Positions 1-64,000 of a stretch of 64,000 bases of DNA are shown in pieces. This DNA comes from Malacoraja senta. Taxonomy: Eukaryota. A model generated the notes under the pieces. That model made no database searches. It was not told the DNA's origin and saw nothing but the letters and a program-made list of their open reading frames with translations. The stretch's first letter is position 1, and each line of letters starts with the position of its first letter. The position numbers and the translations under genes are program-made. The DNA lies in the NCBI GenBank assembly GCA_038087875.1, contig CM075991.1, forward strand, positions 1,984,001-2,048,000, given 5' to 3'.

Positions 1-874
1 ATTGCTAGGGGGATTGAGTATAAAAACACAGAGGTCTTGCTGCAGCTGTACACAGTATTAGTGCGACCACATTTGGAATACTGTGTACAGTTCTGGGGTC
101 CATACTTAAGAAAGGATGTACTGGCCCTGGAGGCAGTGCAGCGAAGGTTTACAAGATTAATTCCTGCAATGAGGGGATTGACATATGAGGAAAGGTTAAG
201 TAGGCTGGAACTCTACTCTTTGGAGTTTAGAAGAATGAGAGGCGATCTCATTGAAACATATAAGATCGTGAGGGGCCTTGATCGGGTGGATGCACCGAGG
301 ATGTTCCCAATGATCGGGGAAACTAGAACTAGGGGACATAGTTGTAGAATAAGAGGGGGCTCTTTTAAAACTGAGATGAGGAAGAACTTCTTCACCCAGA
401 GGGTGGTTAATTTATGGAATTCACTGCCCCAGGGAGCAGTGGAAGCAGAAACATTAAATATATTTAAGTCTAAAATAGATGGTTTTTTAGCTGCCAAGGG
501 GATAAGGGGCTACGGGGAGAGGGCAGGGATATGGACCTAGGTATGGTTAGTATAGTAAGACCTGAGTGATCTCCTGGACAAGTGTCGATCGCCTGGATTG
601 GGGTCGGAGAGGAATTTCCCGGATTTTTTTCCCGAATTGGACCTGGGTTTTTATCCGGTTTTTTGCCTCCCCCAGGAGATCACGCGGTTCTTGGGGTGGA
701 GAGGGGTGATAGCGATATAAAGGGGAGGGTAGTGTCTTGTGTTCTGTGTCTTGTGTCTACTGTTTGTGGGTAAGGGTGTCTGTTTAGTGTTCAGCCATGA
801 GCGAATGGCGGTGCGGGCTCGATGGACCTGGTGGTCTACTCTCGCACCTACTTTCTATGTTTCTATGTTTCTAT
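1..874 (+). mobile_element. CR1-clade (HER1-like) LINE 3' portion with long 3' UTR
   Basis: ORF 37-540 is a CR1 ORF2 C-terminus ([24 protein letters not shown]); terminal hairpin and (TTTCTATG)n tail. Confidence 0.9.
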
Positions 875-1458
875 GCGTCAGTTTGGCCACATGGCCTCCA
901 GCATGTTTGCTGCCTTAGAATTTGCTTGCTTTTTATGTTAGGCGTAATAAAGAAACGAATCAAAAATTTCCAATTAAATTCTCTCCATTTTTGTGAAATA
1001 GTGGTCTGTAGTACTACCCACATATGATGCCATTCTTCTACTGAGATTGTGATGTTCAATTCCTTTTCCCACTTAAATTTGACATCAAATGTAGTTTGAG
1101 CTTGACATTCCATTCAACTATGCTAAAGTTTAGAAATAATCCTTCATGTTTTTTGATGATAAGCATTAACTATCACTTCTATCACTGGATTTTTTTCTTC
1201 TAGTGCCTCACTTTTTTTACTTTTTTATTGTAATAATTTCTCAGTTGGAGGTATCTAAACAAGTTTTGCTTCCGAAGGGCAAATCTATCCTTCAAATCTT
1301 GAAAACTTCTTAGGTCTCCATTTTCAATAACAGTACAAAATGCAGTCATTCCTTTCTTCATCCACTCTTTAAATGTTGAGTCGTACATCCCTGGTTTAAA
1401 TTCATTATCCAAAGCTATCCATCTTAAAACTTTTTGTCGTTTATTCAGTTTAAGTTGT

Positions 1459-4163
1459 TGTAGATGAGATATGCATGTGCCTTTAACATAGTGACCTCAT
1501 ACCTACTAACCACTCCCCATATCACAAGTATATCTACAACCTCCCCACCCACAGATCGCTCTCCCGGATGTATTTGGCCATATCCGGCCAATAGAACTGG
1601 CTCCTGGCGAGAGACACGGTGGCTTCGGCCCCAGGGTGACCGCGGTGTGCGACTTGAAAATAGTGGTCGTGCAGCGCCGCGGGCAAGACCACTTTGTGAC
1701 CCTTCACCACCACGCCGTCATGCAGTACGAGCTCATCCCGAATCAGGAAGTAGGGCACGGCACCAGCCGGCAGTGCCGAACGACGGTCAGGCCAGCCCTG
1801 CCGGATGACGGCAGACAGCTGTTGCAGGGCAGGGTCATTGGTAGTGTGTTCAACCAGGGACTTCATCTGCTGCGAGGGGACGATGTTCAATCGTAGCACC
1901 AATAACTCAGACATTTCATATTGGTGGCGAGCGGTGGACGTCAGCGGGGCGCGAGACAACGTGTCGGCCACGAACATGTCCTTGCCCTTACGATAAACCA
2001 CCGTGAACGTGAAGCGCTGGAGCTGCAGCATCATGCGCTGCAGGCGTGATGAGGCCACATGGATCGATTTGTTGAGGATAGTGACAAGTGGCTGATGGTC
2101 AGTTTCGACGGTGAAAGTGTTGCCCATGATGTAGTCCCGGAATTTGGAGCAGGCAAACACCACGGCCAGTAGCTCCTTCTCAATCTGCGCGTAGTGCTGT
2201 TCGGTGGCGGTCATGGTGCGGGACGCGAAGGAGACAGGCAGCTGCAGGCCGTCATGGACCTGGAGACAGGCGGCACCGAGTCCGAACTGAGAGGCGTCGC
2301 AGGTGAGGACAATGGGACGCTGCAGGTCAAAGAACTTGAGCGTGGGGGTGCTGATCAGCTTAGACTTAAGAATGTCAAATGCCTTCTGATGGTTGGGTAA
2401 CCAAAGCCAGGAGGTGTCCTTTTTGATCAGATCCCTCAGGGGAGCGCTGAGCTCGCTGAGGTCGGGGATGAACTTCCCCAGGTAGTTTACCAAGCCGAGG
2501 AAGCGTTGCAGGCCTGCCACATTGTAGGAGGGGGCATCCCTGAGATGGCAGCCGTTTTCTGCGGGTCTGGCTTTAATCCCTCAGCGGTGAATACATGTCC
2601 AACATAGGTGACCTCCGAGACGCGGAATCGGCACTTCTTGGGGTTCAGTTTCAAGTTGATTTGCCGGGCCCGGTCCAGGACCAGGCGGAGGTTGACATCG
2701 TGTTCGGCAACGTCCTTACCTCGTGTTCCACCTGCAACAGCCTCGTGTTCCACCTGCAACAGCCTCGCCCCCCATCAGCAGCGTCAGCCGCTTCTACAGC
2801 AGCCCGCGCCCGAACTGCCCTGGATGGCGCTTGCCGCTGACATTTTCGAGTGGCGGGGCAAACATTTCCTGGTTCTCGTTGACTCCTACTCCAGCTGGTT
2901 TGTGGTCGACCGGCTGCATTCCGTGACCTATTCGGCCGTCATCGACAGGTTGTACCCTCATTTTGGCACTTTTGGTCCCCCGGCAAGCCTGCAGTCGGAC
3001 AATGGCAGCCAGTTCACGAGCTCCGAGTTTAAAGCGTTCGCTTCCAGATGGAACTTCCGCCATTTCACCAGCAGCCCGGAGTACCCGCAAAGCAACGGTT
3101 TGGCCGAGCGCGCAGTCCGCAGTGCTAAGCACCTGTTGGAACAGTGTGGTGGCATTAACTCCGACTTCCATCTGGCCCTCCTCAACCTTCGGAACATTTC
3201 CCGCGACTCTGCCATGGGTTCACCTGCTCAGCGGCTCATGTCTCGCGCTACCAGACTCCCGCTCCCTGTGGCCCAGCGCTCCCTCATACCCTCCATCCTC
3301 CCACCTGCTGCGGTTCAGAAACGCATTGCCTTCAGGCACGACGTCCAGCAGCGTTCCCATGACAGGTCCTGCCACCCGCTGCCGCGCCTCTTCCCCAGTC
3401 AAGTTGTCCGTATGCAGACCGCTCCCGGTCACTCCAAGCTCGCTACTGTCGTCGGCTCTGCGGGGTCGCCCAGGTCCTATTTCGTCGACCACGCTGGAGC
3501 CATTTACCGACGGTCCCGCCAGCACCTTCGGCTCGTCAACGAGCCGCGTCCTCCTGCCGCGGATCCCTTTGCTCCCCCACTGCCTGTTTCGCATCAGGGC
3601 GTTGCTCTGCCCGTCCTTCCTGACATGCAACGTTCTGCTCCTCCTCCGCCCCTTCCGTTCCATCCCACTCCGACTAGTCCTCGCTCGACTGCCCGCGCTC
3701 TTCCCGGTCCCGACCTCGCATCCCCTCCGGGTTCGGTGCCGCGGTCTCTTCCGTCTCCTCCCGTTTCTCCCTTTCAGGTTCGTCTTTCCCCGCCGGTGCC
3801 TCATCCTCCTGCAGGAAGGGTGGATGGCGAGACGCGAACCGGGCGGGACGTCTTGTCAAACCGCCTGACCGCTATGGCGATTTTGTTTAACTATCCTAGC
3901 GCATGAGCCGTGGTCGCCATGTCACCATTGTATTTGCCTGTCGTTTCGAAGAGGAAAGATGTAGATGAGATATGCATGTGCCTTTAAAATAGTGACCTCA
4001 TACCTACTAACCACTCCCCATATCACAAGTATATCTACAACCTCCCCACCCACAGATCGCTCTCTAGTTCCTGTGACAGACCACGTACAGCTAGTGCTAT
4101 GTGTAATGCTCCAGTATGAATAAAGATAGTAAAGTAACGACGCCTCGTTATGAATCCTTTACA
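1459..4163 (+). mobile_element. Gypsy LTR retrotransposon, internally deleted and inverted
   Basis: TG...CA 3' LTR at 3960-4163 preceded by a polypurine tract; 5' LTR remnant 1459-1564; 5-bp TSD GTTGT at 1454-1458 and 4164-4168. RT/RNase H on the - strand (LTCDASQFGLGA, YAQIEKELLAV, TDHQPL) and integrase on the + strand (VDSYS, SDNGSQF, QSNGLAER). Confidence 0.95.
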
Positions 4164-4737
4164 GTTGTCTGGTGAGAGTGAACCAGGTTTCTAAAGTAAA
4201 TATCATTAATGGATCGATTATACTCCTGATATGTCCAGGAAGTGCTTTTTCTCCCAAGAGTGTTTGGATGTGGAAGTCAGGGATATATGTCTCAATCTCT
4301 TTCCACCTAGCTATATAGCTGTCTTCACACCAATTAATTAGTGGTCGAAGTTGGGCTGCATAGAAATATATCCTAAAATTTGGAAGTGCCATTCCACCTT
4401 TGTCCTTTGGCAACTGGAGTGTAGTGTATCGAATTCTGCCCTTCTTTCCTCCCCAAATGAATCTAGATATTAATTTATCCCATTCCGTGAATTGTTTTAA
4501 TGGTATCTCTATTGGCAGAGATTGAAACAAGTACAATAGCCTTGGCAAAATATTCATTTTCACCACATTTATCTTACTACTAAAATCCATTGGGTAGGTG
4601 GACCATCTTTCTATATCCTTTCTTATGTTTTGGTTGATGTGATTATAATTGGCCCCATACAACATTGATATATTTTTTGTTATATGTACCGCTAGGTATT
4701 TGATTGATTTTGAATCCCATTTAATATTTATACTTCT

Positions 4738-6120
4738 AAGACTGTTCACCTTTTGAAATTGGTTCGGTTATATTTGCTCCAACAAAACTGCATAAAAAAA
4801 CCTATAAGGAAAACCCTATAATACATAGTGGAATACGAATTTGGAAACAATTAAAAAAAGCTTTAAAACTGAATAATATACCACTATGTCTTCCCATTGT
4901 AAATAATCCTTTATTCAAGCCATTGGATAAAGGTTTCACACAATGGAAAAATTATGGAATTAAAAAGATTGGACGTCTTTATAGGAAAGGCATCTTTCTT
5001 TCATTTCAAGAGTTACAACAGAATCATGGACTGCACTCAAATAATTTCTTCAGATATCTACATATTAGAGATTATGTTAAATCTAATACACAAGTTTATA
5101 GGACTAGGGAACCAGAAATTATTGATGAATGTTTGAATAAGCATCCTAACACTGAAAAATTAATAGCTTATATTTATAACACCCTCTTAAACAACGAGGT
5201 ACCACCGATGGAACTATATAGACACACATGGGAAAATGAGTTAGGTCATCCTATAACGAAAGATATTTGGGACGAAAGTTTACAACATATACATCAATGC
5301 TCGTTAAATGCCAGACATGCTTTAATACAATTTAAAGCCTTACACAGATTACATTACTCCAAAATAAAACTAAATATAATCTTCCCAAATATGTTATCCT
5401 ATCTGTGATAAATGTCTGCATCTAGAGGCCAATTTAACACATACTTTTGCAAATTGTACAAAAATTAAAAATTTCTGGACTGATATTTTTGAAATAATTT
5501 CTGAAGTTGTTAATACTAAATGGGATCCAGACTCAAAATTAATAATACTTGGGATATCAGAACAAAGTTTAACACTCACAACAAGCCAAAGAAACTTCCT
5601 CGACTACAGTATAATAACTGGGAAAAAATTAATATTAAAATTTTGGAAAAGCCCAATAACCCCCACAATTAAAATGTGGATTGTGGAAATGTCGGAGACC
5701 CTACATCTAGAAAGAATTAGACTTGGCTTAATGGACAATCAAGAACTTTTTGTTAAAATATGGGCTCCATTCATTGACTATCTGAAGGGATAGATTGGCC
5801 CAGCACGAAAACCCAACTGAAGCTTGAACTCAGGATTAGATGTAAAATTATACTTCATAACCTACGAACTTATCTCCAATGACGTATTATAAGTAATTCA
5901 TTCCACCTCTTTTTAAAAAATATTTGTAATTCTTTTTTCTTTCTATCTCTCTTTTTCTATCTATATAAAAAAAACACTAGAAGCAGAATTAATCGACAAT
6001 TGAAAATTTTAATAATGTATGATTGATGTATATGAAAAGTTTTTTTTTACTATAATATGTTACTATACTTTATAATATGTTTGCTTCTAATAAAAATATT
6101 TAAAAATATATCTATATATA
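4738..6120 (+). mobile_element. L1-clade LINE 3' fragment inserted antisense into the older L1/Tx1
   Basis: ORF2 C-terminal peptides (FFRYLHIRDY, LIQFKALHRLHYS, CDKC), an A/T-rich tail, and a probable TSD TTATACTTCT at 4728-4737 and 6121-6130. Confidence 0.8.
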
Positions 6121-7051
6121 TTATACTTCTGTTTGATTTCTTCTGGAGGAGCACAATTAAATAGGAGGGTTTGAGTTTTTGAAATATTCACTTTATATCC
6201 TGCATAAAAATTACATTTCTCTATGATCCCCATCATCCTTGGAAATGCAGTGTTTACTTCCGTGAGATACATCATTACATCATCTGCAAAAAGGCCAATT
6301 TTATGTTCTCTGTCTCTTATAGTTACTCCCTTCAGTTCCCTATCTTGACGAATCGCTTGAGCCAATGGTTCAATATATATAGCAAACAGGGTAGGGCTAA
6401 GACAACATCCGTGTCTCATTCCTCTTCCTAACACAAATCTCTCAGTTAAAGACCCATTCACCTTTACTCTTGCAGTAGGTTGCTGGTAAATTGCTTTAAT
6501 AACTTGAATTGAATCTTCGGTAAAACTAAATCTTTCTAGTGTTTGATATAAGTATTCCCAATTAACCCTATCGAAAGCCTTTTCCGCATCTAGGCTTATC
6601 AGGACAGCGCGCGTACTTTCCTTTTGAATCTTGTGTATTATATGTAGGGTTCTTCTAACACTGTTCTCTGTTTGTCTGCCTATTATAAGACCAGACTGGT
6701 CTTCATCAATTAAATCTGGCATGAACTTTTCAAATCATTTCGAGATAATTGAAGAATATAATTTATGGTCAACATTAAGAATTGATATCGGTCTGTAGTT
6801 GGTACAATGTTCCTTGTCTTTGTTCTCTTTGGGGATTAATATTATAATTGCCTCTGTCCATGCCAGGGGTGTCTTGCCTTCGTTGATAATCCAGTTAAAG
6901 GTTCTCAGAAGAAGTGGGTTCAGCTCATTCCGAAATATTTTATACCATTCTATAAGGAACCCGTTGCTGCCTGGGGCCTTGTTTGTTTTCATCCTACCAA
7001 TTGTCTTCTCTATCTCCTCCAGTGATATTTCTGCTGTGATTATTTTATTTT

Positions 7052-10000
7052 AGATACATAGAAACATAGAAATTAGGTGCAGGAGTAGGCCATTCGGCCC
7101 TTCGAGCCTGCACCGCCATTCAATATGATCATGGCTGATCATCCAACTCAGTATCCCGTACCTGCCTTCTCTCCATACCCTCTGATCCCTTTAGCCACAA
7201 GGGCCACATCTAACTCCCTCTTAAATATAGCCAATGATATGGCTTTGACTACCCTCTGTGGCAGAGAGTTCCAGAGATTCATCACTCTCTGTGTGAAAAA
7301 AGTTCTTCTCATCTCGGTTTTAAAGGATTTCCCCCTTATCCTTAAGCTGTGACCCCTTGTCCTGGACTTCCCCAACATCGGGAGCAATCTTCCTGCATCT
7401 AGCCTGTCCAACCCCTTAAGAATTTTGTAAGTTTCTATAAGATCCCCTCTCAATCTCCTAAATTCTAGAGAGTATAAACCAAGTCTATCCAGTCTTTCTT
7501 CATAAGACAGTCCTGACATCCCAGGAATCAGTCTGGTGAACCTTCTCTGCACCCCCTCTATGACAATAATGTCCTTCCTCAGATTTGGAGACCAAAACTG
7601 TACGCAATACTCCAGGTGTGATCTCACCAAGACCCTGTACAACTGCAGTAGAACCTCCCTGCACCTATACTCAAATCCTTTTGCTATGAAAGCTAACATA
7701 CCATTCGCTTTCTTCACTACCTGCTGCACCTGCATGCCTACTTTCAATGACTGGTGTACCATGACACCCAGGTCTCGCTGCATCTCCCCTTTTCCTAGTC
7801 GGCCACCATTTAGATAATAGTCTGCTTTCCTGTTTTTGCCACCAAAATGGATAACCTCACATTTATCCACATTATACTGCATCTGCCAAACATTTGCCCA
7901 CTCACCCAGCCTATCCAAGTCACCTTGCAGTCTCCTAGCATCCTCCTCACAGCTAACACTGCCCCCCAGCTTAGTGTCATCCGCAAACTTGGAGATATTG
8001 CCTTCAATTCCCTCATCCAGTTCATTAATATAAATTGTAAATAGCTGGGGTCCCAGCACTGAGCCTTGCTATACCCCACTAGTCACTGCCTGCCATTGTT
8101 GTGTCCTTGGGCGAGACACTGTCGTTGTGTCCTTGGGCAAGACACTTCACCCACCTTTGCCTGCGTGTGAATGTGTGTGAATGTGTGTGAGTGATTGGTG
8201 GTGGTCGGAGGGGCCGTAGGCGCAGATTAGCAGCCACGCTTCCGTCAGTCTGCCCCAGGGCAGCTGTGGCTACAGAAGTAGCTCACCACCACCGAGTGTG
8301 ACTGAGGAGTGAATGAATAATGGGATGTAAAGCGCCTTGAGTATTAGAAAGGCGCTATATAAATCCCATCCATTATTATTATTATTATTATTGTGAAAAG
8401 GACCCGTTTACTCCTACTCTTTGCTTCCTGTTTGCCAGCCAGTTCTCTATCCACATCAATACTGAACCCCCAATGCCATGTGCTTTAAGTTTGTATACTA
8501 ATCTCTTATGTGGGACCTTGTCGAAAGCCTTCTGGAAGTCCAGATACACCACATCCACTGGTTCTCCCCTATCCACGCTACTAGTTACATCCTCGAAAAA
8601 TTCTATAAGATTCGTCAGACATGATTTACCTTTCGTAAATCCATGCTGACTTTGTCCAATGATTTCACCACTTTCCAAATGTGCTGCTATCCCATCTTTA
8701 ATAACTGACTCTAGCAGTTTCCCCACTACCGACGTTAGACTAACTGGTCTGTAATTCCCCGTTTTCTTTCTCCCTCCCTTCTTAAAAAGTGGGGTTACGT
8801 TTACTACCCGCCAATCCTCAGGAACTACTCCAGAATCTAAAGAGTTTTGAAAGATTATTACTAATGCATCCACTATTTCTGGAGCTACTTCCTTAGGTAC
8901 TCTGGGATGCAGCCTATCTGGCACTGGGGATTTATCGGCCTTTAATCCATTCAATTTACCCAACACCACTTCCCGACTAACCTGGATTTCACCCAAATCC
9001 TCCAACTCCTTTGACCCGCGGTCCCCTGCTATTTCCGGCAGATTATTTATGTCTTCCTTAGTGAAGACGGAACCAAAGTAGTTATTCAATTGGTCCGCCA
9101 TAACCTTGTTCCCCATGATCAACTCACCTGTTTCTGACTGCAAGGGACCTACATATGTTTTAACTAATCTCTTTCTTTTTACATATCTATAAAAACTTTT
9201 GCAGTCAGTTTTTATGTTCCCTGCCAGTTTTCTTTCATAATCTATTTTTCCTTTCCTAATTAAGACCTTTGTCCTCCTCTGCTGGTCTCTGAATTTCTCC
9301 CAGTCCTCCGGTATGCTGCTTTTTCTGGCTAATTTGTACGCATCATCCTTCGCTTTGATACCATCTCTGATTTCCCTTGTTATCCACGGATGCACTACCT
9401 TCCCTGATTTATTCTTTTGCCAAACTGGGATGAACAATTTTTGTAGTTCATCCATGCAGTCTTTAAATGTCTTCCATTGCATATCCACCGTCAACCCTTT
9501 TAGAATTAATTGCCAGTCAATCTTGGCCAATTCACGTCTCATACCCTCAAAGTTACCTTTCTTTAAGTTCAGAACCATTGTTTCTGAATTAACAATGTCA
9601 CTCTCCATCCTAATGAAGAACTCAACCATATTATGGTCACTCTTGCCCAAGGGGGCACGTACAACAAGACTGCTAACTAACCCTTCCTCATTACTCAATA
9701 CCCAGTCTAAAATAGCCTGCTCTCTCGTTGGTTCCTCTACATGTTGATTTAGATAACTATCCCGCATACATTCCAAGAAATCCTCTTCCTCAGCACCCAT
9801 GCCAATTTGATTCACCCAATCTATATGTAGATTGAAGTCACCCATTATAACCGTTTTGCCTTTGTCGCACGCATTTCTAATTTCCTGTTTGATACCATCT
9901 CCAACTTCACTACTACTGTTAGGTGGCCTGTACACAACACCCACCAGCGTTTTCTGCCCCTTAGTGTTTCGCAGCTCTACCCATACCGATTCCACATCCT

Positions 10001-11229
10001 CGAAACTAATGTCCTTCCTTACCATTGCATTAATCTCCTCTCTAATCAGCAACGCTACCCCACCTCCTTTTCCTTTCTCTCTATCCCTCCTGAATATTGA
10101 ATATCCCTGGATGTTCAGCTCCCAGCCTTGGTCACCCTGGAGCCATGTCTCCGTGATCCCAACTCTATCATAGTCATTAATAGCTATCTGCACATTCAAC
10201 TCATCCACCTTATTACGAATGCTCCTTGCATTGAGACACAAAGCCTTCAGGCTTGTTTTTACGACACTCTTACCCCTTATACAATTATGTTGAAAAGTGG
10301 CCCTTTTTGATTTTTGCCCTGGTTTTGTCTGCCTTCCACTTTTACTTTTCACCTTGCTACCTATTGCTTCTACCCTCATTTTACACCCCTCTGTCTCTAC
10401 GCTCACACATTTAAGAAACCCTTTCCCTTTAACTCCATCCTCCACTATCCCATTCGACACCCCACCCCCCTTATTCAGTTTAAAACCACCCGTGCAGCAG
10501 TGGCAAACCTGCCTGCCAGAATGCTGGTCCCACACCTGTTAAGATGCAATCCGTCCCTTTTGTACAGTTCCCCCTTACCCCAAAACAGATCCCAGTGATC
10601 TAAGAATCTAAATCCCTGCCCCGTGCACCAGTTCCTCAGCCACATGTTCAGGTCCCGTATCTCCCTGTTCCTGCTGTCGCCAGCACGAGGAACTGGAAGC
10701 AAACCGGAGATAACAACCCTGGAGGTCCTGCTTTTCAGCATTTTTCCGAGCTCTCTAAAGTCACGCTGCAGAATATTCATCCCCTTCTTTCCGACATCGT
10801 TTGTGCCGACATGTTCACCTTCGCCCTTGAGGATTTTCTGCACTCTGTCCGTGACATCCTGGATCCTGGCACCAGGAAGGCAGCACACCATCCTCGCATC
10901 CCGTCTGTTGCCGCAGAAACCCCTGTCCGTACCTCTCACAATGGAGTCTCCCACTACAATGGCGTTGCCTGCCTTAGGCCTTTTTGGTTTTGGCTCAACA
11001 GCCCTATTCGCATCGCAAGCCAGTCCACCGCTCAGGGTAAACACGTCTTCTGTCCCAACAGCTTTTAATCGGATGAACCTGTTCACAAGAGGTGCAACAC
11101 CCGGGGACGTTGGCATTCCATGCTTCCCTCCCTTTCTCACCGTCTCCCACCTTCTCTCTTCCAGTACCTTTGGTGTAACAATCGTACTGTAGGACTTGTC
11201 GAGGAACGACTCCGTTTTGTGTCTCTCCA
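7052..11229 (-). mobile_element. Near-full-length CR1 LINE: ORF1 SGNH/GDSL esterase domain plus ORF2 APE endonuclease and RT
   Basis: ORF1: VVGDSIVR, HVGTND, DGLHLN. ORF2: [39 protein letters not shown]. Broken by a SINE at 8100-8389 and a TAG at about 8069-8071; (TTTCTATG)n tail. Confidence 0.95.
8100..8389 (+). mobile_element. 5'-truncated CORE-type SINE with L2-type 3' tail (resembles teleost AFC-like SINEs)
   Basis: GTGTCCTTGGGCAAGACACTTCACC core, TGTAAAGCGCCTTGAG...AAAGGCGCTATATAAAT stem-loop, (ATT)n tail, ATTGT duplicated at both ends. Confidence 0.75.
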
Positions 11230-11416
11230 ATACAGGGCAGATCTATTGTACATAAAAAAAGTCCTCATTGATTCCCCATCTACTGTAGAGGTTTGTGTAT
11301 ATAATTCTTTATAATATTCCTGGAAGATATATTCTATTTCTTTTGGATCACTCTTCAATTTCTGTGTACAGGGGTCCTTAATTTTGTGTATGGTGCTGTC
11401 AGCCTGTTGTTTGCGT

Positions 11417-11509
11417 CAAAGATCCTATAGCGAGCAAGATGGTCCACTCGACGAAAAGCCCATTGCATTTAGCAGGAGTGGTCTATCTTGCTCCGCTATA
11501 GGATCTTTG
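11417..11509. mobile_element. 93-bp MITE, hAT or P superfamily
   Basis: About 33-bp TIRs starting CAAAGATCCTATAGCG; perfect 8-bp TSD GTTTGCGT (11409-11416 and 11510-11517). Removing it restores the L1 peptide RRLRK-QQADSTIHK. Confidence 0.9.
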
Positions 11510-11621
11510 GTTTGCGTAGCCTTCGAGCAAGTATTTTAGTGGATTTAGGGCCTAGCTCATAATGTGCCTGTTTTACAAATCTTGCTATTTCTTCTACCTC
11601 TTGACCCAATATTCCATCCAT

Positions 11622-12134
11622 TTGTCCCCTCAAACTACTGGCAGAGGAAATATACTGCTGACCAGTGTAGCTGAAAATGGAAATACTGCCTCGTATGGGG
11701 GTAATTGATAACAAATGCTGCAGACTCATGTGGGTGTGAGCGAAACTTGCAATCCTTGGACTAACCAGCGAACAGACTATGCCTGGGATAAGCAAAGTAC
11801 AGAACATCATTGACTTGACTGATGTACATAGATCACTGCTCCTCCGAAGATAAGATAACAGTCACTGAACCGGATGTCAACAGTTGTTTCTTGGAAATAC
11901 TCCTCGGCAGTAGTTTTTGGAAGAATAACTAAGGCATTTACTTGACTTTAATTGTATATAAGAAATTGTAAAACACTGTATCTTTGAGTGGCTGCTCGAG
12001 GAGCACTGAGTATATTGGTATACTCTCTGTACTAGTCCCCGCCACTCCCGTCATGACGAATTGAGTAAAAATTGGCATGGTTTATCTTCAACCCTTTGTG
12101 TTATTGTCTGCATTAAAAAGTGACCTTTATCACA
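11622..12134 (+). mobile_element. Possible solo LTR
   Basis: About 510 bp of non-repetitive-looking sequence bounded by TG and CA, with ATTAAA near the 3' end; no TSD found. Confidence 0.25.
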
Positions 12135-12324
12135 GAGACGTACAGGTTCGTAGGTTTATTGGCTTGGAATCGTTGTAAATTGTCCCTAATGTGTGTAGGA
12201 TAGCGTTAGTGTGCAGGTATCTCTGGTTGGTGCGGACTCGGTGGGCCGAATAGCCTGTTTCCGCGCTGTATCTCTAAACTAAACTAAACTAAACCAGTTG
12301 GTGAGGCTGCACCTGATGTATTGT

Positions 12325-12527
12325 TTAGGAAGGAACTGTAGATGCTGGTTAAACCAAAGATAGACACTAAGTGCTGAAATAACTCAGCGGGGCAGGCAGC
12401 ATCTCTGGAGAAAAGGAATGGGTGACATTTCGTTCTTAAGAAGGGTCTCGACCTGAAAAGTCACCCATTCCTTCTCTCCAGAAATGCTGCCTGTCCCGCT
12501 GAGTTATGCCAGCGCTTTGTGTCTGTC
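12325..12527. mobile_element. Fold-back (palindromic) Penelope-derived short element
   Basis: AGGAACTGCAGATGCTGG...GGGTGAC arm followed by its reverse complement around a degenerate hammerhead core. Confidence 0.6.
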
Positions 12528-13129
12528 CAGAAGTATTGTGTTCAGCTTTCATCACCCTGCGACAGGAAGGATGTCTTTAAGCTGAAAAGAGTGAAGGGAA
12601 GATTTACGAGGATGTTGTAAGGGCTGAAGAGCATGGACTATGGGGAGAGATAGGCTGGGACTTTATTCAGTGGAGCGCAGGAGGATGAGGGGTGATCTTG
12701 TAGAAGTGTACAAGTTCATGGTGGAGGTGGAATGAGAGTTGTGGCTTCGGGAGAGCTCTGCATGTGACCCGGTGTGGTGGTCCAGAGGAGAAAGACTGAT
12801 GATGTAACAGTGGAGTCCCCAGCAGCACACCCTGGTAGCAGTAGATACTGTAGCACGGCTTTAGGGGCATCAACCCACATTTGACCAATGTTAATACAAG
12901 GAACTGCAGATGCTGGTTTGCAAAAAAAGGACACAAAGAGCTGGAGTAACTCAGGCACTTTGTGTCTGTCTTGAAGTATTGTGTTTAGTTTTGGTCACCC
13001 TGCTCTAGGAAGGATGTCTTTAAGCTGACAAGAGTGAAGATTTACGAGGATATTTGCCAGGAATGAATGTGCATGGACTGTGGGGAGAGGTTGGACCAGG
13101 CTGGGACCTTGTTCCATGGGGTGCAGGAG

Positions 13130-13593
13130 GGACTGTCATATACTGAGAGAATGGAGCAGCTGGACTTGTACACTCTGGAGTTTAGAAGGATGAGAGGGGA
13201 TCTGATTGAAACACATAAGATTGTTAAGGGCTTGGACACACTAGAGGCAGGAAACATGTTCCCGATGTTGGGGGAGTCCAGAACCAGGGGCCACAGTTTA
13301 AGGATAAGGCGTATGCCATTTGGAACGGAGACGAGGAAACAGTTTTTCTCACAGAGAGTGGTGAGTCTGTGGAAATCTCTGCCTCAGAGGGCAGTGGAGG
13401 CAGGTTCTCTGGATGCTTTCAAGAGAGAGCTAGATAGGGCTCTTAAAAATAGCGGAGTCAGGGGATATGGGGAGAAGTCAGGAACGGGGTACTGATTGGG
13501 GATGATCAGCCATGATCACATTGAATGGTGGTGCTGGCACGAAGGGCCAAATGTCCTACTCCTGCACCTATTGTCTATTGTCAATTGTCTATT
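13130..13593 (+). mobile_element. CR1 LINE 3' fragment, (TATTGTC)n-tail subfamily
   Basis: ORF 13067-13495 (LEFRRMRGDLIET, TRGHS) plus 3' hairpin and tail. Confidence 0.85.
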
Positions 13594-14119
13594 GATGACG
13601 GGCACTGCTGAGTTACTAAAGCGCTTTGTGTCTTCACTTGACCGATATTTTTAGACAGAGTTTTAATTTTAGAGATACAGCATGGAAGAGTTCCATCAGC
13701 ACATGGAGTCCGCACCAACCACCGATCACATGTTCACACTAATTCTATATTATCTCTCTTTCGCATCCACTCCCTACACACAAGACAATTTACAGAGCCA
13801 TTTGTCCTACAAACCCGCACGTCTTTGAGGGGTGGGCGGAAACTGGAGCACCCGGAAGAAACCCACGTGGTCACAGGGAGAACATGCAATCTTCGTACAC
13901 ACAGAACCCGTAGTCAGGATCGAACCTGTGCCTTTGTCTCTATAAGGCAGTAACTCTACCGCTGCACCACCATGCCGTCCCAATCATTAAATAAGTTTTA
14001 AAAATCCTAATATAAACAATATTCAGAATAGAAATTAAGTTCAAAATAAAAACTGCGCGAAAACCTTCCTACATTCTCAGTGTCTATTGTCAGTAATGTT
14101 CACACATGGCTTTCAACAA

Positions 14120-14827
14120 AGCAGACACAAAATGCTGGAGTAACTCAGCGGGACAGGCAGCATCTCTGGAGAGAAGGAATGGGTGACGTTTCGGGTCGAG
14201 ACCCTTCCTCAGACTGAACAAGGGGTCAAGGAAAGAGCGTTCACGTCGCGGCCCTGTTTCCACTAATCTTTCCACCACCACCACGCACAAGAAGCACAAG
14301 AAGCGGCAAGACAGACACCATTGTATGCAGATGCCGAGAAGCGTGTTCAGCTCTGGCTGAACAACTTCTAATCTTGTGTGTGGACTCGATAAGAAGAAGA
14401 CTGAACAAAGCACCCTTGCCTCTCATGTGGCCCCTGGGGTGATATCCCTTCACTTGTTTGAGGGGTGTCCCCATCGGACTCTGTCCCTCAATGTCCAGCA
14501 AAGACCCTTGCATTCCCTCTCTCTCCATCCCCCCCACCCCACCCTAGTTATCCTGCCAGTTCCACTGTTCGTATCCCATCGTTATCACCTCCTCCACAGC
14601 CAACAATGGACCATTGTGGGCTCCTAGTTCATCAATGCGGGCTCTAATTTGTTCTGTGCCCTTTTCATACCTCTAGTTTGCCTCTCCCTAAACTCTGAAG
14701 ATGGGTCTCGACTCCGAAACATTGCCTGTTCCTTTTTCTCCAGAGATGCTGCCTGACCAGCTAAGTTACTCCAGCTCTTTGTGTCTATCTTCGGTGTAAA
14801 CTAGCATCTGCAGTTCCTTCCTGCACA
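14120..14827. mobile_element. Penelope-like pLTR with inverted 5' arm and hammerhead motifs
   Basis: Inverted arm at 14120-14216 and direct copy at about 14400-14827; CTGANGA-stem-GAAAC motifs at 14181-14216 (-) and about 14694-14727 (+). Confidence 0.6.
14181..14216 (-). ncRNA. Minimal type I hammerhead ribozyme-like motif
   Basis: Minus strand reads CAGU-CUGAGGA-A-GGGUC-UC-GACCC-GAAAC-GUC-ACCC. Catalytic core intact, stem III palindromic and minimal, stem I only about 2 bp. Confidence 0.5.
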
Positions 14828-14879
14828 ATTATGGACCATATATACTTCCACAAGGCATTAACAAACCACCAACATGGCT

Positions 14880-15978
14880 TTAGACAGGGTCGACATGTGA
14901 AACCCAACTGGCGGGACTCATCGATGATCTAGCCAGGTCACTCGATAACAAGGGTCAGACTGACCTGATTATATTAGACTTCAGTAAGGCTTTTGATAAG
15001 GTTCCCCATAAGCGGCTCCTGTACAAGCTCAACCATGTAGGAATAGACGGCAACCTCTTAAAATGGATTGAGATCTTTTTGACAAGGAGACACCAGCGAG
15101 TCCTCTTGGAGGGAGAGTTGTCTATTGAAACTTCTGTGACATCAGGTGTACCACAGGGGACTGTCATAGGTCCATTGCTCTTCCTACTGTATATCCATGA
15201 CATTCCAAATGCAGTTTCGTCCAGAGTTCGACTCTTCGCAGATGATGCCACAATTTATAGAGAGAGTAAAACACCAGAAGACAGCTTGTCCTTACAGAAG
15301 GATCTGGATGCTCTCAGTGAGGGGGGAAAACCTGGCAGATGTCGTTCAATACAACCAAATGTCATACCGTGCATGTCTCACACAAGATTAAACCATTTTT
15401 ATCAGAATACAACACGGGTAGCCATACATTGCTTGCTGTCGACCATCACCCCTATCTAGGAGTCGAATTAAGCAAAGATTTAAGTTGGGCAACGCATATT
15501 AGTCAAGTGTCTAACAAGGCAAATAGAACTCTCAGCCTTCTCAAGAGAAATGTTCACGCATGTAGTACATCCGCCAAAGAGAATACCTAGAAGTTCTTGG
15601 TCAGGCCCAAATTGGAGTATTGTGGAGCCGTATGGGATCCTTTCAACAACAACAACAAGATCACCCTGGAGAAAGTACAACGGCGAGCAGCCCGCTTTGT
15701 ATGTAATGACTACAAGCACAAATCAAGCGTGAATAATATCCTGACTTCCCTCGGATGGATACCCTAGAGCTCCGCAGAATCAGGCTAAGACTTGTTGCAA
15801 TTTACAAGGAGATTCACAAAATCACACCATCAAATCTCCCATCATCCCAGAGCACCAACTGCCATGAAACGACAAAATAACGGTCCCTGCATCATCAACT
15901 CGCTAAATGTCAATAAAATTTGCTGCCAATATTCCCTTCACCCAAGGACGATAAGGGACTGGAATAGGTTACCTCCCG
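14880..15978 (+). mobile_element. Divergent CR1/L2-group LINE RT fragment, distinct from the resident HER1-like CR1s
   Basis: [72 protein letters not shown], with frameshifts. Confidence 0.8.
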
Positions 15979-16560
15979 CTCTGCAGAGGGTAGTGAGGGG
16001 AGCAGAGAGGATCATTGGCTTACAAGAACTGTTCCAGAGCCGCTGCCTGAAAAAGCACTGAGCATTGCAAAGGACACACTGCACCCCCTCCACACACACC
16101 TGGATCTCCTGCCATCAGGCAAGAGATACGGCAGCATCAAAGCCCGGACAACCAGACTGCTAAACAGCTTCCTTCCACAGGCTGCTAAACAGTCACTCCA
16201 CCTGATTCTGCTGCTTTTTTTTTGCACTGACACTTTGAATGAATGAATGAATGAATGAATGAATGAATGAATGAATGATAGAATGAATAGTTTATTTCGG
16301 TCATTCATTAAAAATAACAAAACTTTACAATCTGTGTGAATATGAATCAACACTGTATCCAATTTCACACAATGTTCACATAATCAATGACCGAAAAAAG
16401 AATAGGCTGAAGCCACAAAGCTTATTTTTGCCTATCCTATACAATCCATAAAATAACCCAGAATATCAGCATTACAACGGAAAGAAAATAAATAAAATTT
16501 ACTCTAAATTGTAATCCTTACTTATTTTACATTTTAATCATTTTATATTATAATCCTTAA

Positions 16561-19500
16561 TTTTACTTCGGAGTCACGACAGTGATTCCATGAAGAAGAC
16601 CCGTCAGGGCGCATGCGCGTCATTACGTTTGACACATTGGCGCACGGACCAGCGGGAGGACAGAGCTCCTCCTGTGGTAAATACTTTTAAAGTAATTTTA
16701 AACTCCATCTAATTGGGAAAACTTACCTGGAGTAAGAAGTTGTTTTGCTGTGGTGCCGTGCTTTGTTTTTATACCAGGCACCGTGGTTGAAGACGACCAG
16801 GGGGAGGCGAGCCGCCGGTAAGCAGGTGAGCCGCGGGAATGTGGTCTGTGAGCGGCTGCCTCATACCCCTGCACAGTCGCCGACCGGGAGCGGGGCGACT
16901 GCAGACTCCGTGCTACAAAGCACCAAAGCCAACGACAGTCGGGCATAAGGCCATGGGGAAGTCTGGGAGGCCCTCGGGCTCAACTGAGTTGGGCCGCGAC
17001 GAGTCCCGTACGGGGCTGGAGACCGTTTTTTAAACGGTTATCCCAAATGGAGCACCTCATTCAGGGGTTGCTTCAGTAACGCACACTCCAGGGGGAGGAG
17101 TCGTGTGGGCGGCAGGCCTGCAGAAGAGGCCGCGCCGGCAGCACCTGGAAGAGGGCTGCTTGAAGCACCTCATGGATGAGGTGAGTGCAGAGGGTCAGCT
17201 AAGTTCTGACCCCGACTCTGACGGTGACTTGGAACTTAGCGAAGACGGCCGTTGTCAGAGGTCCATTCTCTGGCAGCACGATTCGCTGTCTCGTCAGAGT
17301 CTGGTGTGCCAATGGGAGAAGAGCTGGCCTCCACGATATAGAGGCTGCTGGATAGCATCCTCATTGAAAAGGCACCTGCAGAGGGTCAGCTCAGTTCTGA
17401 CCCGACTCTGACGGTGACTTCGTTGACTAGCGAAGACGGCCGTTGTCAGAGGTCCATCTCTGGCAGCAAGATTCGCTGTCTGGAACTGCCAAGAAACAGG
17501 AAACCCGGGTAACTGCGAGTTGCTGAAGGTGCCAGCAGTGAACCGGGTGATATGGAGCCAGATGGGCGTGGGCGTGCAGTGCCCAGGTAATGAAGCTGCA
17601 GAGAATCCTGAAATTACTTGGCTCAGGAATCACGGCGTTCGCTAGAACGGTGGATGGAGGGCATCTGTTGGAGAAGCAGCAAGAGGTACTAGGGTTGCTT
17701 TGTAGCGCCCATTTTGAGATAAATTGTCTCAGGGAAAGTGCCATTCGGCCCACCATTAATCCCAAGTTTGCAGTACTCTGCCAGCCCATCAACATACAGC
17801 CGGCCAACCTACTCTTCGGAGAGGACCTCGCCAAGCGTGTCAAGGACATGGATGAAGAGGCAAAGACGGAGGGTTGATCAAGCCACCGGCGGTCGGCAAG
17901 TTTCGAAAAAAGAAAGCACCGCTACAAACGAGGCTGGACCAGGAACAAGTCGGCCGCAATGCAGATGTGCAGGTGGCATTCTGCAGCGGGAACACGGTCA
18001 AACGTCGGCTTTCCGCCAGGAGCCGGGGACAACGTGATCCACCAGGTACCAAGGAGGTAGGTGGGCCTGGTTCTCAGGTGCACATATCAAATGTGACACA
18101 ACTTAAATCTGGGGGTACATTACATCTGTTCTGGGATGAATGGAAGCAAATTATCTCAGCTCTGTTTATACTGAGTGTTATTCAAGGGTTTCGAATGGAG
18201 TTCAATCCCAATTGTGATTTGCACATTCAGCATGTTCCTGGGAGAACTGTTCAGTTTTCATTAACAGAACAGATGGATGTTTAGACTGTGCTTGTGTGAT
18301 AAAGGTGTAATTGGAAAGTCGGTTCACCAACGCCATCAATTTGTGTCTAATATTTTCCCAGGCCAAAAAAGGATGGGGGATGTAGTGGAGACTTTGTAAG
18401 ATGGAATTGTCACTGCCAAGCAACTGGGTCAAGAGGATGCTATATGGCGACTATAGAGCTTAAAGATGCAGATTACTCAATGTCTGTTCATTTGCAGGAT
18501 AGAGGATATTTGAAATTCACCTGGATGGATCAACTATGGCACAAAATTGTTAAAACCTATAATAGGCATGCTGAGAGGCCAGGGTCAGGTGCTCATGGCT
18601 TATCTCGATGATATCTTGATTACAGGGGTATCCAAGAGAACAGCTGAAGTAACCGGTGGTAGTTGTTAAATCCAATTTTCAATGATTGGGCATTATCCAT
18701 CCAGAGAAATCCAAATTAACACCTGACTATTTGGGTCACAATTGATTCAATTAAGTGACTCTGCCCAGGGGAAAAGGGTAGAGCTAATTGACAGCAGTAT
18801 CAAGCTAATGGAGGCACTAAGGATACATTCGGGTCATTATAATAGACCTATGCAGTTATCAGCAGAGGCTGTTTCTGATTTGCAATGGTGGATTCACCAT
18901 GTGTCCAGGAGTTCTAGCAAGATAGTGCTTGACCAGCCTTCCATGATTTTGCAGATGAATGTCAGTGCACTCGGTTGGGTTGTCACGGATACGAGTTTCA
19001 GCTGTGGAGGCAGATGGACTGAGCAAGAGGCATCGCTTCTGCAGACATGAGGAATTAACTATAAAGAGCTTTTTATGGATAAGGCTTATTGCTCTAACAA
19101 AGGTAACCTGCATGTTCAGTTTCAGATTGACAATATTACGGCAGTGGCATATATATTAATCACATCGGTGGAATCAAGTCGGTATCTTGTGACAGATTGG
19201 CTAATCAAATTTGGGCCTGGTGTATTGAGAAAGATATTTGGTTTTCAGCTATTTATCTACCAGGTAGATTCAACATAGTAGCAGACGCCAAGTCACGGAA
19301 GTTCCATGACAACACAGATTGGATGTTGAACCAGGAGGTGTTCAATAATATAGTACTTATATATGAATGCCAGATATCGATTTGTTTTGCATCGAGGTTT
19401 AACCACCAGCTGCCTAAATATGTTTCATGGGAACCAGACCAGGGGGCAGTTGCAATTGATGCTTTCTCGCTACATTGGGGTGGTATGTTTTTATATATTT

Positions 19501-21810
19501 TCCCACCATTCTGCCTCATAGGTCGGAGTCTGCAAAAATCAAGCAGGATGCCGCTTCGGGGGTGCTTGTAATACCTAATTGCCCGACTCAAGCTTGGTTC
19601 CCTTTGATGTTACAGTTAGCGATCCAACCTCCTTTGGTGGTTCCCAAGCATAGGAATTTATTGGAGCATCCGCTAACACGGAAAGGCATCCGTTATGTGA
19701 TCGTATTTGACTTGTTAATTTGCAGGTTTTAAGAAGGCCATACCTGGGGCGAGGACTGTCTGGGCGAATGGTGGACATGCTCACTGCAGCCTGGAGAAAG
19801 AGTACACAAAAGCGGTATATTACTTATGTAAAAAATGGGAGCAATATTGTGTACAAAATAATATTGACTATAGTACTGCAGGTATTGTGGATATTTTAGA
19901 GTTCCTGTCGACACTCTACGATGATGAGGGGCTCAGTTATATTGCCATTAATACAGCTTTACGTGCTTTGTCCTCGTATATTTTGATGGTGTCAGGAAAA
20001 GATCCTATTGGGTTTTCATCATCTCATAGCTCGATTGATGAAAGGAATTTCAACTCCAAACCTCCTAAACCCAGGAATATGGCGATCTGGGATGTAAGTG
20101 TGGTCCTCAAGATGCTTCGACAGTGGGTTCCTGTCACGTCTCTGAATTTGCCAAACTAACCATGAATGTGGTCATGCTCATGGCATTAGTTCAGCATAGC
20201 GAGTGCAGATTTTGCAAAAGTTTCAGCTAGACAGGATGGAAGTGGCTGAAGAGAATGTTATGTTATATATTTGCGCCCTGCTCAAACAGAGCAGGCCAGG
20301 TGTCACAGGTTTGTTAAAATTGTGTAATGGTACATTTATTTTCATTATATTGAAGCTACAAGGACCTTAAGAAATGTGAAACAGGATTGTTTATCAGTTA
20401 CAAGAAACCACACAGGAGAGTGTCAGTGCAGACTATCTCAAGGTGGTTTAAATCAAATGTTGATTCAGGCAGGTATTAACACTGACGTGTATATATCTTT
20501 TTCCACTAGTGCAGCAGCAACGTCGCCGGCTAGGGCGATGGATGTTCCCATCGACCATATTCTTACAGGTCAAATGAATTGCTTTTTCAATTTTTTTTTT
20601 ACCATCGGCCGATTGCCGATCGGGGAGAGGCTGTTTGCAAATTCAGTATTAAGTTCTGTTTAGTTTTCCCTGGGATAGAGGGGTTACTGTGTTTTGATTA
20701 TTCAAATCAATTGTTACTGCATGATATTCAAATTTCATGTTTAACGCATTATTGATTGTTTCTCATCCGAAGTCAATCAATGCAGTGAGAAGCCTGGATT
20801 TGAATCCGCGGCATAAAATCACAGAGCTTTGAACTCTTCATGGAATCACTGTCGTGACTCCGAAGTAATCATAGCAAAAGGATTTGAGTATAGGAGCAGC
20901 GAGGTTCTACTGCAGTTGTACAGGGTCTTGGTGAGACCACACCTGGAGTATTGCATATAGTTTTGGTCTCCAAATTTGAGGAAAGACATTCTGCCATAGA
21001 GGGAGTACAGAGAAGGTTCACCAGATTGATTCCTGGGATGTCAGGAATTTCATATGAAGAAAGACTGGATAGACTCGGCTTGTACTCGCTAGAATTTAGA
21101 AGATTGAGGGGGGATCTTATAGAAACTTACAAAATTCTTAAGGGGTTGGACAGGCTAGATGCAGAAGATTGTTCCCCGTGTTGGGGAAGTCCAGGTCAAG
21201 GGGTCGCAGTTTAAGGATTAAAGGGAAATCCTTTAGGACCGAGATGAGAAAAACATTTTTCACACAGAGAGTGGTGAATCTCTGGAACTCTCTGCCACAG
21301 AAGGTAGTTGAGGCCAGTTCATTGGCTATATTTAAGAGGGAGTTAGATGTGGCCCTTGTGGCTAAAGGGATCAGGGGTATGGAGAGAAGGCAGGTACAGG
21401 ATACTGAGTTGGATGATCAGCCATGATCATATTGAATGGCGGTGCAGGCTCGAAGGGCCGAATGGCCTACTCCTGTACCTATTTTCTATGTTTCTATGTT
21501 TCTATGTAAAATAGTAAGATTAAACGAGAACTTACCAGTTTGAAGTTTGATCTTTATTTTATGAGGAGTTACGTTGGTGATTACGTGCCCACCACGCCCA
21601 ACCCGCTCTCATAAAAGGTCATATGGTAGTTTTCATGTTGCTCATCTTACTATGTTACTTCAAATATTCTGTTATCTGTGATTTCATACCGCTGCTTTGA
21701 AGATTGACGCGCATGCGCCCTGATGGGTCTTCTTCACGTAATCACCAACGCAACTCCTCATAACATAAAGATCAAACTTCAAACTGGTAAGTTCTCGTTT
21801 AATCTTACTA
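16561..21810 (+). mobile_element. DIRS1-type tyrosine-recombinase retrotransposon: complete termini, decayed ORFs
   Basis: Left ITR 16561-16622; right ITR plus extension about 21705-21810; internal complementary region at about 20836-20868 and 21506-21586. Remnants of gag, RT (YLDD), RNase H, methylase (FASRFNHQLPKY, IFPPF) and recombinase. Confidence 0.92.
20869..21505 (+). mobile_element. CR1 3' fragment inserted into the DIRS internal complementary region
   Basis: Same subfamily as 7052-8060, with (TTTCTATG)n tail; splits CCGAAGTAA|AATAGTAAG. Confidence 0.9.
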
Positions 21811-22917
21811 TTATTTTACATTTTAAAGCTTTTTTGAAACTCAACAGAGAGCTACAAAATTTCAACATCACTAAGCCCGTTCCATAATTTGACTCCCAAA
21901 ACTGAGACACATCTATATTTTACATTGATTCTCACTTTACATGTTTCAAAAATACACAACCCTCTTAAATCATAATGTCCTTCTCTTAATTTAATTTTTT
22001 TGAATACTAATAGGAAGGCTTTTATTCCTAACTCGGAAAAGTATTTCTAATGTCTTTACATGCACAATATCCAAAAAATTTAAGGTACCGGACTTTATGA
22101 ATAATGGATTTGTAGTTTCACGGTAAGAAGCTTTATGTATTATTCTAATAGCTCTTTTCTGGAGTTTAATTATAGGGTCTATATTTGTTTTATATACACT
22201 TTACTAACAAACTCTGGCACTGCCCACTTAAATCATCAGCCCTGGACAATTTATGACTGTTTTTACTTGTATTTTAGTGTTGTTTTTTACCTGCACTTTT
22301 AAAAAACTATTCCTACTGTTTTTATCCGGGGCTGGATTGTTTTTATTTATGTGTGAAATGTTTAAGTTTTATGTGTGATGCTCTGGTATTCCCTGGGAAA
22401 CGTCTTCTCATTTTGCACTGTACAACTGCTGCTTTGCAAGATGACAATAATAAAGGATTTGATTTGATTTGATTTGAACACACGCGCTGCTCCCGATGTT
22501 AAAAAGTCATTTAAAAAAGGGGTTTGGGCAACTAGATCTCCTCAACTTGGTCAAGAAGGCCCACTTCAAAATGTTCAAGAAGGAACTGCAGATGCTGGAA
22601 AATCGAAGGTAGACAAAATTGCTGGAGAAACTCAGCGGTGAGGCAGCATCTATGGAGCGAAGGAAATAGGCAACCCGTTGGGTTTCGGCCCGAAACGTTG
22701 CCTATTTCCTTCCGAAATATTGCCTATTTCCTTCGCTCCATAGATGCTGCCTCGCCCACTGAGTTTCTCCAGCAATTTTGTCTACCTTCCACTTCAAAAT
22801 GTAATTGCTCCTCTACTTACTCCAACCTGCGCGATATATCCACTGATGAGGTGTTTGCGCAGTGATCAACCAGAACCAGATCTCATTCTAAGTGTTGGGG
22901 GGGGAAAGAAGTCAAAG

Positions 22918-23175
22918 AGCAGCATCCCTCTTCCCATCAGAACTGCCCCCTCCATCGACTCCTTTAAGTCGAGACTTAAAACTCATCTCTACTCCCAAGC
23001 CTTTCTTGACGTCCTCTGAGCGAGGGGCTATATGTATGTAGGGATGTTTGTATTTAATCTATGAACCACTGTTGTATGTTTTCTATTCTTATACCAATGT
23101 AAAGCACTTTGGCCAACGAGAGTTGTTTTGTAAATGTGCTATATAAATAAAAGTGACTTGACTTGACTTGACTTG
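22918..23175 (+). mobile_element. L2 LINE 3' end (second copy at about 34625-34840)
   Basis: IRTAPSIDSFKSRLKTHLYSQAF, TGTAAAGCACTTTG...GTGCTATATAAAT tail, (GACTT)n. Confidence 0.8.
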
Positions 23176-23278
23176 AAAGCAACTAGCTGAGAAGTTTGGC
23201 GAGAAGCAGCGAGTTGAACGTCTTGGGTTTGAGATCATCAGTGTCTTTATCCCTCCCTCCCTCTCGCTCTCCCTGCAG

Positions 23279-23384
23279 CTCAGGAGCCTCGGGCCACATG
23301 CGAATAAAAGGTAAAGAAAGAGGAAGATTCTTCGAAAAGGACCTCCAAACCCGTGCGTGGGAGCGGGGACGTATCACCGAGGCG
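23279..23384 (+). other. Candidate upstream (5' UTR) exon of FGFR1 in a CpG-containing unique island (about 23180-23950)
   Basis: Long pyrimidine tract plus CTGCAG| acceptor and a strong GCG|GTGAGT donor; no transcript evidence. Confidence 0.35.
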
Positions 23385-23959
23385 GTGAGTGAATTGCAGC
23401 GGCGCTGGTCAGTTTCAATGTGAGATTTCACTTGGAGAACAGTTGGAGCGATGTGGATGTGTTGCAAACTTTCTGAGTACAACTCGGCGGCTTTGTACCA
23501 AGTCGGCCGCCAGCGCCGAGCTCACTCCCAGAGCGGTTGTTTCACCCCCCCCCCTCCCCCCCTTTGTATAGATTCCAGCCATCTCCGTCCTCCTCGTCAA
23601 TGTGAAAAATATGTTTGAGGAACTTTTTCTTTTACACGCTGCGGCGCTTAGATTGCTTCCAAGCGCTTAACTTCCCCCTCTCTCCAGCTGTTTGTTCTAT
23701 TCCCCTCCATGGAGTTTGGTTTTATGTGCGTGTATGTGTGTGATTTTTCTTCCTTTCACGCAGTTAGTGTTTTTGAACGCCTGCACCGCACGCTATGGCG
23801 AGGGGAAAGACTTCAGATAATCAAATGCACTGAATTATCATCGCCTATTGTTCCTTCTTGGGGTTGAAACCAAGACTTCGCCGTTCTTTCTTTCTCTTGC
23901 TCCCATTATAAGGAGCTTCGATGAAAAGTATTTTTCTTCCTACCAAGTTTTCCCTATGA

Positions 23960-24545
23960 TATCTCCTGCCCCGATCTCCCCCCTCCCCTTTCCCCCCAAT
24001 CTCCCCCCTCCTCCTTCCTGGTCTCTCCCCCCCTCCTCATCTCTGCCCCTCTCGACACCCCCCCCCCCGCCCCGATCTCTCTCCCGTCCTGCACTCCCCC
24101 CTTCCCGCTCTCTCCCCACCGACTTCTCTATCCATCCCAGCTCCCAATATTCCCCACCTCCTCCCAATCACCCCCCAGTCTCTCCCCCTCACGATCACTC
24201 CCAGCTCCCAATATTCCCAATCTCTCACCACTCCACTCTCATCCCATCTCCACTCTCCCAATCTCTCTCTCCCCCTCCCAATCTCTCCCTTCATCATCCC
24301 CCCACCCTCGCAATCTCTCCCCCTCCCTCCCCTCGCAATCTCTCCCCTTCCCAATCTTGCCCCCCATCTCTCTACCCCTCCCAATTTTTCCTCCCAACCA
24401 CCACCACCCCCCCCCCGTTTTCCAACCCCACCATCTGATCTCTCCCCCTCCCAATCTCCCTCCCCAACCTCCCCCTCCAAATCTCGCCTCTTGCAATCCC
24501 ATCTCCCCCCCTCCCAATCTTCTTCCCCCCCCTTCCAATCTCCCG
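23960..24545. repeat. C-rich low-complexity tract
   Basis: C/T runs with recurrent CCCAATCTC motifs. Confidence 0.9.
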
Positions 24546-24599
24546 CTCCAGAGGTTTCTGCCATAAATAGAGATGCGCTGACCTGTTGAACATCCTGAG

Positions 24600-24960
24600 T
24601 TTAAAGTCTCCACCACCTCAAACAGGCAGCCAGCATCATCAGAGACCCACACCACCCTGGCCACGTTCTCATCTCACCCCTGCCATCGGGAAGAAGGTAC
24701 AGGAGCCTGAAAACTGTAACATCCAGGTTCAGGAACAGCTACTTCCCTACACCCTTCAGGCTATTAAACACTACATCCTCCAAATAGGCTCCAAACTGCA
24801 TAGACATTATTGTTGCACTATTATTGTCTATATGTTTAGTTATATGTTGTATATTATGGGTTATACAGTGTACCATGTTTACGTATCTGTCGTGCTGCTG
24901 CAAGTTAGAATTCCATTGTTCCGCTTTAGGGCACATGACAATAAAACACTTGACTCTTGA
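24600..24960 (+). mobile_element. Rex1-like LINE 3' fragment
   Basis: LPSGRRYRSL-like coding remnant; GACAATAAA followed by a CTTGACT repeat tail. Confidence 0.6.
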
Positions 24961-25283
24961 AAAGCTGCAAAAGAGGTGAGGGAAGGACAAAAAAAGACAC
25001 AAAGTGCTGGAGTAACTCAGCAGGTCTGGCAGCATCCCTGGAGAACAGGGAAAAGTGATGTTTCGGGTCAGACTGGGAGTGATAGGTGGGTACGGGGGGA
25101 GGGGTTGATTGGAGGATGGGTGGACAGACGCGAGAGCTGAAGAGGAGACAATGTGTGTCAGATAAACGACGCCAGAGGGAGGGGTATAGGTGGAAGGGGA
25201 CCATTCCTACTATGAAGAAGGGTCTCCATCCAAAACGTCACCCATTCCTTCTCTCCAGAGATGCTGCCTATCCCGCTGAGTTA

Positions 25284-25494
25284 AGGGCCTGTCCCACTTC
25301 GGCGTCATTTGCACGACATCAATTACGCATCACGATGCACGGCGCGTCGTGACACATGCAGTACGTGCACATGGTGCGTGGTGGCATGGGTAGTGACGCG
25401 TGATAGCGTGCGGCGCCCCAGGATTTGGGGGTTCTCAAAATCCTTGCGCGCCACCTGCTTGACGTGCAAATAACACCCAAGTGGGACAGGCCCT
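25284..25494. mobile_element. PIF/Harbinger MITE
   Basis: TIR AGGGCCTGTCCCACTT; TTA TSD at 25281-25283 and 25495-25497. Confidence 0.85.
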
Positions 25495-26220
25495 TTAATC
25501 CACCATTTTGTGTCTATCTTCGATTTAAACCAGCATCTGCAGTTCTTTCCTACACACCTATCCCACACCTTTGTATAGACCTTTCCTTATGATTTCAGCT
25601 TGGTGGACATGTAGTTGTGATGGTTCTACAGCCCCCTCCTGTTTAGCAGTCGAGCACGAGGTGACGTGGACAGAACCGGGGGGGGGGGGCAAGAATCCAA
25701 ACCTCTCCAGGTCTCTCGCCCACAGTGGGTAGAAGTAAAAACTAGAAGTAAAAACCTGCAGATTCCAGAAACCCGAGACAAAAACATAAGATGCTATGGA
25801 ATAGAAAAACACTGCAGATGCTGCAATCTTGAGCAAAACACAAAGTGCTGGAGGAACTCGGCGGGTCAGGCAGCATCTGTGGAGGGAATGGACAGGTGAC
25901 TTTACAGGTCCGCACCCTTCTTTAAAGCTGGAAGGGCAGGCAAGATGAGTATGAGATTGATGCTTCAGATAGTCACAGAATCATACAGAATGGAAACAGG
26001 CCCTTCGGCCCAACATGCCCGTGCCGACCAAGATAGCCCATCTACACTAGTCCCACCTGCCTTCGTTTTGGACCACATCCCTCTAAACATTCCTATCCAT
26101 GTACCTGTCCAGAGGAAAGGGATAATTGACCACTCTCAGGTACAGTTTAGTTTAGCGATACAGTGCAGAAACAAGCCCTACGGCCCACCGCACCGAGTCC
26201 GCACCGAACAACGATCCCTG

Positions 26221-26712
26221 TACATAGAAACATAGAAAATAGGTGCAGGAGGAGGCCATTCGGCCCTTCGAGCCAGCACCGCCATTCATTGCAATCATGG
26301 CTGTTCGTCCCCAATCAATAACCCGTGCCTGCCTTCTCCCTATATCCCTTGACTCCACTAGCCCCTAGAGCTCTATCTACCTCTCTCTTAAATCCATCCA
26401 GTGCTTTGGCCTCCATTGCCCTCTGTGGCAGGGAATTCCACAAATTCACAACTCTCTGGATGAAAAAGTTTTTTTCTCACCTCAGTCTTAAATGGCCTCC
26501 CCTTTATTCTAAGACTGTGGCCCCTGGTTCTGGACTCGCCCAACATAGGCAACATTTTTCCTGCATCTAACTTGCCCTGTCCTTTTATAATTTTATATGT
26601 TTCTATAAGACCACCCACCCCCCCCCCTCATCCTTCTAAACTCCAGTGAATACAAGCCCAGTCTTTTCAATCTTTCATCATATGACAGTTCCGCCATCCC
26701 AGGGATCAATCA
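26221..26712 (-). mobile_element. CR1 3' fragment nested in an HE1-type SINE (about 26147-26943)
   Basis: CR1 ORF2 C-terminus and (CATAGAAA)n tail, with SINE halves on both sides. Confidence 0.8.
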
Positions 26713-28627
26713 CTTACACTATCCTACACACACCAGGGACAATGTACAATTATACCAAGTGAATTATCCTACAAAGCTGCGCGTCTTTGGAGTGTGGGAA
26801 GAAACAGGATGTCCCGGAGAAAACCCACGCAGGTCACGGGATGAACGTACAAACTCCGTACAGACAGCACCCGTAGTCAGGATCGAACCTGGGTCTCTGG
26901 CGCTGTGAGGCAGCAACTCTACTGCTGCGGCACCGTGCCACCCTAAGTCCTCTGATGGTTCTTGAACCTGAAACATTGACTGTGTTTCTCTCCTCGTGGA
27001 AGCTGCCCGATCCGCTGAGTCCTCCAACATTGTTTAAATATAAATGGTTGATGATGTATTGGGTGTTCTATAAATGCAGGTTGTTGCATGATTGGTCGTG
27101 ACCTTGACTCGGCCCTACTGGAAGATGGAAGTCTGGGACTTGAATGCACGGTGCGTCTCCAACATATTTGTATAGGAACGGTTCATGGGTTGGAGATATT
27201 GCTCGGCAGTGCTAGCATTTATTACTCATCCTCAGTGACCCTGAACTGAGGAGACATTTAGCTACCTTGTGGAACCTCCACTCACATTCAGGCCATGTGT
27301 AGATTGTGGGTCCATGATGATTTTAGCTGCCTTTTTGAGGCAGATAGTTCGAAGGTCGCCAATGGGGTAGATGGGAGGTCAGGACCGCACTCTCGCTGGT
27401 GAAGCCAAGGGGCTGTTCAGTTGCCTGATAACAACTGGGGAAGAACTATCCCTGAATCTGGAGGTTTTCACACTTCTTTATCTCTTGTCCATCGATGGAA
27501 AATTTTAAGGCAGATAGATAGGCAGATACATGGATGAGAGGTGATCTTATAGAGTTGTATATAATCATGAGGGGTATGGATAGGATGGATAGTCTATTAC
27601 CCATGTAGGGGAATCAAGACCCAGAGGATTAGATTGACGGTGAGAGGGGAAATATTTAATTGGAATTTGAAGGGGAACTTTTTCCAAACACAGGGTGATG
27701 GGCATAAGAGATGAGCTGCCAGTGGGGTGCTGTAATTGAGGCAGAATCAATAACATTTAAAAGACATATGCACAGGTACACGGAAAGGAAAGTTTGAGAG
27801 GGATATGGGCCAAACATGGCCAGGTGGAACTAGTGTAGATGGGGCACTTGTTTGTCATGGGCTAGCTGGGCCAAAGTGCCTGTTTCTTTGCTCTAAGACT
27901 GAGATACCCTAAGACACCCCACCTTGTAGCTATGACCTCTCGTGTTGGACTTTTCCACCCTTGGATAAAAGGTTCTGACCATCTACCCCATCCGTGCCTC
28001 TCATAATTTTGTTTACTTCTATCAAGTCTCCCCTCAACCTCTGACATTCCAGAGAAGCAAAGTCAAGTTGTTGAAACCCTGAAAACTGGCAACTGAAAAG
28101 ACCTTTCAACAGAGAGAGTGCAGTCCTGACCTCCCAGCTACCACATTGGAGACTTTTGAACTATCTTTAATAAACTTTATCAGACTTTTTCTTGCACTGA
28201 ATGTTGTCCCCTTTATCTTGTACCTCTACACTGTGGACAGCATGATTGTAATCATGTATAGTTTTTTCATTGACTGGATGGCATGCAACAAAAAGCTTTT
28301 CACTGTTCCTGAGTGTATGTGACAATAATAAACTATCAGCATTTGTGACAATAATAAACTATCAGCATTTACATCAGGTCATTTAGACTTTGTGACAACA
28401 TGTCCACTTTAAGGTCCGCTCCGATTCCCAGCCACGGGCAAACGAGCAACAGTTGGATCTGATTAATGGTTATTGGACCAATTCATCTGATCCTTGTCCT
28501 CATAAACCCTGGGGGAGAGGGAGGTGGTGGAGAGATGGAGAGATGATTGTGTTATGTGCCTTGGCCTTTTCCTTGTGATCATGGCACAGCAATTCCATGA
28601 CTGCAAGTACCACCCCAACAAAACAAA

Positions 28628-28628
28628 A

Positions 28629-28661
<33 letters not shown>

Positions 28662-28832
28662 AGTGTGTGTGAGTGTGTGAGTGTGTGTGTGTGAGTGTGT
28701 GAGTGTGTGAGAGAGAGCGCATGTGTCTGTGTGCACGCGCGCGTGTGTGAGTGTGTGTGTGCGCGCGCGTGTGTGTGAGTGTGCCTGCGTCTGTGTGTGC
28801 ACGTGTGTGTGAGTGTGAAGTACACCGTGTGT
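28628..28832. repeat. (TA)n/(TG)n compound microsatellite (others at about 29660-29920, 49487-49850 and 61068-61170)
   Basis: Direct inspection. Confidence 0.95.
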
Positions 28833-30192
28833 GAAGGGAGGGAGGGAAGGTTAGCTGTGGAGGAGACACAACGTGAGCGAGGGGGAGAGTTTGGGAACAA
28901 CTTGCTGGCAAGTGTCCGGTGGGATGGTTGTGGGGATTGGTTCCTGTTGTGGAGGAGGAGAGCAGGAGCGGGACACACGGAAGCTTTGACGTGATGCTTG
29001 CAGACTGTGGCCCAGGGATCCCGCACGGTGCGATGGAAGTGGTTTCAATGGCAATCGCATCAATACTTTGAAGGAGAAAAGTTATACAGACCTCAGGGTA
29101 ACTAAAGTTTACAGCGGGATAGAGTCGGCACTGGCACAGCCGTAGTGTTGCTGCCTTACAGCGCCAGAGACCCAGATCCTGGCTACGGGTGCTGTCTGTA
29201 CGGAGTTTGCACGTTCTCCTCGTGACCTGCCTGAATTTTCTCCGGGTGCTCCGGTTTCCCCCCACACTCCAAAGACCTACAGGTTTGTAGGCGTTGTTGT
29301 AATTGTAAATGGTCCCTACATCCATAAAGGGCGCAGTCGCCTCCTCTGCCTTTCCAGCGCTCCCTGTGAGTATGCATCACTCTGGCACGACAAGGCTGTT
29401 TTATTTACTTTCGTTTAGTGCAGAGATACAGCGCGGAAACAGGCCCTTCGGCCCACCGAGTCCGCACTGACCAGCGATCCCCGCACACTAACACTATGCT
29501 ACACACACTAGGGACAATTCACATTTACACCAAGCCAATTCACCTACAAACCTGTACATCTTTGGAGCGTGGGAGGAAACCGAAGATCTCAGAGAAAACC
29601 CACGTGGTCACGGGGGGGAATGTACAAACTCTGTACAGACAGCGCCAGTAGCCGGGATCGTGTCTGTGTGTGTACGCGTGTCTGTATGTGTGTGCGTTTG
29701 TGTGTGTGCGTGTGTGTGTCTGAGTGTGTGTACGTGCGTGTCTGTGTGTGTGTGCGTGTGTGTGTGTGTCTGAGTGTGTGTACGTGTGTGTGTGCGTGTG
29801 TGTGCGCGGGGGGGTGTGGGTGCTTGAGTCAGCGTCTGTGCGAGTGTGAGTGTGTATATGCGTGCTTAAGTGTGTGTGTGTGCGCGTGCGCATTTGCACG
29901 TGTGTGTGCACTTGTCTGTACACACTAACCCCTTGAGTGGTCCTGACCCATCTACCTCATTGGAGAGCTTCGGACTATCTTTAATCTGACTTTTATTGGA
30001 CTGTATTTTGTATTAAAGATTGTTCCCTGCATACTGTACAATGTGGATGGTTTGATTGTAAACATGTATAGCCTTTTTGCTGAACGGATAGCATGCAATA
30101 AGAATGCTTTTCACTGTACCTCGGTACACGTGACTAATAAATTAAACCAAACTACACTAGCAGTGAGGCATCCTGCCAGCAGCTAAGTCAAG

Positions 30193-30485
30193 AGCACGGT
30201 GGCGCCGCGGTAGAGTTGCTGCCTTACAGCGTCTGGTTCGATCCTGACTATGGGTGCTGTCCGTATGGAGTTTGTACGTTCTCCCCGTGACCACCTGGGT
30301 TTTCTCCGGTTTCCTTCCACACTCCAAAGACGTACAGGATTGTTGGTTAATTGGCTTTGGTAAAGATCGTGAAATGCTCCTCGTGTTAGGATGGCTCGAA
30401 CGTTCGGGGTGATCGCTGGTTCGGCACGGACTCGATAGGCCGAAGGGCCGGTTTCCACGCGGTATCTCTAAACTAATCTAAACTG
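30193..30485 (+). mobile_element. HE1-type tRNA-derived V-SINE (representative; roughly 25 full or partial copies in the window)
   Basis: A box (GGTGGCGCNGCGG), B box (GGTTCGATCC), V-domain (GGAGTTTGTACGTTCTCCCCGTG), CR1-like 3' hairpin, (CTAAA)n tail. Confidence 0.85.
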
Positions 30486-30940
30486 AAAGTGTAGGAAGGA
30501 ACTGCAGATGCAGGTTTACACCGAAAATAGACACAAAATGCTGGAGTAACGGGACGGGGCAGGCAGCATCAATGGGTGATGTTTTGGGTCGAGACACCTC
30601 TTCAGACACAAAGCTGGAGTCACTCAGCGGGACATTCCAACTCTGGAGAGAAGGAATGGGTGACGTTTTGGGTAGAGACCCTTCTTCAGACTGGTTAGGG
30701 ATAAGGGGAAGGGGAGATAATAGACAATGATGTGGAGAGACTGAAGCAGACTAAACCAAAGCTTCATTGCATTCGTCGGGGAGTAGGGCTGGATCTGGGG
30801 TAGAGGGCGATTGTTCGCACTAACGGAGGTGTTTGTCTTCTTTTGCAGCGGGTCCGTTTCCAGCTGAGAGCTTCAGACCGTGACGGAGCGAGCCGATGGG
30901 ACGGGCGCCCAGATGGTGGGCGAGCAGACGCGGTAGTGGA

Positions 30941-31031
30941 ATGATCAGCTGCGTTGACCTGGTGTGCTGGGCTCTGCTTGGTCTTCTCTCCCTCTCCTCC
31001 GCACGACCTGCTCTGACCCTTCCAGGCCAAG
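30941..31031 (+). CDS. FGFR1: FGFR1 first coding exon (signal peptide); the exon begins at 30849 with 92 nt of 5' UTR
   Basis: MISCVDLVCWALLGLLSLSSARPALTLPGQ resembles the FGFR1 N-terminus (ARPSPTLPEQ in human). 91 coding nt end in phase 1 at G|GTAGGG. Acceptor TTTTGCAG| at 30848, with branch motif CACTAAC at 30818-30824. Confidence 0.9.
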
Positions 31032-31112
31032 GTAGGGACACCCTCACTCTTGCTGGGGGGCGGGGGGGGGGGCGGGATGCCCCGGGACTTAATGGGCCAA
31101 GGCCGCGATTGT

Positions 31113-31676
31113 GTAGAAACATATGTGCAGGAGTAGGCCATTCGGCCCTTCGAGCTAGCACCGCCATTCAATATCATCATGGCTGATCATCCAAAATCAG
31201 TACTCCGTTCCTGCTTTCTCCCTATATACCTTGATTCCTTTAGCTCTAAGAGCTAGATCTAACTCTCTCTTGAAAACATCCAGTGAATCGGCCTCCACCG
31301 CCTTCTGTGGCAGAGAATTCCACAGATTCACAACTCTCTGTGTGAAAAAGTTTTTCCTCATCTCAGTCCTAAATGGCCGACCCCTTATTCTAAAACTGTG
31401 ACCCCTGGCTCTGGACTCCCCCAACATCGGGAACGTTTTTCCTGCATCTAGCTTGTCCAATCCTTTTAAGAATTTTATATGTTTCCATAAGATCCCCTCT
31501 CATCCTAAATTCCAGTCGACCCATTCTTTCATCATACGTCAGTCCCGCCATCCCAGGAATTAACCCGGTGAACCTACGTGGCACTCCCTCAATAGCATGA
31601 ATGTATTTCCTCAAATTAGTAGACCAAAACTGCACACAATACTCCAGGTGCGGTCTCACCTGGGCCTTGTACAACT
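31113..31676 (-). mobile_element. CR1 3' fragment immediately downstream of the FGFR1 signal-peptide exon
   Basis: ORFs 31390-31674 and 31197-31460. Confidence 0.85.
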
Positions 31677-32750
31677 AGGACGGAACGGCAGATGCTGGTT
31701 TAAATCGAAGACAGGCACAAAATGCTGGAGTAACTCAGCGGGACAGGCAGCAACTCTGGAGAGAAGGACTGGCTGATGTTTCGGGTCGAGACTCTTCTTC
31801 AGACATTAGAGTATTGAGTTCAGTCCTGGGCACCGTGTTACAGGACAGATGTTGCCACGCTGGAGCAGGCGCAGAGAGGGTAGCACGGTGGTGCAGCGGT
31901 GGAGTTGCTGCCTCACAGCGCCAGAGACCCGGGTTGATTCATGACCATGGGTGCTTGCCTGTATGGAGTTTGTATGCGGTCACGTGGGTTTTCTCCGGGT
32001 GCTCAGGTTTTGTCACACACTCCAGAGGTTAATTGGCTTCGGACAGCAGCCGGTGTCAGGACCAGAACCGGTGTCTCGGGCGCTGTGAGGTGGCAAATCT
32101 ACCGCTGCGGCACCGTGCAGCCCGCAAATATTTCCTGCAGATATTATTCACTTGTCGGTCCTGATTTTGTGAAATTGAGGCTTTGGGCCCACTGCAGAGA
32201 CTGCGAAGCTTTTTAATGAATAAGATGGAATCTAAAACACATAAATAAGCAGGGTTTGTGTGTTGTGTGCAGCATGGCCAGTGTGAATTGTAGAAGAGTC
32301 GACAGTCGCCGCTGCCTCTCAACCCCCCCTGGTCTGCGTATGTTGTGTAGTCTAGAGGTCGATGATTTGGTCCCTCTGTGACGCGGGAGCAAACGCGTGG
32401 ATAGCACTGCGGGCAGAACCACGTTGCAGCCCCTCCTTCATGTTTTGACCGCGTCCAAGATGGTGTCAAACCCAGACGGCTATTTGCCCGCGAGCCACAG
32501 AAGCAGATCTCCCATCACATATTACAATCGCCCCACACTCTGAAATATCTCCTTGGTGACCCCCTCAGACCATCCTTGATCCAACTTTGGAGGAAGGAAA
32601 CTGCAGATGCTGGTTTAAACTGAAGATAGACACAAAAAGCTGGAGTATCTCAGGCAGCATCTCTGGAGAGAAGCAATGGGTGTCGTTTCGGGCCTGAAGT
32701 AGGGTCTCGACCAGAAACATCATCCATTCCTTATCTCCAGAGATGCAGCC

Positions 32751-34463
32751 TGTGGTGACAGTTTTTACAACGTCTCAAGGTTTTAGTCCTCAATGGTCAC
32801 TTTAAATGATGCCTGTGGATCAGAAGGTAATCGATACGGACTCACGTGACTTTCAATGCCGTCATAAGATGAATCTTCCAAAAACACTCTTGATTAATAG
32901 TTTCTTTATTGAAGTACAAACAGTAAGATAATTCATAAAAATCTTCTCCTTAAAGTACATTTCAATCATACTCTTGGTCAAGCTCGTGCATAGTCGAGAA
33001 CTATGTCTCCCCCCCCCCCCCCCCGATCTTCATCAAACTAAACTAAACTCCAGAATCCCAGCCGCAACCACGCCCCGGACTACGTGTAAGTGTTATACGT
33101 ATACACTCCAGCGTGGCAACATCTGTCCTGTAACACGGTGCCCAGGACTGAACTCAATACTCTAAAGTCTGAAGAAGAGTCTCGACCCGAAACATCAGCC
33201 AGTCCTTCTCTCCAGATAAGAGATTAGTATACAAACTTAAAGCACACGGTATTGGGGGTTCAGTATTGATGTGGGTAGAGAACTGGCTAGCAAACAGGAA
33301 GCAAAGAGTAGGAGTAAACGGGTCCTTTTCACAATGGCAGGCAGTGACTAGTGGGGTACCGCAAGGCTCAGTGCTGGGACCCCAGCTATTTACAATTTAT
33401 ATTAATGAGCTGGATGAGGGAATTGAAGGCAACATCTCCAAGTTTGCGGATGACACTAAGCTGGGGGGCAGTGTTAGCTGTGAGGAGGATGCTAGGAGAC
33501 TGCAAGGTGACTTGGATAGGCTGGGTGAGTGGGCAAATGTTTGGCAGATGCAGTATAATGTGGATAAATGTGAGGTTATCCACTTTGGTGGCAAAAACAG
33601 GAAAGCAGACTATTATCTAAATGGTGGCCGATTAGAAAATGGGGAGATGCAGCGAGACCTGGGTGTCATGGTATACCAGTCATTGAAAGTAGGCATGCAG
33701 GTGCAGCAGGCAGTGAAGAAAGCGAATGGTATGTTAGCTTTCATAGCAAAAGGATTTGAGTATAGGAGCAGGGAGGTTCTACTGCAGTTGTACAGGATCT
33801 TGGTGAGACCACACCTGGAGTATTGCATTCAGTTTTGGTCTCCAAATCTGAGGAAGGACATTATAGCCATAGAGGGAGTGCAGAGAAGGTTCACCAGACT
33901 GATTCCTGGGATGTGAGGAATTTCATATGAAGAAAGACTGGATAGACTTGGCTTATACTCGCTAGAATTTAGGAGATTGAGAGGGGATCTTATAGAAACG
34001 TACAAAATTTTTATGGGGTTGGACAGGCTAGATGCAGGAAGATTGTTCCCGATGTTGGGGAAGTCCAGGACAAGGGGTCACAGCTTAAGGATAAGGGGGA
34101 AATCCTTTAAGACCGAGTTGAGGAAAAACGTTTTCACACAGAGAGTGGTGAATCTCTGGAACTCTCTGCCACAGAGGGTAGTTGAGGCCAGTTCATTGGC
34201 TATATTTAAGAGGGAGTTAGATGTGGCCCTTGTGGCTAAAGGGATCAGGGGGTATGGAGAGAAGGCAGGTACGGGATACTGAGTTGGATGATCAGCCATG
34301 ATCATATTGAATGGCGGTGCAGGCTCGAAGGGCCGAATGGCCTACTCCTGCACCTATTTTCTATGTATCTATAAAGCCCACTCACATAACAGCAGGCAGA
34401 TAAAAGTTTAACGGTAACTGGTTAAAATTAGAACATACTGATTTAAGCTAAATGGCTACTACA
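32751..34463 (-). mobile_element. Solo LTR (about 450 bp) interrupted by a CR1 insertion
   Basis: TGT...ACA termini; 5-bp TSD CAGCC/CTGCC inside a Penelope-derived repeat; AATAAA on the minus strand. Confidence 0.65.
33216..34372 (+). mobile_element. Young 5'-truncated CR1 LINE
   Basis: ORFs 33266-33916 and 33977-34282 are nearly identical to the 7052-11229 element. Confidence 0.92.
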
Positions 34464-34575
34464 CTGCCTGTCCTGCTGAGTTACTCAAGCTTTTTGTGTC
34501 CATCTTATTCCAACTTTGCTGGCTTAACCTTGCACTAAACGTTATTCCCTTCTCATGTATCTGCACGCTGTGATG

Positions 34576-35096
34576 GGGCTATCTCACTGTACGATATAAT
34601 TCAAGAGTTCTCCCGAGTTTCCCCAGCATCCCCTTTCCCATTAGAACTGCCCCCTCCATCGACTCTTTTAAGTCAAGAATAAAGACTTTCCTGACGCCCT
34701 CTGAGTGAGGGCTACATGTATATATGTATGTAGTTTGTTTTTGTTTGTGCTATTCTTATAACAAATGTAAAGCACTTTGGCCAACGAGAGTTGTTTTTTA
34801 AATGTGCTATATAAATAAATGTGACTTGACTTGACTTGACTGATTCGAACTTGGAGAATTACGGTAATAGCCGCTCGTAGGTACTCGGGGCTCTCGTGGA
34901 CATTTTTCAACATGTTGGAAAATACTTCACGAGCTTACCGCGTTTCCCGAGTACCTGCCGTTAGCGTTACGAGCCGCTAAGAGACGTCCCGAGCTCCGAC
35001 GTACCCGCTACGTACATTCTACCTACTTACCATGAGTTTTATTTTTTTTAAACTCGGGAGAGCTCTTGGGTAAACTCGTATAGTGGGACAGGGCCT
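34576..35096. mobile_element. PIF/Harbinger-like MITE with a nested L2 tail
   Basis: Degenerate TIRs GGGCTATCTCACTGTACGA / TCGTATAGTGGGACAGGGCC. Confidence 0.6.
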
Positions 35097-35574
35097 TAAT
35101 GGGTCGATTGTAATCCTGTATTGTCTTTCTGCTGACTGGATAGCAAGCAACAAAGGCTTTCACTGTACCTCGGGACACGTGACAATAAACTCAACTGAAA
35201 CTGACTTGGCCCTACACTCTGTGAGATGCTGCCTGTCCCGCTGAGTTGCTCCAGCATTTTGTGCCTACCTTTGGCCCCTACACTCTGTGGGTTTAGTCGA
35301 GGGGTCACGAGGGGTTTGACCTGTCTGCATCCCTGGAACCCAGAGTTTGTGGTTCCCACCATTGTGACATGAGGAAGGTTCCCGACCCGAAACATCGCCT
35401 GTCCTTTCCTTCCACAGATGCTCCTTAACCCACTGAGTTCCTCCAGCACTTTGTGGTTTACAAGATTCTAGCACCTGCAGTTCTTTATGTCTCTTTTTGC
35501 ATCATGAAACTACACTGACCAGTTCAGTGCCATGTTGAAGGTCCAAAAATCTTGTCAGTCATACAGTAGAATTA

Positions 35575-37460
35575 GGCCCTTCAGCCCACCATGCCCTTAC
35601 TGACCAACTTGTCCCATCTACACTAGTCCCACATGCCTGTGTTTGACCCATAGACCTCTAAACCTGTCTGGTCAATGTACCTGTCCAAATGTTTCTTAAA
35701 CGTTACGATAGTCCCAGCCTCAACTACCTCCCAGTAGCTCGTTCCATACACCCACCACCCTTTGTGTGAAAAAGTAACCCGTCAGGTTCCGATTAAATCT
35801 TTCCCTCCCCTCACCTTGAACCTATGTCCTCTGTTTCTCCATTCACCTACTCTGGGCAAGACACTCTGTAAATCTAGCAATTTTTTTCCTCTCATGATTT
35901 TGTACACCTCTATGAGATCAACCCCCATTCTCCTGCGCTCCAGGGAATAGAGTCCTAACCTTCTCAACCTCTCCCCATAGCTCAGACCCTCAAGTCTGGC
36001 AACATTGTCGTAAATCTTCTCTGTACCCTTTTCCAGCTTGACATCTTTCCTATAACATGGTGCCCAGAACGGAACACAATATTCTAAATGCGGTCTCACC
36101 AACGTCTTATACAACTGCAACATGACCTCCCAACTTCTATACTCAATACTCTGACTGATGAAGTCCAAAGTGCCAAAAGCATTTTAGACCACCTCATCTA
36201 CCTGCGACTCGACCTTCAAGGAACCATGCACCTGTACTCCGAGATCCCTCTGCTCTACAACACTACTATTTACTCTGGAGGTCCTGCCCTTGTTAGACGT
36301 CCTCACTATTTCAATTCAATGAATCATTCTAAAGGCAGTGTGAAGAAGGCAGCATCTCTGGAGAGCATGGTCTCACCAACGTCTTGTATAACTGCAACAT
36401 GATCTCCCAACTTCTATGCTCAATACTCTGTCTCATGAAGGCCGGTGAGCCCCCTTTGACCGCCCTAGATACCTGTAGCACCACATTCAAGCAACTTTGT
36501 ATCTGTCCTCCTAGATCCCTCTGCTCTACAACACTCCTGAGCCCAGCCGTTCACTGTGTGGTCGACAGTGTGTGGTTGACAGTATGTGATGATGCGTGTG
36601 TGATGATGCGTGTGCAGTTCTATGCAGTGTGTCCGTCTTGGCACTCTTGACTCTGAGTCACAATTGTAGTTTTGAGTCGCCCTTCTGAAATAGATCGGGT
36701 AGACGCACCGAGTCTCTTGCCCAGAGTAGGTGAATCGAGGACCAGAGGACTTAGGTTCAAGGTGAAGGGGAAAAGACTGAATAGGAATCTGAGGGGTAAC
36801 AAGAGCCAAAGGGCCTGTTTCCGTGCTGCATCACTCTATGACTCTACGAATAGTGAAAGGCTTGGATAGAGTGGATGTGGAGAGGATGTTTCCAATAGTG
36901 GGAGAGTCTAGGACTAAAGATTCAATAGGAATCTGAGGGGTAACTTTTTCACACAAATGGTGGTGGGTGTATGGAACAAGCTGCCAGGGGAGGTAGTTGT
37001 GGCTGGGACTATCCCAATGTTTAAGAAACAGTTAGACAGGTACATGGATTGGGCAGGTTTGAAGGGATATGGACCAAACGTGGGCAGGTAGGACTAGTGT
37101 AGATGGGACGTTGGGCAGAATGGGTAAGTTGGGCTGAAGGGCCTGCTTCCACTCCATGAATCGAAAAGTCCCGCCAAACCCTGGGGGGGGGGGGGGCTGC
37201 ATTGTGTGGGAGGGGCGCACGGGAGAGGCGTCCGTCTTGGGGCAAGAGCGCGGTGAAACGGGAATTCATTGCCATAGACGGCTGTGGAGGCCAAGTCATT
37301 AGGTATTTTTAAAGCAGAGATTGGCAGATACTTGATTGATATGGATGTCAAGGGTTACGGGGAGAAGGCAGGAGAATGGGGTTGAGAGGGAAAGATAAAT
37401 CAGCCATGATTGAATGGCGGAGTAGACTTGATGGGCAGAATGGCCTAATTCTACTCCTCT
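35575..37460. mobile_element. Cluster of older CR1 3' fragments on both strands
   Basis: ORF 35782-36168 ([13 protein letters not shown]) and several 3' tails. Confidence 0.75.
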
Positions 37461-38459
37461 AACTCATGAACATGGCCGTATCTATTTTGGCGGACACAAA
37501 AAGCTGGAGTAACTCAGCGGGACAGGCAGCATCTCTGGAGAGAAGGAATGGGTGACCTTTCAGGTCAAGACCCTCCTTCAGACTGAGGCAGGTCAGGTCA
37601 ACTGGGTTAAGATAATGCAGCACAGTAGCGCAGCGATCGAGTTGCTTGGGTCCAGAGTCCAAGGTTTGATCCCAACTACGTGTGCAGTCTGTGTGTGTGG
37701 AGTTTGTACGTTCTCCCTGTGACCATGTGGGTTTCCTCCCTTATGGTCCACCGAGTCCACGCCAACTAGCGATCCCCGCATATACTGACACTATCCTACA
37801 CACACTCAGGACAATTTACAATTTTACCAAAGCCAATTAACCTACAATCCTGTGCGTCTTTGGAGTGTGGGAGAAAACCGGAGCACCCGGGGAAAACCCA
37901 CGTACAAACTGGGTACAGACGGCCCCTGTAGTCGGGATGGAACCCGGGTCTCTGGCGCTGTGAGGCAGCGCCTATACCGCTGCGCCACACTGCGACTATA
38001 CTCACTGCACAAACGCTCCCTTCCCAGTTTGTCCCTTGCCCATCCAAGTGGAACGTGATGCCCTGTCGGATCAGACAAACCGACCCCTGGTGTCCACAGA
38101 TCGCAGCACCGACCCCAGCAAATGCAACTCCTCGGCTAAACCCCGGCAGGCCGGCCATCTCGGTGCCAAATGAGGCGCGGCGCAGGCAGGCAGATTGTTT
38201 CCAGACGGCTGTGCAGGAAGGCTGCTCTCTCTGAGTGGTTGCAGATGGTGGGTGACGTAGAACAGGCCCATCACTGATTCCACTGTGTGTCGCAGGCCCG
38301 GACACACTCAGGGAGGGTGCACGCTAGGCAAGAAATTCCCCCCCGCCCCCCCACCCCACCACCAGATGCTTCTCCACATCTGGAGCGCAGCCCCCACTGG
38401 CTCTGTACAGCAGAGAGCACAGGATCACCGCCACTGCAAGGCCGTGCAGCGAGACCCTA

Positions 38460-38820
38460 TAAACCACCCTCCCTCCATCGCTCCGTCTCCCCGCCCCCCA
38501 CCCCTCACTCCCTCCCCTCCCACCCCATCCTGGCCCTCTTATTTCCCCCCCTCCCCACGATTGCCCTCTCACTCTCCCCCCCCACCCTCTCCCCACCCCC
38601 AACCTCTCCCCACCCTCTCACTCTCCCCCACCCTCGCCCCAACACCAACCTCTCCTCACTCTCCCCCCCACCCGCCATCTTGCTCCACTCCCCCCACCGC
38701 CCTCTCAATCTCCCTCCGCACCAACCACCCACCTACAACCACCCCCTCCCCCGCCCTCTTCCTCCCCCATCAACACTCCCCTCCCCCCCATCAACTCTCC
38801 CCCCCCCCCACCCCACCGTC
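38460..38820. repeat. C-rich low-complexity tract
   Basis: Direct inspection. Confidence 0.9.
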
Positions 38821-39719
38821 CAGAACTAGGTTTGTTGAACAGCTAGAAGGCAGCGGTGGGTGTGTTCCACGGTGAATGGGCAAATGGGGAATGTATGGAG
38901 GTGGCAGCTGCAGGTTAACGTGGGGGATCTGTCACCTCACCTTGACTGGAAGGATGACATTTTCTTTTAACGTGGAGCGATTTTCCTGGTTCTACAAAAT
39001 AGGGAAGATAGCAGGCAAGTCCGAAACACGTGATGAGTTGTTCTGTACGCAGAAGAAATTTTTGATGGGAAGGAATGGGTGACATTTCGGATCAAGGCTC
39101 TTCTTCAGACTGAAAGTCGGGAGAGGGAGAGAAGGGTCTCGACCCAAAACGTCACCCATTCCTTCTCTCCAGAGGTGCTGCCTGTCGCGCTGAGTTACTC
39201 CAGCATTTGGTGTCTATCTTTGGTGTAAACTAGCATCAGTTCCTTCCCAGAAGTTTATGTTTGATTGATTGATTGATTGAGTGATTGATTGAAAGATACA
39301 GCAGGGAAACAGGCCCTTTCCCCACCGAGACTACGCTGACCATCGATCACCCGTTCGCAGACTAGTCCCATGTTAACCCACTGTCACATCCGCTCCCTTC
39401 ACGCGAGGGGCACTTCACGGAGGGCCAGTTAACTTACTCACACACATCTTTGGGATGTGGGAGGACCCACGCCGTCACAAGAAGAACGTGCAAACTCCAC
39501 AAAGACAGCACCGGAGGTCAGGATCAAGCCTGTGTCTCTGGAGCTGTGAGGCAGGAAGGATTATTGTTGCAAGCACTCTGCGATTCCATGTCAATAGGTT
39601 TAAGAACGGACGCAGAGACGGTATCTACTCTGCCCACGGGCCCTTGACAACAGTGGCATGGGGCAGAGAGATGCCCACTTTGCCCCCCCTTAGAGATAGC
39701 AACATAGCTCACCAGGAGG

Positions 39720-40253
39720 CATTTTGGTCTACAAATTTGAGGAAGGACATTCTTGCTATTGAGGGAGTGCAGTGTAGGTTCACAAGGTTAATTCCCGGGA
39801 TGGCGGGACTGTCATATGCTGAGAGAATGGAGCGGCTGGGCTTGTACACTCTGGAATTCAGAAGGATGAGAGGGTATCTTATTAAAACATATAAGATTAT
39901 TAAGGGTTTGGACACGCTAGAGGCAGGAAACATGTTCCTGGTGTTGGGGGAGTCCAGAACCAGGGGCCATACACAGTTTAAGAATAAGGGGTAAGCCATT
40001 TAGAACGGAGATGAGGAAACACTTTTTCACAGAGAGTTGTGAGTCTGTGGAATTCTCTGCCTCAGAGGGCGGTGGAGGCTGGTTGTCTGGATACTTTCAA
40101 GAGAGCTAGATAGGGCTCTTAAAAATAGCGGAGTCAGGGGATATGGGGGGAAGGCAGGAACGGGGTACTGATTGTGGATGATCAGCCATGATCACATTGA
40201 ATGGCGGTGCTGGCTCGAAGGGCCGAATGGCACCTATTGTCTATTGTCTATTG
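39720..40253 (+). mobile_element. CR1 3' fragment
   Basis: FWSTNLRKDILAIEGVQ...; (TATTGTC)n tail. Confidence 0.85.
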
Positions 40254-42549
40254 AGTGCTTGGGGAAGAGGAGCAGAATAAAATGCATGGAATTGACAGTG
40301 ACTTGGTCGCATGGACTAACAAACTAACTTACTGATAGAAAACACAGGCTTATGTTGGAAGGACAATATTCAGGCTAGATTCTGTGCTGGGACCTCTGTT
40401 ATTTGTGATCTGTACAAGCGAAGGTAGACACAAAATGCTGGAGAAACTTAGCAGGTGAGGCAGCATCTATGGAGAGAAGGAATGGCCGACGTTGCCTCAC
40501 CCGCTGAGTTACCACAGCATTTTGTGTCTACCTTCGATTTTACCAGCATCTGCAGTTCTTTCTTACACATACGTATAAGTGATTTGGATATAAACCTGGA
40601 CATGACTATGGTTGCGCAGCGGTAGAGTTGCTGCCTCACAGCGCCAGGTTCGATCCTGAATATGGGTGCTGTCTGTCCGGAGTTTGTACGTTCTTCCCGT
40701 GACTTGCGTGGGTTTTCTCTGGGAGCTCCGGTTTCCTCCCACACTGCAAAGATGTGCAGGTGTGCAGGCTAATGGGCGTGGCAAAATTGAACAAATTGTC
40801 CCTAGTGTGTGTAGGTTGGTGTTAGTGTGCGGGGATCGCTGGTCGGCGTGGACTCGATGGGCCGAAGGGCCTGTTTCAGGTATCCCCGCAACCTCCGGCG
40901 TTCCTGAGAAAACAATCCGAGAGTCACAGTCGAAAGTCGTCCTCTGTGCTCTGTGTGTGGGTTTGAATGGGATTTCTCTGCGTTTGTGTCTGGGGTGGGA
41001 CTCGAACCAGAAACCTCCCAGCTGGGAGGTTGGTGCTCATCTTCTGGGCTCAGCTGCTGTGTAAGGAGGCAGCTGCGGAGAGAATGGTGCAAGAGTGGCG
41101 CAGCGGTGGAGTTGCTGCCTCACGGAGCCAGATCCTGACCACGGGTGCTGTCTGTACGGAGCTTGTACGTTCTCTCCGTGACTGCATGGGTTTTCTCCGA
41201 CATCTTCAGTTTCCTCCCACACTCCAAAGACTTTTAGGTTTATTGGTTATTTGGCTTGTGTAATTTGTACATTGTCCCTAGTGTATAGGATAGTGTTAGT
41301 GTACGGGAATCGATGGTTGGCACAGACCCGGTGGGCCGAAGGGCCTGTTTCCATGCTGTATCTCTAAACTAGTTTACGGGAATCGATGGCCGGCACGGAC
41401 CCGGAGGCCGAAGGGCCTGTTTCCGTGCTGTATATCTGAAGTGTAAAGCATGTGGGGAAGATTGGGAGAGGGGAGAAAGTGAGGTTACTGTTTTAAGACG
41501 GGTTGCTTCGTCCATATGACGGTGTTGTGTTGTGTGTCCTGGTGTTAAACTGCCGTGTTTTGTTCTGAGCGTTCCCTCGGGCAGCGAGTGAGACTGGGAG
41601 CCATGTGCGTCTGTGTTTGGGGCCTCGATGCATTAAGCAGCCCCAGGGGATGGAAGGTGGGTGACGATGGGTTGCTTGCCTTACGGGCCTCTCTCCGCCC
41701 CCCCCTAAACCCCCCACTGGGAGAGAGGTCAACGTTGACAGCTGGGGCAATGTTTTGACAAAGCGATTCCCACAGAGTGCGGAGGGAATGAGGTTTGAAC
41801 AGCCCTCGACACAGGAAGATTTGTGTCCAGTTTCAATCCCAGCGTGTTGTCCTGACTTCCAGGAATAATGCAGGGCCACTATACCCAGCTACAGAAGCAG
41901 CCACACCGCAACTCTTGGAGCAGTTTCCTCTCTTCGGACAGTTGTGACACACTCTGACGTGAATATTTAAGAATTGTAGCACAGGGCGGTAGAGTTGCGG
42001 CCTCATAGTGCCCGAGACCCTGGGTTCGATCCTGACTACGGGTGCCGTCTGCACGGAGTTCGTACGTTCTCCCCGTGACCTGCGTGGATTTTCTCCGCGA
42101 TTTTCGATTTCATCCCGCGCTCCATATACGTGCAGGTTTGTACGTTCATTGACTTGGTAAAATTATAAATTGTCCTGAGTGTAGGATAGTGTTAATGTGT
42201 GGGGATCGTTGGTCGGTGCAGACTCGGTGGGCCGAAGGGCCTGTTTCCACGCTGTATCTCTAAACTAAACTAAACTAAACTTCAATACCACTATTCCACA
42301 AAATGCCTCAGCAATTAACCCTGGCAGCGTGTTCCTGGCACTCACCATCCTCTATGTAAACAAGCTGCCCCGCACATCTCCTTTAAACGTTGCCCTCTCT
42401 CACCTTCAACCTATGCCTTCTAGTATTTGATGTTTACACCCAGTTCTGACTGTTTATCCTTATCTCTGCCTCATAAACAATTGTTAGAGGGGATGGTTTG
42501 TACCTTAAGAAACATCAAAACCATTGCCTCCATCAACAACATTGACTCC

Positions 42550-43101
42550 GGAAGAAGGCTCCAATACCAACTATAAATATGTGGATTTCAAATATGTTTG
42601 AAACATTACACCTAGAAGAGATAAGACTCCTCCTAGCAGGTAAACCAGATCACTTCCACCTGACGTGGTCTGCATTTATAGAATTATTACAAACATAGGG
42701 TGCAAAAGTACTTAAAAAAAAAAAATTGAGGTCAGGTAAGGGGGGATGCTAGTTGAAGAGTTGGTATGTCCCATTTACGTAATGCTCATAAAAATATTTG
42801 TTTCTCTCTTTTTCCTCTTTCTCTTTCTCTTTCTTTCCTAGGGTCTATTTCTTAACTATTTTTCTTTTGTTTTTAATTTTGCTCTTATAGGGTCTTCGTC
42901 CTTTTTTGTTGTCACATTTTCTACACTTTCACTTTTTCCTTCACTTTCTTCTTTCTTTCAATCTTTTCCTTTTCTAGTGTAAAAAATAAATGGAGTACAT
43001 TAATTGTAAGAAGATATAAATGACGAGTACTAATGTATGCGGTTGTAATGTAATGTACTTCTAATAAATAAAAAAATAAAAAATAAAAAAAAATTAAAAA
43101 A
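42550..43101 (+). mobile_element. L1-clade 3' fragment with poly(A) tail
   Basis: 15-bp TSD AACAACATTGACTCC (42535-42549 and 43102-43116); MWISNMFETLHLEEIR remnant. Confidence 0.85.
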
Positions 43102-43174
43102 AACAACATTGACTCCATCTACACCATGGACCACTCGCATCCCCACCAAAGAAAGGCACAAAGTGCTGGAGTTA

Positions 43175-43403
43175 AGGGCCTGTCCCACTTTCACGACCTA
43201 ATTCACAACCTTTTTTACTCGTGGACATTTTTCATCAGGCTAGAAAAAAACGCCGCAACCTACTTGATGCCACGAGTACCTACGACTAGCATCACGGCCT
43301 GCTACGACCTACCTACGACCTCGTGACGACCATACGGCGAGTATGAGTCAAGAGCAAACTTGGCAGAGGTCGTGAATTAGGTCGTGAAAATGGGACAGGC
43401 CCT
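43175..43403. mobile_element. PIF/Harbinger MITE
   Basis: TIR AGGGCCTGTCCCA; TWA target. Confidence 0.85.
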
Positions 43404-45505
43404 TAACTCGGCGGGACAGGCAGCATTTTCTGGAGGGAAGGAATGGGTGACGTTTCGGGTCGAGACCCTTGCCCTCTCTACTAGCCCTGACCCTGTCCAC
43501 TCCTCAATGCTTTCTTTGCTCCAAGTCTCCAGTCTAACTTCGATGCAGATTGGAAGCTGAGGATGAATTCCAGATTTCCAGGATCGGGGAATCCTGGATC
43601 TCGGAATTGGAGCCAGGTTTTCCAGAGCAAAGTTGGGAAACACTTGTAAAATATGTATCTTGCAGCAAAACTGGTGTGGGAAGCGAAGGGTCACAGTCTC
43701 TCTTGAAAATGCAGCGCTCCCTCTATATTGGGTTGGATTAAACGATGTGTGGATTTAAAATAGCCAACTATCGACACCTTAGTGGCATGTGCAAGGCCCA
43801 CCATGATGTGGGCAATGTTGGTGGAGTTGAGCAGAGAGCTCTGAGTTACTGCCTTGTGGCCTGTGTATAAAATCATGAGGGGAATAGATAGGGTGAATGC
43901 ATGGTGGTGTGTGTATGGAACAAACTGCCAGAGGAGTTGTTTTTAGAGATACAGGATGGAAACAGGCCCTTCGGCCAACCATGTCCACACCGACCAGCGT
44001 TCCCCATTACACTAGCACACACTATACACTAAGGACAACTTTACTAAGCCAATTAACCGACAAACCTGAACGTCTTTGTGGAGTGTGGGAGGAAACTGGA
44101 GCACCAGGAGACAACCCACGCAGGTCACGGGGAGAAGGTACAAACTCCGTACAGACAGCACCCGTAGTCAGGATCGAACCCGGTTCTCTGGCGCTGTGAG
44201 GCGGCATATCTACTGCTTAGGTAGTTGAGGCAGGTACTTAACAACATTTGAAAGACATTTGGACAGGTGCATGGATGGGAAAGGTCTGGAGGAAATGCGC
44301 TAAAGGTGGGACTAGTGTAGATGGGGCATCTTGGTCAGCATGGGCAAGTTGGGCTGAAGGGCCCGTTTCTGTGTTGTATATCTCTGGTATGGCTTGAGGA
44401 AGTAACAGTGGATTGGAGACAGAGATTGATAGGGTCAGGAATGCTTGCAGTGAAGGATGGTCGATAAGTCAGAGGTCATCTGTCATCAAGGGCAAGCTTT
44501 CAAACACGTTTACAAATTAGTCATCGACGTTGGCTTAATGAGGATCGTCTTGGCCTTTCGGATCAGTCATCTTTGAACTGGTGACCGCGGTACAGATCCT
44601 TCTCCACGGTTTGTTCAATCAAACTGAATGGTGGTGGAAGTGTTGAGTGTGTGGGAAGGAACTGCAGATGCTGCTTTCCACTGGACACTCTTCTCCTCGT
44701 GCCCTGCGTGGGTTTTCTCCGGGTGATCCGGTCTCCTCCCACACACCAAAGGCGTACAGGTTTGTTGGCTCATTGACTTTGGCAAAATTGTAATTGTCCC
44801 TAATGTGTGTAGGATAGTGTCATTGAACGGGGATCGCTGGGGGCGAGGACTCGGTGGGCCGAAGGGCTGTTTCCACTCTAGACGAAAACTAAACAAAACA
44901 TGCGGAGGAAGGAACTGCAGATGCTGGTTTACACCGAAGATAGACACACAAAAAGCTGGAGAAAACCCTTGCAGGTCACGGGGAGAACGTACAAACTCCG
45001 TACAGACAGCACCCGTAGTCAGGATTGAACCTGGGTCTCTGGCCCTGTGAGGCAGCAACTCTACAGCTGCTCCACCGTGCCGCCAACTCCACAGTGAGGC
45101 GTCCCCTCAGTGCCACTCCTCTGCCCATCTGAAAGCTTCCTAGACGCACGATCGTATCTGCCTCCCACCCCGGCACTACGTTCCAGGCTGCCACCATCCA
45201 AATGCTTGCCCACGCTGACCCTCTGTAAACTTTGCCTCTCTCGCTTTGAAGCTGTGCCCCCCCAGCCTGGCTGGGCAGCGGGGGGGGGGGGGGGGGCAAG
45301 AGTTGTTCGCTGGAGGAGAGGCCACTGTGGAGGCGTAACGTGGCTGCAGTGGGAGGGGGCGGGTGGGGGGAAGGAGTCACCGCTTCAGCCCTCTCGCCAG
45401 TTGGACCTGATGGCGGACAAACAAGCCTGTGGCGCTGCGGAGAGTGGCTGAGGTGTGCTGGAAGGAATGCAGTAAATACTACAATCATCCCTGCCAGTTA
45501 GTAGC

Positions 45506-45705
45506 NNNNNNNNNNNNNNNNNNNNNNNNNNNNNNNNNNNNNNNNNNNNNNNNNNNNNNNNNNNNNNNNNNNNNNNNNNNNNNNNNNNNNNNNNNNNNNN
45601 NNNNNNNNNNNNNNNNNNNNNNNNNNNNNNNNNNNNNNNNNNNNNNNNNNNNNNNNNNNNNNNNNNNNNNNNNNNNNNNNNNNNNNNNNNNNNNNNNNNN
45701 NNNNN
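45506..45705. other. Assembly gap (200 N) within the FGFR1 intron between the signal-peptide and Ig-I exons
   Basis: Run of N. Confidence 1.
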
Positions 45706-45749
45706 GCACGCGGTCACGGGGAGAACGTGCACACTCCACACAAACAACA

Positions 45750-47665
45750 AAGTGAAAAAGATTAGTTACAACAAATGTAGGTCCCTGCAGTCAGAAACTG
45801 TTGAATTGATCATGGGGAACAAGGATATGGCAGACCAATTGAATAACTACTTTGGTTCTGTCTTCACTTAGGAAGACATAAATAATCTGCCGGAAATAGC
45901 AGGGGACCGGGGGTCAAATGAGATGGAGGAACTGACTGAAATCCCAGGTACACAAAAATGCTGGAGAAACTCAGCGGGTGCAGCAGCATCTATGGAGCGA
46001 AGGAAATAGACAACGTTTTCGAGCCGAAACCCTTCTTCAACTCTTCTCCAACGTTTCGGGCCGAAATCCCGGTTAGCCGGGAAGTGGTGTTAGGTAAATT
46101 GAATGGATTAAAGGCCGATAAATCCCCAGGGCCAGACAGGCTGCATCCCCGAGTACTTAAGGAAGTAGCCCCAGAAATAGTGGATGCATTAGTGATAATT
46201 TTTCAGAACTCTTTAGATTCTGGAGTAGTTCCTGAGGATTGGAGGGTAGCTAATGTAACCCCACTTTTTAAAAAGGGAGGGAGAGAGAAAACGGGGAATT
46301 ACAGACCAGTTAGTCTAACATCGGTAGAGGGGAAAATGCTAGAGTCAGTTATTAAAGATGGCATAGCAGCACATTTGGAAAGTGGTGAAATCATTGGACA
46401 AAGTCAGCATGGATTTATGAAAGGTAAATCATGTCTGACGAATCTTATAGAAATTTTCGAGGATGTATCTAGTTGAGTGGATATGGGAGAACAAGTGGAT
46501 GTGTTATATCTGGACTTTCAGAAGGCTTTCGACAAGGTCCCACATAAGAGATTAGTATGCAAACTTAAAGCACACGGTATTGGGGGTTCAGTATTGATGA
46601 GGATAGAGAACTGGCTGGCACACAGGAAGCAAAGAGTAGGATTAAACGGGTCCTTTTCAGAATGGCAGGCAGTGACTAGTGGGGTACCGCAAGGCTCAAT
46701 GCTGGGACCCCAGCTATTTACAATATATATTAATGATCTGGATGAGGGAATTGAATGCAACATCTCCAAGTTTGCGGATGACACGAAGCTGGGGGCAGTG
46801 TTAGCTGTGAGGAGGATGCTAGGAGGCTGTAAGGTGACTTGGATAGGTTGGGTGAGTGGGCAAATGCATGGCAGATGCAGTATAATGTGGATAAATGTGA
46901 GGTTATCCACTTTGGTGGCAAAAACAGGAAAGTAGACTATTATCTGAATGGTGGCTGATTAGGAAAAGGGGAGATGCAACGAGATCTGGGTGTCATGGTA
47001 CACCAGTCATTGAAAGTAAGCAGTGAAGAAAGCAAATGGTATGTTAGCATTCATAGCAAAAGGATTTGAGTATAAGAGCAGGGAGGTTCTACTGCTGTTG
47101 TACAGGGTCTTGGTGAGGCCACACCTGGAGTATTGCATACAGTTTTAGTCACCAAATCTGAGGAAAGACATTCTTGCCATAGAGGGAGTACAGAGAAGGT
47201 TCACCAGACTGATTCGTGGGATGGCAGGACTTTCATATGAAGAAAGACTGGATAGACTCGGCTTGTACTCGCTAGAATTTAGAAGATTGAGGGGGGATCT
47301 TATAGAAACTTATAAGATTCTTAAGGGGTTGGACAGGCTCGATGCAGGAAGATTGTTCCCGATGTTGGGGAAGTCCAGAACAAGGGGTCACAGTTTAAGG
47401 ATAAGGGGGAAGTCTTTTAGGGCCGAGAAGAGAAAATCATTTTTCACACAGAGAGTGGTGAATCTGTGGAATTCTCTGCCACAGAAGGTAGTTGAGGCCA
47501 GTTCATTGGCTATCTTTAAGAGGGAGTTAGATGTGGCCCTTGTGGCTAAAGGGATCAGGGGGTATGGAGAGAAGGCAGGTACAGGATGATCATATTGAAT
47601 GGCGGTGCAGGCTCGAAGGGCCGAATGGCCTACTCTACCTATTTTCTATGTTTCTATGTTTCTAC
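45750..47665 (+). mobile_element. 5'-truncated CR1 LINE with a Penelope-derived insert at about 45946-46065
   Basis: RT ORF pieces 45958-46476, 46477-46935 and 47221-47589; (TTTCTATG)n tail. Confidence 0.92.
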
Positions 47666-49148
47666 ACCCAAAGTCAAGATGGAGCTGGGGACTCTGCCGC
47701 TGTGAGGCAGCAACTCTACCGCTGCGCCACAGATAAAAGACGTTTCTTAGGCTAGTAGATAGAAGGAACTGCAGCTGCTGCTTTATCAAGGAAAGGCACA
47801 AAGTGCTGGAGCAACTCAGTGAGTCAGGCAGCATCTCCGGAGAACATTGTGGCGCAGCGGTAGAGTTGCTGCCTCACAGCGCCCGAGACCCGGTTTCGAT
47901 CCTGACTACGGGTGCTGTCCCGTGCAAATTCCCGTGCAAACGGGACTTTGCACGTTCTCCCCACGACCTGCGTGGGCTTTCTCCGGGATTTCTGGTTTCC
48001 TCCCACTCGCCAAAAACATCCAGGTTTGTAGGTTAATTGGCTTTGGTAAAATTGTAAATGATCATTAGTGTGTGTACGATGGTGTGAGGGTGTGGGGATC
48101 GTTGGACGGCTCGGACTTGATGGGCCGAAGGGCCTGCTTCCATGCTGTCTCTCTAAACTAAACTAAAATAAACATATGTAGGAAGGAACGGCAGATGCTG
48201 GTTTACACCAAAGACACAAAAAGCTAGAGATAGACACAAAATGCTGAAGTAACACAGGCGGCATCTCTGGAGAGAAGGTAATGGGTGACATTTCGGGTCG
48301 AGACCCTTCTTCAGACACTGGAGTAAAGTTTGAGTAATTTAACGGGATAGGCAGCATCTCTGGAGAAAAGGGAATAGGTGACGTTTTGGGTCTGGACCCG
48401 TCTTCAGACCGATGGTTTATTTATGTCTAGGCAGGAACTGCAGATGCTGGTTTAAACCAAAGATAGGCACAAAAAGCTGGAGTAACTGAGCAGGACAGGC
48501 CGCATCTCTGGAGAACGGTCCCGACTCGGAACGTCACCTATCCCTTTTCCCCATAGTTGCTATCTGGCCACAGAATTACTCTGGCATTTTGTGTCTATCT
48601 TCGGTTTAAACCAACCTGTGCATTTCCTTCCTGCACATAAATAAATGATCGGTCTGAAGAAGAGTCCAGACTGAGTCACTCTGACATTTGGTGTCTATCT
48701 GCTGGATTATTTAGCTGCGTGTTCCTATTACTGATAGAACTGGGCCAGTTAGCGCCAGGCTGTTTCCACTGCTGCTGCTTGCACAGCTCCAGGTTCTGCT
48801 CAGACCCCTCGCCCTCCCTCTTTCCAAGGTTTTTCCTCTTGGCACCCACCTCCAACAGGAAATGGAGGCTTAATATTGTTTTTGTGTGTTTGCTGGTCTG
48901 GTTCTGAATCACTTATCTCAAGACTCCATTCTCTCCTGGGGGCCAGCGTTGGAGGCGTTGCGTGACAGGCTGCATTCATCATGCCAAGCACACGCGTGAC
49001 TTACTTGGCAGCCAGGGAAGAAGGCAATTTTAGAGAATCTTTTTTTTCCAGCCCTGCTTTATTCCCAGTAGATGTTGGTAAGGCCTGGATAGAGTGGACG
49101 TGGAGAGGATGTTTCCACTAGTGGGAGAGTCTAGGACCAGGGGTTGTA

Positions 49149-49392
49149 CAGTGCCCTCCATAATGTTTGGGACAAAGACCCATCATTTATTTATTTGCCT
49201 CAGTACTCCACAATTTGAGATTTGTAATAGAAAAAAATCACATGTGGTTAAAGTGCACATTGTCCGATATTAATAAAGGTAATTTTAAAACATTTTGGTT
49301 TCACCATGTAGAAATGACAGCAGTGTTTATACATAGTCCCCCATGAATAAATGAATGATGGGTCTTTATCCCAAACATTATGCAGGGCATTG
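49149..49392. mobile_element. Tc1/mariner-type non-autonomous element
   Basis: TA|CAGTGCCCTCCATAATGTTTGGGACAAAGACCCATCATT TIR and its reverse complement; inserted in a CR1 fragment. Confidence 0.8.
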
Positions 49393-49553
49393 AAGCCTCA
49401 GAATTAAAGGACGTTCTTTTAGGAAGGAGATGAGGTGAAATTTCTTTAGTCAGAGGGTGGTGAATCTGTAGAATTCTTTGCCACAGACACGCACACACAC
49501 ACACACACATACATATAAACACACGCACACATAAACACACACACAGATATAAA

Positions 49554-49623
<70 letters not shown>

Positions 49624-49658
49624 AACACACACACACATACACACACACACACATATAA

Positions 49659-49721
<63 letters not shown>

Positions 49722-50027
49722 AACACATACACGCACACACAAATAAACACACACAGACGCACACACGCAAATATAGATACACACACACGCACACACACAC
49801 ACACACATATAAACACACACACACATACACACACACAGATATAAACACACATATTCTTGATTAGTACGGGTGTCAGGTGTTATGGGGAGAAGGCAGGAGA
49901 ATGGGGTTAGGAGGGAGAGATAGTTCAGCCATGATTGAATGGCGGAGTAGACTTAATGGGCTGAATGGCCTAATTCTGCTGCTATCACGTCTGACCTTGC
50001 TCCTTCCTCCCTGCCCTGCTCCTGCAG

Positions 50028-50291
50028 TGTCGCTGAAGCAGAGGTCGGAGGTGGAACTGTACTCCACACACCCGGGAGACTCGCTGCAGCTGCGCTGCCG
50101 ACTGCGTGAGGACATCCAGGGCATCGCGTGGACCAAGGACGGGGTGCAGCTGCCCGCCAACAACCGCACCCGCATCACCGCCGAGTACCTGCAGATCACC
50201 GACTCGGTGCGCCAGGACTCCGGCCGCTACACCTGTGTGGCCAGCGGCCCATCTGGCAGCGAGACCTCCCACTTTGCCGTCAACGTCTCCG
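50028..50291 (+). CDS. FGFR1: FGFR1 Ig-I (D1) exon
   Basis: [59 protein letters not shown] matches FGFR1 D1. Splice sites CCTGCAG| and G|GTATGT; 264 nt, phase 1/1. Confidence 0.95.
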
Positions 50292-52792
50292 GTATGTGAG
50301 GGGCAACAACGAGGATACACCAGTGGGCCTGGTTTAAACCAAAGATAGACATTAAAATGCTGGAGAGAAGGAATGGGTGACGTTTCGGGTCGAGACCCTT
50401 CTTCCCTGGGGTCTTCAGTTTAGTCTAGTTCATAGTCACGTGTACCGAGGTACAGTGAAAAGCTTTTTCCTTGCGTCCTATCCAGTCAGCAGATTACAAC
50501 ATGATTACAATCGATCCATTTACAGTGTACAGATACATGAGAAGGGAATAACGTTTAGACAAGGGAAAAACGTCACTGTCACGGTGGCGCAGCGGTAGAG
50601 TTGCTGCCTTACTGCAAATGCAGCACCGGAGATCCGGGATCGATCCCGACTACGGGTGCAGTCTGTATGGAGTTTGTACGCTCTCTCCGTGACCTGCGTG
50701 GGTTTTCTCCGAGATCTTCGGTTTCCACCCGCACTCCAAAGACGTACAGGTTTGTAGCTTAATTGGTTTGGTAAATGTAAAAAACAAATGGCCCCTAGTG
50801 TGTGTAGGATAGTGTTAATGCTGGTCAGCGCGGACTCGAAGGGCGTGTTTCCGCGCTGTATCTCTAAACTAAACGTTTGGGTAAGGGAATAATGTTGAGG
50901 GTTTTGGGCCAGAGTGGGAGGCTATGTCTGCCATCCCGTAGTGATTAGGTTCTGAAGGCCCCGAGGACGGACACCATGGGCCTGGGACCTTGGATCATGA
51001 GGATTTGAAACTTGGGTCTTGGGCACGGCGGTGTTTTTAAGTTTATTTAGAGATACAGCACGGCCCTTCGGCCCACTCGGGTCCGCACCAAACAGCGATC
51101 CCCTCGCACTAATACTATCCTACACACACTAGGGGCAATTTTACAATTACACAAAGCCAATTAACCTACCAACCTGTACGTCTTTAGAGTGTGGGAGGAA
51201 ACCGGAGAAATGGGGGAAAACCCACGTGGGTCACGGGGAGAATGTACAAACTCCGTACAGACAAGCACCTGTAGTCAGGATCGAACCTGTGTCCCTGGCG
51301 CTCTAAGGCACTAGCTCTACCGCCCCGCCACCGTGCTGCCCCTTAAGGGGTCTTGGGCGCTGTGATTGGGGTAGTGAGGGCACCTAGGAGGCTCACATTT
51401 GGCCTGGGATCTTGGACAAGGGGATCTGAACCTGGGCCCCCCTGGTGATGTGGGTGGTGAGGACATATAGGAGGGACACCAGGATGTCCGAGGTTGCACC
51501 ATGGCGGCTGAGTCTGGGGTCTTGGGAATGGATGATTGAGGCAGTGAGGGCCGAGGGGAACCACCAGTAGTCCTGGGGTCTCGGATCATGCGGGGGGGGG
51601 GGGGGGGGGCTGAACCTGGGGTCTTGAGACCCAGTGAGTTGGGTCTTGGGCACTGATGATTCAGTGGCCCTTCAGAATTAAAGGGCGGTCTTTTACAAAG
51701 AAAGTGAGGAAGAACTGGGGTCTTACACCTGAAACATTGACCTCCAATTTCAGGTAGTCCCTACTTTCTCCCTCCTTCCCCTCCCCTTCCCAGCTCTCCC
51801 ACAGCCCGCTGACTCCGCCTCTTCCTTTCTTCTTCCTGCCCCCCCCCACCCCCTCATCAGTCTGAAGAAGGGTCTCGACCAGAAATGTCACCTGTTCCTT
51901 CGCTCCATAGATGCTGCCTCACCCGCTGAATTTATCCAGCATTTTTGTCTACCTTCTGGTTGGTGGCGGGATGGTTCAGTTGCCTGATGACAGCAGGGTA
52001 GAAACTGTCCCTGAATCTGGAGGTGTGCGTTTTCACACTTCTGTGCCTCTTGCCTGAAGGGAGAGAAGAGAAGAGGGAGTGGCAAGGGTATCCGTGACTG
52101 GTCCTTGATTTTGCTGCTGGCCTTGCCGAGGCAGCGTGAGGTGTAGATGGAGTCAATGGAAGGGAGGTTCGTTTGCGTGACGATCTGGGCTGCGTCCACA
52201 ATGTTTTTTTCAATGTGTACACTCGATGGCAGTGTACCTGGGTTCGATCCTGACCGCGGGTGCGGTCTGTGTGGAGTCTGCACGTTCTCCGTGTGACCTT
52301 GTGGGTTCCCCCCGGGTGCTCCGGTTTCCTCCCACATCCCAAAGACAATAGACAATAGGTGCAGGAGTAGGCCATTCGGCCCTTCGAGCCAGCACCGCCC
52401 TTCAATGTGATCATGGCTGATCATCCCTAATCAGTACCTACTTGCCAGGTTCCTGCCTTCTCCCCATATCCCCTGACTCCGCTATTTTTAAGAGCCCTAT
52501 TTAGCTCTCTCTTGAAAGCATCCAGAGAACCTGCCTCCACCTGCCTCCAGGCAGAGAATTCCACAGACTCACAACTCTCTGTGAGAAAAAGTGTATCCTC
52601 GTCTCCGTTCTAAATGGCTTACTCCTTATTCTTAAAGATGTGCGGGTTTGTGGGTTAATCGGCCTTTTGTCGATTGTCCCCAATGTGCGGTGGGGGGGGG
52701 GGGTGGATGAGACAGTGGGCTGGGTTGTGGTCGGGGAGACTGGTACTGTGGGCGAGCTGTGATCCCTCACTCGCCTCTTGTCTCTCCTCCAG

Positions 52793-52906
52793 ACGCCGTC
52801 TACTCCGTGGAAGAGGACGACGAGGATGAGGATGAGGATGATGACGAGGTCGAGGAGGACGATGACGAGGGGAACAAGTCGGATGAGAAAAGCAACAAGG
52901 AAGCAC
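52793..52906 (+). CDS. FGFR1: FGFR1 acid-box exon
   Basis: (D)AVYSVEEDDEDEDEDDDEVEEDDDEGNKSDEKSNKEA. Pyrimidine tract plus CAG| acceptor, C|GTGAGT donor; 114 nt, phase 1/1. Confidence 0.9.
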
Positions 52907-53681
52907 GTGAGTACAGATGGGCTGCGGTCAGTCGGCCTCTGCCGAAGCTGTCCGTGCCGAAACTGTCTCTGCAAAGCTGTCTCTATGGAAGCTGAAGATA
53001 AGACACAAAAAGCTGGAGTAACGAAATGTTCCTTCTCTCCAGAGAAGCTGCCTGTCCCGCTGAGTTACTCCAGCTTTTTGTGTCCTATCTTCGCCATCAG
53101 ATATATGTGGCTATCCAAAAGTGTCCTAAACGCCACAATGGCATCTGCCTCCACCACTACCCCTGGGAATGTGTTCCAGGCCCCCGCCACCCGTCGAAGT
53201 GGGAGGAAACCGGAGCACCCGGAGAGAACCCAGGAGGTCACGGGGAGAACATGCAAACTCCACACAGACAGCACCCGAGGTCAGGATAGAACCTGGGTGT
53301 GTGGATCGGTGAGGCAGCTGCTCTGCCTCAGGAAGATTCGAAAAACTAGAACTACCAGATGACCCTTATGAGAAGAGGGTTGGGAGCGGAGGGCACGTAA
53401 TCCCTCATCGTAACTCCTCATAAAATAAAGATCAAACTGGTAAGTTCTCGTTTAATCTTCCTATTTTACTTCGGAGTCACGCGAGTGACTACGTGAAGAT
53501 TTCAAAGCTGTGATTTCATGCCGTGAACACGAGTCCATGCAACACACTGCATCAGTTCACCAAAGATGAGTGAAAAATAACAATGCATTCAGACATGACA
53601 TAGATTTAAAACATGCTCATCCTTTTAGTAAACAAATGATATATATGAAAATAATAGTGACCCCTCATATCCGGGGGTAAA

Positions 53682-54659
53682 CTATAAAACAGAACTTAAA
53701 ATTGAGTTGGCAAACAACCCCGGCCTGGCAATGGGTTTATAATAAAACATTTGGAATGTTCGCGCGTTTGACCATCCTGCAGCCGCTAGGATGTGGCCCA
53801 GCGGAACCTCCATAATCCTCGCTGCTGATGTTGCTGCAGCCCTGGTGGAGTGAGATTTAAAAACATCAGTGTCCACTCCTGCACAAGCCAAAACACGTCT
53901 CAACCACCTGGAGATGGTCTGTACAGATACCTTCTTGTGAGGTTTTTTTATAACTAGCTAACATAGCTAGTTCAGTGCCTCTGAGGCTCTTTGTGGCCTT
54001 AAAATACTGTAGTAGATGTGTGACCACACACAACCGAAGGTCCATGGGGTATGCCATAAACTCTAGTTTGAGACCTGACGCCCCTGGTCTGCTCTGCTTG
54101 ACTAAGTCATAAATATAAAATGTTATTTTATTGGCAGATGTAACCATTCTGTCCAGTCGTAGCTTATGTAACGACTGGACCCGTTGCGCCGAAACCAGCG
54201 CCATGCGCATAACCACTTTATAAGTGAGTTTGACCAAGGACAGGGATGTAGCTGGAGCCCACCGCCGAAGCAGCATCAGCACAATGTTAATATCCCATAT
54301 CTCCGAGTACCTTGGCCTGGGGGGATTTGTGTTGAAGATACCTTCATAAACCTGGATATCAGTGGGTGAGACCTGACAGAGTGGTGTTACGATCCCAGCA
54401 GCAAGTATGACGACAAGGCATTTCTGGCACAATTAATGGCACTATAACTCAATCTCTCGTCAAAGAATAGTTTTGAGAGAAATTCCAGTATATCCGTTAT
54501 ACATGCCGTGTCATATGTTATGTTGGACTGCAAACAGAACGCTTCCCATCTCTTGAGATAGGAGATGTACTGCTTCTTGGTGCTATCCCTCCAAGCCGCA
54601 GTGATCACGTCCACAGTTCGATCTGACAGTCCGAGCCCCAGGAAAGGTCTTCTCAGGGT
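53682..54659 (-). pseudogene. DIRS tyrosine recombinase ORF (frameshifted)
   Basis: AWRDSTKKQY SAM-like region, SAQRVQSL, HSTRAAATS, AAGWS, FYYK. Confidence 0.88.
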
Positions 54660-54669
54660 CTGCAAATCA

Positions 54670-56590
54670 ACAAATTGATTTAATCATGCAGCGGATGGTT
54701 CTCCCCAGCCACGGGGTGAACCAGCAGATTTCTGCATTTGGGAATGGCCATAAAAGTCTCTGATATCATTCCCAATATTAGTGCGAATGATGGCTGCGTA
54801 GGCCAGTCAGGCACTACCAAAATGCCTGAAGCGGAGTCTTGCTGTATTTTTTAAAGCACCAACTGATGAGGCAAAATGGAGGGAATGCATAGAAGAACAT
54901 TCCTCCCCAGTGTAGCGAGAATGCATCAATCGACACTTCCCCTGGGTCTGGCTCCCATGCAACATACTTTGGTAACTGGTGATTGAGCCTGGATGCAAAC
55001 AAATCGATATCCAATGTTCCATACCGGGCAACAATATCGTTAAATACTTTATGATCCAACATACATTCTGTGTTGTCATTAAATTTTCGTGACCTGGTGT
55101 CCGCCACCATATTAAACCTACCTGGCAAGTAGGTAGCTGAAATCCAAATGTTTCTTGCAATACACCAGTGCCAACTGAGGTTAGCCAAATTATCACAGGA
55201 TACTGACTTGATTCCACCCATGGATTAATATATGCCACCGCAGTAGTGTTGTCAATCTGTAGCCGAACATGCAGATGATGCATATTCCCACAATAAGCCT
55301 TCAACCCATAGAATGCTCCCAGCATCTCTAAGTAGTTAATACCACGTGACTGAAGAATTGATGACTCATGTGCATCCCATTTGCCACCGCTACTAGAGAT
55401 GGTATTAGTAGCTCCCCATCCTTGAGCACTAGCATCAGTTTGTAATATAACTGAAGGTTTGCTGACCAAAATGTTACTGAAGCAATGCCGAATATTGGTC
55501 GTCCACCATTGTAACTCAGAAATAGCTTCAGCTGGTAACTGCATAGGTCTGTTAAAACGACCTGCATGGTATTCGAGTGCTTGCTCCTTTGCACGTTGTA
55601 AAGCCTGATAATGCAAAGGCCCAAACTGTGCAGCTGGAAAAGCAGCCACTAATTTGCCAATTACACTGGCTACTTGTCGTATAGATGGTTGCTCCATAAT
55701 TATAAGGTTGTTACAGGCTACTATTAATTCTAATCTCTTGCCCCAGGGCAGAGTCACAGACATGTTAATAGAGTTAATGGCAAATCCCAAATAATCAATA
55801 ACTCTAGATGGTATCAACTTGGATTTAACTGGATGGATGAGAAACCCCAATCTCTCAAACATGAGTTTAGTGGCTGAAACAGCGAATTTAGCTAATTCCA
55901 GAGTTTTCCCTATGATTAGGATATCATCCAAGTATGCCATAACAATATGATTTTGAGCTCTAAGTAGACCAAGCACCGGTTTCAATAATTTGGTAAATAA
56001 TCTGGGGGCTGAAGTTAACCCATAAGGCAATGCTTTAACTGCCACAGTTGCCCCATCCAGTTAAACTTCAAATATCTCCGGTGATCCCTGTGAATGGGTA
56101 CCGAATAGTATGCATCTTTGAGATCGATACATGCCATAAAGCATCCTTTGGAAATCAGTTGTTTGGCAGTAACGAAGTTTTCCATTTTTAAATGTCTATA
56201 CTGCACAAAAGAGTTAAGTTGAGTCAAATCAAGGATGATTCGGAATCCTCCATCTTTCTTTTGTCTTGTAAATATATTAGAAACGAATTGGTGATGTTCA
56301 TGACTCGACTTTTCAATTACCCCTTTTGTATATAACGTTTGAATTTCAGCTTGTATATCCAAACCTTCCTGTTGTGAATGAACAAATGTCCGGCTTGGTG
56401 TATGCTGTGTGGGTGGCAATGAATTGGGAAGGAATTCGATTTGGAACCCTTGTATACTGTGAAGTATCAACGGAACTGATGTTATCCAACGCCATTCATT
56501 CAAAAACAAGTGTAATCTCCCACCAACTTGTAACTGGTCCACACATCCCATGTTCCGGAAAGAACCAGACCCACCTACCTCCATGGTTAC
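54670..56590 (-). pseudogene. DIRS RT-RNase H-methyltransferase ORF (frameshifted)
   Basis: FRIILDL, IDLKDAY, LPYGLTSAPR, YLDD, TDASAQGWG, INYLEM, IDNTTAVAYIN, DLFASRLN, YAFPPF. Confidence 0.88.
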
Positions 56591-56699
56591 TGGTGGCTGT
56601 ATGGTTTCTATTTCCGCCCCCCGATGTTTGGGGGGTAGGGTTGCTGGAGTGCGCGGGTTGCGCATCTTCCACGAGGGCCGGCCTGGGCCTTGGCCTAAA

Positions 56700-57861
56700 A
56701 AAGACTTCTGCCCAGAGGATTCGGCCTTTGAGCTGCCACAGCTTCTGCGAACCGCTTACTGCTGATGGAAGTGTAGGGGTGCTGCAGCCGGAATGGTGAA
56801 GCTTTGCTTGTCAATGGAGCCTTTATCAGCCCGACAGCTTTCGCTTATTCGTCCAGGTCTTTAACCCGTTTCGGCAGATCTTCTCCGAACAGAAGATTCG
56901 GCGGCTGGACATTGCTGGCCCTGCACAGCCCCGCAAATTTGGGGTTCAGGGCAGGTCGGATGGCGTTTTTGCGAAAACAGTTAATTTCGAAATGTGCGTT
57001 GCACATTAACGCCAGGGCATCCTGCTGTACATCTGACAAGGGACCCCCATCCACAGACCTGGTAAACGCCGTAATGCCTGAAGCTAGCAATTTCAGGATT
57101 CTCTGGAGCTTCATCTCCTGGGCTTTGATGCCCCCTCCGATGTATCCCCAGGTAGAGCTGTTCACAGCCGGCACATTCAGTGAAGCACAATTCCCAGGTG
57201 TGTGGTACTTTGCAGATGTTTCCACCATTACCTGTTCCTGCAGTTGGTGCGATGTGAGGTAATTAATGCTCGCTGCTAGATCCTCTTGCAGCGGCTCCCC
57301 TGTTTGCGAGGGTATCGCAAACTTCGACGCCATGGCAAGCAATTCTTGTGCTTCACGCACATCGTGCATTGTGGTATGCTCCCCAGACATACCTCCAAAT
57401 TCTGAGTCAGGCCAGAACTGACCCCGTACGCTCCCCTCCTCAGAGAGGGAGATATTATGCAGCCCTGGACCAGGCGCTGCCGCGGGCCCCCGAGGAGACC
57501 CGCGCTGATATAACTACGTTTCCCGGAGCATATCATGATGGAGCATCCTTTCCATAAGGTGCTCCATCCGGGATAAACGCCCGAAGACGCTATCCATTGT
57601 AGGAGGCGAATCCTCCTGGCCTGACTCGTCCGAGTAAACAGGCCTGTCAGACTTCTTCTTGGCCTTCCCCCCTTTCGGGGTTGCCAAGGTGCTTTTGACA
57701 GGCACCAAGTCTGAAGTCGCTGACTGCACCGTCAGCGACTCGGATGGCGAAATCGACGGCCGCCGGCTACCCGCACTTCCGCGGTCCTTCGTAGCTGGTT
57801 TCCCCGCGGCCCGTCTGGACTGCGCCCTGGATTTTGTCATGCTTAGTTCGAACTTGCAACT
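56700..57861 (-). pseudogene. DIRS gag-like ORF1 (frameshifted)
   Basis: ORFs 57514-57870 and 56845-57390; homologous to 17590-17877 of the first DIRS (MKLQRILKLL, NLLFGEDL). Confidence 0.8.
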
Positions 57862-58829
57862 CTGTAACAAGATTTTACCGAAACAAACAACCTCAGAATA
57901 AGTTTAAAACTTACCTGTAGGGCTTTTAAACTTACCGCTGGAGGAACGACGCCAGTCGTGCGCCATGCGTTAGACGTATTTGAACGCATACGGGCTGGCG
58001 GGCTTCATCACGTAGTCACTCACGTGACTCCAAAGTAAAATTAATAACCGCACTGGTGATGTGTTGAATGAGGGTATGGTTTATGGCTGGGACAGGATGT
58101 AACTGAAGCAGGGGAGTGGGAGCAGAATCGTTGAGCTTCTGGTTGCAGGGACAAGCTTGCTCACCAATCCCTGTTGCCCGTGACGATAACAAATACATCG
58201 ATGAAAGCACTCTGTAGACACGGAGGCCTCTTTTGTTCTCGTAGATCGATCTCATGCTAAGATTGATCTCAGCTCTAAAGGTGTGCCAGTGAAGCCACTG
58301 TGGTTCCTCCTTTGTTTTCCAGCCAAGATGCTCATGACTCAAGGCTGAGCAGAATTTACACTTGAATGGTTGTCTCGAAGAGCATTCTCACTCCCACAGC
58401 TCAGTGCCACTGCAGTCGTTAGCAGCCTTGCCAGGAAATTAGACAGCTCTCTTTCACACTTCGCAAGGAGGGCCCCTTTAAGGTTCTTGATCAAGTTTAC
58501 CACGGGCGCTGTCTGTACAGAGTTTGTACGTTCTCCCCGTGACCTGCGTGGGTTTTCCCCAAGATCTCCGGTTTCCTCCCACACTCCAAAGTCTTGAGCC
58601 ATTAGATTCGGAAGGAACTGCAGATTATGGTTTAACCGAAGACAGACACGAAAAGCTGGAGCAACTCAGCGGGTCAGGCAGCATCTCTGGAGAAAAGGAA
58701 TGGATGACGATTCGGTTCGAGACCCTTCTTCCAACTGCTTTTCAGTCTTTAGTTTAGAGATACAGCACGGAAACAGGCCCCTCAGCAGCTGTACATCTCT
58801 GCGCTCATGCCTACAGACATGCAGGTTGG

Positions 58830-59135
58830 GGTGGCACGGTGGCGTAGCTGTCAAGTTGATGCCTTGCAGCGCCGGAGACCCATGTTCGATCCCGACTACG
58901 GGTGCTGTCTGTATGGAGTTTATACGTTCTCCCCGTGACCTGCGTGGGTTTTCTCCGAGATCTTCGGTTCCCACCCACACTCCAAAGACGTACAGGTTTG
59001 TAGGTTAATTGGCTTGGTGTATGTGTAAATTGTCCCAAGTGTGTGTAGGGTAGTGTTAATGTGGAGTGATCACTGGTCGGTGCGGACCCGATGGGCCGAA
59101 GGGCCTGTTTCCGCGCTGTATCTCTAAACTAAACA
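58830..59135 (+). mobile_element. Full-length HE1-type V-SINE
   Basis: A/B boxes, V-domain, (CTAAA)n tail. Confidence 0.85.
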
Positions 59136-60143
59136 AGTTTATTTTACTACATGTTTAAGAAGGAACTGCAGATGCTGGAAAATCGAAGGTAGACAAAAGT
59201 GCTGGAGACACTATGATCATAGATGCTGCCGCACCTGCTGTGTTTCTCCAGCACTTTTGTCTACCTTTTATTTGACTACATGTAAGTTTATTAGGTCTAC
59301 AAGATTTACAGAGACCATTGTTACTTGCCCCGTTCTAATTGCCCTCTCTGCAGCATTGACTGTCCTGGGGTCGGGGTAAGAGGTGTAAGCCAAGTGTGGC
59401 ATAAATCACATTGCATGTGGGACTAGTGTAGATGGGACATGTTGGACATCCTGACCTTCGGAGCTGTCTGTGTGTGGAGTTTGCACGTTCTCCCTGTGAC
59501 CGCGTGGGTTTTCTCCGGGCCCTCCGGTTTCCTCCCACATCCCAAAGACGTGCGGGATTTGCAGGTTAATTGGCCCTCTGTAAATTGTTCCTAGTGTGTA
59601 GGGAGTGGATGCGAAAATGGGATAACATCGAACTAGTGTGAACGGGTGATCGATGGTCGGCATGGACTCGGTGGGCCGAAGGGCCTGCATCACTATGACT
59701 CTCGGGCCCTCTTCCTGTCATTCACATGGTACCAGCCTGATTGACCAAGTCAAGTCGAGTTTATTGTCAAGTGTGAAGGAAGGAACTGCAGATGCTGATT
59801 TACACCGAAGATAGACACAAAGTTCTAGAGTAACTCAGCGGGTGTGGCAAACCCATTCTGATGAAGGGTCTCGACCCAAAACGTCACTTATCCCTTTTCT
59901 CCATAGATGCTGCCTGACCCGCTGAGTTACTCCAGCACTTTGTGTCCATCTTCATTGTCTGATAAACCGATATGGGTACAATGAACCCTTACTGACATCA
60001 ACGTCAAAGGCACATAGTCACAGACAAACACAGACATGCCAACCATGCAGAAATTATGCATAGAATCTGCATATGTTAGACATAAACTATTCAATTCACA
60101 CACAATTCACAATCATTTAGATACAGAAGCAGTTAGACAGGTA

Positions 60144-60647
60144 CAATAGACAATAGGTGCAGGAGTAGGCCATTCGGCCCTTCGAGCCAGCACCGCCATT
60201 CAATGTGATCATGGCTGATCATCCCCAATCAGTGCCCCGTACCTGCCTTCTCCCCATATCCCCTGACTCCGCTATCTTTAAGAGCCCTATCTAGCCCTCT
60301 CTTGAAAGTATCCAGAGAACCGGCCTCCACCTCCCTCTGAGGCAGAGAATTCCACAGACTCACAACTCTGTGAAAAAAAGTGTTTCCTCATCTCCGTTCT
60401 AAATGGCTTATCCAGAATTCTTAAAACTTTGGTCCCTGGTTCTGGACTCTCTCATCATCGGGAACATGTTTCCTGCCTCTAGCGTGTCCAAACCCTTAAC
60501 AATCTTATATGTTTCAATAAGATCCCATCTCATCCTTCTAAACTCCACAGTATACAAGCCCAGCCGCTCCATTCTCTCAGCATATGACAGTCCCGCCATC
60601 CCGCGAATTAACCTTGTGAACCTAAGCTGCACTCCCTCAATAGCAAG
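60144..60647 (-). mobile_element. CR1 3' fragment (an opposite-strand copy lies at about 61167-61533)
   Basis: ORF 60408-60632; (GACAATA)n tail. Confidence 0.85.
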
Positions 60648-61939
60648 TACATGGAGGTAGGGCAGGTTTGGAGGGATATGGACCTAATGCAGGCAGGTGG
60701 GACTAGTGTAGCTGGAACATGTTGGCCAGTGTGGGTAAGTTGGGCCGAAGGGCCTGTTTCCACACTGTATCACTCTGACTATTTTTACACATAATTCACA
60801 TGTAACTCGCACATTGGACTTTGTCTCTGGACATGGTGCGCGACAATGCTGAGAACTATATTCTGCTCTCGGTATCTTCCCCTTTGCTCTACCTGTTGTA
60901 TTGGAGTTTGGCTTGATTGTGTTTATGTATTATGAGAGGCCTTGAAGGACAATTTAAGATTCAAGAGTCAAGAGTGTTTTATTGTCATGTGTCCCAGATA
61001 GAACAATGAGATTCTTACTTGCAGCAGCACAACACAATATGTAAACATAGTACACTGCAAACAATAGTTATATATGTATATATGTGTATATATGTGTATA
61101 TATACACATACTCGCAAATACATATATATATATAGATCATATACAGTATGTTTATACACACGCACACATATAAGATTATTAAGGGTTTGGACACATTAGA
61201 GGCAGGAAACATGTTCCCAATGTTGGGGGAGTCCAGAACCAGGGGCCACAGTTTAAGAATAAGAGGTAAGCCATTTAGAACGGAGATGAGGAAACACTTT
61301 TAGACACAGAGAGTTGTGAGTCTGTGGAATTCTCTTCCTCAGTGGACGGTGGAGGCCGGTTCTCTGGATAATTTGAAGAGAGAGCTAGATAGGGTTAAAG
61401 ATAGCGGAGTCAGGGGATATGGGGAGAAGGCAGGAACGGGGTATTGATTGTGGATGATCAGCCATGATCACATTGAATGGCGGTGCTGGCTCGAAGGGCC
61501 GAATGGCCTACTCCTGCACCTATTGTCTATTGTCACAGACGTACACACACACAAAAACAATCAATAATAATCCAATGATAACAATAATAGTCTGTTGTAA
61601 TTCTGCGCTTATTTGGAGGGTTGGAGGGTTTAATAGCCAAATGGCTGTAGGGAAGAAGGTGTTCCTGCACCTGGACCTTACACGGGTTCTTATATTGTGA
61701 CTCGAAGGTGCCAGAAACATGGCGACTCGTGTACGGACAGTGTGGTCTACTGCCTTACACTCCAGTACTCCAGTATGGATGTGCCTAATGTATAGAAGGA
61801 TTGTCACTGAAGTGTAAGCAAACAAGCATGTTCACTGTACTTACTTACAAGTACCAATAACGTACCATTGAACCATGATACTATCAGATCAGATTGGATA
61901 GCACGCAAAACAAAGGTTACATGACAATTGTAAACCTAA

Positions 61940-62300
61940 ATCTCTCTCTCGCTCTCTCCCCCTCTCTGTCTCGCTCGCTCGCTCTCTGTCTGTCTCTCTC
62001 CCCCTCATTCACCCTACTCGCACTCTCTCTCACTCTCTATACCCCCTGCTCCCCTCCCTTTCCCTCTCTCTTCACTCTGTCTCTCCCCCTCCCCTTCTGT
62101 CTTCTCTAACTCTCACCCTCTCTCTTCCCTCTCTCTTCCCCTCTGTCTCCCCCTCTCCCCTTCTCTCATCTCTATCCCTCTATCTCTCTCCCCCTCTCCC
62201 TCCTCCACTCTCTCTCCTCTCTCTCTTCCCTCTCTCTACCCCCTCTCACTCTTGTCTCTCTCCAACCTCTCTCTCTCTCTCCGTGCCCCCATGGCCCTCT
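61940..62300 (+). repeat. Long CT-rich polypyrimidine tract preceding the Ig-IIIa exon
   Basis: Direct inspection. Confidence 0.9.
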
Positions 62301-62305
62301 CCCAG

Positions 62306-62496
62306 AGCGATCCCCTCACCGGCCCATTCTCCAGGCGGGCCTGCCTTCCAACAAGACGGTGATGGTGGGCAGTGATGTGGAGTTTATGTGCAAGGTCTAC
62401 AGCGACTCCCAGCACCACATCCAGTGGCTCAAGCACGTCATGGTCAACGGCAGCAGCTTCGGGCCCGATGGCTCTCCCTACATCCAAGTGCTGAAG
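62306..62496 (+). CDS. FGFR1: FGFR1 Ig-IIIa exon (D2-D3 linker and first half of D3)
   Basis: [69 protein letters not shown] is the FGFR1-type motif. 191 nt, CCCAG| acceptor and AAG|GTACGT donor. Confidence 0.96.
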
Positions 62497-64000
62497 GTAC
62501 GTCCTTGGCCGCCAGCTTTGGCCAGTCTAGGCTTGGATGAGGTGGGGACGGTCGACTCAGATGACTGCCCGTGGGTGGGCATAGACACGATGGGCCGAAT
62601 GGCCCGTTTCCACGCTGTACCACTATTTGACATGGTGGGACCACGGGTGGGGCAATCATTGCAGATGGGTTTCCTATGGGTGGGCATAGACTTAATGGGA
62701 TGAATGGCCTGTTTCCACACTGTACGCCTCTATTGGACAACCCGCCCAGGTGCGTTTGATCATTGGACGAGGTGTGGGCGGTCAATGCACATGGGTTCCC
62801 ACGGGTGGTCATGGACATAATGGGCCGAATGGCCTGTTAGCAGGCTATATGACTAGATCAGACTGGCTGCGCATATGTGTGCTTCATCTGATTTGGCATG
62901 AATGAGGGGGAGGGTGGAGACAGTAAGTGAAGATGGCTGCCCGTGGGTCGGCATGACCAAGTGGGCTGAATGGCCTGTTTCCAGGCTGTAGAGCGTTTCC
63001 CCAGACAACGTGGATGAGGTGTGGGTGCAAGAGGGAACAGGCTGCTTGGGACTGTCCCCAGAGAGTGCTCATGGCTGCCCCTGGAGGTTGGAGGGCCACA
63101 AGACATCATTAGAGTGTCGTCTGCTCAGAGCTGCTCATCCTGATATTAACCCTCGCTCGCAGGGGAGAGTTAAAGAGCCCTTCCCTCCTGTCCACAGTCA
63201 CGTTCGCCTAGTGTTAGGCGACCAGGGTGGCACGGTGGCGCAGCGGGTAGAGCCGCTGCCTCACAGAGCCAGAGAGTTAGCTTCGATCCTGGCCTCGGGT
63301 GCTGTCGGTGTGGAGTTTCCACGTTCTCCCTGTGACCACTAGGTTTGCTCCGGGTGCTCCGATTTCCTCCCACATCCCAAAGACGTGCGGGCTTGTAGGT
63401 TAATTGCCCCTAGTGTGTAGGGAGTGGATGAGAAAGTGGGATTACGTGGAACTGGTGATCGATGGTCGGCGTGGACTCGGCGGGCAGAAGGGCCTGGGTT
63501 CCATGCTGTATCTCTGAACTAAACTGGTGTAGACCTTTGTTTAATTTCCCTTCAAGGTGTCAGTGGCTTCAAGGGACCATCTACGCCCATGGCAACTGAG
63601 GGCGAGGGATAGATATCAAAGAGCGTGGACACTGTGTGGGGTTTGCTCTGTGCACCGATCAGCTGTGATCCTCTTCTGCCCTCGACCTTCCCCGGAGATA
63701 GCCCAGGGGTACCCGATCTCTCGTCCTCCCTCCCCCGTCCTGGAAATACCAACGGGTTCCTTGGAGATGAAAGGCGAGGTCCTCTGAGGGCAGATTATCC
63801 CAGGGATCAGAAGTGTGATGGGACAGTGCTGGAGTTCACAGCTATAAACCCATCACTGATCAGACATCCCAAAGCAAAACGCCGCAGATGCTGAAAAATC
63901 TAAACATAAAGCCCACGAACACCGGGGGCCACTGTAGAGTTGCTGCCTCACAGCGCCAGAGACCCGGGTTCGATCCTGACTACGGCTGCTGTCTGTACGG

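Follow-up and report, generated by a model that had tools for sequence, protein, structure and literature searches.

Does a stretch of the skate Malacoraja senta genome that resembles FGFR1 and shows no D2 exon between its acid-box and IIIa exons hold a deletion allele, an assembly error, or a different gene? The window is the whole stretch of 64,000 nt that was analyzed. Window-extended coordinates plus 1,984,000 give scaffold (C15) coordinates. The features around the missing D2 are as follows.

52793..52906, + strand: acid-box exon, 114 nt, AG/GT splice sites, identical in sequence to the Leucoraja FGFR1 acid box
52907..62305, + strand: intron without either D2 exon, from D2 profile and repeat matches
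53330..58045 (approximate, about 4.7 kb), - strand: DIRS-like retrotransposon in the D2-less intron, with broken frames
62306..62496, + strand: IIIa exon, copy 1, 191 nt, AG/GT splice sites

The preliminary description held that both exons are intact with good splice sites and join in frame. Both have AG/GT sites, and the phase-1 join reads E-A-Q-R-S-P-H-R-P. Its claim that the 9.4 kb between them holds no D2 exon was confirmed with a profile of 193 D2 sequences, which found no D2 exon in the 9,399-nt interval, where its top score was -4.7 bits. As a positive reference, the D2 exon of the Malacoraja senta FGFR3-like gene scored 70.3 bits. D2 was also said to be missing from the rest of the window; over 664 kb nothing D2-like was found, and the top score (8.7 bits) fell on the D1 exon. 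The sole N gap of the window is at 45506-45705, so no gap separates the two exons, as had been stated. The interval is indeed mostly repeats, with 8,237 of its 9,399 bases matching repeats found elsewhere in the DNA searched. The large element in it has an RT match (Pfam PF00078, E=4e-11) and a 37-nt terminal direct repeat, and a full-length copy, 74% identical, lies about 50 kb downstream. We take it to be DIRS-like from its gene order. A CpG-rich stretch at 1700-4100, considered as a candidate promoter, is a young multi-copy LTR element.

The remaining features were placed in the window and in its downstream extension.

29660..45505, + strand: segment collinear with parent FGFR1, comprising the ATG exon and intron; matches C15:14224286-14240660
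30941..31031, + strand: coding part of the signal-peptide exon, GT donor, 28 of 30 residues as in the parent exon; acceptor at about 30849 (by eye)
50028..50291, + strand: D1 (Ig-I) exon, AG/GT splice sites
61439..64000, + strand: start of a tandem D3 array that runs beyond the window end
61439-69603 (window-extended): D3 unit 1, with IIIa-1 at 62306-62496 and IIIc-1 at 64770-64914
69604-77242 (window-extended): D3 unit 2, with IIIa-2 at 70455-70645 and IIIc-2 at 74063-74207
77243-88025 (window-extended): D3 unit 3, with IIIa-3 at 78119-78309 and IIIc-3 at 84819-84963
82495-82639 (window-extended), in unit 3: sole IIIb exon of the array, two codons short
89377-89459 (window-extended): candidate last coding exon, inside an L1-like endonuclease remnant
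89626 (window-extended): AATAAA signal, past the candidate last exon

The resulting 10-exon path has canonical sites at all 18 splice positions (9 introns) and a single stop, at its end. Its frame is open over 519 codons and encodes a signal peptide, D1, acid box, and three D3c domains. No disabling stop, frameshift, or splice loss was found; only IIIb is lost or shortened. The D1 exon product differs by one residue from Amblyraja FGFR1 and by two from Leucoraja FGFR1. The candidate last exon shares 22 of 27 residues with the tail of an Amblyraja model, and the L1-like frame around it matches Pfam PF03372 (E=1e-16). IIIb was lost by two separate deletions of 4.1 and 3.2 kb. Junctions between tandem units are located in ordinary repeats, and the units arose via these repeats.

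No D2, TM, or kinase exon was found in the 200 kb downstream of the window, a region with two 200-N gaps, both >125 kb beyond the last exon. Hydropathy reaches 1.96 at the N-terminus, and the 19-residue maximum past residue 30 is 0.84. With a signal peptide and no later hydrophobic segment, the protein is predicted to be secreted. The locus descends from FGFR1 and lacks the D2, TM, and split kinase domain of an FGFR1 receptor. Of the proposal that it encodes a D1-acid box-D3 receptor unlikely to bind FGF normally, the expected lack of normal binding stands and the receptor does not, given three D3 units and no TM or kinase. A predicted signal peptide without an anchor is as in soluble decoys, and the locus is a separate one rather than the source of a splice or shedding product of a receptor gene.

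Parent FGFR1 lies at C15:14.226-14.268 Mb, 12.2 Mb from the duplicate on the same scaffold, and has its own signal-peptide exon and all kinase exons. The locus in the window is a separate partial FGFR1 duplicate, not the FGFR1 receptor gene, and the suggestion of an FGFR1 deletion allele is set aside. An alpha-2 adrenergic receptor gene lies about 130-145 kb from the duplicate; a weak LETM-type match follows parent FGFR1. Blocks of the collinear segment have 90-95% BLAST identity, with 688 substitutions in 12,129 aligned bases (5.7%), and its 5′ edge falls in a GT microsatellite. No inherited promoter was found, because on the upstream side of the ATG exon homology to the parent extends for only about 1.2 kb. 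The D1-to-TM exons of the parent are absent from the assembly (gap at C15:14243902), which has one D1 and one acid-box exon in total. The window's D1 and acid box may therefore be the parent's rather than the duplicate's own. The proposed D2 search of the assembly found no FGFR1 D2, and no FGFR1 TM was found, but FGFR2 and FGFR4 D3 were also missing; the assembly searched is therefore incomplete.

Among 369 proteins compared, the arrangement D1-(D3c)n without D2 or kinase is found in 5, all from Amblyraja and Leucoraja. Amblyraja radiata (XP_032869859-64) has three D3 repeats and Leucoraja erinacea (XP_055518012-16) has two, and both species have an intact FGFR1 alongside these D2-less RefSeq models. 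The models, which carry automatic 'FGFR1-like' names only, share the domain order and the acid-box/IIIa and IIIc/IIIa junctions and represent the orthologous gene; they differ in their start (M-N-S versus M-I-S in Malacoraja) and last exons. Repeat number and last exon vary between the skate species. In each of the three skates the last IIIc carries the derived residues G315S and K321Q (human FGFR1 numbering). All eight skate D3 copies nest with batoid FGFR1 (99/88), and repeats group across skate species (96/81, 98/92). Because architecture, junction, and derived residues are shared, the gene is real and older than those skate species. The misjoin that the preliminary description judged at least as likely is improbable, since two independently assembled skate genomes have the same D2-less architecture; beside a full FGFR1, this design argues against deletion and artefact alike. 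Each protein has several RefSeq transcript models in both of these skates, an indirect hint that the duplicate is transcribed and spliced. Contigs from 4 sequencing runs gave no match to the IIIa exon, which does not prove absence. Among 118 short database fragments, none had an acid-box/IIIa or IIIc/IIIa junction; the best identity was 82%, and none reached skate level, so this absence carries little weight. A literature search found no description of this skate gene.

The three D3 copies differ by 24 changes (18 N and 6 S; dN/dS about 0.94), and their exon divergence (4.8%) is close to that of introns (4.2%). They thus appear to diverge at about the neutral rate. Point changes and indels would leave no disabling event with a probability of about 0.086, and two large deletions would both spare IIIa and IIIc with one of 0.085; the joint chance of no disabling event is about 0.007, a post hoc value for one lineage. 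The IIIc groove leucine L342 is kept in 8/8 skate copies, as are R250 and S346. Changed positions number 4/29 in GFCC′ strands versus 8/26 in FGF-facing loops. At FGFR-invariant sites in skates alone there is no significant FGF-facing bias (loops 4/16 versus 6/42 changed, p=0.44), and the tendency of changes to avoid invariant sites is marginal (10/58 versus 17/52, p=0.077). Skate changes at these sites coincide with departures in teleost solo-D3 models (0.25 versus 0.09, p=0.003, an optimistic value as the teleost rows are related). D1 and acid box resemble each species' own parent FGFR1, so their conservation may reflect gene conversion rather than selection. In the predicted structure of the Amblyraja protein every D3 is an Ig fold and most 10-residue blocks have pLDDT 65-84, with no fixed domain arrangement (pTM 0.29). 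A fold search returned only generic multi-Ig chains and FGFR ectodomains, with no gain over sequence.

One published account (PMC12828087) proposes soluble FGFR ectodomains without TM or kinase as decoys. Like the skate protein, sFGFR1-IIIc, FP-1039, and secreted FGFR3 are FGFR ectodomains with no TM or kinase; they are splice or engineered products of receptor genes, whereas the skate protein is D2-less, has tandem D3c, and comes from a separate gene. Soluble FGFR isoforms and traps are generally described as keeping D2-D3, the FGF-binding unit. Two Logan skate proteins (P0128 and P0129) have D1-D2-D3c and end in intron read-through. FGFRL1/FGFR5, an ancient kinase-less paralog with D1-D2-D3, TM, and a short tail, is regarded as a modulator or decoy. 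The skate copy is likewise an FGFR-family member without kinase, but is young, derived from FGFR1 (its D3 shares about 90-96% identity with skate FGFR1), and lacks both D2 and TM. Teleost 'FGFR1-A-like' models have a signal peptide and D3c in Pagrus, Sparus, Acanthopagrus, Chaetodon, Chelmon, Scatophagus, and Clarias, and a single D3 in Channa, Anabas, Simochromis, Megalobrama, and Myxocyprinus. They share with the skate gene the missing D2, TM, and kinase, single or tandem D3-IIIc, and drift in the same loops; they differ in having no D1 or acid box, were compared as gene models, and group in the tree with teleost fgfr1, apart from the skate copies. The teleost D3c-only design appears to have arisen independently of the skate gene.

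We tentatively favor the reading that this skate-lineage FGFR1 duplicate, which lacks D2, TM, and kinase, encodes a secreted multivalent D3c decoy. A partial FGFR1 copy would have arisen without D2, TM, and kinase exons; D3-IIIc would then have been multiplied in tandem by repeat-mediated events, with IIIb deleted twice. D2 holds the heparan-binding lysines and primary FGF contacts (PMC10284700), without which ordinary FGF and heparan binding would be lost. The groove of D3c is where the Klotho arm and FGF8b helix dock, and FGFR4 D3, when isolated, still folds and binds a ligand in its groove (PMC9636537). Groove conservation may point to partners of this kind for the skate D3c units. The secreted protein would compete for D3c-only partners, namely Klotho co-receptors and FGF8-family N-termini, would not act as a general FGF trap, and likely dampens or redirects receptor signalling.

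The main rival to a secreted modulator is a real duplicate that is a transcribed remnant without selected function, open by chance and gene conversion with its parent. We consider it somewhat unlikely. Neutral-looking dN/dS and equal exon and intron divergence fit such a remnant, as do species differences in repeat number and last exon, junctions within ordinary repeats, D1 and acid box that track each species' parent, and the missing inherited promoter; a frame open in three skate species, the low joint chance of no disabling event in one lineage, retained core and groove residues, and recurrence of similar architecture among teleost models do not. In another reading the protein is a secreted decoy against a molecule from a pathogen or parasite for which FGFR1-IIIc D3 serves as receptor. 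Near-1 dN/dS would then mask positive selection on loops together with fold constraint, and three features resemble the general pattern of host decoys: the copy number varies, loops change fast at sites that are otherwise invariant, and the design originated independently more than once in fishes. A literature search found no paper on FGFR1-IIIc as a fish virus receptor, relaxed constraint following D2 loss accounts for the same loop changes, and this explanation is improbable.

Less probable again is a D3-D3 pair that replaces D2-D3 and rebuilds an FGF-binding cleft, giving an FGF trap that works without heparan and has an altered specificity. A preceding D3 does join an intact E-R-S-P-H-R-P linker, R250 and S346 are invariant among the copies, and three copies have T266/T268 changes on the A′ strand, which would face the cleft if structurally equivalent; yet D2 provides the heparan site and contacts that primary ligand binding requires (PMC10284700), FGF-facing D3 loops drift, and the low pTM indicates no set domain arrangement. 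An FGFR1 deletion allele, or an assembly collapse that lost D2, is very improbable. The parent's missing D1-to-TM exons and the single D1 and acid-box exons allow a parent/duplicate mix upstream of the D2 breakpoint, but there are two signal-peptide exons, introns differ by 5.7% between loci, and two other skates have D2-less tandem models beside a full FGFR1. Collapsed or falsely repeated reads would not give copies that are 4-5% apart and differ in their deletion breakpoints.

Work on skate fgfr1 with probes, RNA-seq counts, or dN/dS needs to separate two near-identical 5′ halves, and the D2-skipping RefSeq FGFR1 isoforms XP_055518101 and XP_032869805 may derive from reads of the duplicate. 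More broadly, fishes may, though we think it rather doubtful, have repeatedly and independently made secreted D3-IIIc-only FGFR1 derivatives. Such multivalent decoys without D2 would form a class not recognised so far, and would either tune signalling of the Klotho/FGF8 type or capture a ligand from a pathogen. If true, the skate gene is a clear example, with parallels in a dozen models from teleosts. The minimal working unit of the FGFR ectodomain is regarded as D2-D3. A D2-less, D3c-multiplied gene in three skates, with teleost parallels, would offer a natural test of the role of D3c on its own, whether docking with Klotho and the FGF8 family or binding another ligand.

A partial copy of FGFR1 (the duplicate) lies in the window and the sequence after it, 12.2 Mb from the true FGFR1 (the parent) on scaffold G000:C15. 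Its gene structure is very probably real. A ten-exon path with canonical splice sites forms a single open frame of 519 codons. Coordinates below run on past the window end; adding 1,984,000 gives the scaffold position.

Features of the duplicate
30941, signal-peptide exon
50028, D1 exon
52793-52906, acid-box exon, canonical splice sites
53330-58045, minus strand, DIRS-like retrotransposon (37-nt terminal direct repeat)
61439-69603, tandem unit 1
62306-62496, first IIIa exon (unit 1), canonical splice sites
64770, IIIc exon of unit 1
69604-77242, tandem unit 2
70455 and 74063, IIIa and IIIc exons of unit 2
77243-88025, tandem unit 3
78119, 82495 and 84819, IIIa, IIIb and IIIc exons of unit 3
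89377, last exon

The D2-less, in-frame join reported in the preliminary description was confirmed. The acid-box and IIIa exons join in phase 1 (product E-A-Q-R-S-P-H-R-P). The intervening 9,399 bases contain no N, and a D2 profile of 193 sequences scored at most -4.7 bits there, versus 70.3 on the D2 exon of the same genome's FGFR3-like gene. No D2 was detected across the 664 kb of genome DNA examined. Repeat matches cover 8,237 bases of the interval, half of which is the single DIRS-like element; related pieces (64–93% identity) occur in 9 of the genome stretches examined.

An IIIa query has four genome matches, three of them inside 16 kb at the duplicate. At both unit boundaries the junction is identical: members of a single repeat family, which lie upstream of IIIa and downstream of IIIc, meet in a GGGTA overlap. 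Unit 1 lost IIIb through a 4.1-kb deletion flanked by two SINE-like copies, and unit 2 lost it separately through a 3.2-kb deletion with different breakpoints; unit 3 retains an IIIb two codons short. Deletions sparing IIIa and IIIc would remove IIIb anyway with probabilities of 0.91 and 0.53, so its loss adds no evidence of its own for selection against this exon.

Neither a TM nor a kinase exon was found in the 170 kb following the duplicate's exons. The last exon uses a cryptic acceptor inside an L1-like endonuclease remnant, in a frame other than the element's, and read-through of the last IIIc donor meets a stop within 23 codons. A soluble protein is thus predicted with either ending. The 519-codon product has no hydrophobic segment after the signal peptide and has ten cysteines, two in the signal and two per Ig domain. 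An intronless alpha-2 adrenergic receptor gene lies ~145 kb downstream of the last exon (L022:978-2255, +). Just upstream of the window, a GDSL/SGNH hydrolase domain (E=7e-14) lies in an open frame of 335 codons (L065:6549-7553, +), possibly a LINE ORF1 esterase. Window 1700-4100 holds a young LTR-retrotransposon piece with RT/RNase H and integrase parts on opposite strands (by eye); 2750-3900 is 98–100% identical in the 40 scored genome matches, its own copy counted.

The parent's kinase exons lie at C15:14.226–14.268 Mb together with a second signal-peptide exon, and an assembly gap (G000:C15:14243902-14244101, in L075) sits at the place of its D1-to-TM exons. Searching the whole assembly for FGFR1 D2, as the preliminary description had suggested, recovered none, but this gap accounts for the absence. 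It likewise explains why no FGFR1 TM and only a single D1 and a single acid-box exon were found. FGFR2 and FGFR4 D3 exons were also not found in the assembly. Contigs beside the gaps of the two loci do not overlap, which leaves the D1 and acid-box exons assembled here as putative parts of the duplicate. Duplicate and parent are collinear over window 29660-45505, with 5.7% divergence. Homology starts in a GT microsatellite ~1.2 kb upstream of the ATG exon; the copied segment therefore seems to exclude the parent promoter. A weak LETM1-like match downstream of the parent (L082:1529-1732, -; E=0.002) agrees with the FGFR1-LETM2 neighbourhood.

The protein survey covered the best 120 of 1,591 matches and the best 120 of 203, plus cluster members. 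The domain order and junctions of the duplicate recur in RefSeq proteins from two skates: Amblyraja radiata has three D3c (520, 501 and 523 aa) and Leucoraja erinacea two (378 and 381 aa). Each of the two also has full FGFR1 models, on a sequence of equal length. Among the matches listed for Hypanus, Mobula, Hemitrygon, Narcine, Pristis and sharks, none had the D2-less form, a weak negative. Several transcript accessions lead to one protein among the skate models, a pattern that usually indicates RNA support in RefSeq. An assembly artefact, which the preliminary description held at least as likely as a deletion allele, is now, like the allele, very improbable. These orthologs are in databases as automatically named models only. 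A search confined to the open literature found neither a second skate fgfr1 nor D3c-only fish proteins described; PMC11195640 mentions Fgfr1 once, as a drug target.

The last IIIc of all three skates is marked by G315S and K321Q. In a tree of 63 rows and 110 columns, the eight skate copies cluster with batoid FGFR1 (99/88), and copies from different species group together. The best fit is a single origin before the three skates split, followed by unequal crossover and conversion. Two full skate FGFR1 RefSeq isoforms, XP_055518101 (P0041) and XP_032869805 (P0126), lack D2 and retain TM and kinase; they either truly skip D2 or stem from duplicate reads placed on the parent. Logan proteins P0128 and P0129 (skate D1-D2-D3c, ending in IIIc donor read-through) are possibly a soluble form of the parent gene. 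P0033 (Logan), an apparent chimera of skate FGFR1 ectodomain with FGFR2-like TM and kinase, is likely a contig artefact.

A survey of 369 proteins gave further unverified gene models without D1, D2 or kinase: seven D3c-only tandem models from six percomorph species, one partial model from Clarias and five single-D3c models from five teleosts; accessions were obtained for ten. They are placed with teleost fgfr1, away from skates. At invariant sites, FGF-facing loops show their highest rate of departure (0.245) and GFCC' strands the lowest (0.052), with p=0.0006 for loops versus the rest among rows related by descent. Skate changes coincide with the invariant sites where these models depart (p=0.003). 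An extra N-terminal D3 on a full receptor occurs in clupeiform fgfr1a and in FGFR4 of reedfish, sturgeon and gar, and repeated D2-D3 in models of notothenioids and Mustelus FGFR3 (together P0018, P0019, P0024, P0032; P0025, P0027, P0029, P0031; P0005, P0007, P0013).

The duplicate might be a functionless remnant, which we consider rather unlikely. The three D3 copies carry 18 nonsynonymous and 6 synonymous changes (omega ~0.94), with exon divergence of 4.8% versus 4.2% in introns. Pure neutrality predicts 2.45 disabling events, but none was seen (P 0.086), and two large deletions both spared IIIa and IIIc (P 0.085); the joint probability, computed post hoc, is 0.007. Copies differ from skate FGFR1 by 4 to 11 residues, and Narcine by 2 (artefactual end column excluded). 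Changes affect 10/58 FGFR-invariant and 17/52 variable sites (p=0.077; the artefactual end column is counted in the 17), and L342 is retained in 8/8 skate copies. By region, they fall at 8/26 FGF-facing, 4/29 GFCC' and 15/55 other positions, with loops assigned after FGF-FGFR structures; the skate-only loop contrast is not significant (p=0.44).

Passages of PMC10284700 place heparan-binding residues and the contacts required for primary ligand binding in D2, and describe Klotho's arm clasping the D3 groove of c-type receptors. The D2-less protein should therefore be a poor general FGF trap, and a D3-D3 FGF trap is improbable. According to PMC12828087, soluble FGFRs act as decoys, and D1 and the acid box are autoinhibitory. 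A decoy for pathogens is a doubtful reading, slightly less remote than the D3-D3 trap. In the predicted structure (mean pLDDT 62.8, pTM 0.29), the Ig domains of the Amblyraja protein stand independently along a flexible chain. Sections of PMC9636537 report that D3 in isolation folds and binds a groove ligand, and that the FGF8b helix occupies the same groove as Klotho's arm and requires the IIIc leucine. The skate protein would still be able to present two or three D3c grooves, and we tentatively favour a secreted D3c modulator as the product of the duplicate.

Follow-up and report, generated by a model that had tools for sequence, protein, structure and literature searches.

The tyrosine recombinase (YR) of the DIRS1-like elements of Malacoraja senta is likely made by a splice that removes the complete 1.9-kb RT-RNase H-methyltransferase region, which would give a Gag fusion starting at gag's own ATG. 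Based on sequence comparison, we assign this reading a probability of about 0.6. Unspliced RNA would yield Gag and Gag-Pol, either as one ORF or through -1 slippage on U UUU UUA, a heptamer of the HIV type, while joining a phase-0 donor between gag and pol to an acceptor of equal phase at the end of pol would remove pol and yield Gag-YR. A Gag fusion is the expected product because the donor probably used is an internal, in-frame one. According to this scheme, the gag/pol donor and the YR acceptor would actually be spliced, the short leader intron would lie in the 5'-UTR, the Gag fusion would carry YR into the particle, and only the unspliced RNA would be copied into DNA.

The window, i.e. the whole stretch of 64,000 nucleotides that was analysed, contains two decayed elements, a family A copy on the minus strand (53330..58041) and a family B copy on the plus strand (16560..21817). 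As originally predicted, both are DIRS1-like, as judged from their domains, their inverted terminal repeats (ITRs) and their internal complementary region (ICR). The RT matches Pfam RVT_1 with an E-value of 4e-11 in the family A window copy and 2e-22 in L115. No Pfam RNase H match was obtained with the proteins of this genome, and the RNase H region aligns to that of the distant relative L169, which itself shows weak RNase H matches. The YR of L115 matches Phage_integrase (E 4e-12) and SAM-like domains; the window YR fragments alone gave no Pfam match and are 60-70% identical to the L115 YR. Matches to a Dam-like methyltransferase are weak and below the cut-off in the window copy (E 0.043) and in L109 (E 0.0027), and above it in L169. 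An Ngaro/PAT identity was rejected, since self-comparison revealed inverted rather than split direct terminal repeats.

With regard to layout, the left terminus of the family A copy (57980..58041, minus strand) contains the leader ATG (57989-57987). In intact sisters, its positions +1 to +36 are complementary to the ICR and +10 to +62 to the right ITR; this pairing was observed in eight of the ten copies displayed, L109 exhibiting the ICR pairing only and L070 shorter matches. Self-comparison placed the ICR of the window copy at 53390..53499 (minus strand). Its right ITR was not found, and a SINE-like repeat follows at ~53330. One DNA contig joins 58014 to 53401, which fits the ITR/ICR similarity. 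In the family B copy, the ICR is split by a LINE fragment (~20869-21508) and the right ITR lies at 21705-21817. On the minus strand of family A, gag extends from its own ATG at 57840 (56610..57840) and is interrupted by two stops (~57515 and ~56846) as well as by a frameshift close to 56745; the RT-RNase H-methyltransferase body of pol, the predicted optional intron (54653..56578), is frameshifted; and the YR ORF (53682..54659) is also broken. The family A window copy has 39 sister copies of 87-95% identity, the samples for both families being the 39 best matches to each 5' end rather than random copies. This type of element is very abundant; one of its terminal motifs is matched exactly ~14,700 times in the genome.

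A stronger signal than the leader was absent from the original prediction. It is a donor-type motif, GAG/GTARG (the slash marking the cut), at the gag/pol boundary, which in the window copy reads ATG GAG/GTAGGT (56562..56584, minus strand; cut between 56579 and 56578). Its phase is 0 relative both to pol and to the YR acceptor at 54659, and it is retained in 34/36 sisters. The equivalent in family B, AAG GAG/GTAGGT (18051..18073, plus strand; cut 18056/18057), lacks a preceding ATG and is exact in 32/36 copies. GAG/GTARG occupies one homologous site in all 34 aligned copies and in 11/11 families, which are not independent evidence because they share one ancestor; family I (2 copies) was excluded from this codon alignment as no donor anchor was found. 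Its constraint appears to act on nucleotides. The site accounts for the three highest of 530 four-codon windows along pol in third-position identity (0.93; mean 0.635, sd 0.087). The glutamate codon is the sole one of nine conserved Glu columns fixed on GAG, GAA being 2.5-fold commoner, and among 17 Val columns this valine alone keeps a single codon throughout. Moreover, the donor survives amino-acid changes, being followed as GTA AGT or GTA AGA in family E and reading CAG/GTA in three family A copies.

Such conservation could also arise from motifs that are not spliced, serving U1 binding against early polyadenylation, a long-range RNA helix or a protein constraint, in which case YR would depend on ribosomes that reinitiate past the pol stop, on a non-AUG start or on an internal promoter. 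A conserved G/U-rich stretch follows the donor up to +14, longer than a donor, and its complement is found 1.6 kb further downstream in the codons for WEPDP; positions +7 to +20 pair with these codons as best partner in 12/34 copies. For these reasons, the donor-adjacent stretch is possibly an RNA-pairing element. A study on a plant Copia element reports suppression of early termination by U1 at a donor (PMC5580714). The weak acceptor overlapped by pol codons and the count of zero spliced genomic copies for four junction-type patterns point the same way. Nevertheless, we consider this explanation unlikely: phase is irrelevant both to U1 binding and to a helix, and donor and acceptor phases match in 11 families. 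In addition, the acceptor of distant elements has shifted ~200 nt upstream and yet keeps phase 0, and as many as 82 codons of open YR frame follow it.

The acceptor expected for the pol-removing splice, TTGATTTGCAG (54660..54688, minus strand), is present as predicted, immediately before 54659 and in frame with YR. It reads CAG in 33/33 copies and overlaps the last pol codons (LLICR). In family B, it lies at 19715..19725 (plus strand), in phase 0, with CAG in 21/25 copies and an in-frame Met at 19777. Across families, the homologous site is YAG in 33/34 rows, one row lacking the region, and is in phase 0 with YR, and we regard the earlier proposal that YR is reached by splicing to 54659 and 19725 as likely. 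A branch-point-like TGAT lies ~26 nt upstream of the family A acceptor, and at the branch-like position a T is fixed in 11/11 families while the encoded residue varies between H, Y and C. The YR frame opens just 12-24 nt upstream of the acceptor. The acceptor of Malacoraja senta is weak, with at most 9/14 pyrimidines, and many sites in pol score equally; its letters are also partly fixed by the LLICR codons, and 5/15 other Arg columns are likewise AGR-only. Taken together, the region exhibits a strong GT donor, a weak YAG acceptor, matching phases and nucleotide-level constraint, as a spliceosomal intron would. Two other entries into YR were rejected. An acceptor-like site ~204 nt upstream is mostly missing in families C, D and J, and the frame from it closes before YR in the translated copies, while no slippery heptamer was seen at the pol stop for a pol-to-YR frameshift.

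Distant DIRS elements provide a further comparison. From 16 loci, nine were kept, after removal of the near-duplicates L171, L173, L174, L178 and L179 (of L172) and L176 (of L175) and of the decayed L184. Around the start of the YR frame, the best acceptor has phase 0 in 8/9 of these distinct elements (38-46% YR identity), 0-42 nt from the frame-opening stop, against 4/19 control sites in the pol body. A phase-0 donor lies 63-129 nt before the RT in 4/5 distant elements with upstream sequence. L172 has no donor at the junction, and L182 fails the acceptor phase; in L169 and L180, out-of-phase donors are also nearby. YR residues 1-2 onward align to 9/16 distant loci, so that the conserved protein starts at the acceptor.

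The original prediction relied instead on in-frame splicing of one ATG-bearing leader mini-exon to the downstream ORFs (gag, pol or YR). The motifs themselves are exact. In the minus-strand copy, the ATG is at 57989, GTAAGT follows after 54 nt (57936) and 75 nt (57915), and the acceptor TTGTTACAG, immediately before 57861, is in frame with gag, so that the model works on paper there; the ATG is moreover present in 37/39 family A and 39/39 family B copies. However, the apparent phase 0 after 18 and 25 codons is due to a private 10-nt deletion (57950..57955, minus strand) that is shared by 0/39 sisters. Among the 36 other family A copies with a measurable distance, the ATG lies 64 nt from the first donor in 28, 65 in 6, 57 in 1 and 85 in 1, where the first donor is mutated, and the distance to the second donor is 85 or 86 nt in 31/33. 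A spacing of 64 nt corresponds to phase 1, and it also occurs in 31/35 other family B copies, so that the out-of-phase leader of the plus-strand copy is not due to decay, as had been supposed. Joining 64 nt to a 20-nt gap would restore the gag frame in the 11/39 family A copies that have this gap. The leader ATG is absent from the homologous position in families C (0/11), D (0/18), H and K, among which are the two families with the best-kept ORFs. It lies at +51, inside the ITR, and only a minor part of the left repeat is present in the DIRS-1 transcript (PMC7192593). Without splicing, the leader frame ends after 25-45 codons. The ATG being out of the YR frame in nearly all copies, a common coding mini-exon is very improbable, and by sequence the short coding leader is an accident of one copy.

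The leader splice signals nevertheless exceed chance, as their recurrence in the sequences indicates: a leader donor (+115 to +152) and an acceptor directly before gag recur across families that are 63-77% identical. On the minus strand of family A, donor 1 (CG/GTAAGT, 57930..57935) has its GT in 39/39 copies and lies 74 nt from the gag acceptor, donor 2 (AG/GTAAGT, 57909..57914) has it in 37/39 and lies just 53 nt away, and the acceptor (57862..57870), the likely end of a 5'-UTR intron, has its AG in 38/39. In the families checked, this acceptor is 5-53 nt upstream of the gag ATG, and in family A the distance is 19, 20 or 21 nt, which is frame-free. In the family B copy, the ATG at 16613, the donor after 16676 and the acceptors at 16777 and 19725 are all as described. 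The gag acceptor at 16777 is a variant of this copy and not a family feature: 32/39 sisters show ACAG, 6 nt and then an ATG in a GCACCATGG context. The leader intron and gag start (16677..16785, plus strand; donor GT at 16677) end with a GTG at 16783, where 38/39 sisters have ATG. The leader intron is likely a 5'-UTR intron, with gag starting at its own ATG.

A strong leader donor, often two, in every family with its 5' end examined could also serve YR directly, as in env expression, by a splice from the non-coding leader to the YR acceptor, with YR starting at its own first Met or a near-cognate codon. From the second donor, a splice to the gag acceptor would be hindered by the short distance (53 nt in A; ~48-55 nt in F and G). 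The claim that YR lacks a 5' ATG bears on this point, and it holds in family A, where 23/27 parsed copies have no Met in the first 22 codons, and in I and J. It does not hold in B and D, with an early in-frame Met at about codon 17, in C (codon 18) or in E (codon 3). In B and D, most copies have their first ATG past the acceptor in frame, at codon 17; the Pfam SAM-like match begins at YR residue 19, and an early Met is found in 5/8 distant elements with a phase-0 acceptor. On the other hand, the first ATG past the acceptor is out of frame in 23/27 A and 13/13 C copies, and likewise in I and J; the conserved internal donor is left unexplained; and no leader-to-YR genomic copy was found by a junction-pattern search. 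We consider direct leader-to-YR splicing improbable, but it may coexist with the removal of pol as an intron.

The families differ in how gag and pol are related. Families C and D exhibit a single Gag-Pol ORF (1161 and 1051 aa, stop to stop), with gag in frame up to the donor in 9/10 C and 8/12 D copies. In families A, F, G and H, pol is offset by -1 from gag around T TTT TTA: the upstream frame contains a heptamer of the X XXY YYZ type, past which the -1 frame is open, as also in the distant L175 and L172; the single J copy has the imperfect heptamer T TAT TTA. The heptamer-to-donor distance is 2 mod 3 in 8/10 copies over five families. In family B, the frame is mixed (13 copies +1, 9 in frame and 8 -1). 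In the family A window copy, T TTT TTA G (56695..56702, minus strand) is in the gag register (SFLG) in most sisters; T6AG occurs in 27/34 A copies, and the pol frame is open from it in 19/34. The motif TTTTTTAG ending at 56695 before the RT had been read as acceptor-like. Its letters are correct, and a -1 frameshift site provisionally fits better than an acceptor; a further reading of TTTTTTAG as the gag stop was rejected as an artefact of the window copy's own frameshift. In L175, an identical SFLG heptamer is followed after 7 nt by an 8-bp stem, and in L172 no AG follows the T-run. Hairpins are predicted, but none that could stimulate frameshifting exceeds shuffled sequences (z -1.1 to +2.2 in one test; -1.7, -1.4 and -0.6 in another). 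We lean slightly towards -1 ribosomal frameshifting as the way the split families reach pol; splicing from the leader to TTTTTTAG, with pol using its own start, is somewhat less likely.

Of nine sequencing runs, three were guessed to be RNA, one of which is probably DNA. Contigs of four runs were compared with the minus-strand copy, and none of the 15 joints listed, out of 104 and mostly from the largest run, falls at a predicted site, a result that speaks neither for nor against the proposed plan. Genomic observations do weigh on it. Intron-less donor-to-YR joins in the genome number 0 against 1647 unspliced family-A-type donors, intron-less leader copies 0 against 780 family D leaders, and donor-to-YR joins of family D 0, a count that has no denominator. 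In the fused families C and D, the plan leaves no clear source of free Gag, which is a point against it.

The elements resemble DIRS1 in the order gag, RT/RNase H/methyltransferase, YR, in their ITRs, in an ICR complementary to both ends and in their ATT/TTT termini. Published DIRS elements are described, in the passages searched of PMC3266345, PMC9210276 and PMC7192593, as having three separate, often overlapping ORFs, and these passages mention neither splicing nor frameshifting for ORF expression. In contrast to published DIRS1, two families here have one Gag-Pol ORF, in five, gag and pol overlap with a -1 offset at a T-run heptamer, and every family has splice signals both in the leader and internally. 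No description of a pol-as-intron plan for DIRS was found in the literature searched.

Simple retroviruses express gag-pol by a -1 frameshift and env by splicing out gag-pol, and their unspliced RNA is the genome. The present elements share with them the U UUU UUA heptamer, a major leader donor and an acceptor at the end of pol. They differ in that the last ORF is a recombinase and not env, in lacking protease, integrase and env, in having a likely donor that is internal and in frame, with a predicted Gag fusion as product, and in showing no significant stimulatory hairpin in the Malacoraja senta copies. PMC4373837 gives U UUU UUA as the HIV-1 heptamer. In Ty1/Copia elements with a spliced gag mRNA, the spliced form encodes just Gag and terminates early (PMC5580714). 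Shared features are a donor close to where gag ends and two products from one RNA (predicted here), whereas the splice proposed here would swap Pol for a second enzyme.

Passages of PMC4495291 state that the LAP2alpha exons of TMPO and ZNF451 were co-opted from DIRS1 gag; its authors inferred that the colonizing sequence had a splice acceptor and, in these passages, did not show that acceptor in DIRS elements. The acceptor 5-53 nt upstream of the gag ATG resembles the one they inferred, and the link is by analogy only, since the gags here gave no LAP2alpha Pfam match. We tentatively propose that animal DIRS1 elements share an undescribed plan, with Gag-Pol from unspliced RNA and Gag-recombinase by pol-as-intron splicing, in which the acceptor moves along pol while keeping phase, a long-range helix between donor and methyltransferase region tunes the splice, and the 5'-UTR acceptor may have been the entry point for DIRS gag exonization in mammals.

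The passages of the DIRS papers searched do not deal with the question of how a third, ATG-poor ORF is expressed from a single RNA. Splicing of pol as an intron, if true, answers this question with two exact coordinates. It would also predict that the recombinase is linked to Gag, a point relevant to the enzyme's route to the cDNA, and that a vertebrate element which is not a virus uses a frameshift of the retroviral type. Finally, given ~14,700 terminal-motif matches, thousands of sense-strand donors and acceptors could disturb host introns.

The FGFR1 first Ig domain match at 50036-50290 of the window (E 6e-34) identifies the sequence as vertebrate DNA. Further plus-strand exons of this FGFR1-like gene, an acid box (about 52770-52860) and a later Ig exon (about 62350-62500), were read from the sequence. 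The decayed DIRS1-like element A (58041 to about 53330, minus strand) lies between these exons, antisense inside an intron, and is 65% identical across pol and the tyrosine recombinase (YR) to the decayed plus-strand element B (16560-21817). The genome contains 14,716 exact occurrences of a 30-nt terminal motif, many of them paired about 4.4 kb apart. We fetched 39 other copies (sisters) of each element and compared them copy by copy. A Phage_integrase search and the first terminal-motif matches supplied 60 further elements, which sort into 12 additional groups.

Several features of the window stand apart from the question of expression. In B, a LINE fragment (20869-21508) is inserted at or beside the junction of the two halves of the internal complementary region. 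The gag of family B carries an internal duplication of 140 nt (17154-17481, 87% identical) common to many sisters, and frame breaks are also shared among many copies, so part of this family may have spread non-autonomously. At 1534-3906, Gypsy-like RT/RNase H frames and integrase frames on opposite strands suggest an inverted or rearranged fragment of an LTR element.

The original prediction was that an ATG-bearing leader mini-exon is spliced in frame to gag or YR. All of its motifs were located correctly on rechecking; the phase-0 leader as a family trait did not hold. The 10-nt deletion in the leader of A is present in none of its 39 sisters. The ATG stands 64 nt from the first donor in 28 of 36 copies of family A and in 31 of 35 of family B; in family A its distance to the second donor is 85-86 nt in 31 of the 33 measurable copies. 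As the 64-nt spacing prevails in copies without the deletion, the out-of-phase leader of B, previously attributed to decay, represents the usual condition, and that of A is accidental. Moreover, gag has its own ATG, 19, 20 or 21 nt past the acceptor in family A (6, 11 and 16 of 39 copies) and 6 nt past it in family B (32/39). This variable spacing points to a non-coding leader exon. The leader ATG is absent from its position in families C (0/11) and D (0/18), and also in H and K; in families without it, the palindrome there is CACG, CCTG or CAGG, forms which we take to be variants of an NRF1-type promoter site. On phase, the gag ATG and these absences, the coding mini-exon is rejected. The leader ATG, at +51, falls within the inverted terminal repeat (+10 to +62), and the Dictyostelium DIRS-1 transcript is described in PMC7192593 as lacking most of the left repeat. 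Where the 5' end was recovered, a donor at +115 to +152 recurs in the families, as does an acceptor shortly before gag. Leader introns bounded by these sites would be short, at 48-77 nt in the five cases measured and about 100 nt in B; such a length may favour their retention. One locus, L165, is an internally deleted element of 1.3 kb in which both termini are preserved and the leader is shortened.

A stronger splice-like signal was absent from the original list. GAG|GTARG is present at the gag/pol boundary in all 34 aligned copies, from 11 families. This internal donor, in phase 0 relative to pol, is where synonymous sites along pol are most constrained (top 3 of 530 windows), and its Glu and Val columns are the only ones fixed on a single codon, out of 9 Glu and 17 Val columns. 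About 1,920 nt downstream, each of the 11 families retains a YAG acceptor that is phase 0 relative to YR and has an invariant T at the branch-like position; the acceptor is weak and its letters are partly set by pol codons. Joining the two would remove RT, RNase H and the methyltransferase. Splice-based expression of YR from the internal donor is the best explanation of these patterns and is likely, with a probability of roughly 0.6.

The conserved nucleotides reach +14 from the donor. The stretch from +7 to +20 (56562-56572, minus strand) is complementary to the methyltransferase WEPDP codons (54944-54957), about 1.6 kb downstream. These codons are its top-ranked partner in 12 of 34 copies (F, J, A, D and one E), and the pairing is weak in C and B. 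A long-range helix across the predicted intron, noticed after the fact, is possible, and part of the donor constraint may thus be structural. Separately, a site resembling a strong acceptor, with a long run of pyrimidines and CAG, lies at 54863-54871 (minus strand), about 204 nt before the YR acceptor and near the place of that acceptor in distant relatives. Its frame closes early in the copies translated, so splicing to it could yield a truncated Gag product.

A metagenome scan gave 16 distant loci with 38-46% YR identity, 9 of them distinct once near-duplicates and one decayed locus were set aside. Alignment of these loci revealed no acceptor at the homologous place. In 8 of 9 elements the best acceptor near the opening of the YR frame is phase 0, vs 4 of 19 control sites; the chance of this is near 0.001 at one third each, with a search window and simple pyrimidine rule of our choosing. 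A phase-0 donor lies just before RT in 4 of 5 distant elements. In L169, Gag-Pol is fused (1150 aa) and the YR domain has no preceding Met.

Spliced forms were also sought as genomic copies. None were found, vs 1647 unspliced copies for the family-A-type donor joined to YR and 780 for an intron-less family D leader, and leader-to-YR and family D donor-to-YR joins each numbered 0. This fits selective copying of unspliced RNA, and also an absence of splicing. In families B, D and E, YR could alternatively be made from its own Met after the leader splice. Spliced or frameshifted DIRS1 expression was not found in the portions of the literature searched; an earlier mention, for instance in the founding Goodwin and Poulter papers or the Repbase reports, is possible. 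The literature covered included PMC7192593, PMC4495291, PMC3266345, PMC9210276, PMC5633606, PMC3783388, PMC6681497, PMC9341512, bioRxiv 2026.05.21.726589 and PMC5580714; in PMC4495291, a splice acceptor is inferred on the sequence that TMPO and ZNF451 acquired from DIRS.

With splicing from the internal donor, YR would sit behind whatever sequence precedes that donor, and this differs among families. In A, F, G, H and J, gag ends before the donor and pol lies in the -1 frame (16 of 28 copies in A). In the gag register of these families, the motif originally read as an RT acceptor is TCT TTT TTA G (SFLG), whose heptamer is that of HIV-1 (PMC4373837) and is imperfect in the one J copy. The somewhat favoured reading is a -1 ribosomal frameshift site through which pol would be reached. 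The pol frame is open from the heptamer, and the heptamer-to-donor spacing keeps the frame in 8 of 10 copies from five families; structure prediction against shuffles gave no significant hairpin downstream. We keep as an alternative that the motif is a true acceptor and that pol has its own start: an ATG lies two codons before the internal donor in A, F, G, H and M, but it is missing in J and in three A copies. Among distant loci, L175 has the same heptamer with an 8-bp stem, whereas in L172 the T-run is not followed by AG and the donor is lacking. Family B is too scrambled for a call.

Single Gag-Pol ORFs of 1051-1161 aa, with no protease domain match, are observed in L109, L115 and L169, an arrangement that provides no obvious source of free Gag. 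In families C and D, gag continues into pol as ORFs of 1161 and 1051 aa measured between stops; the two genes are in frame in 9 of 10 C copies and in 8 of 12 D copies. Given this single ORF, splicing from the internal donor to the YR acceptor, by removing pol, would give a Gag-YR fusion in these two families.
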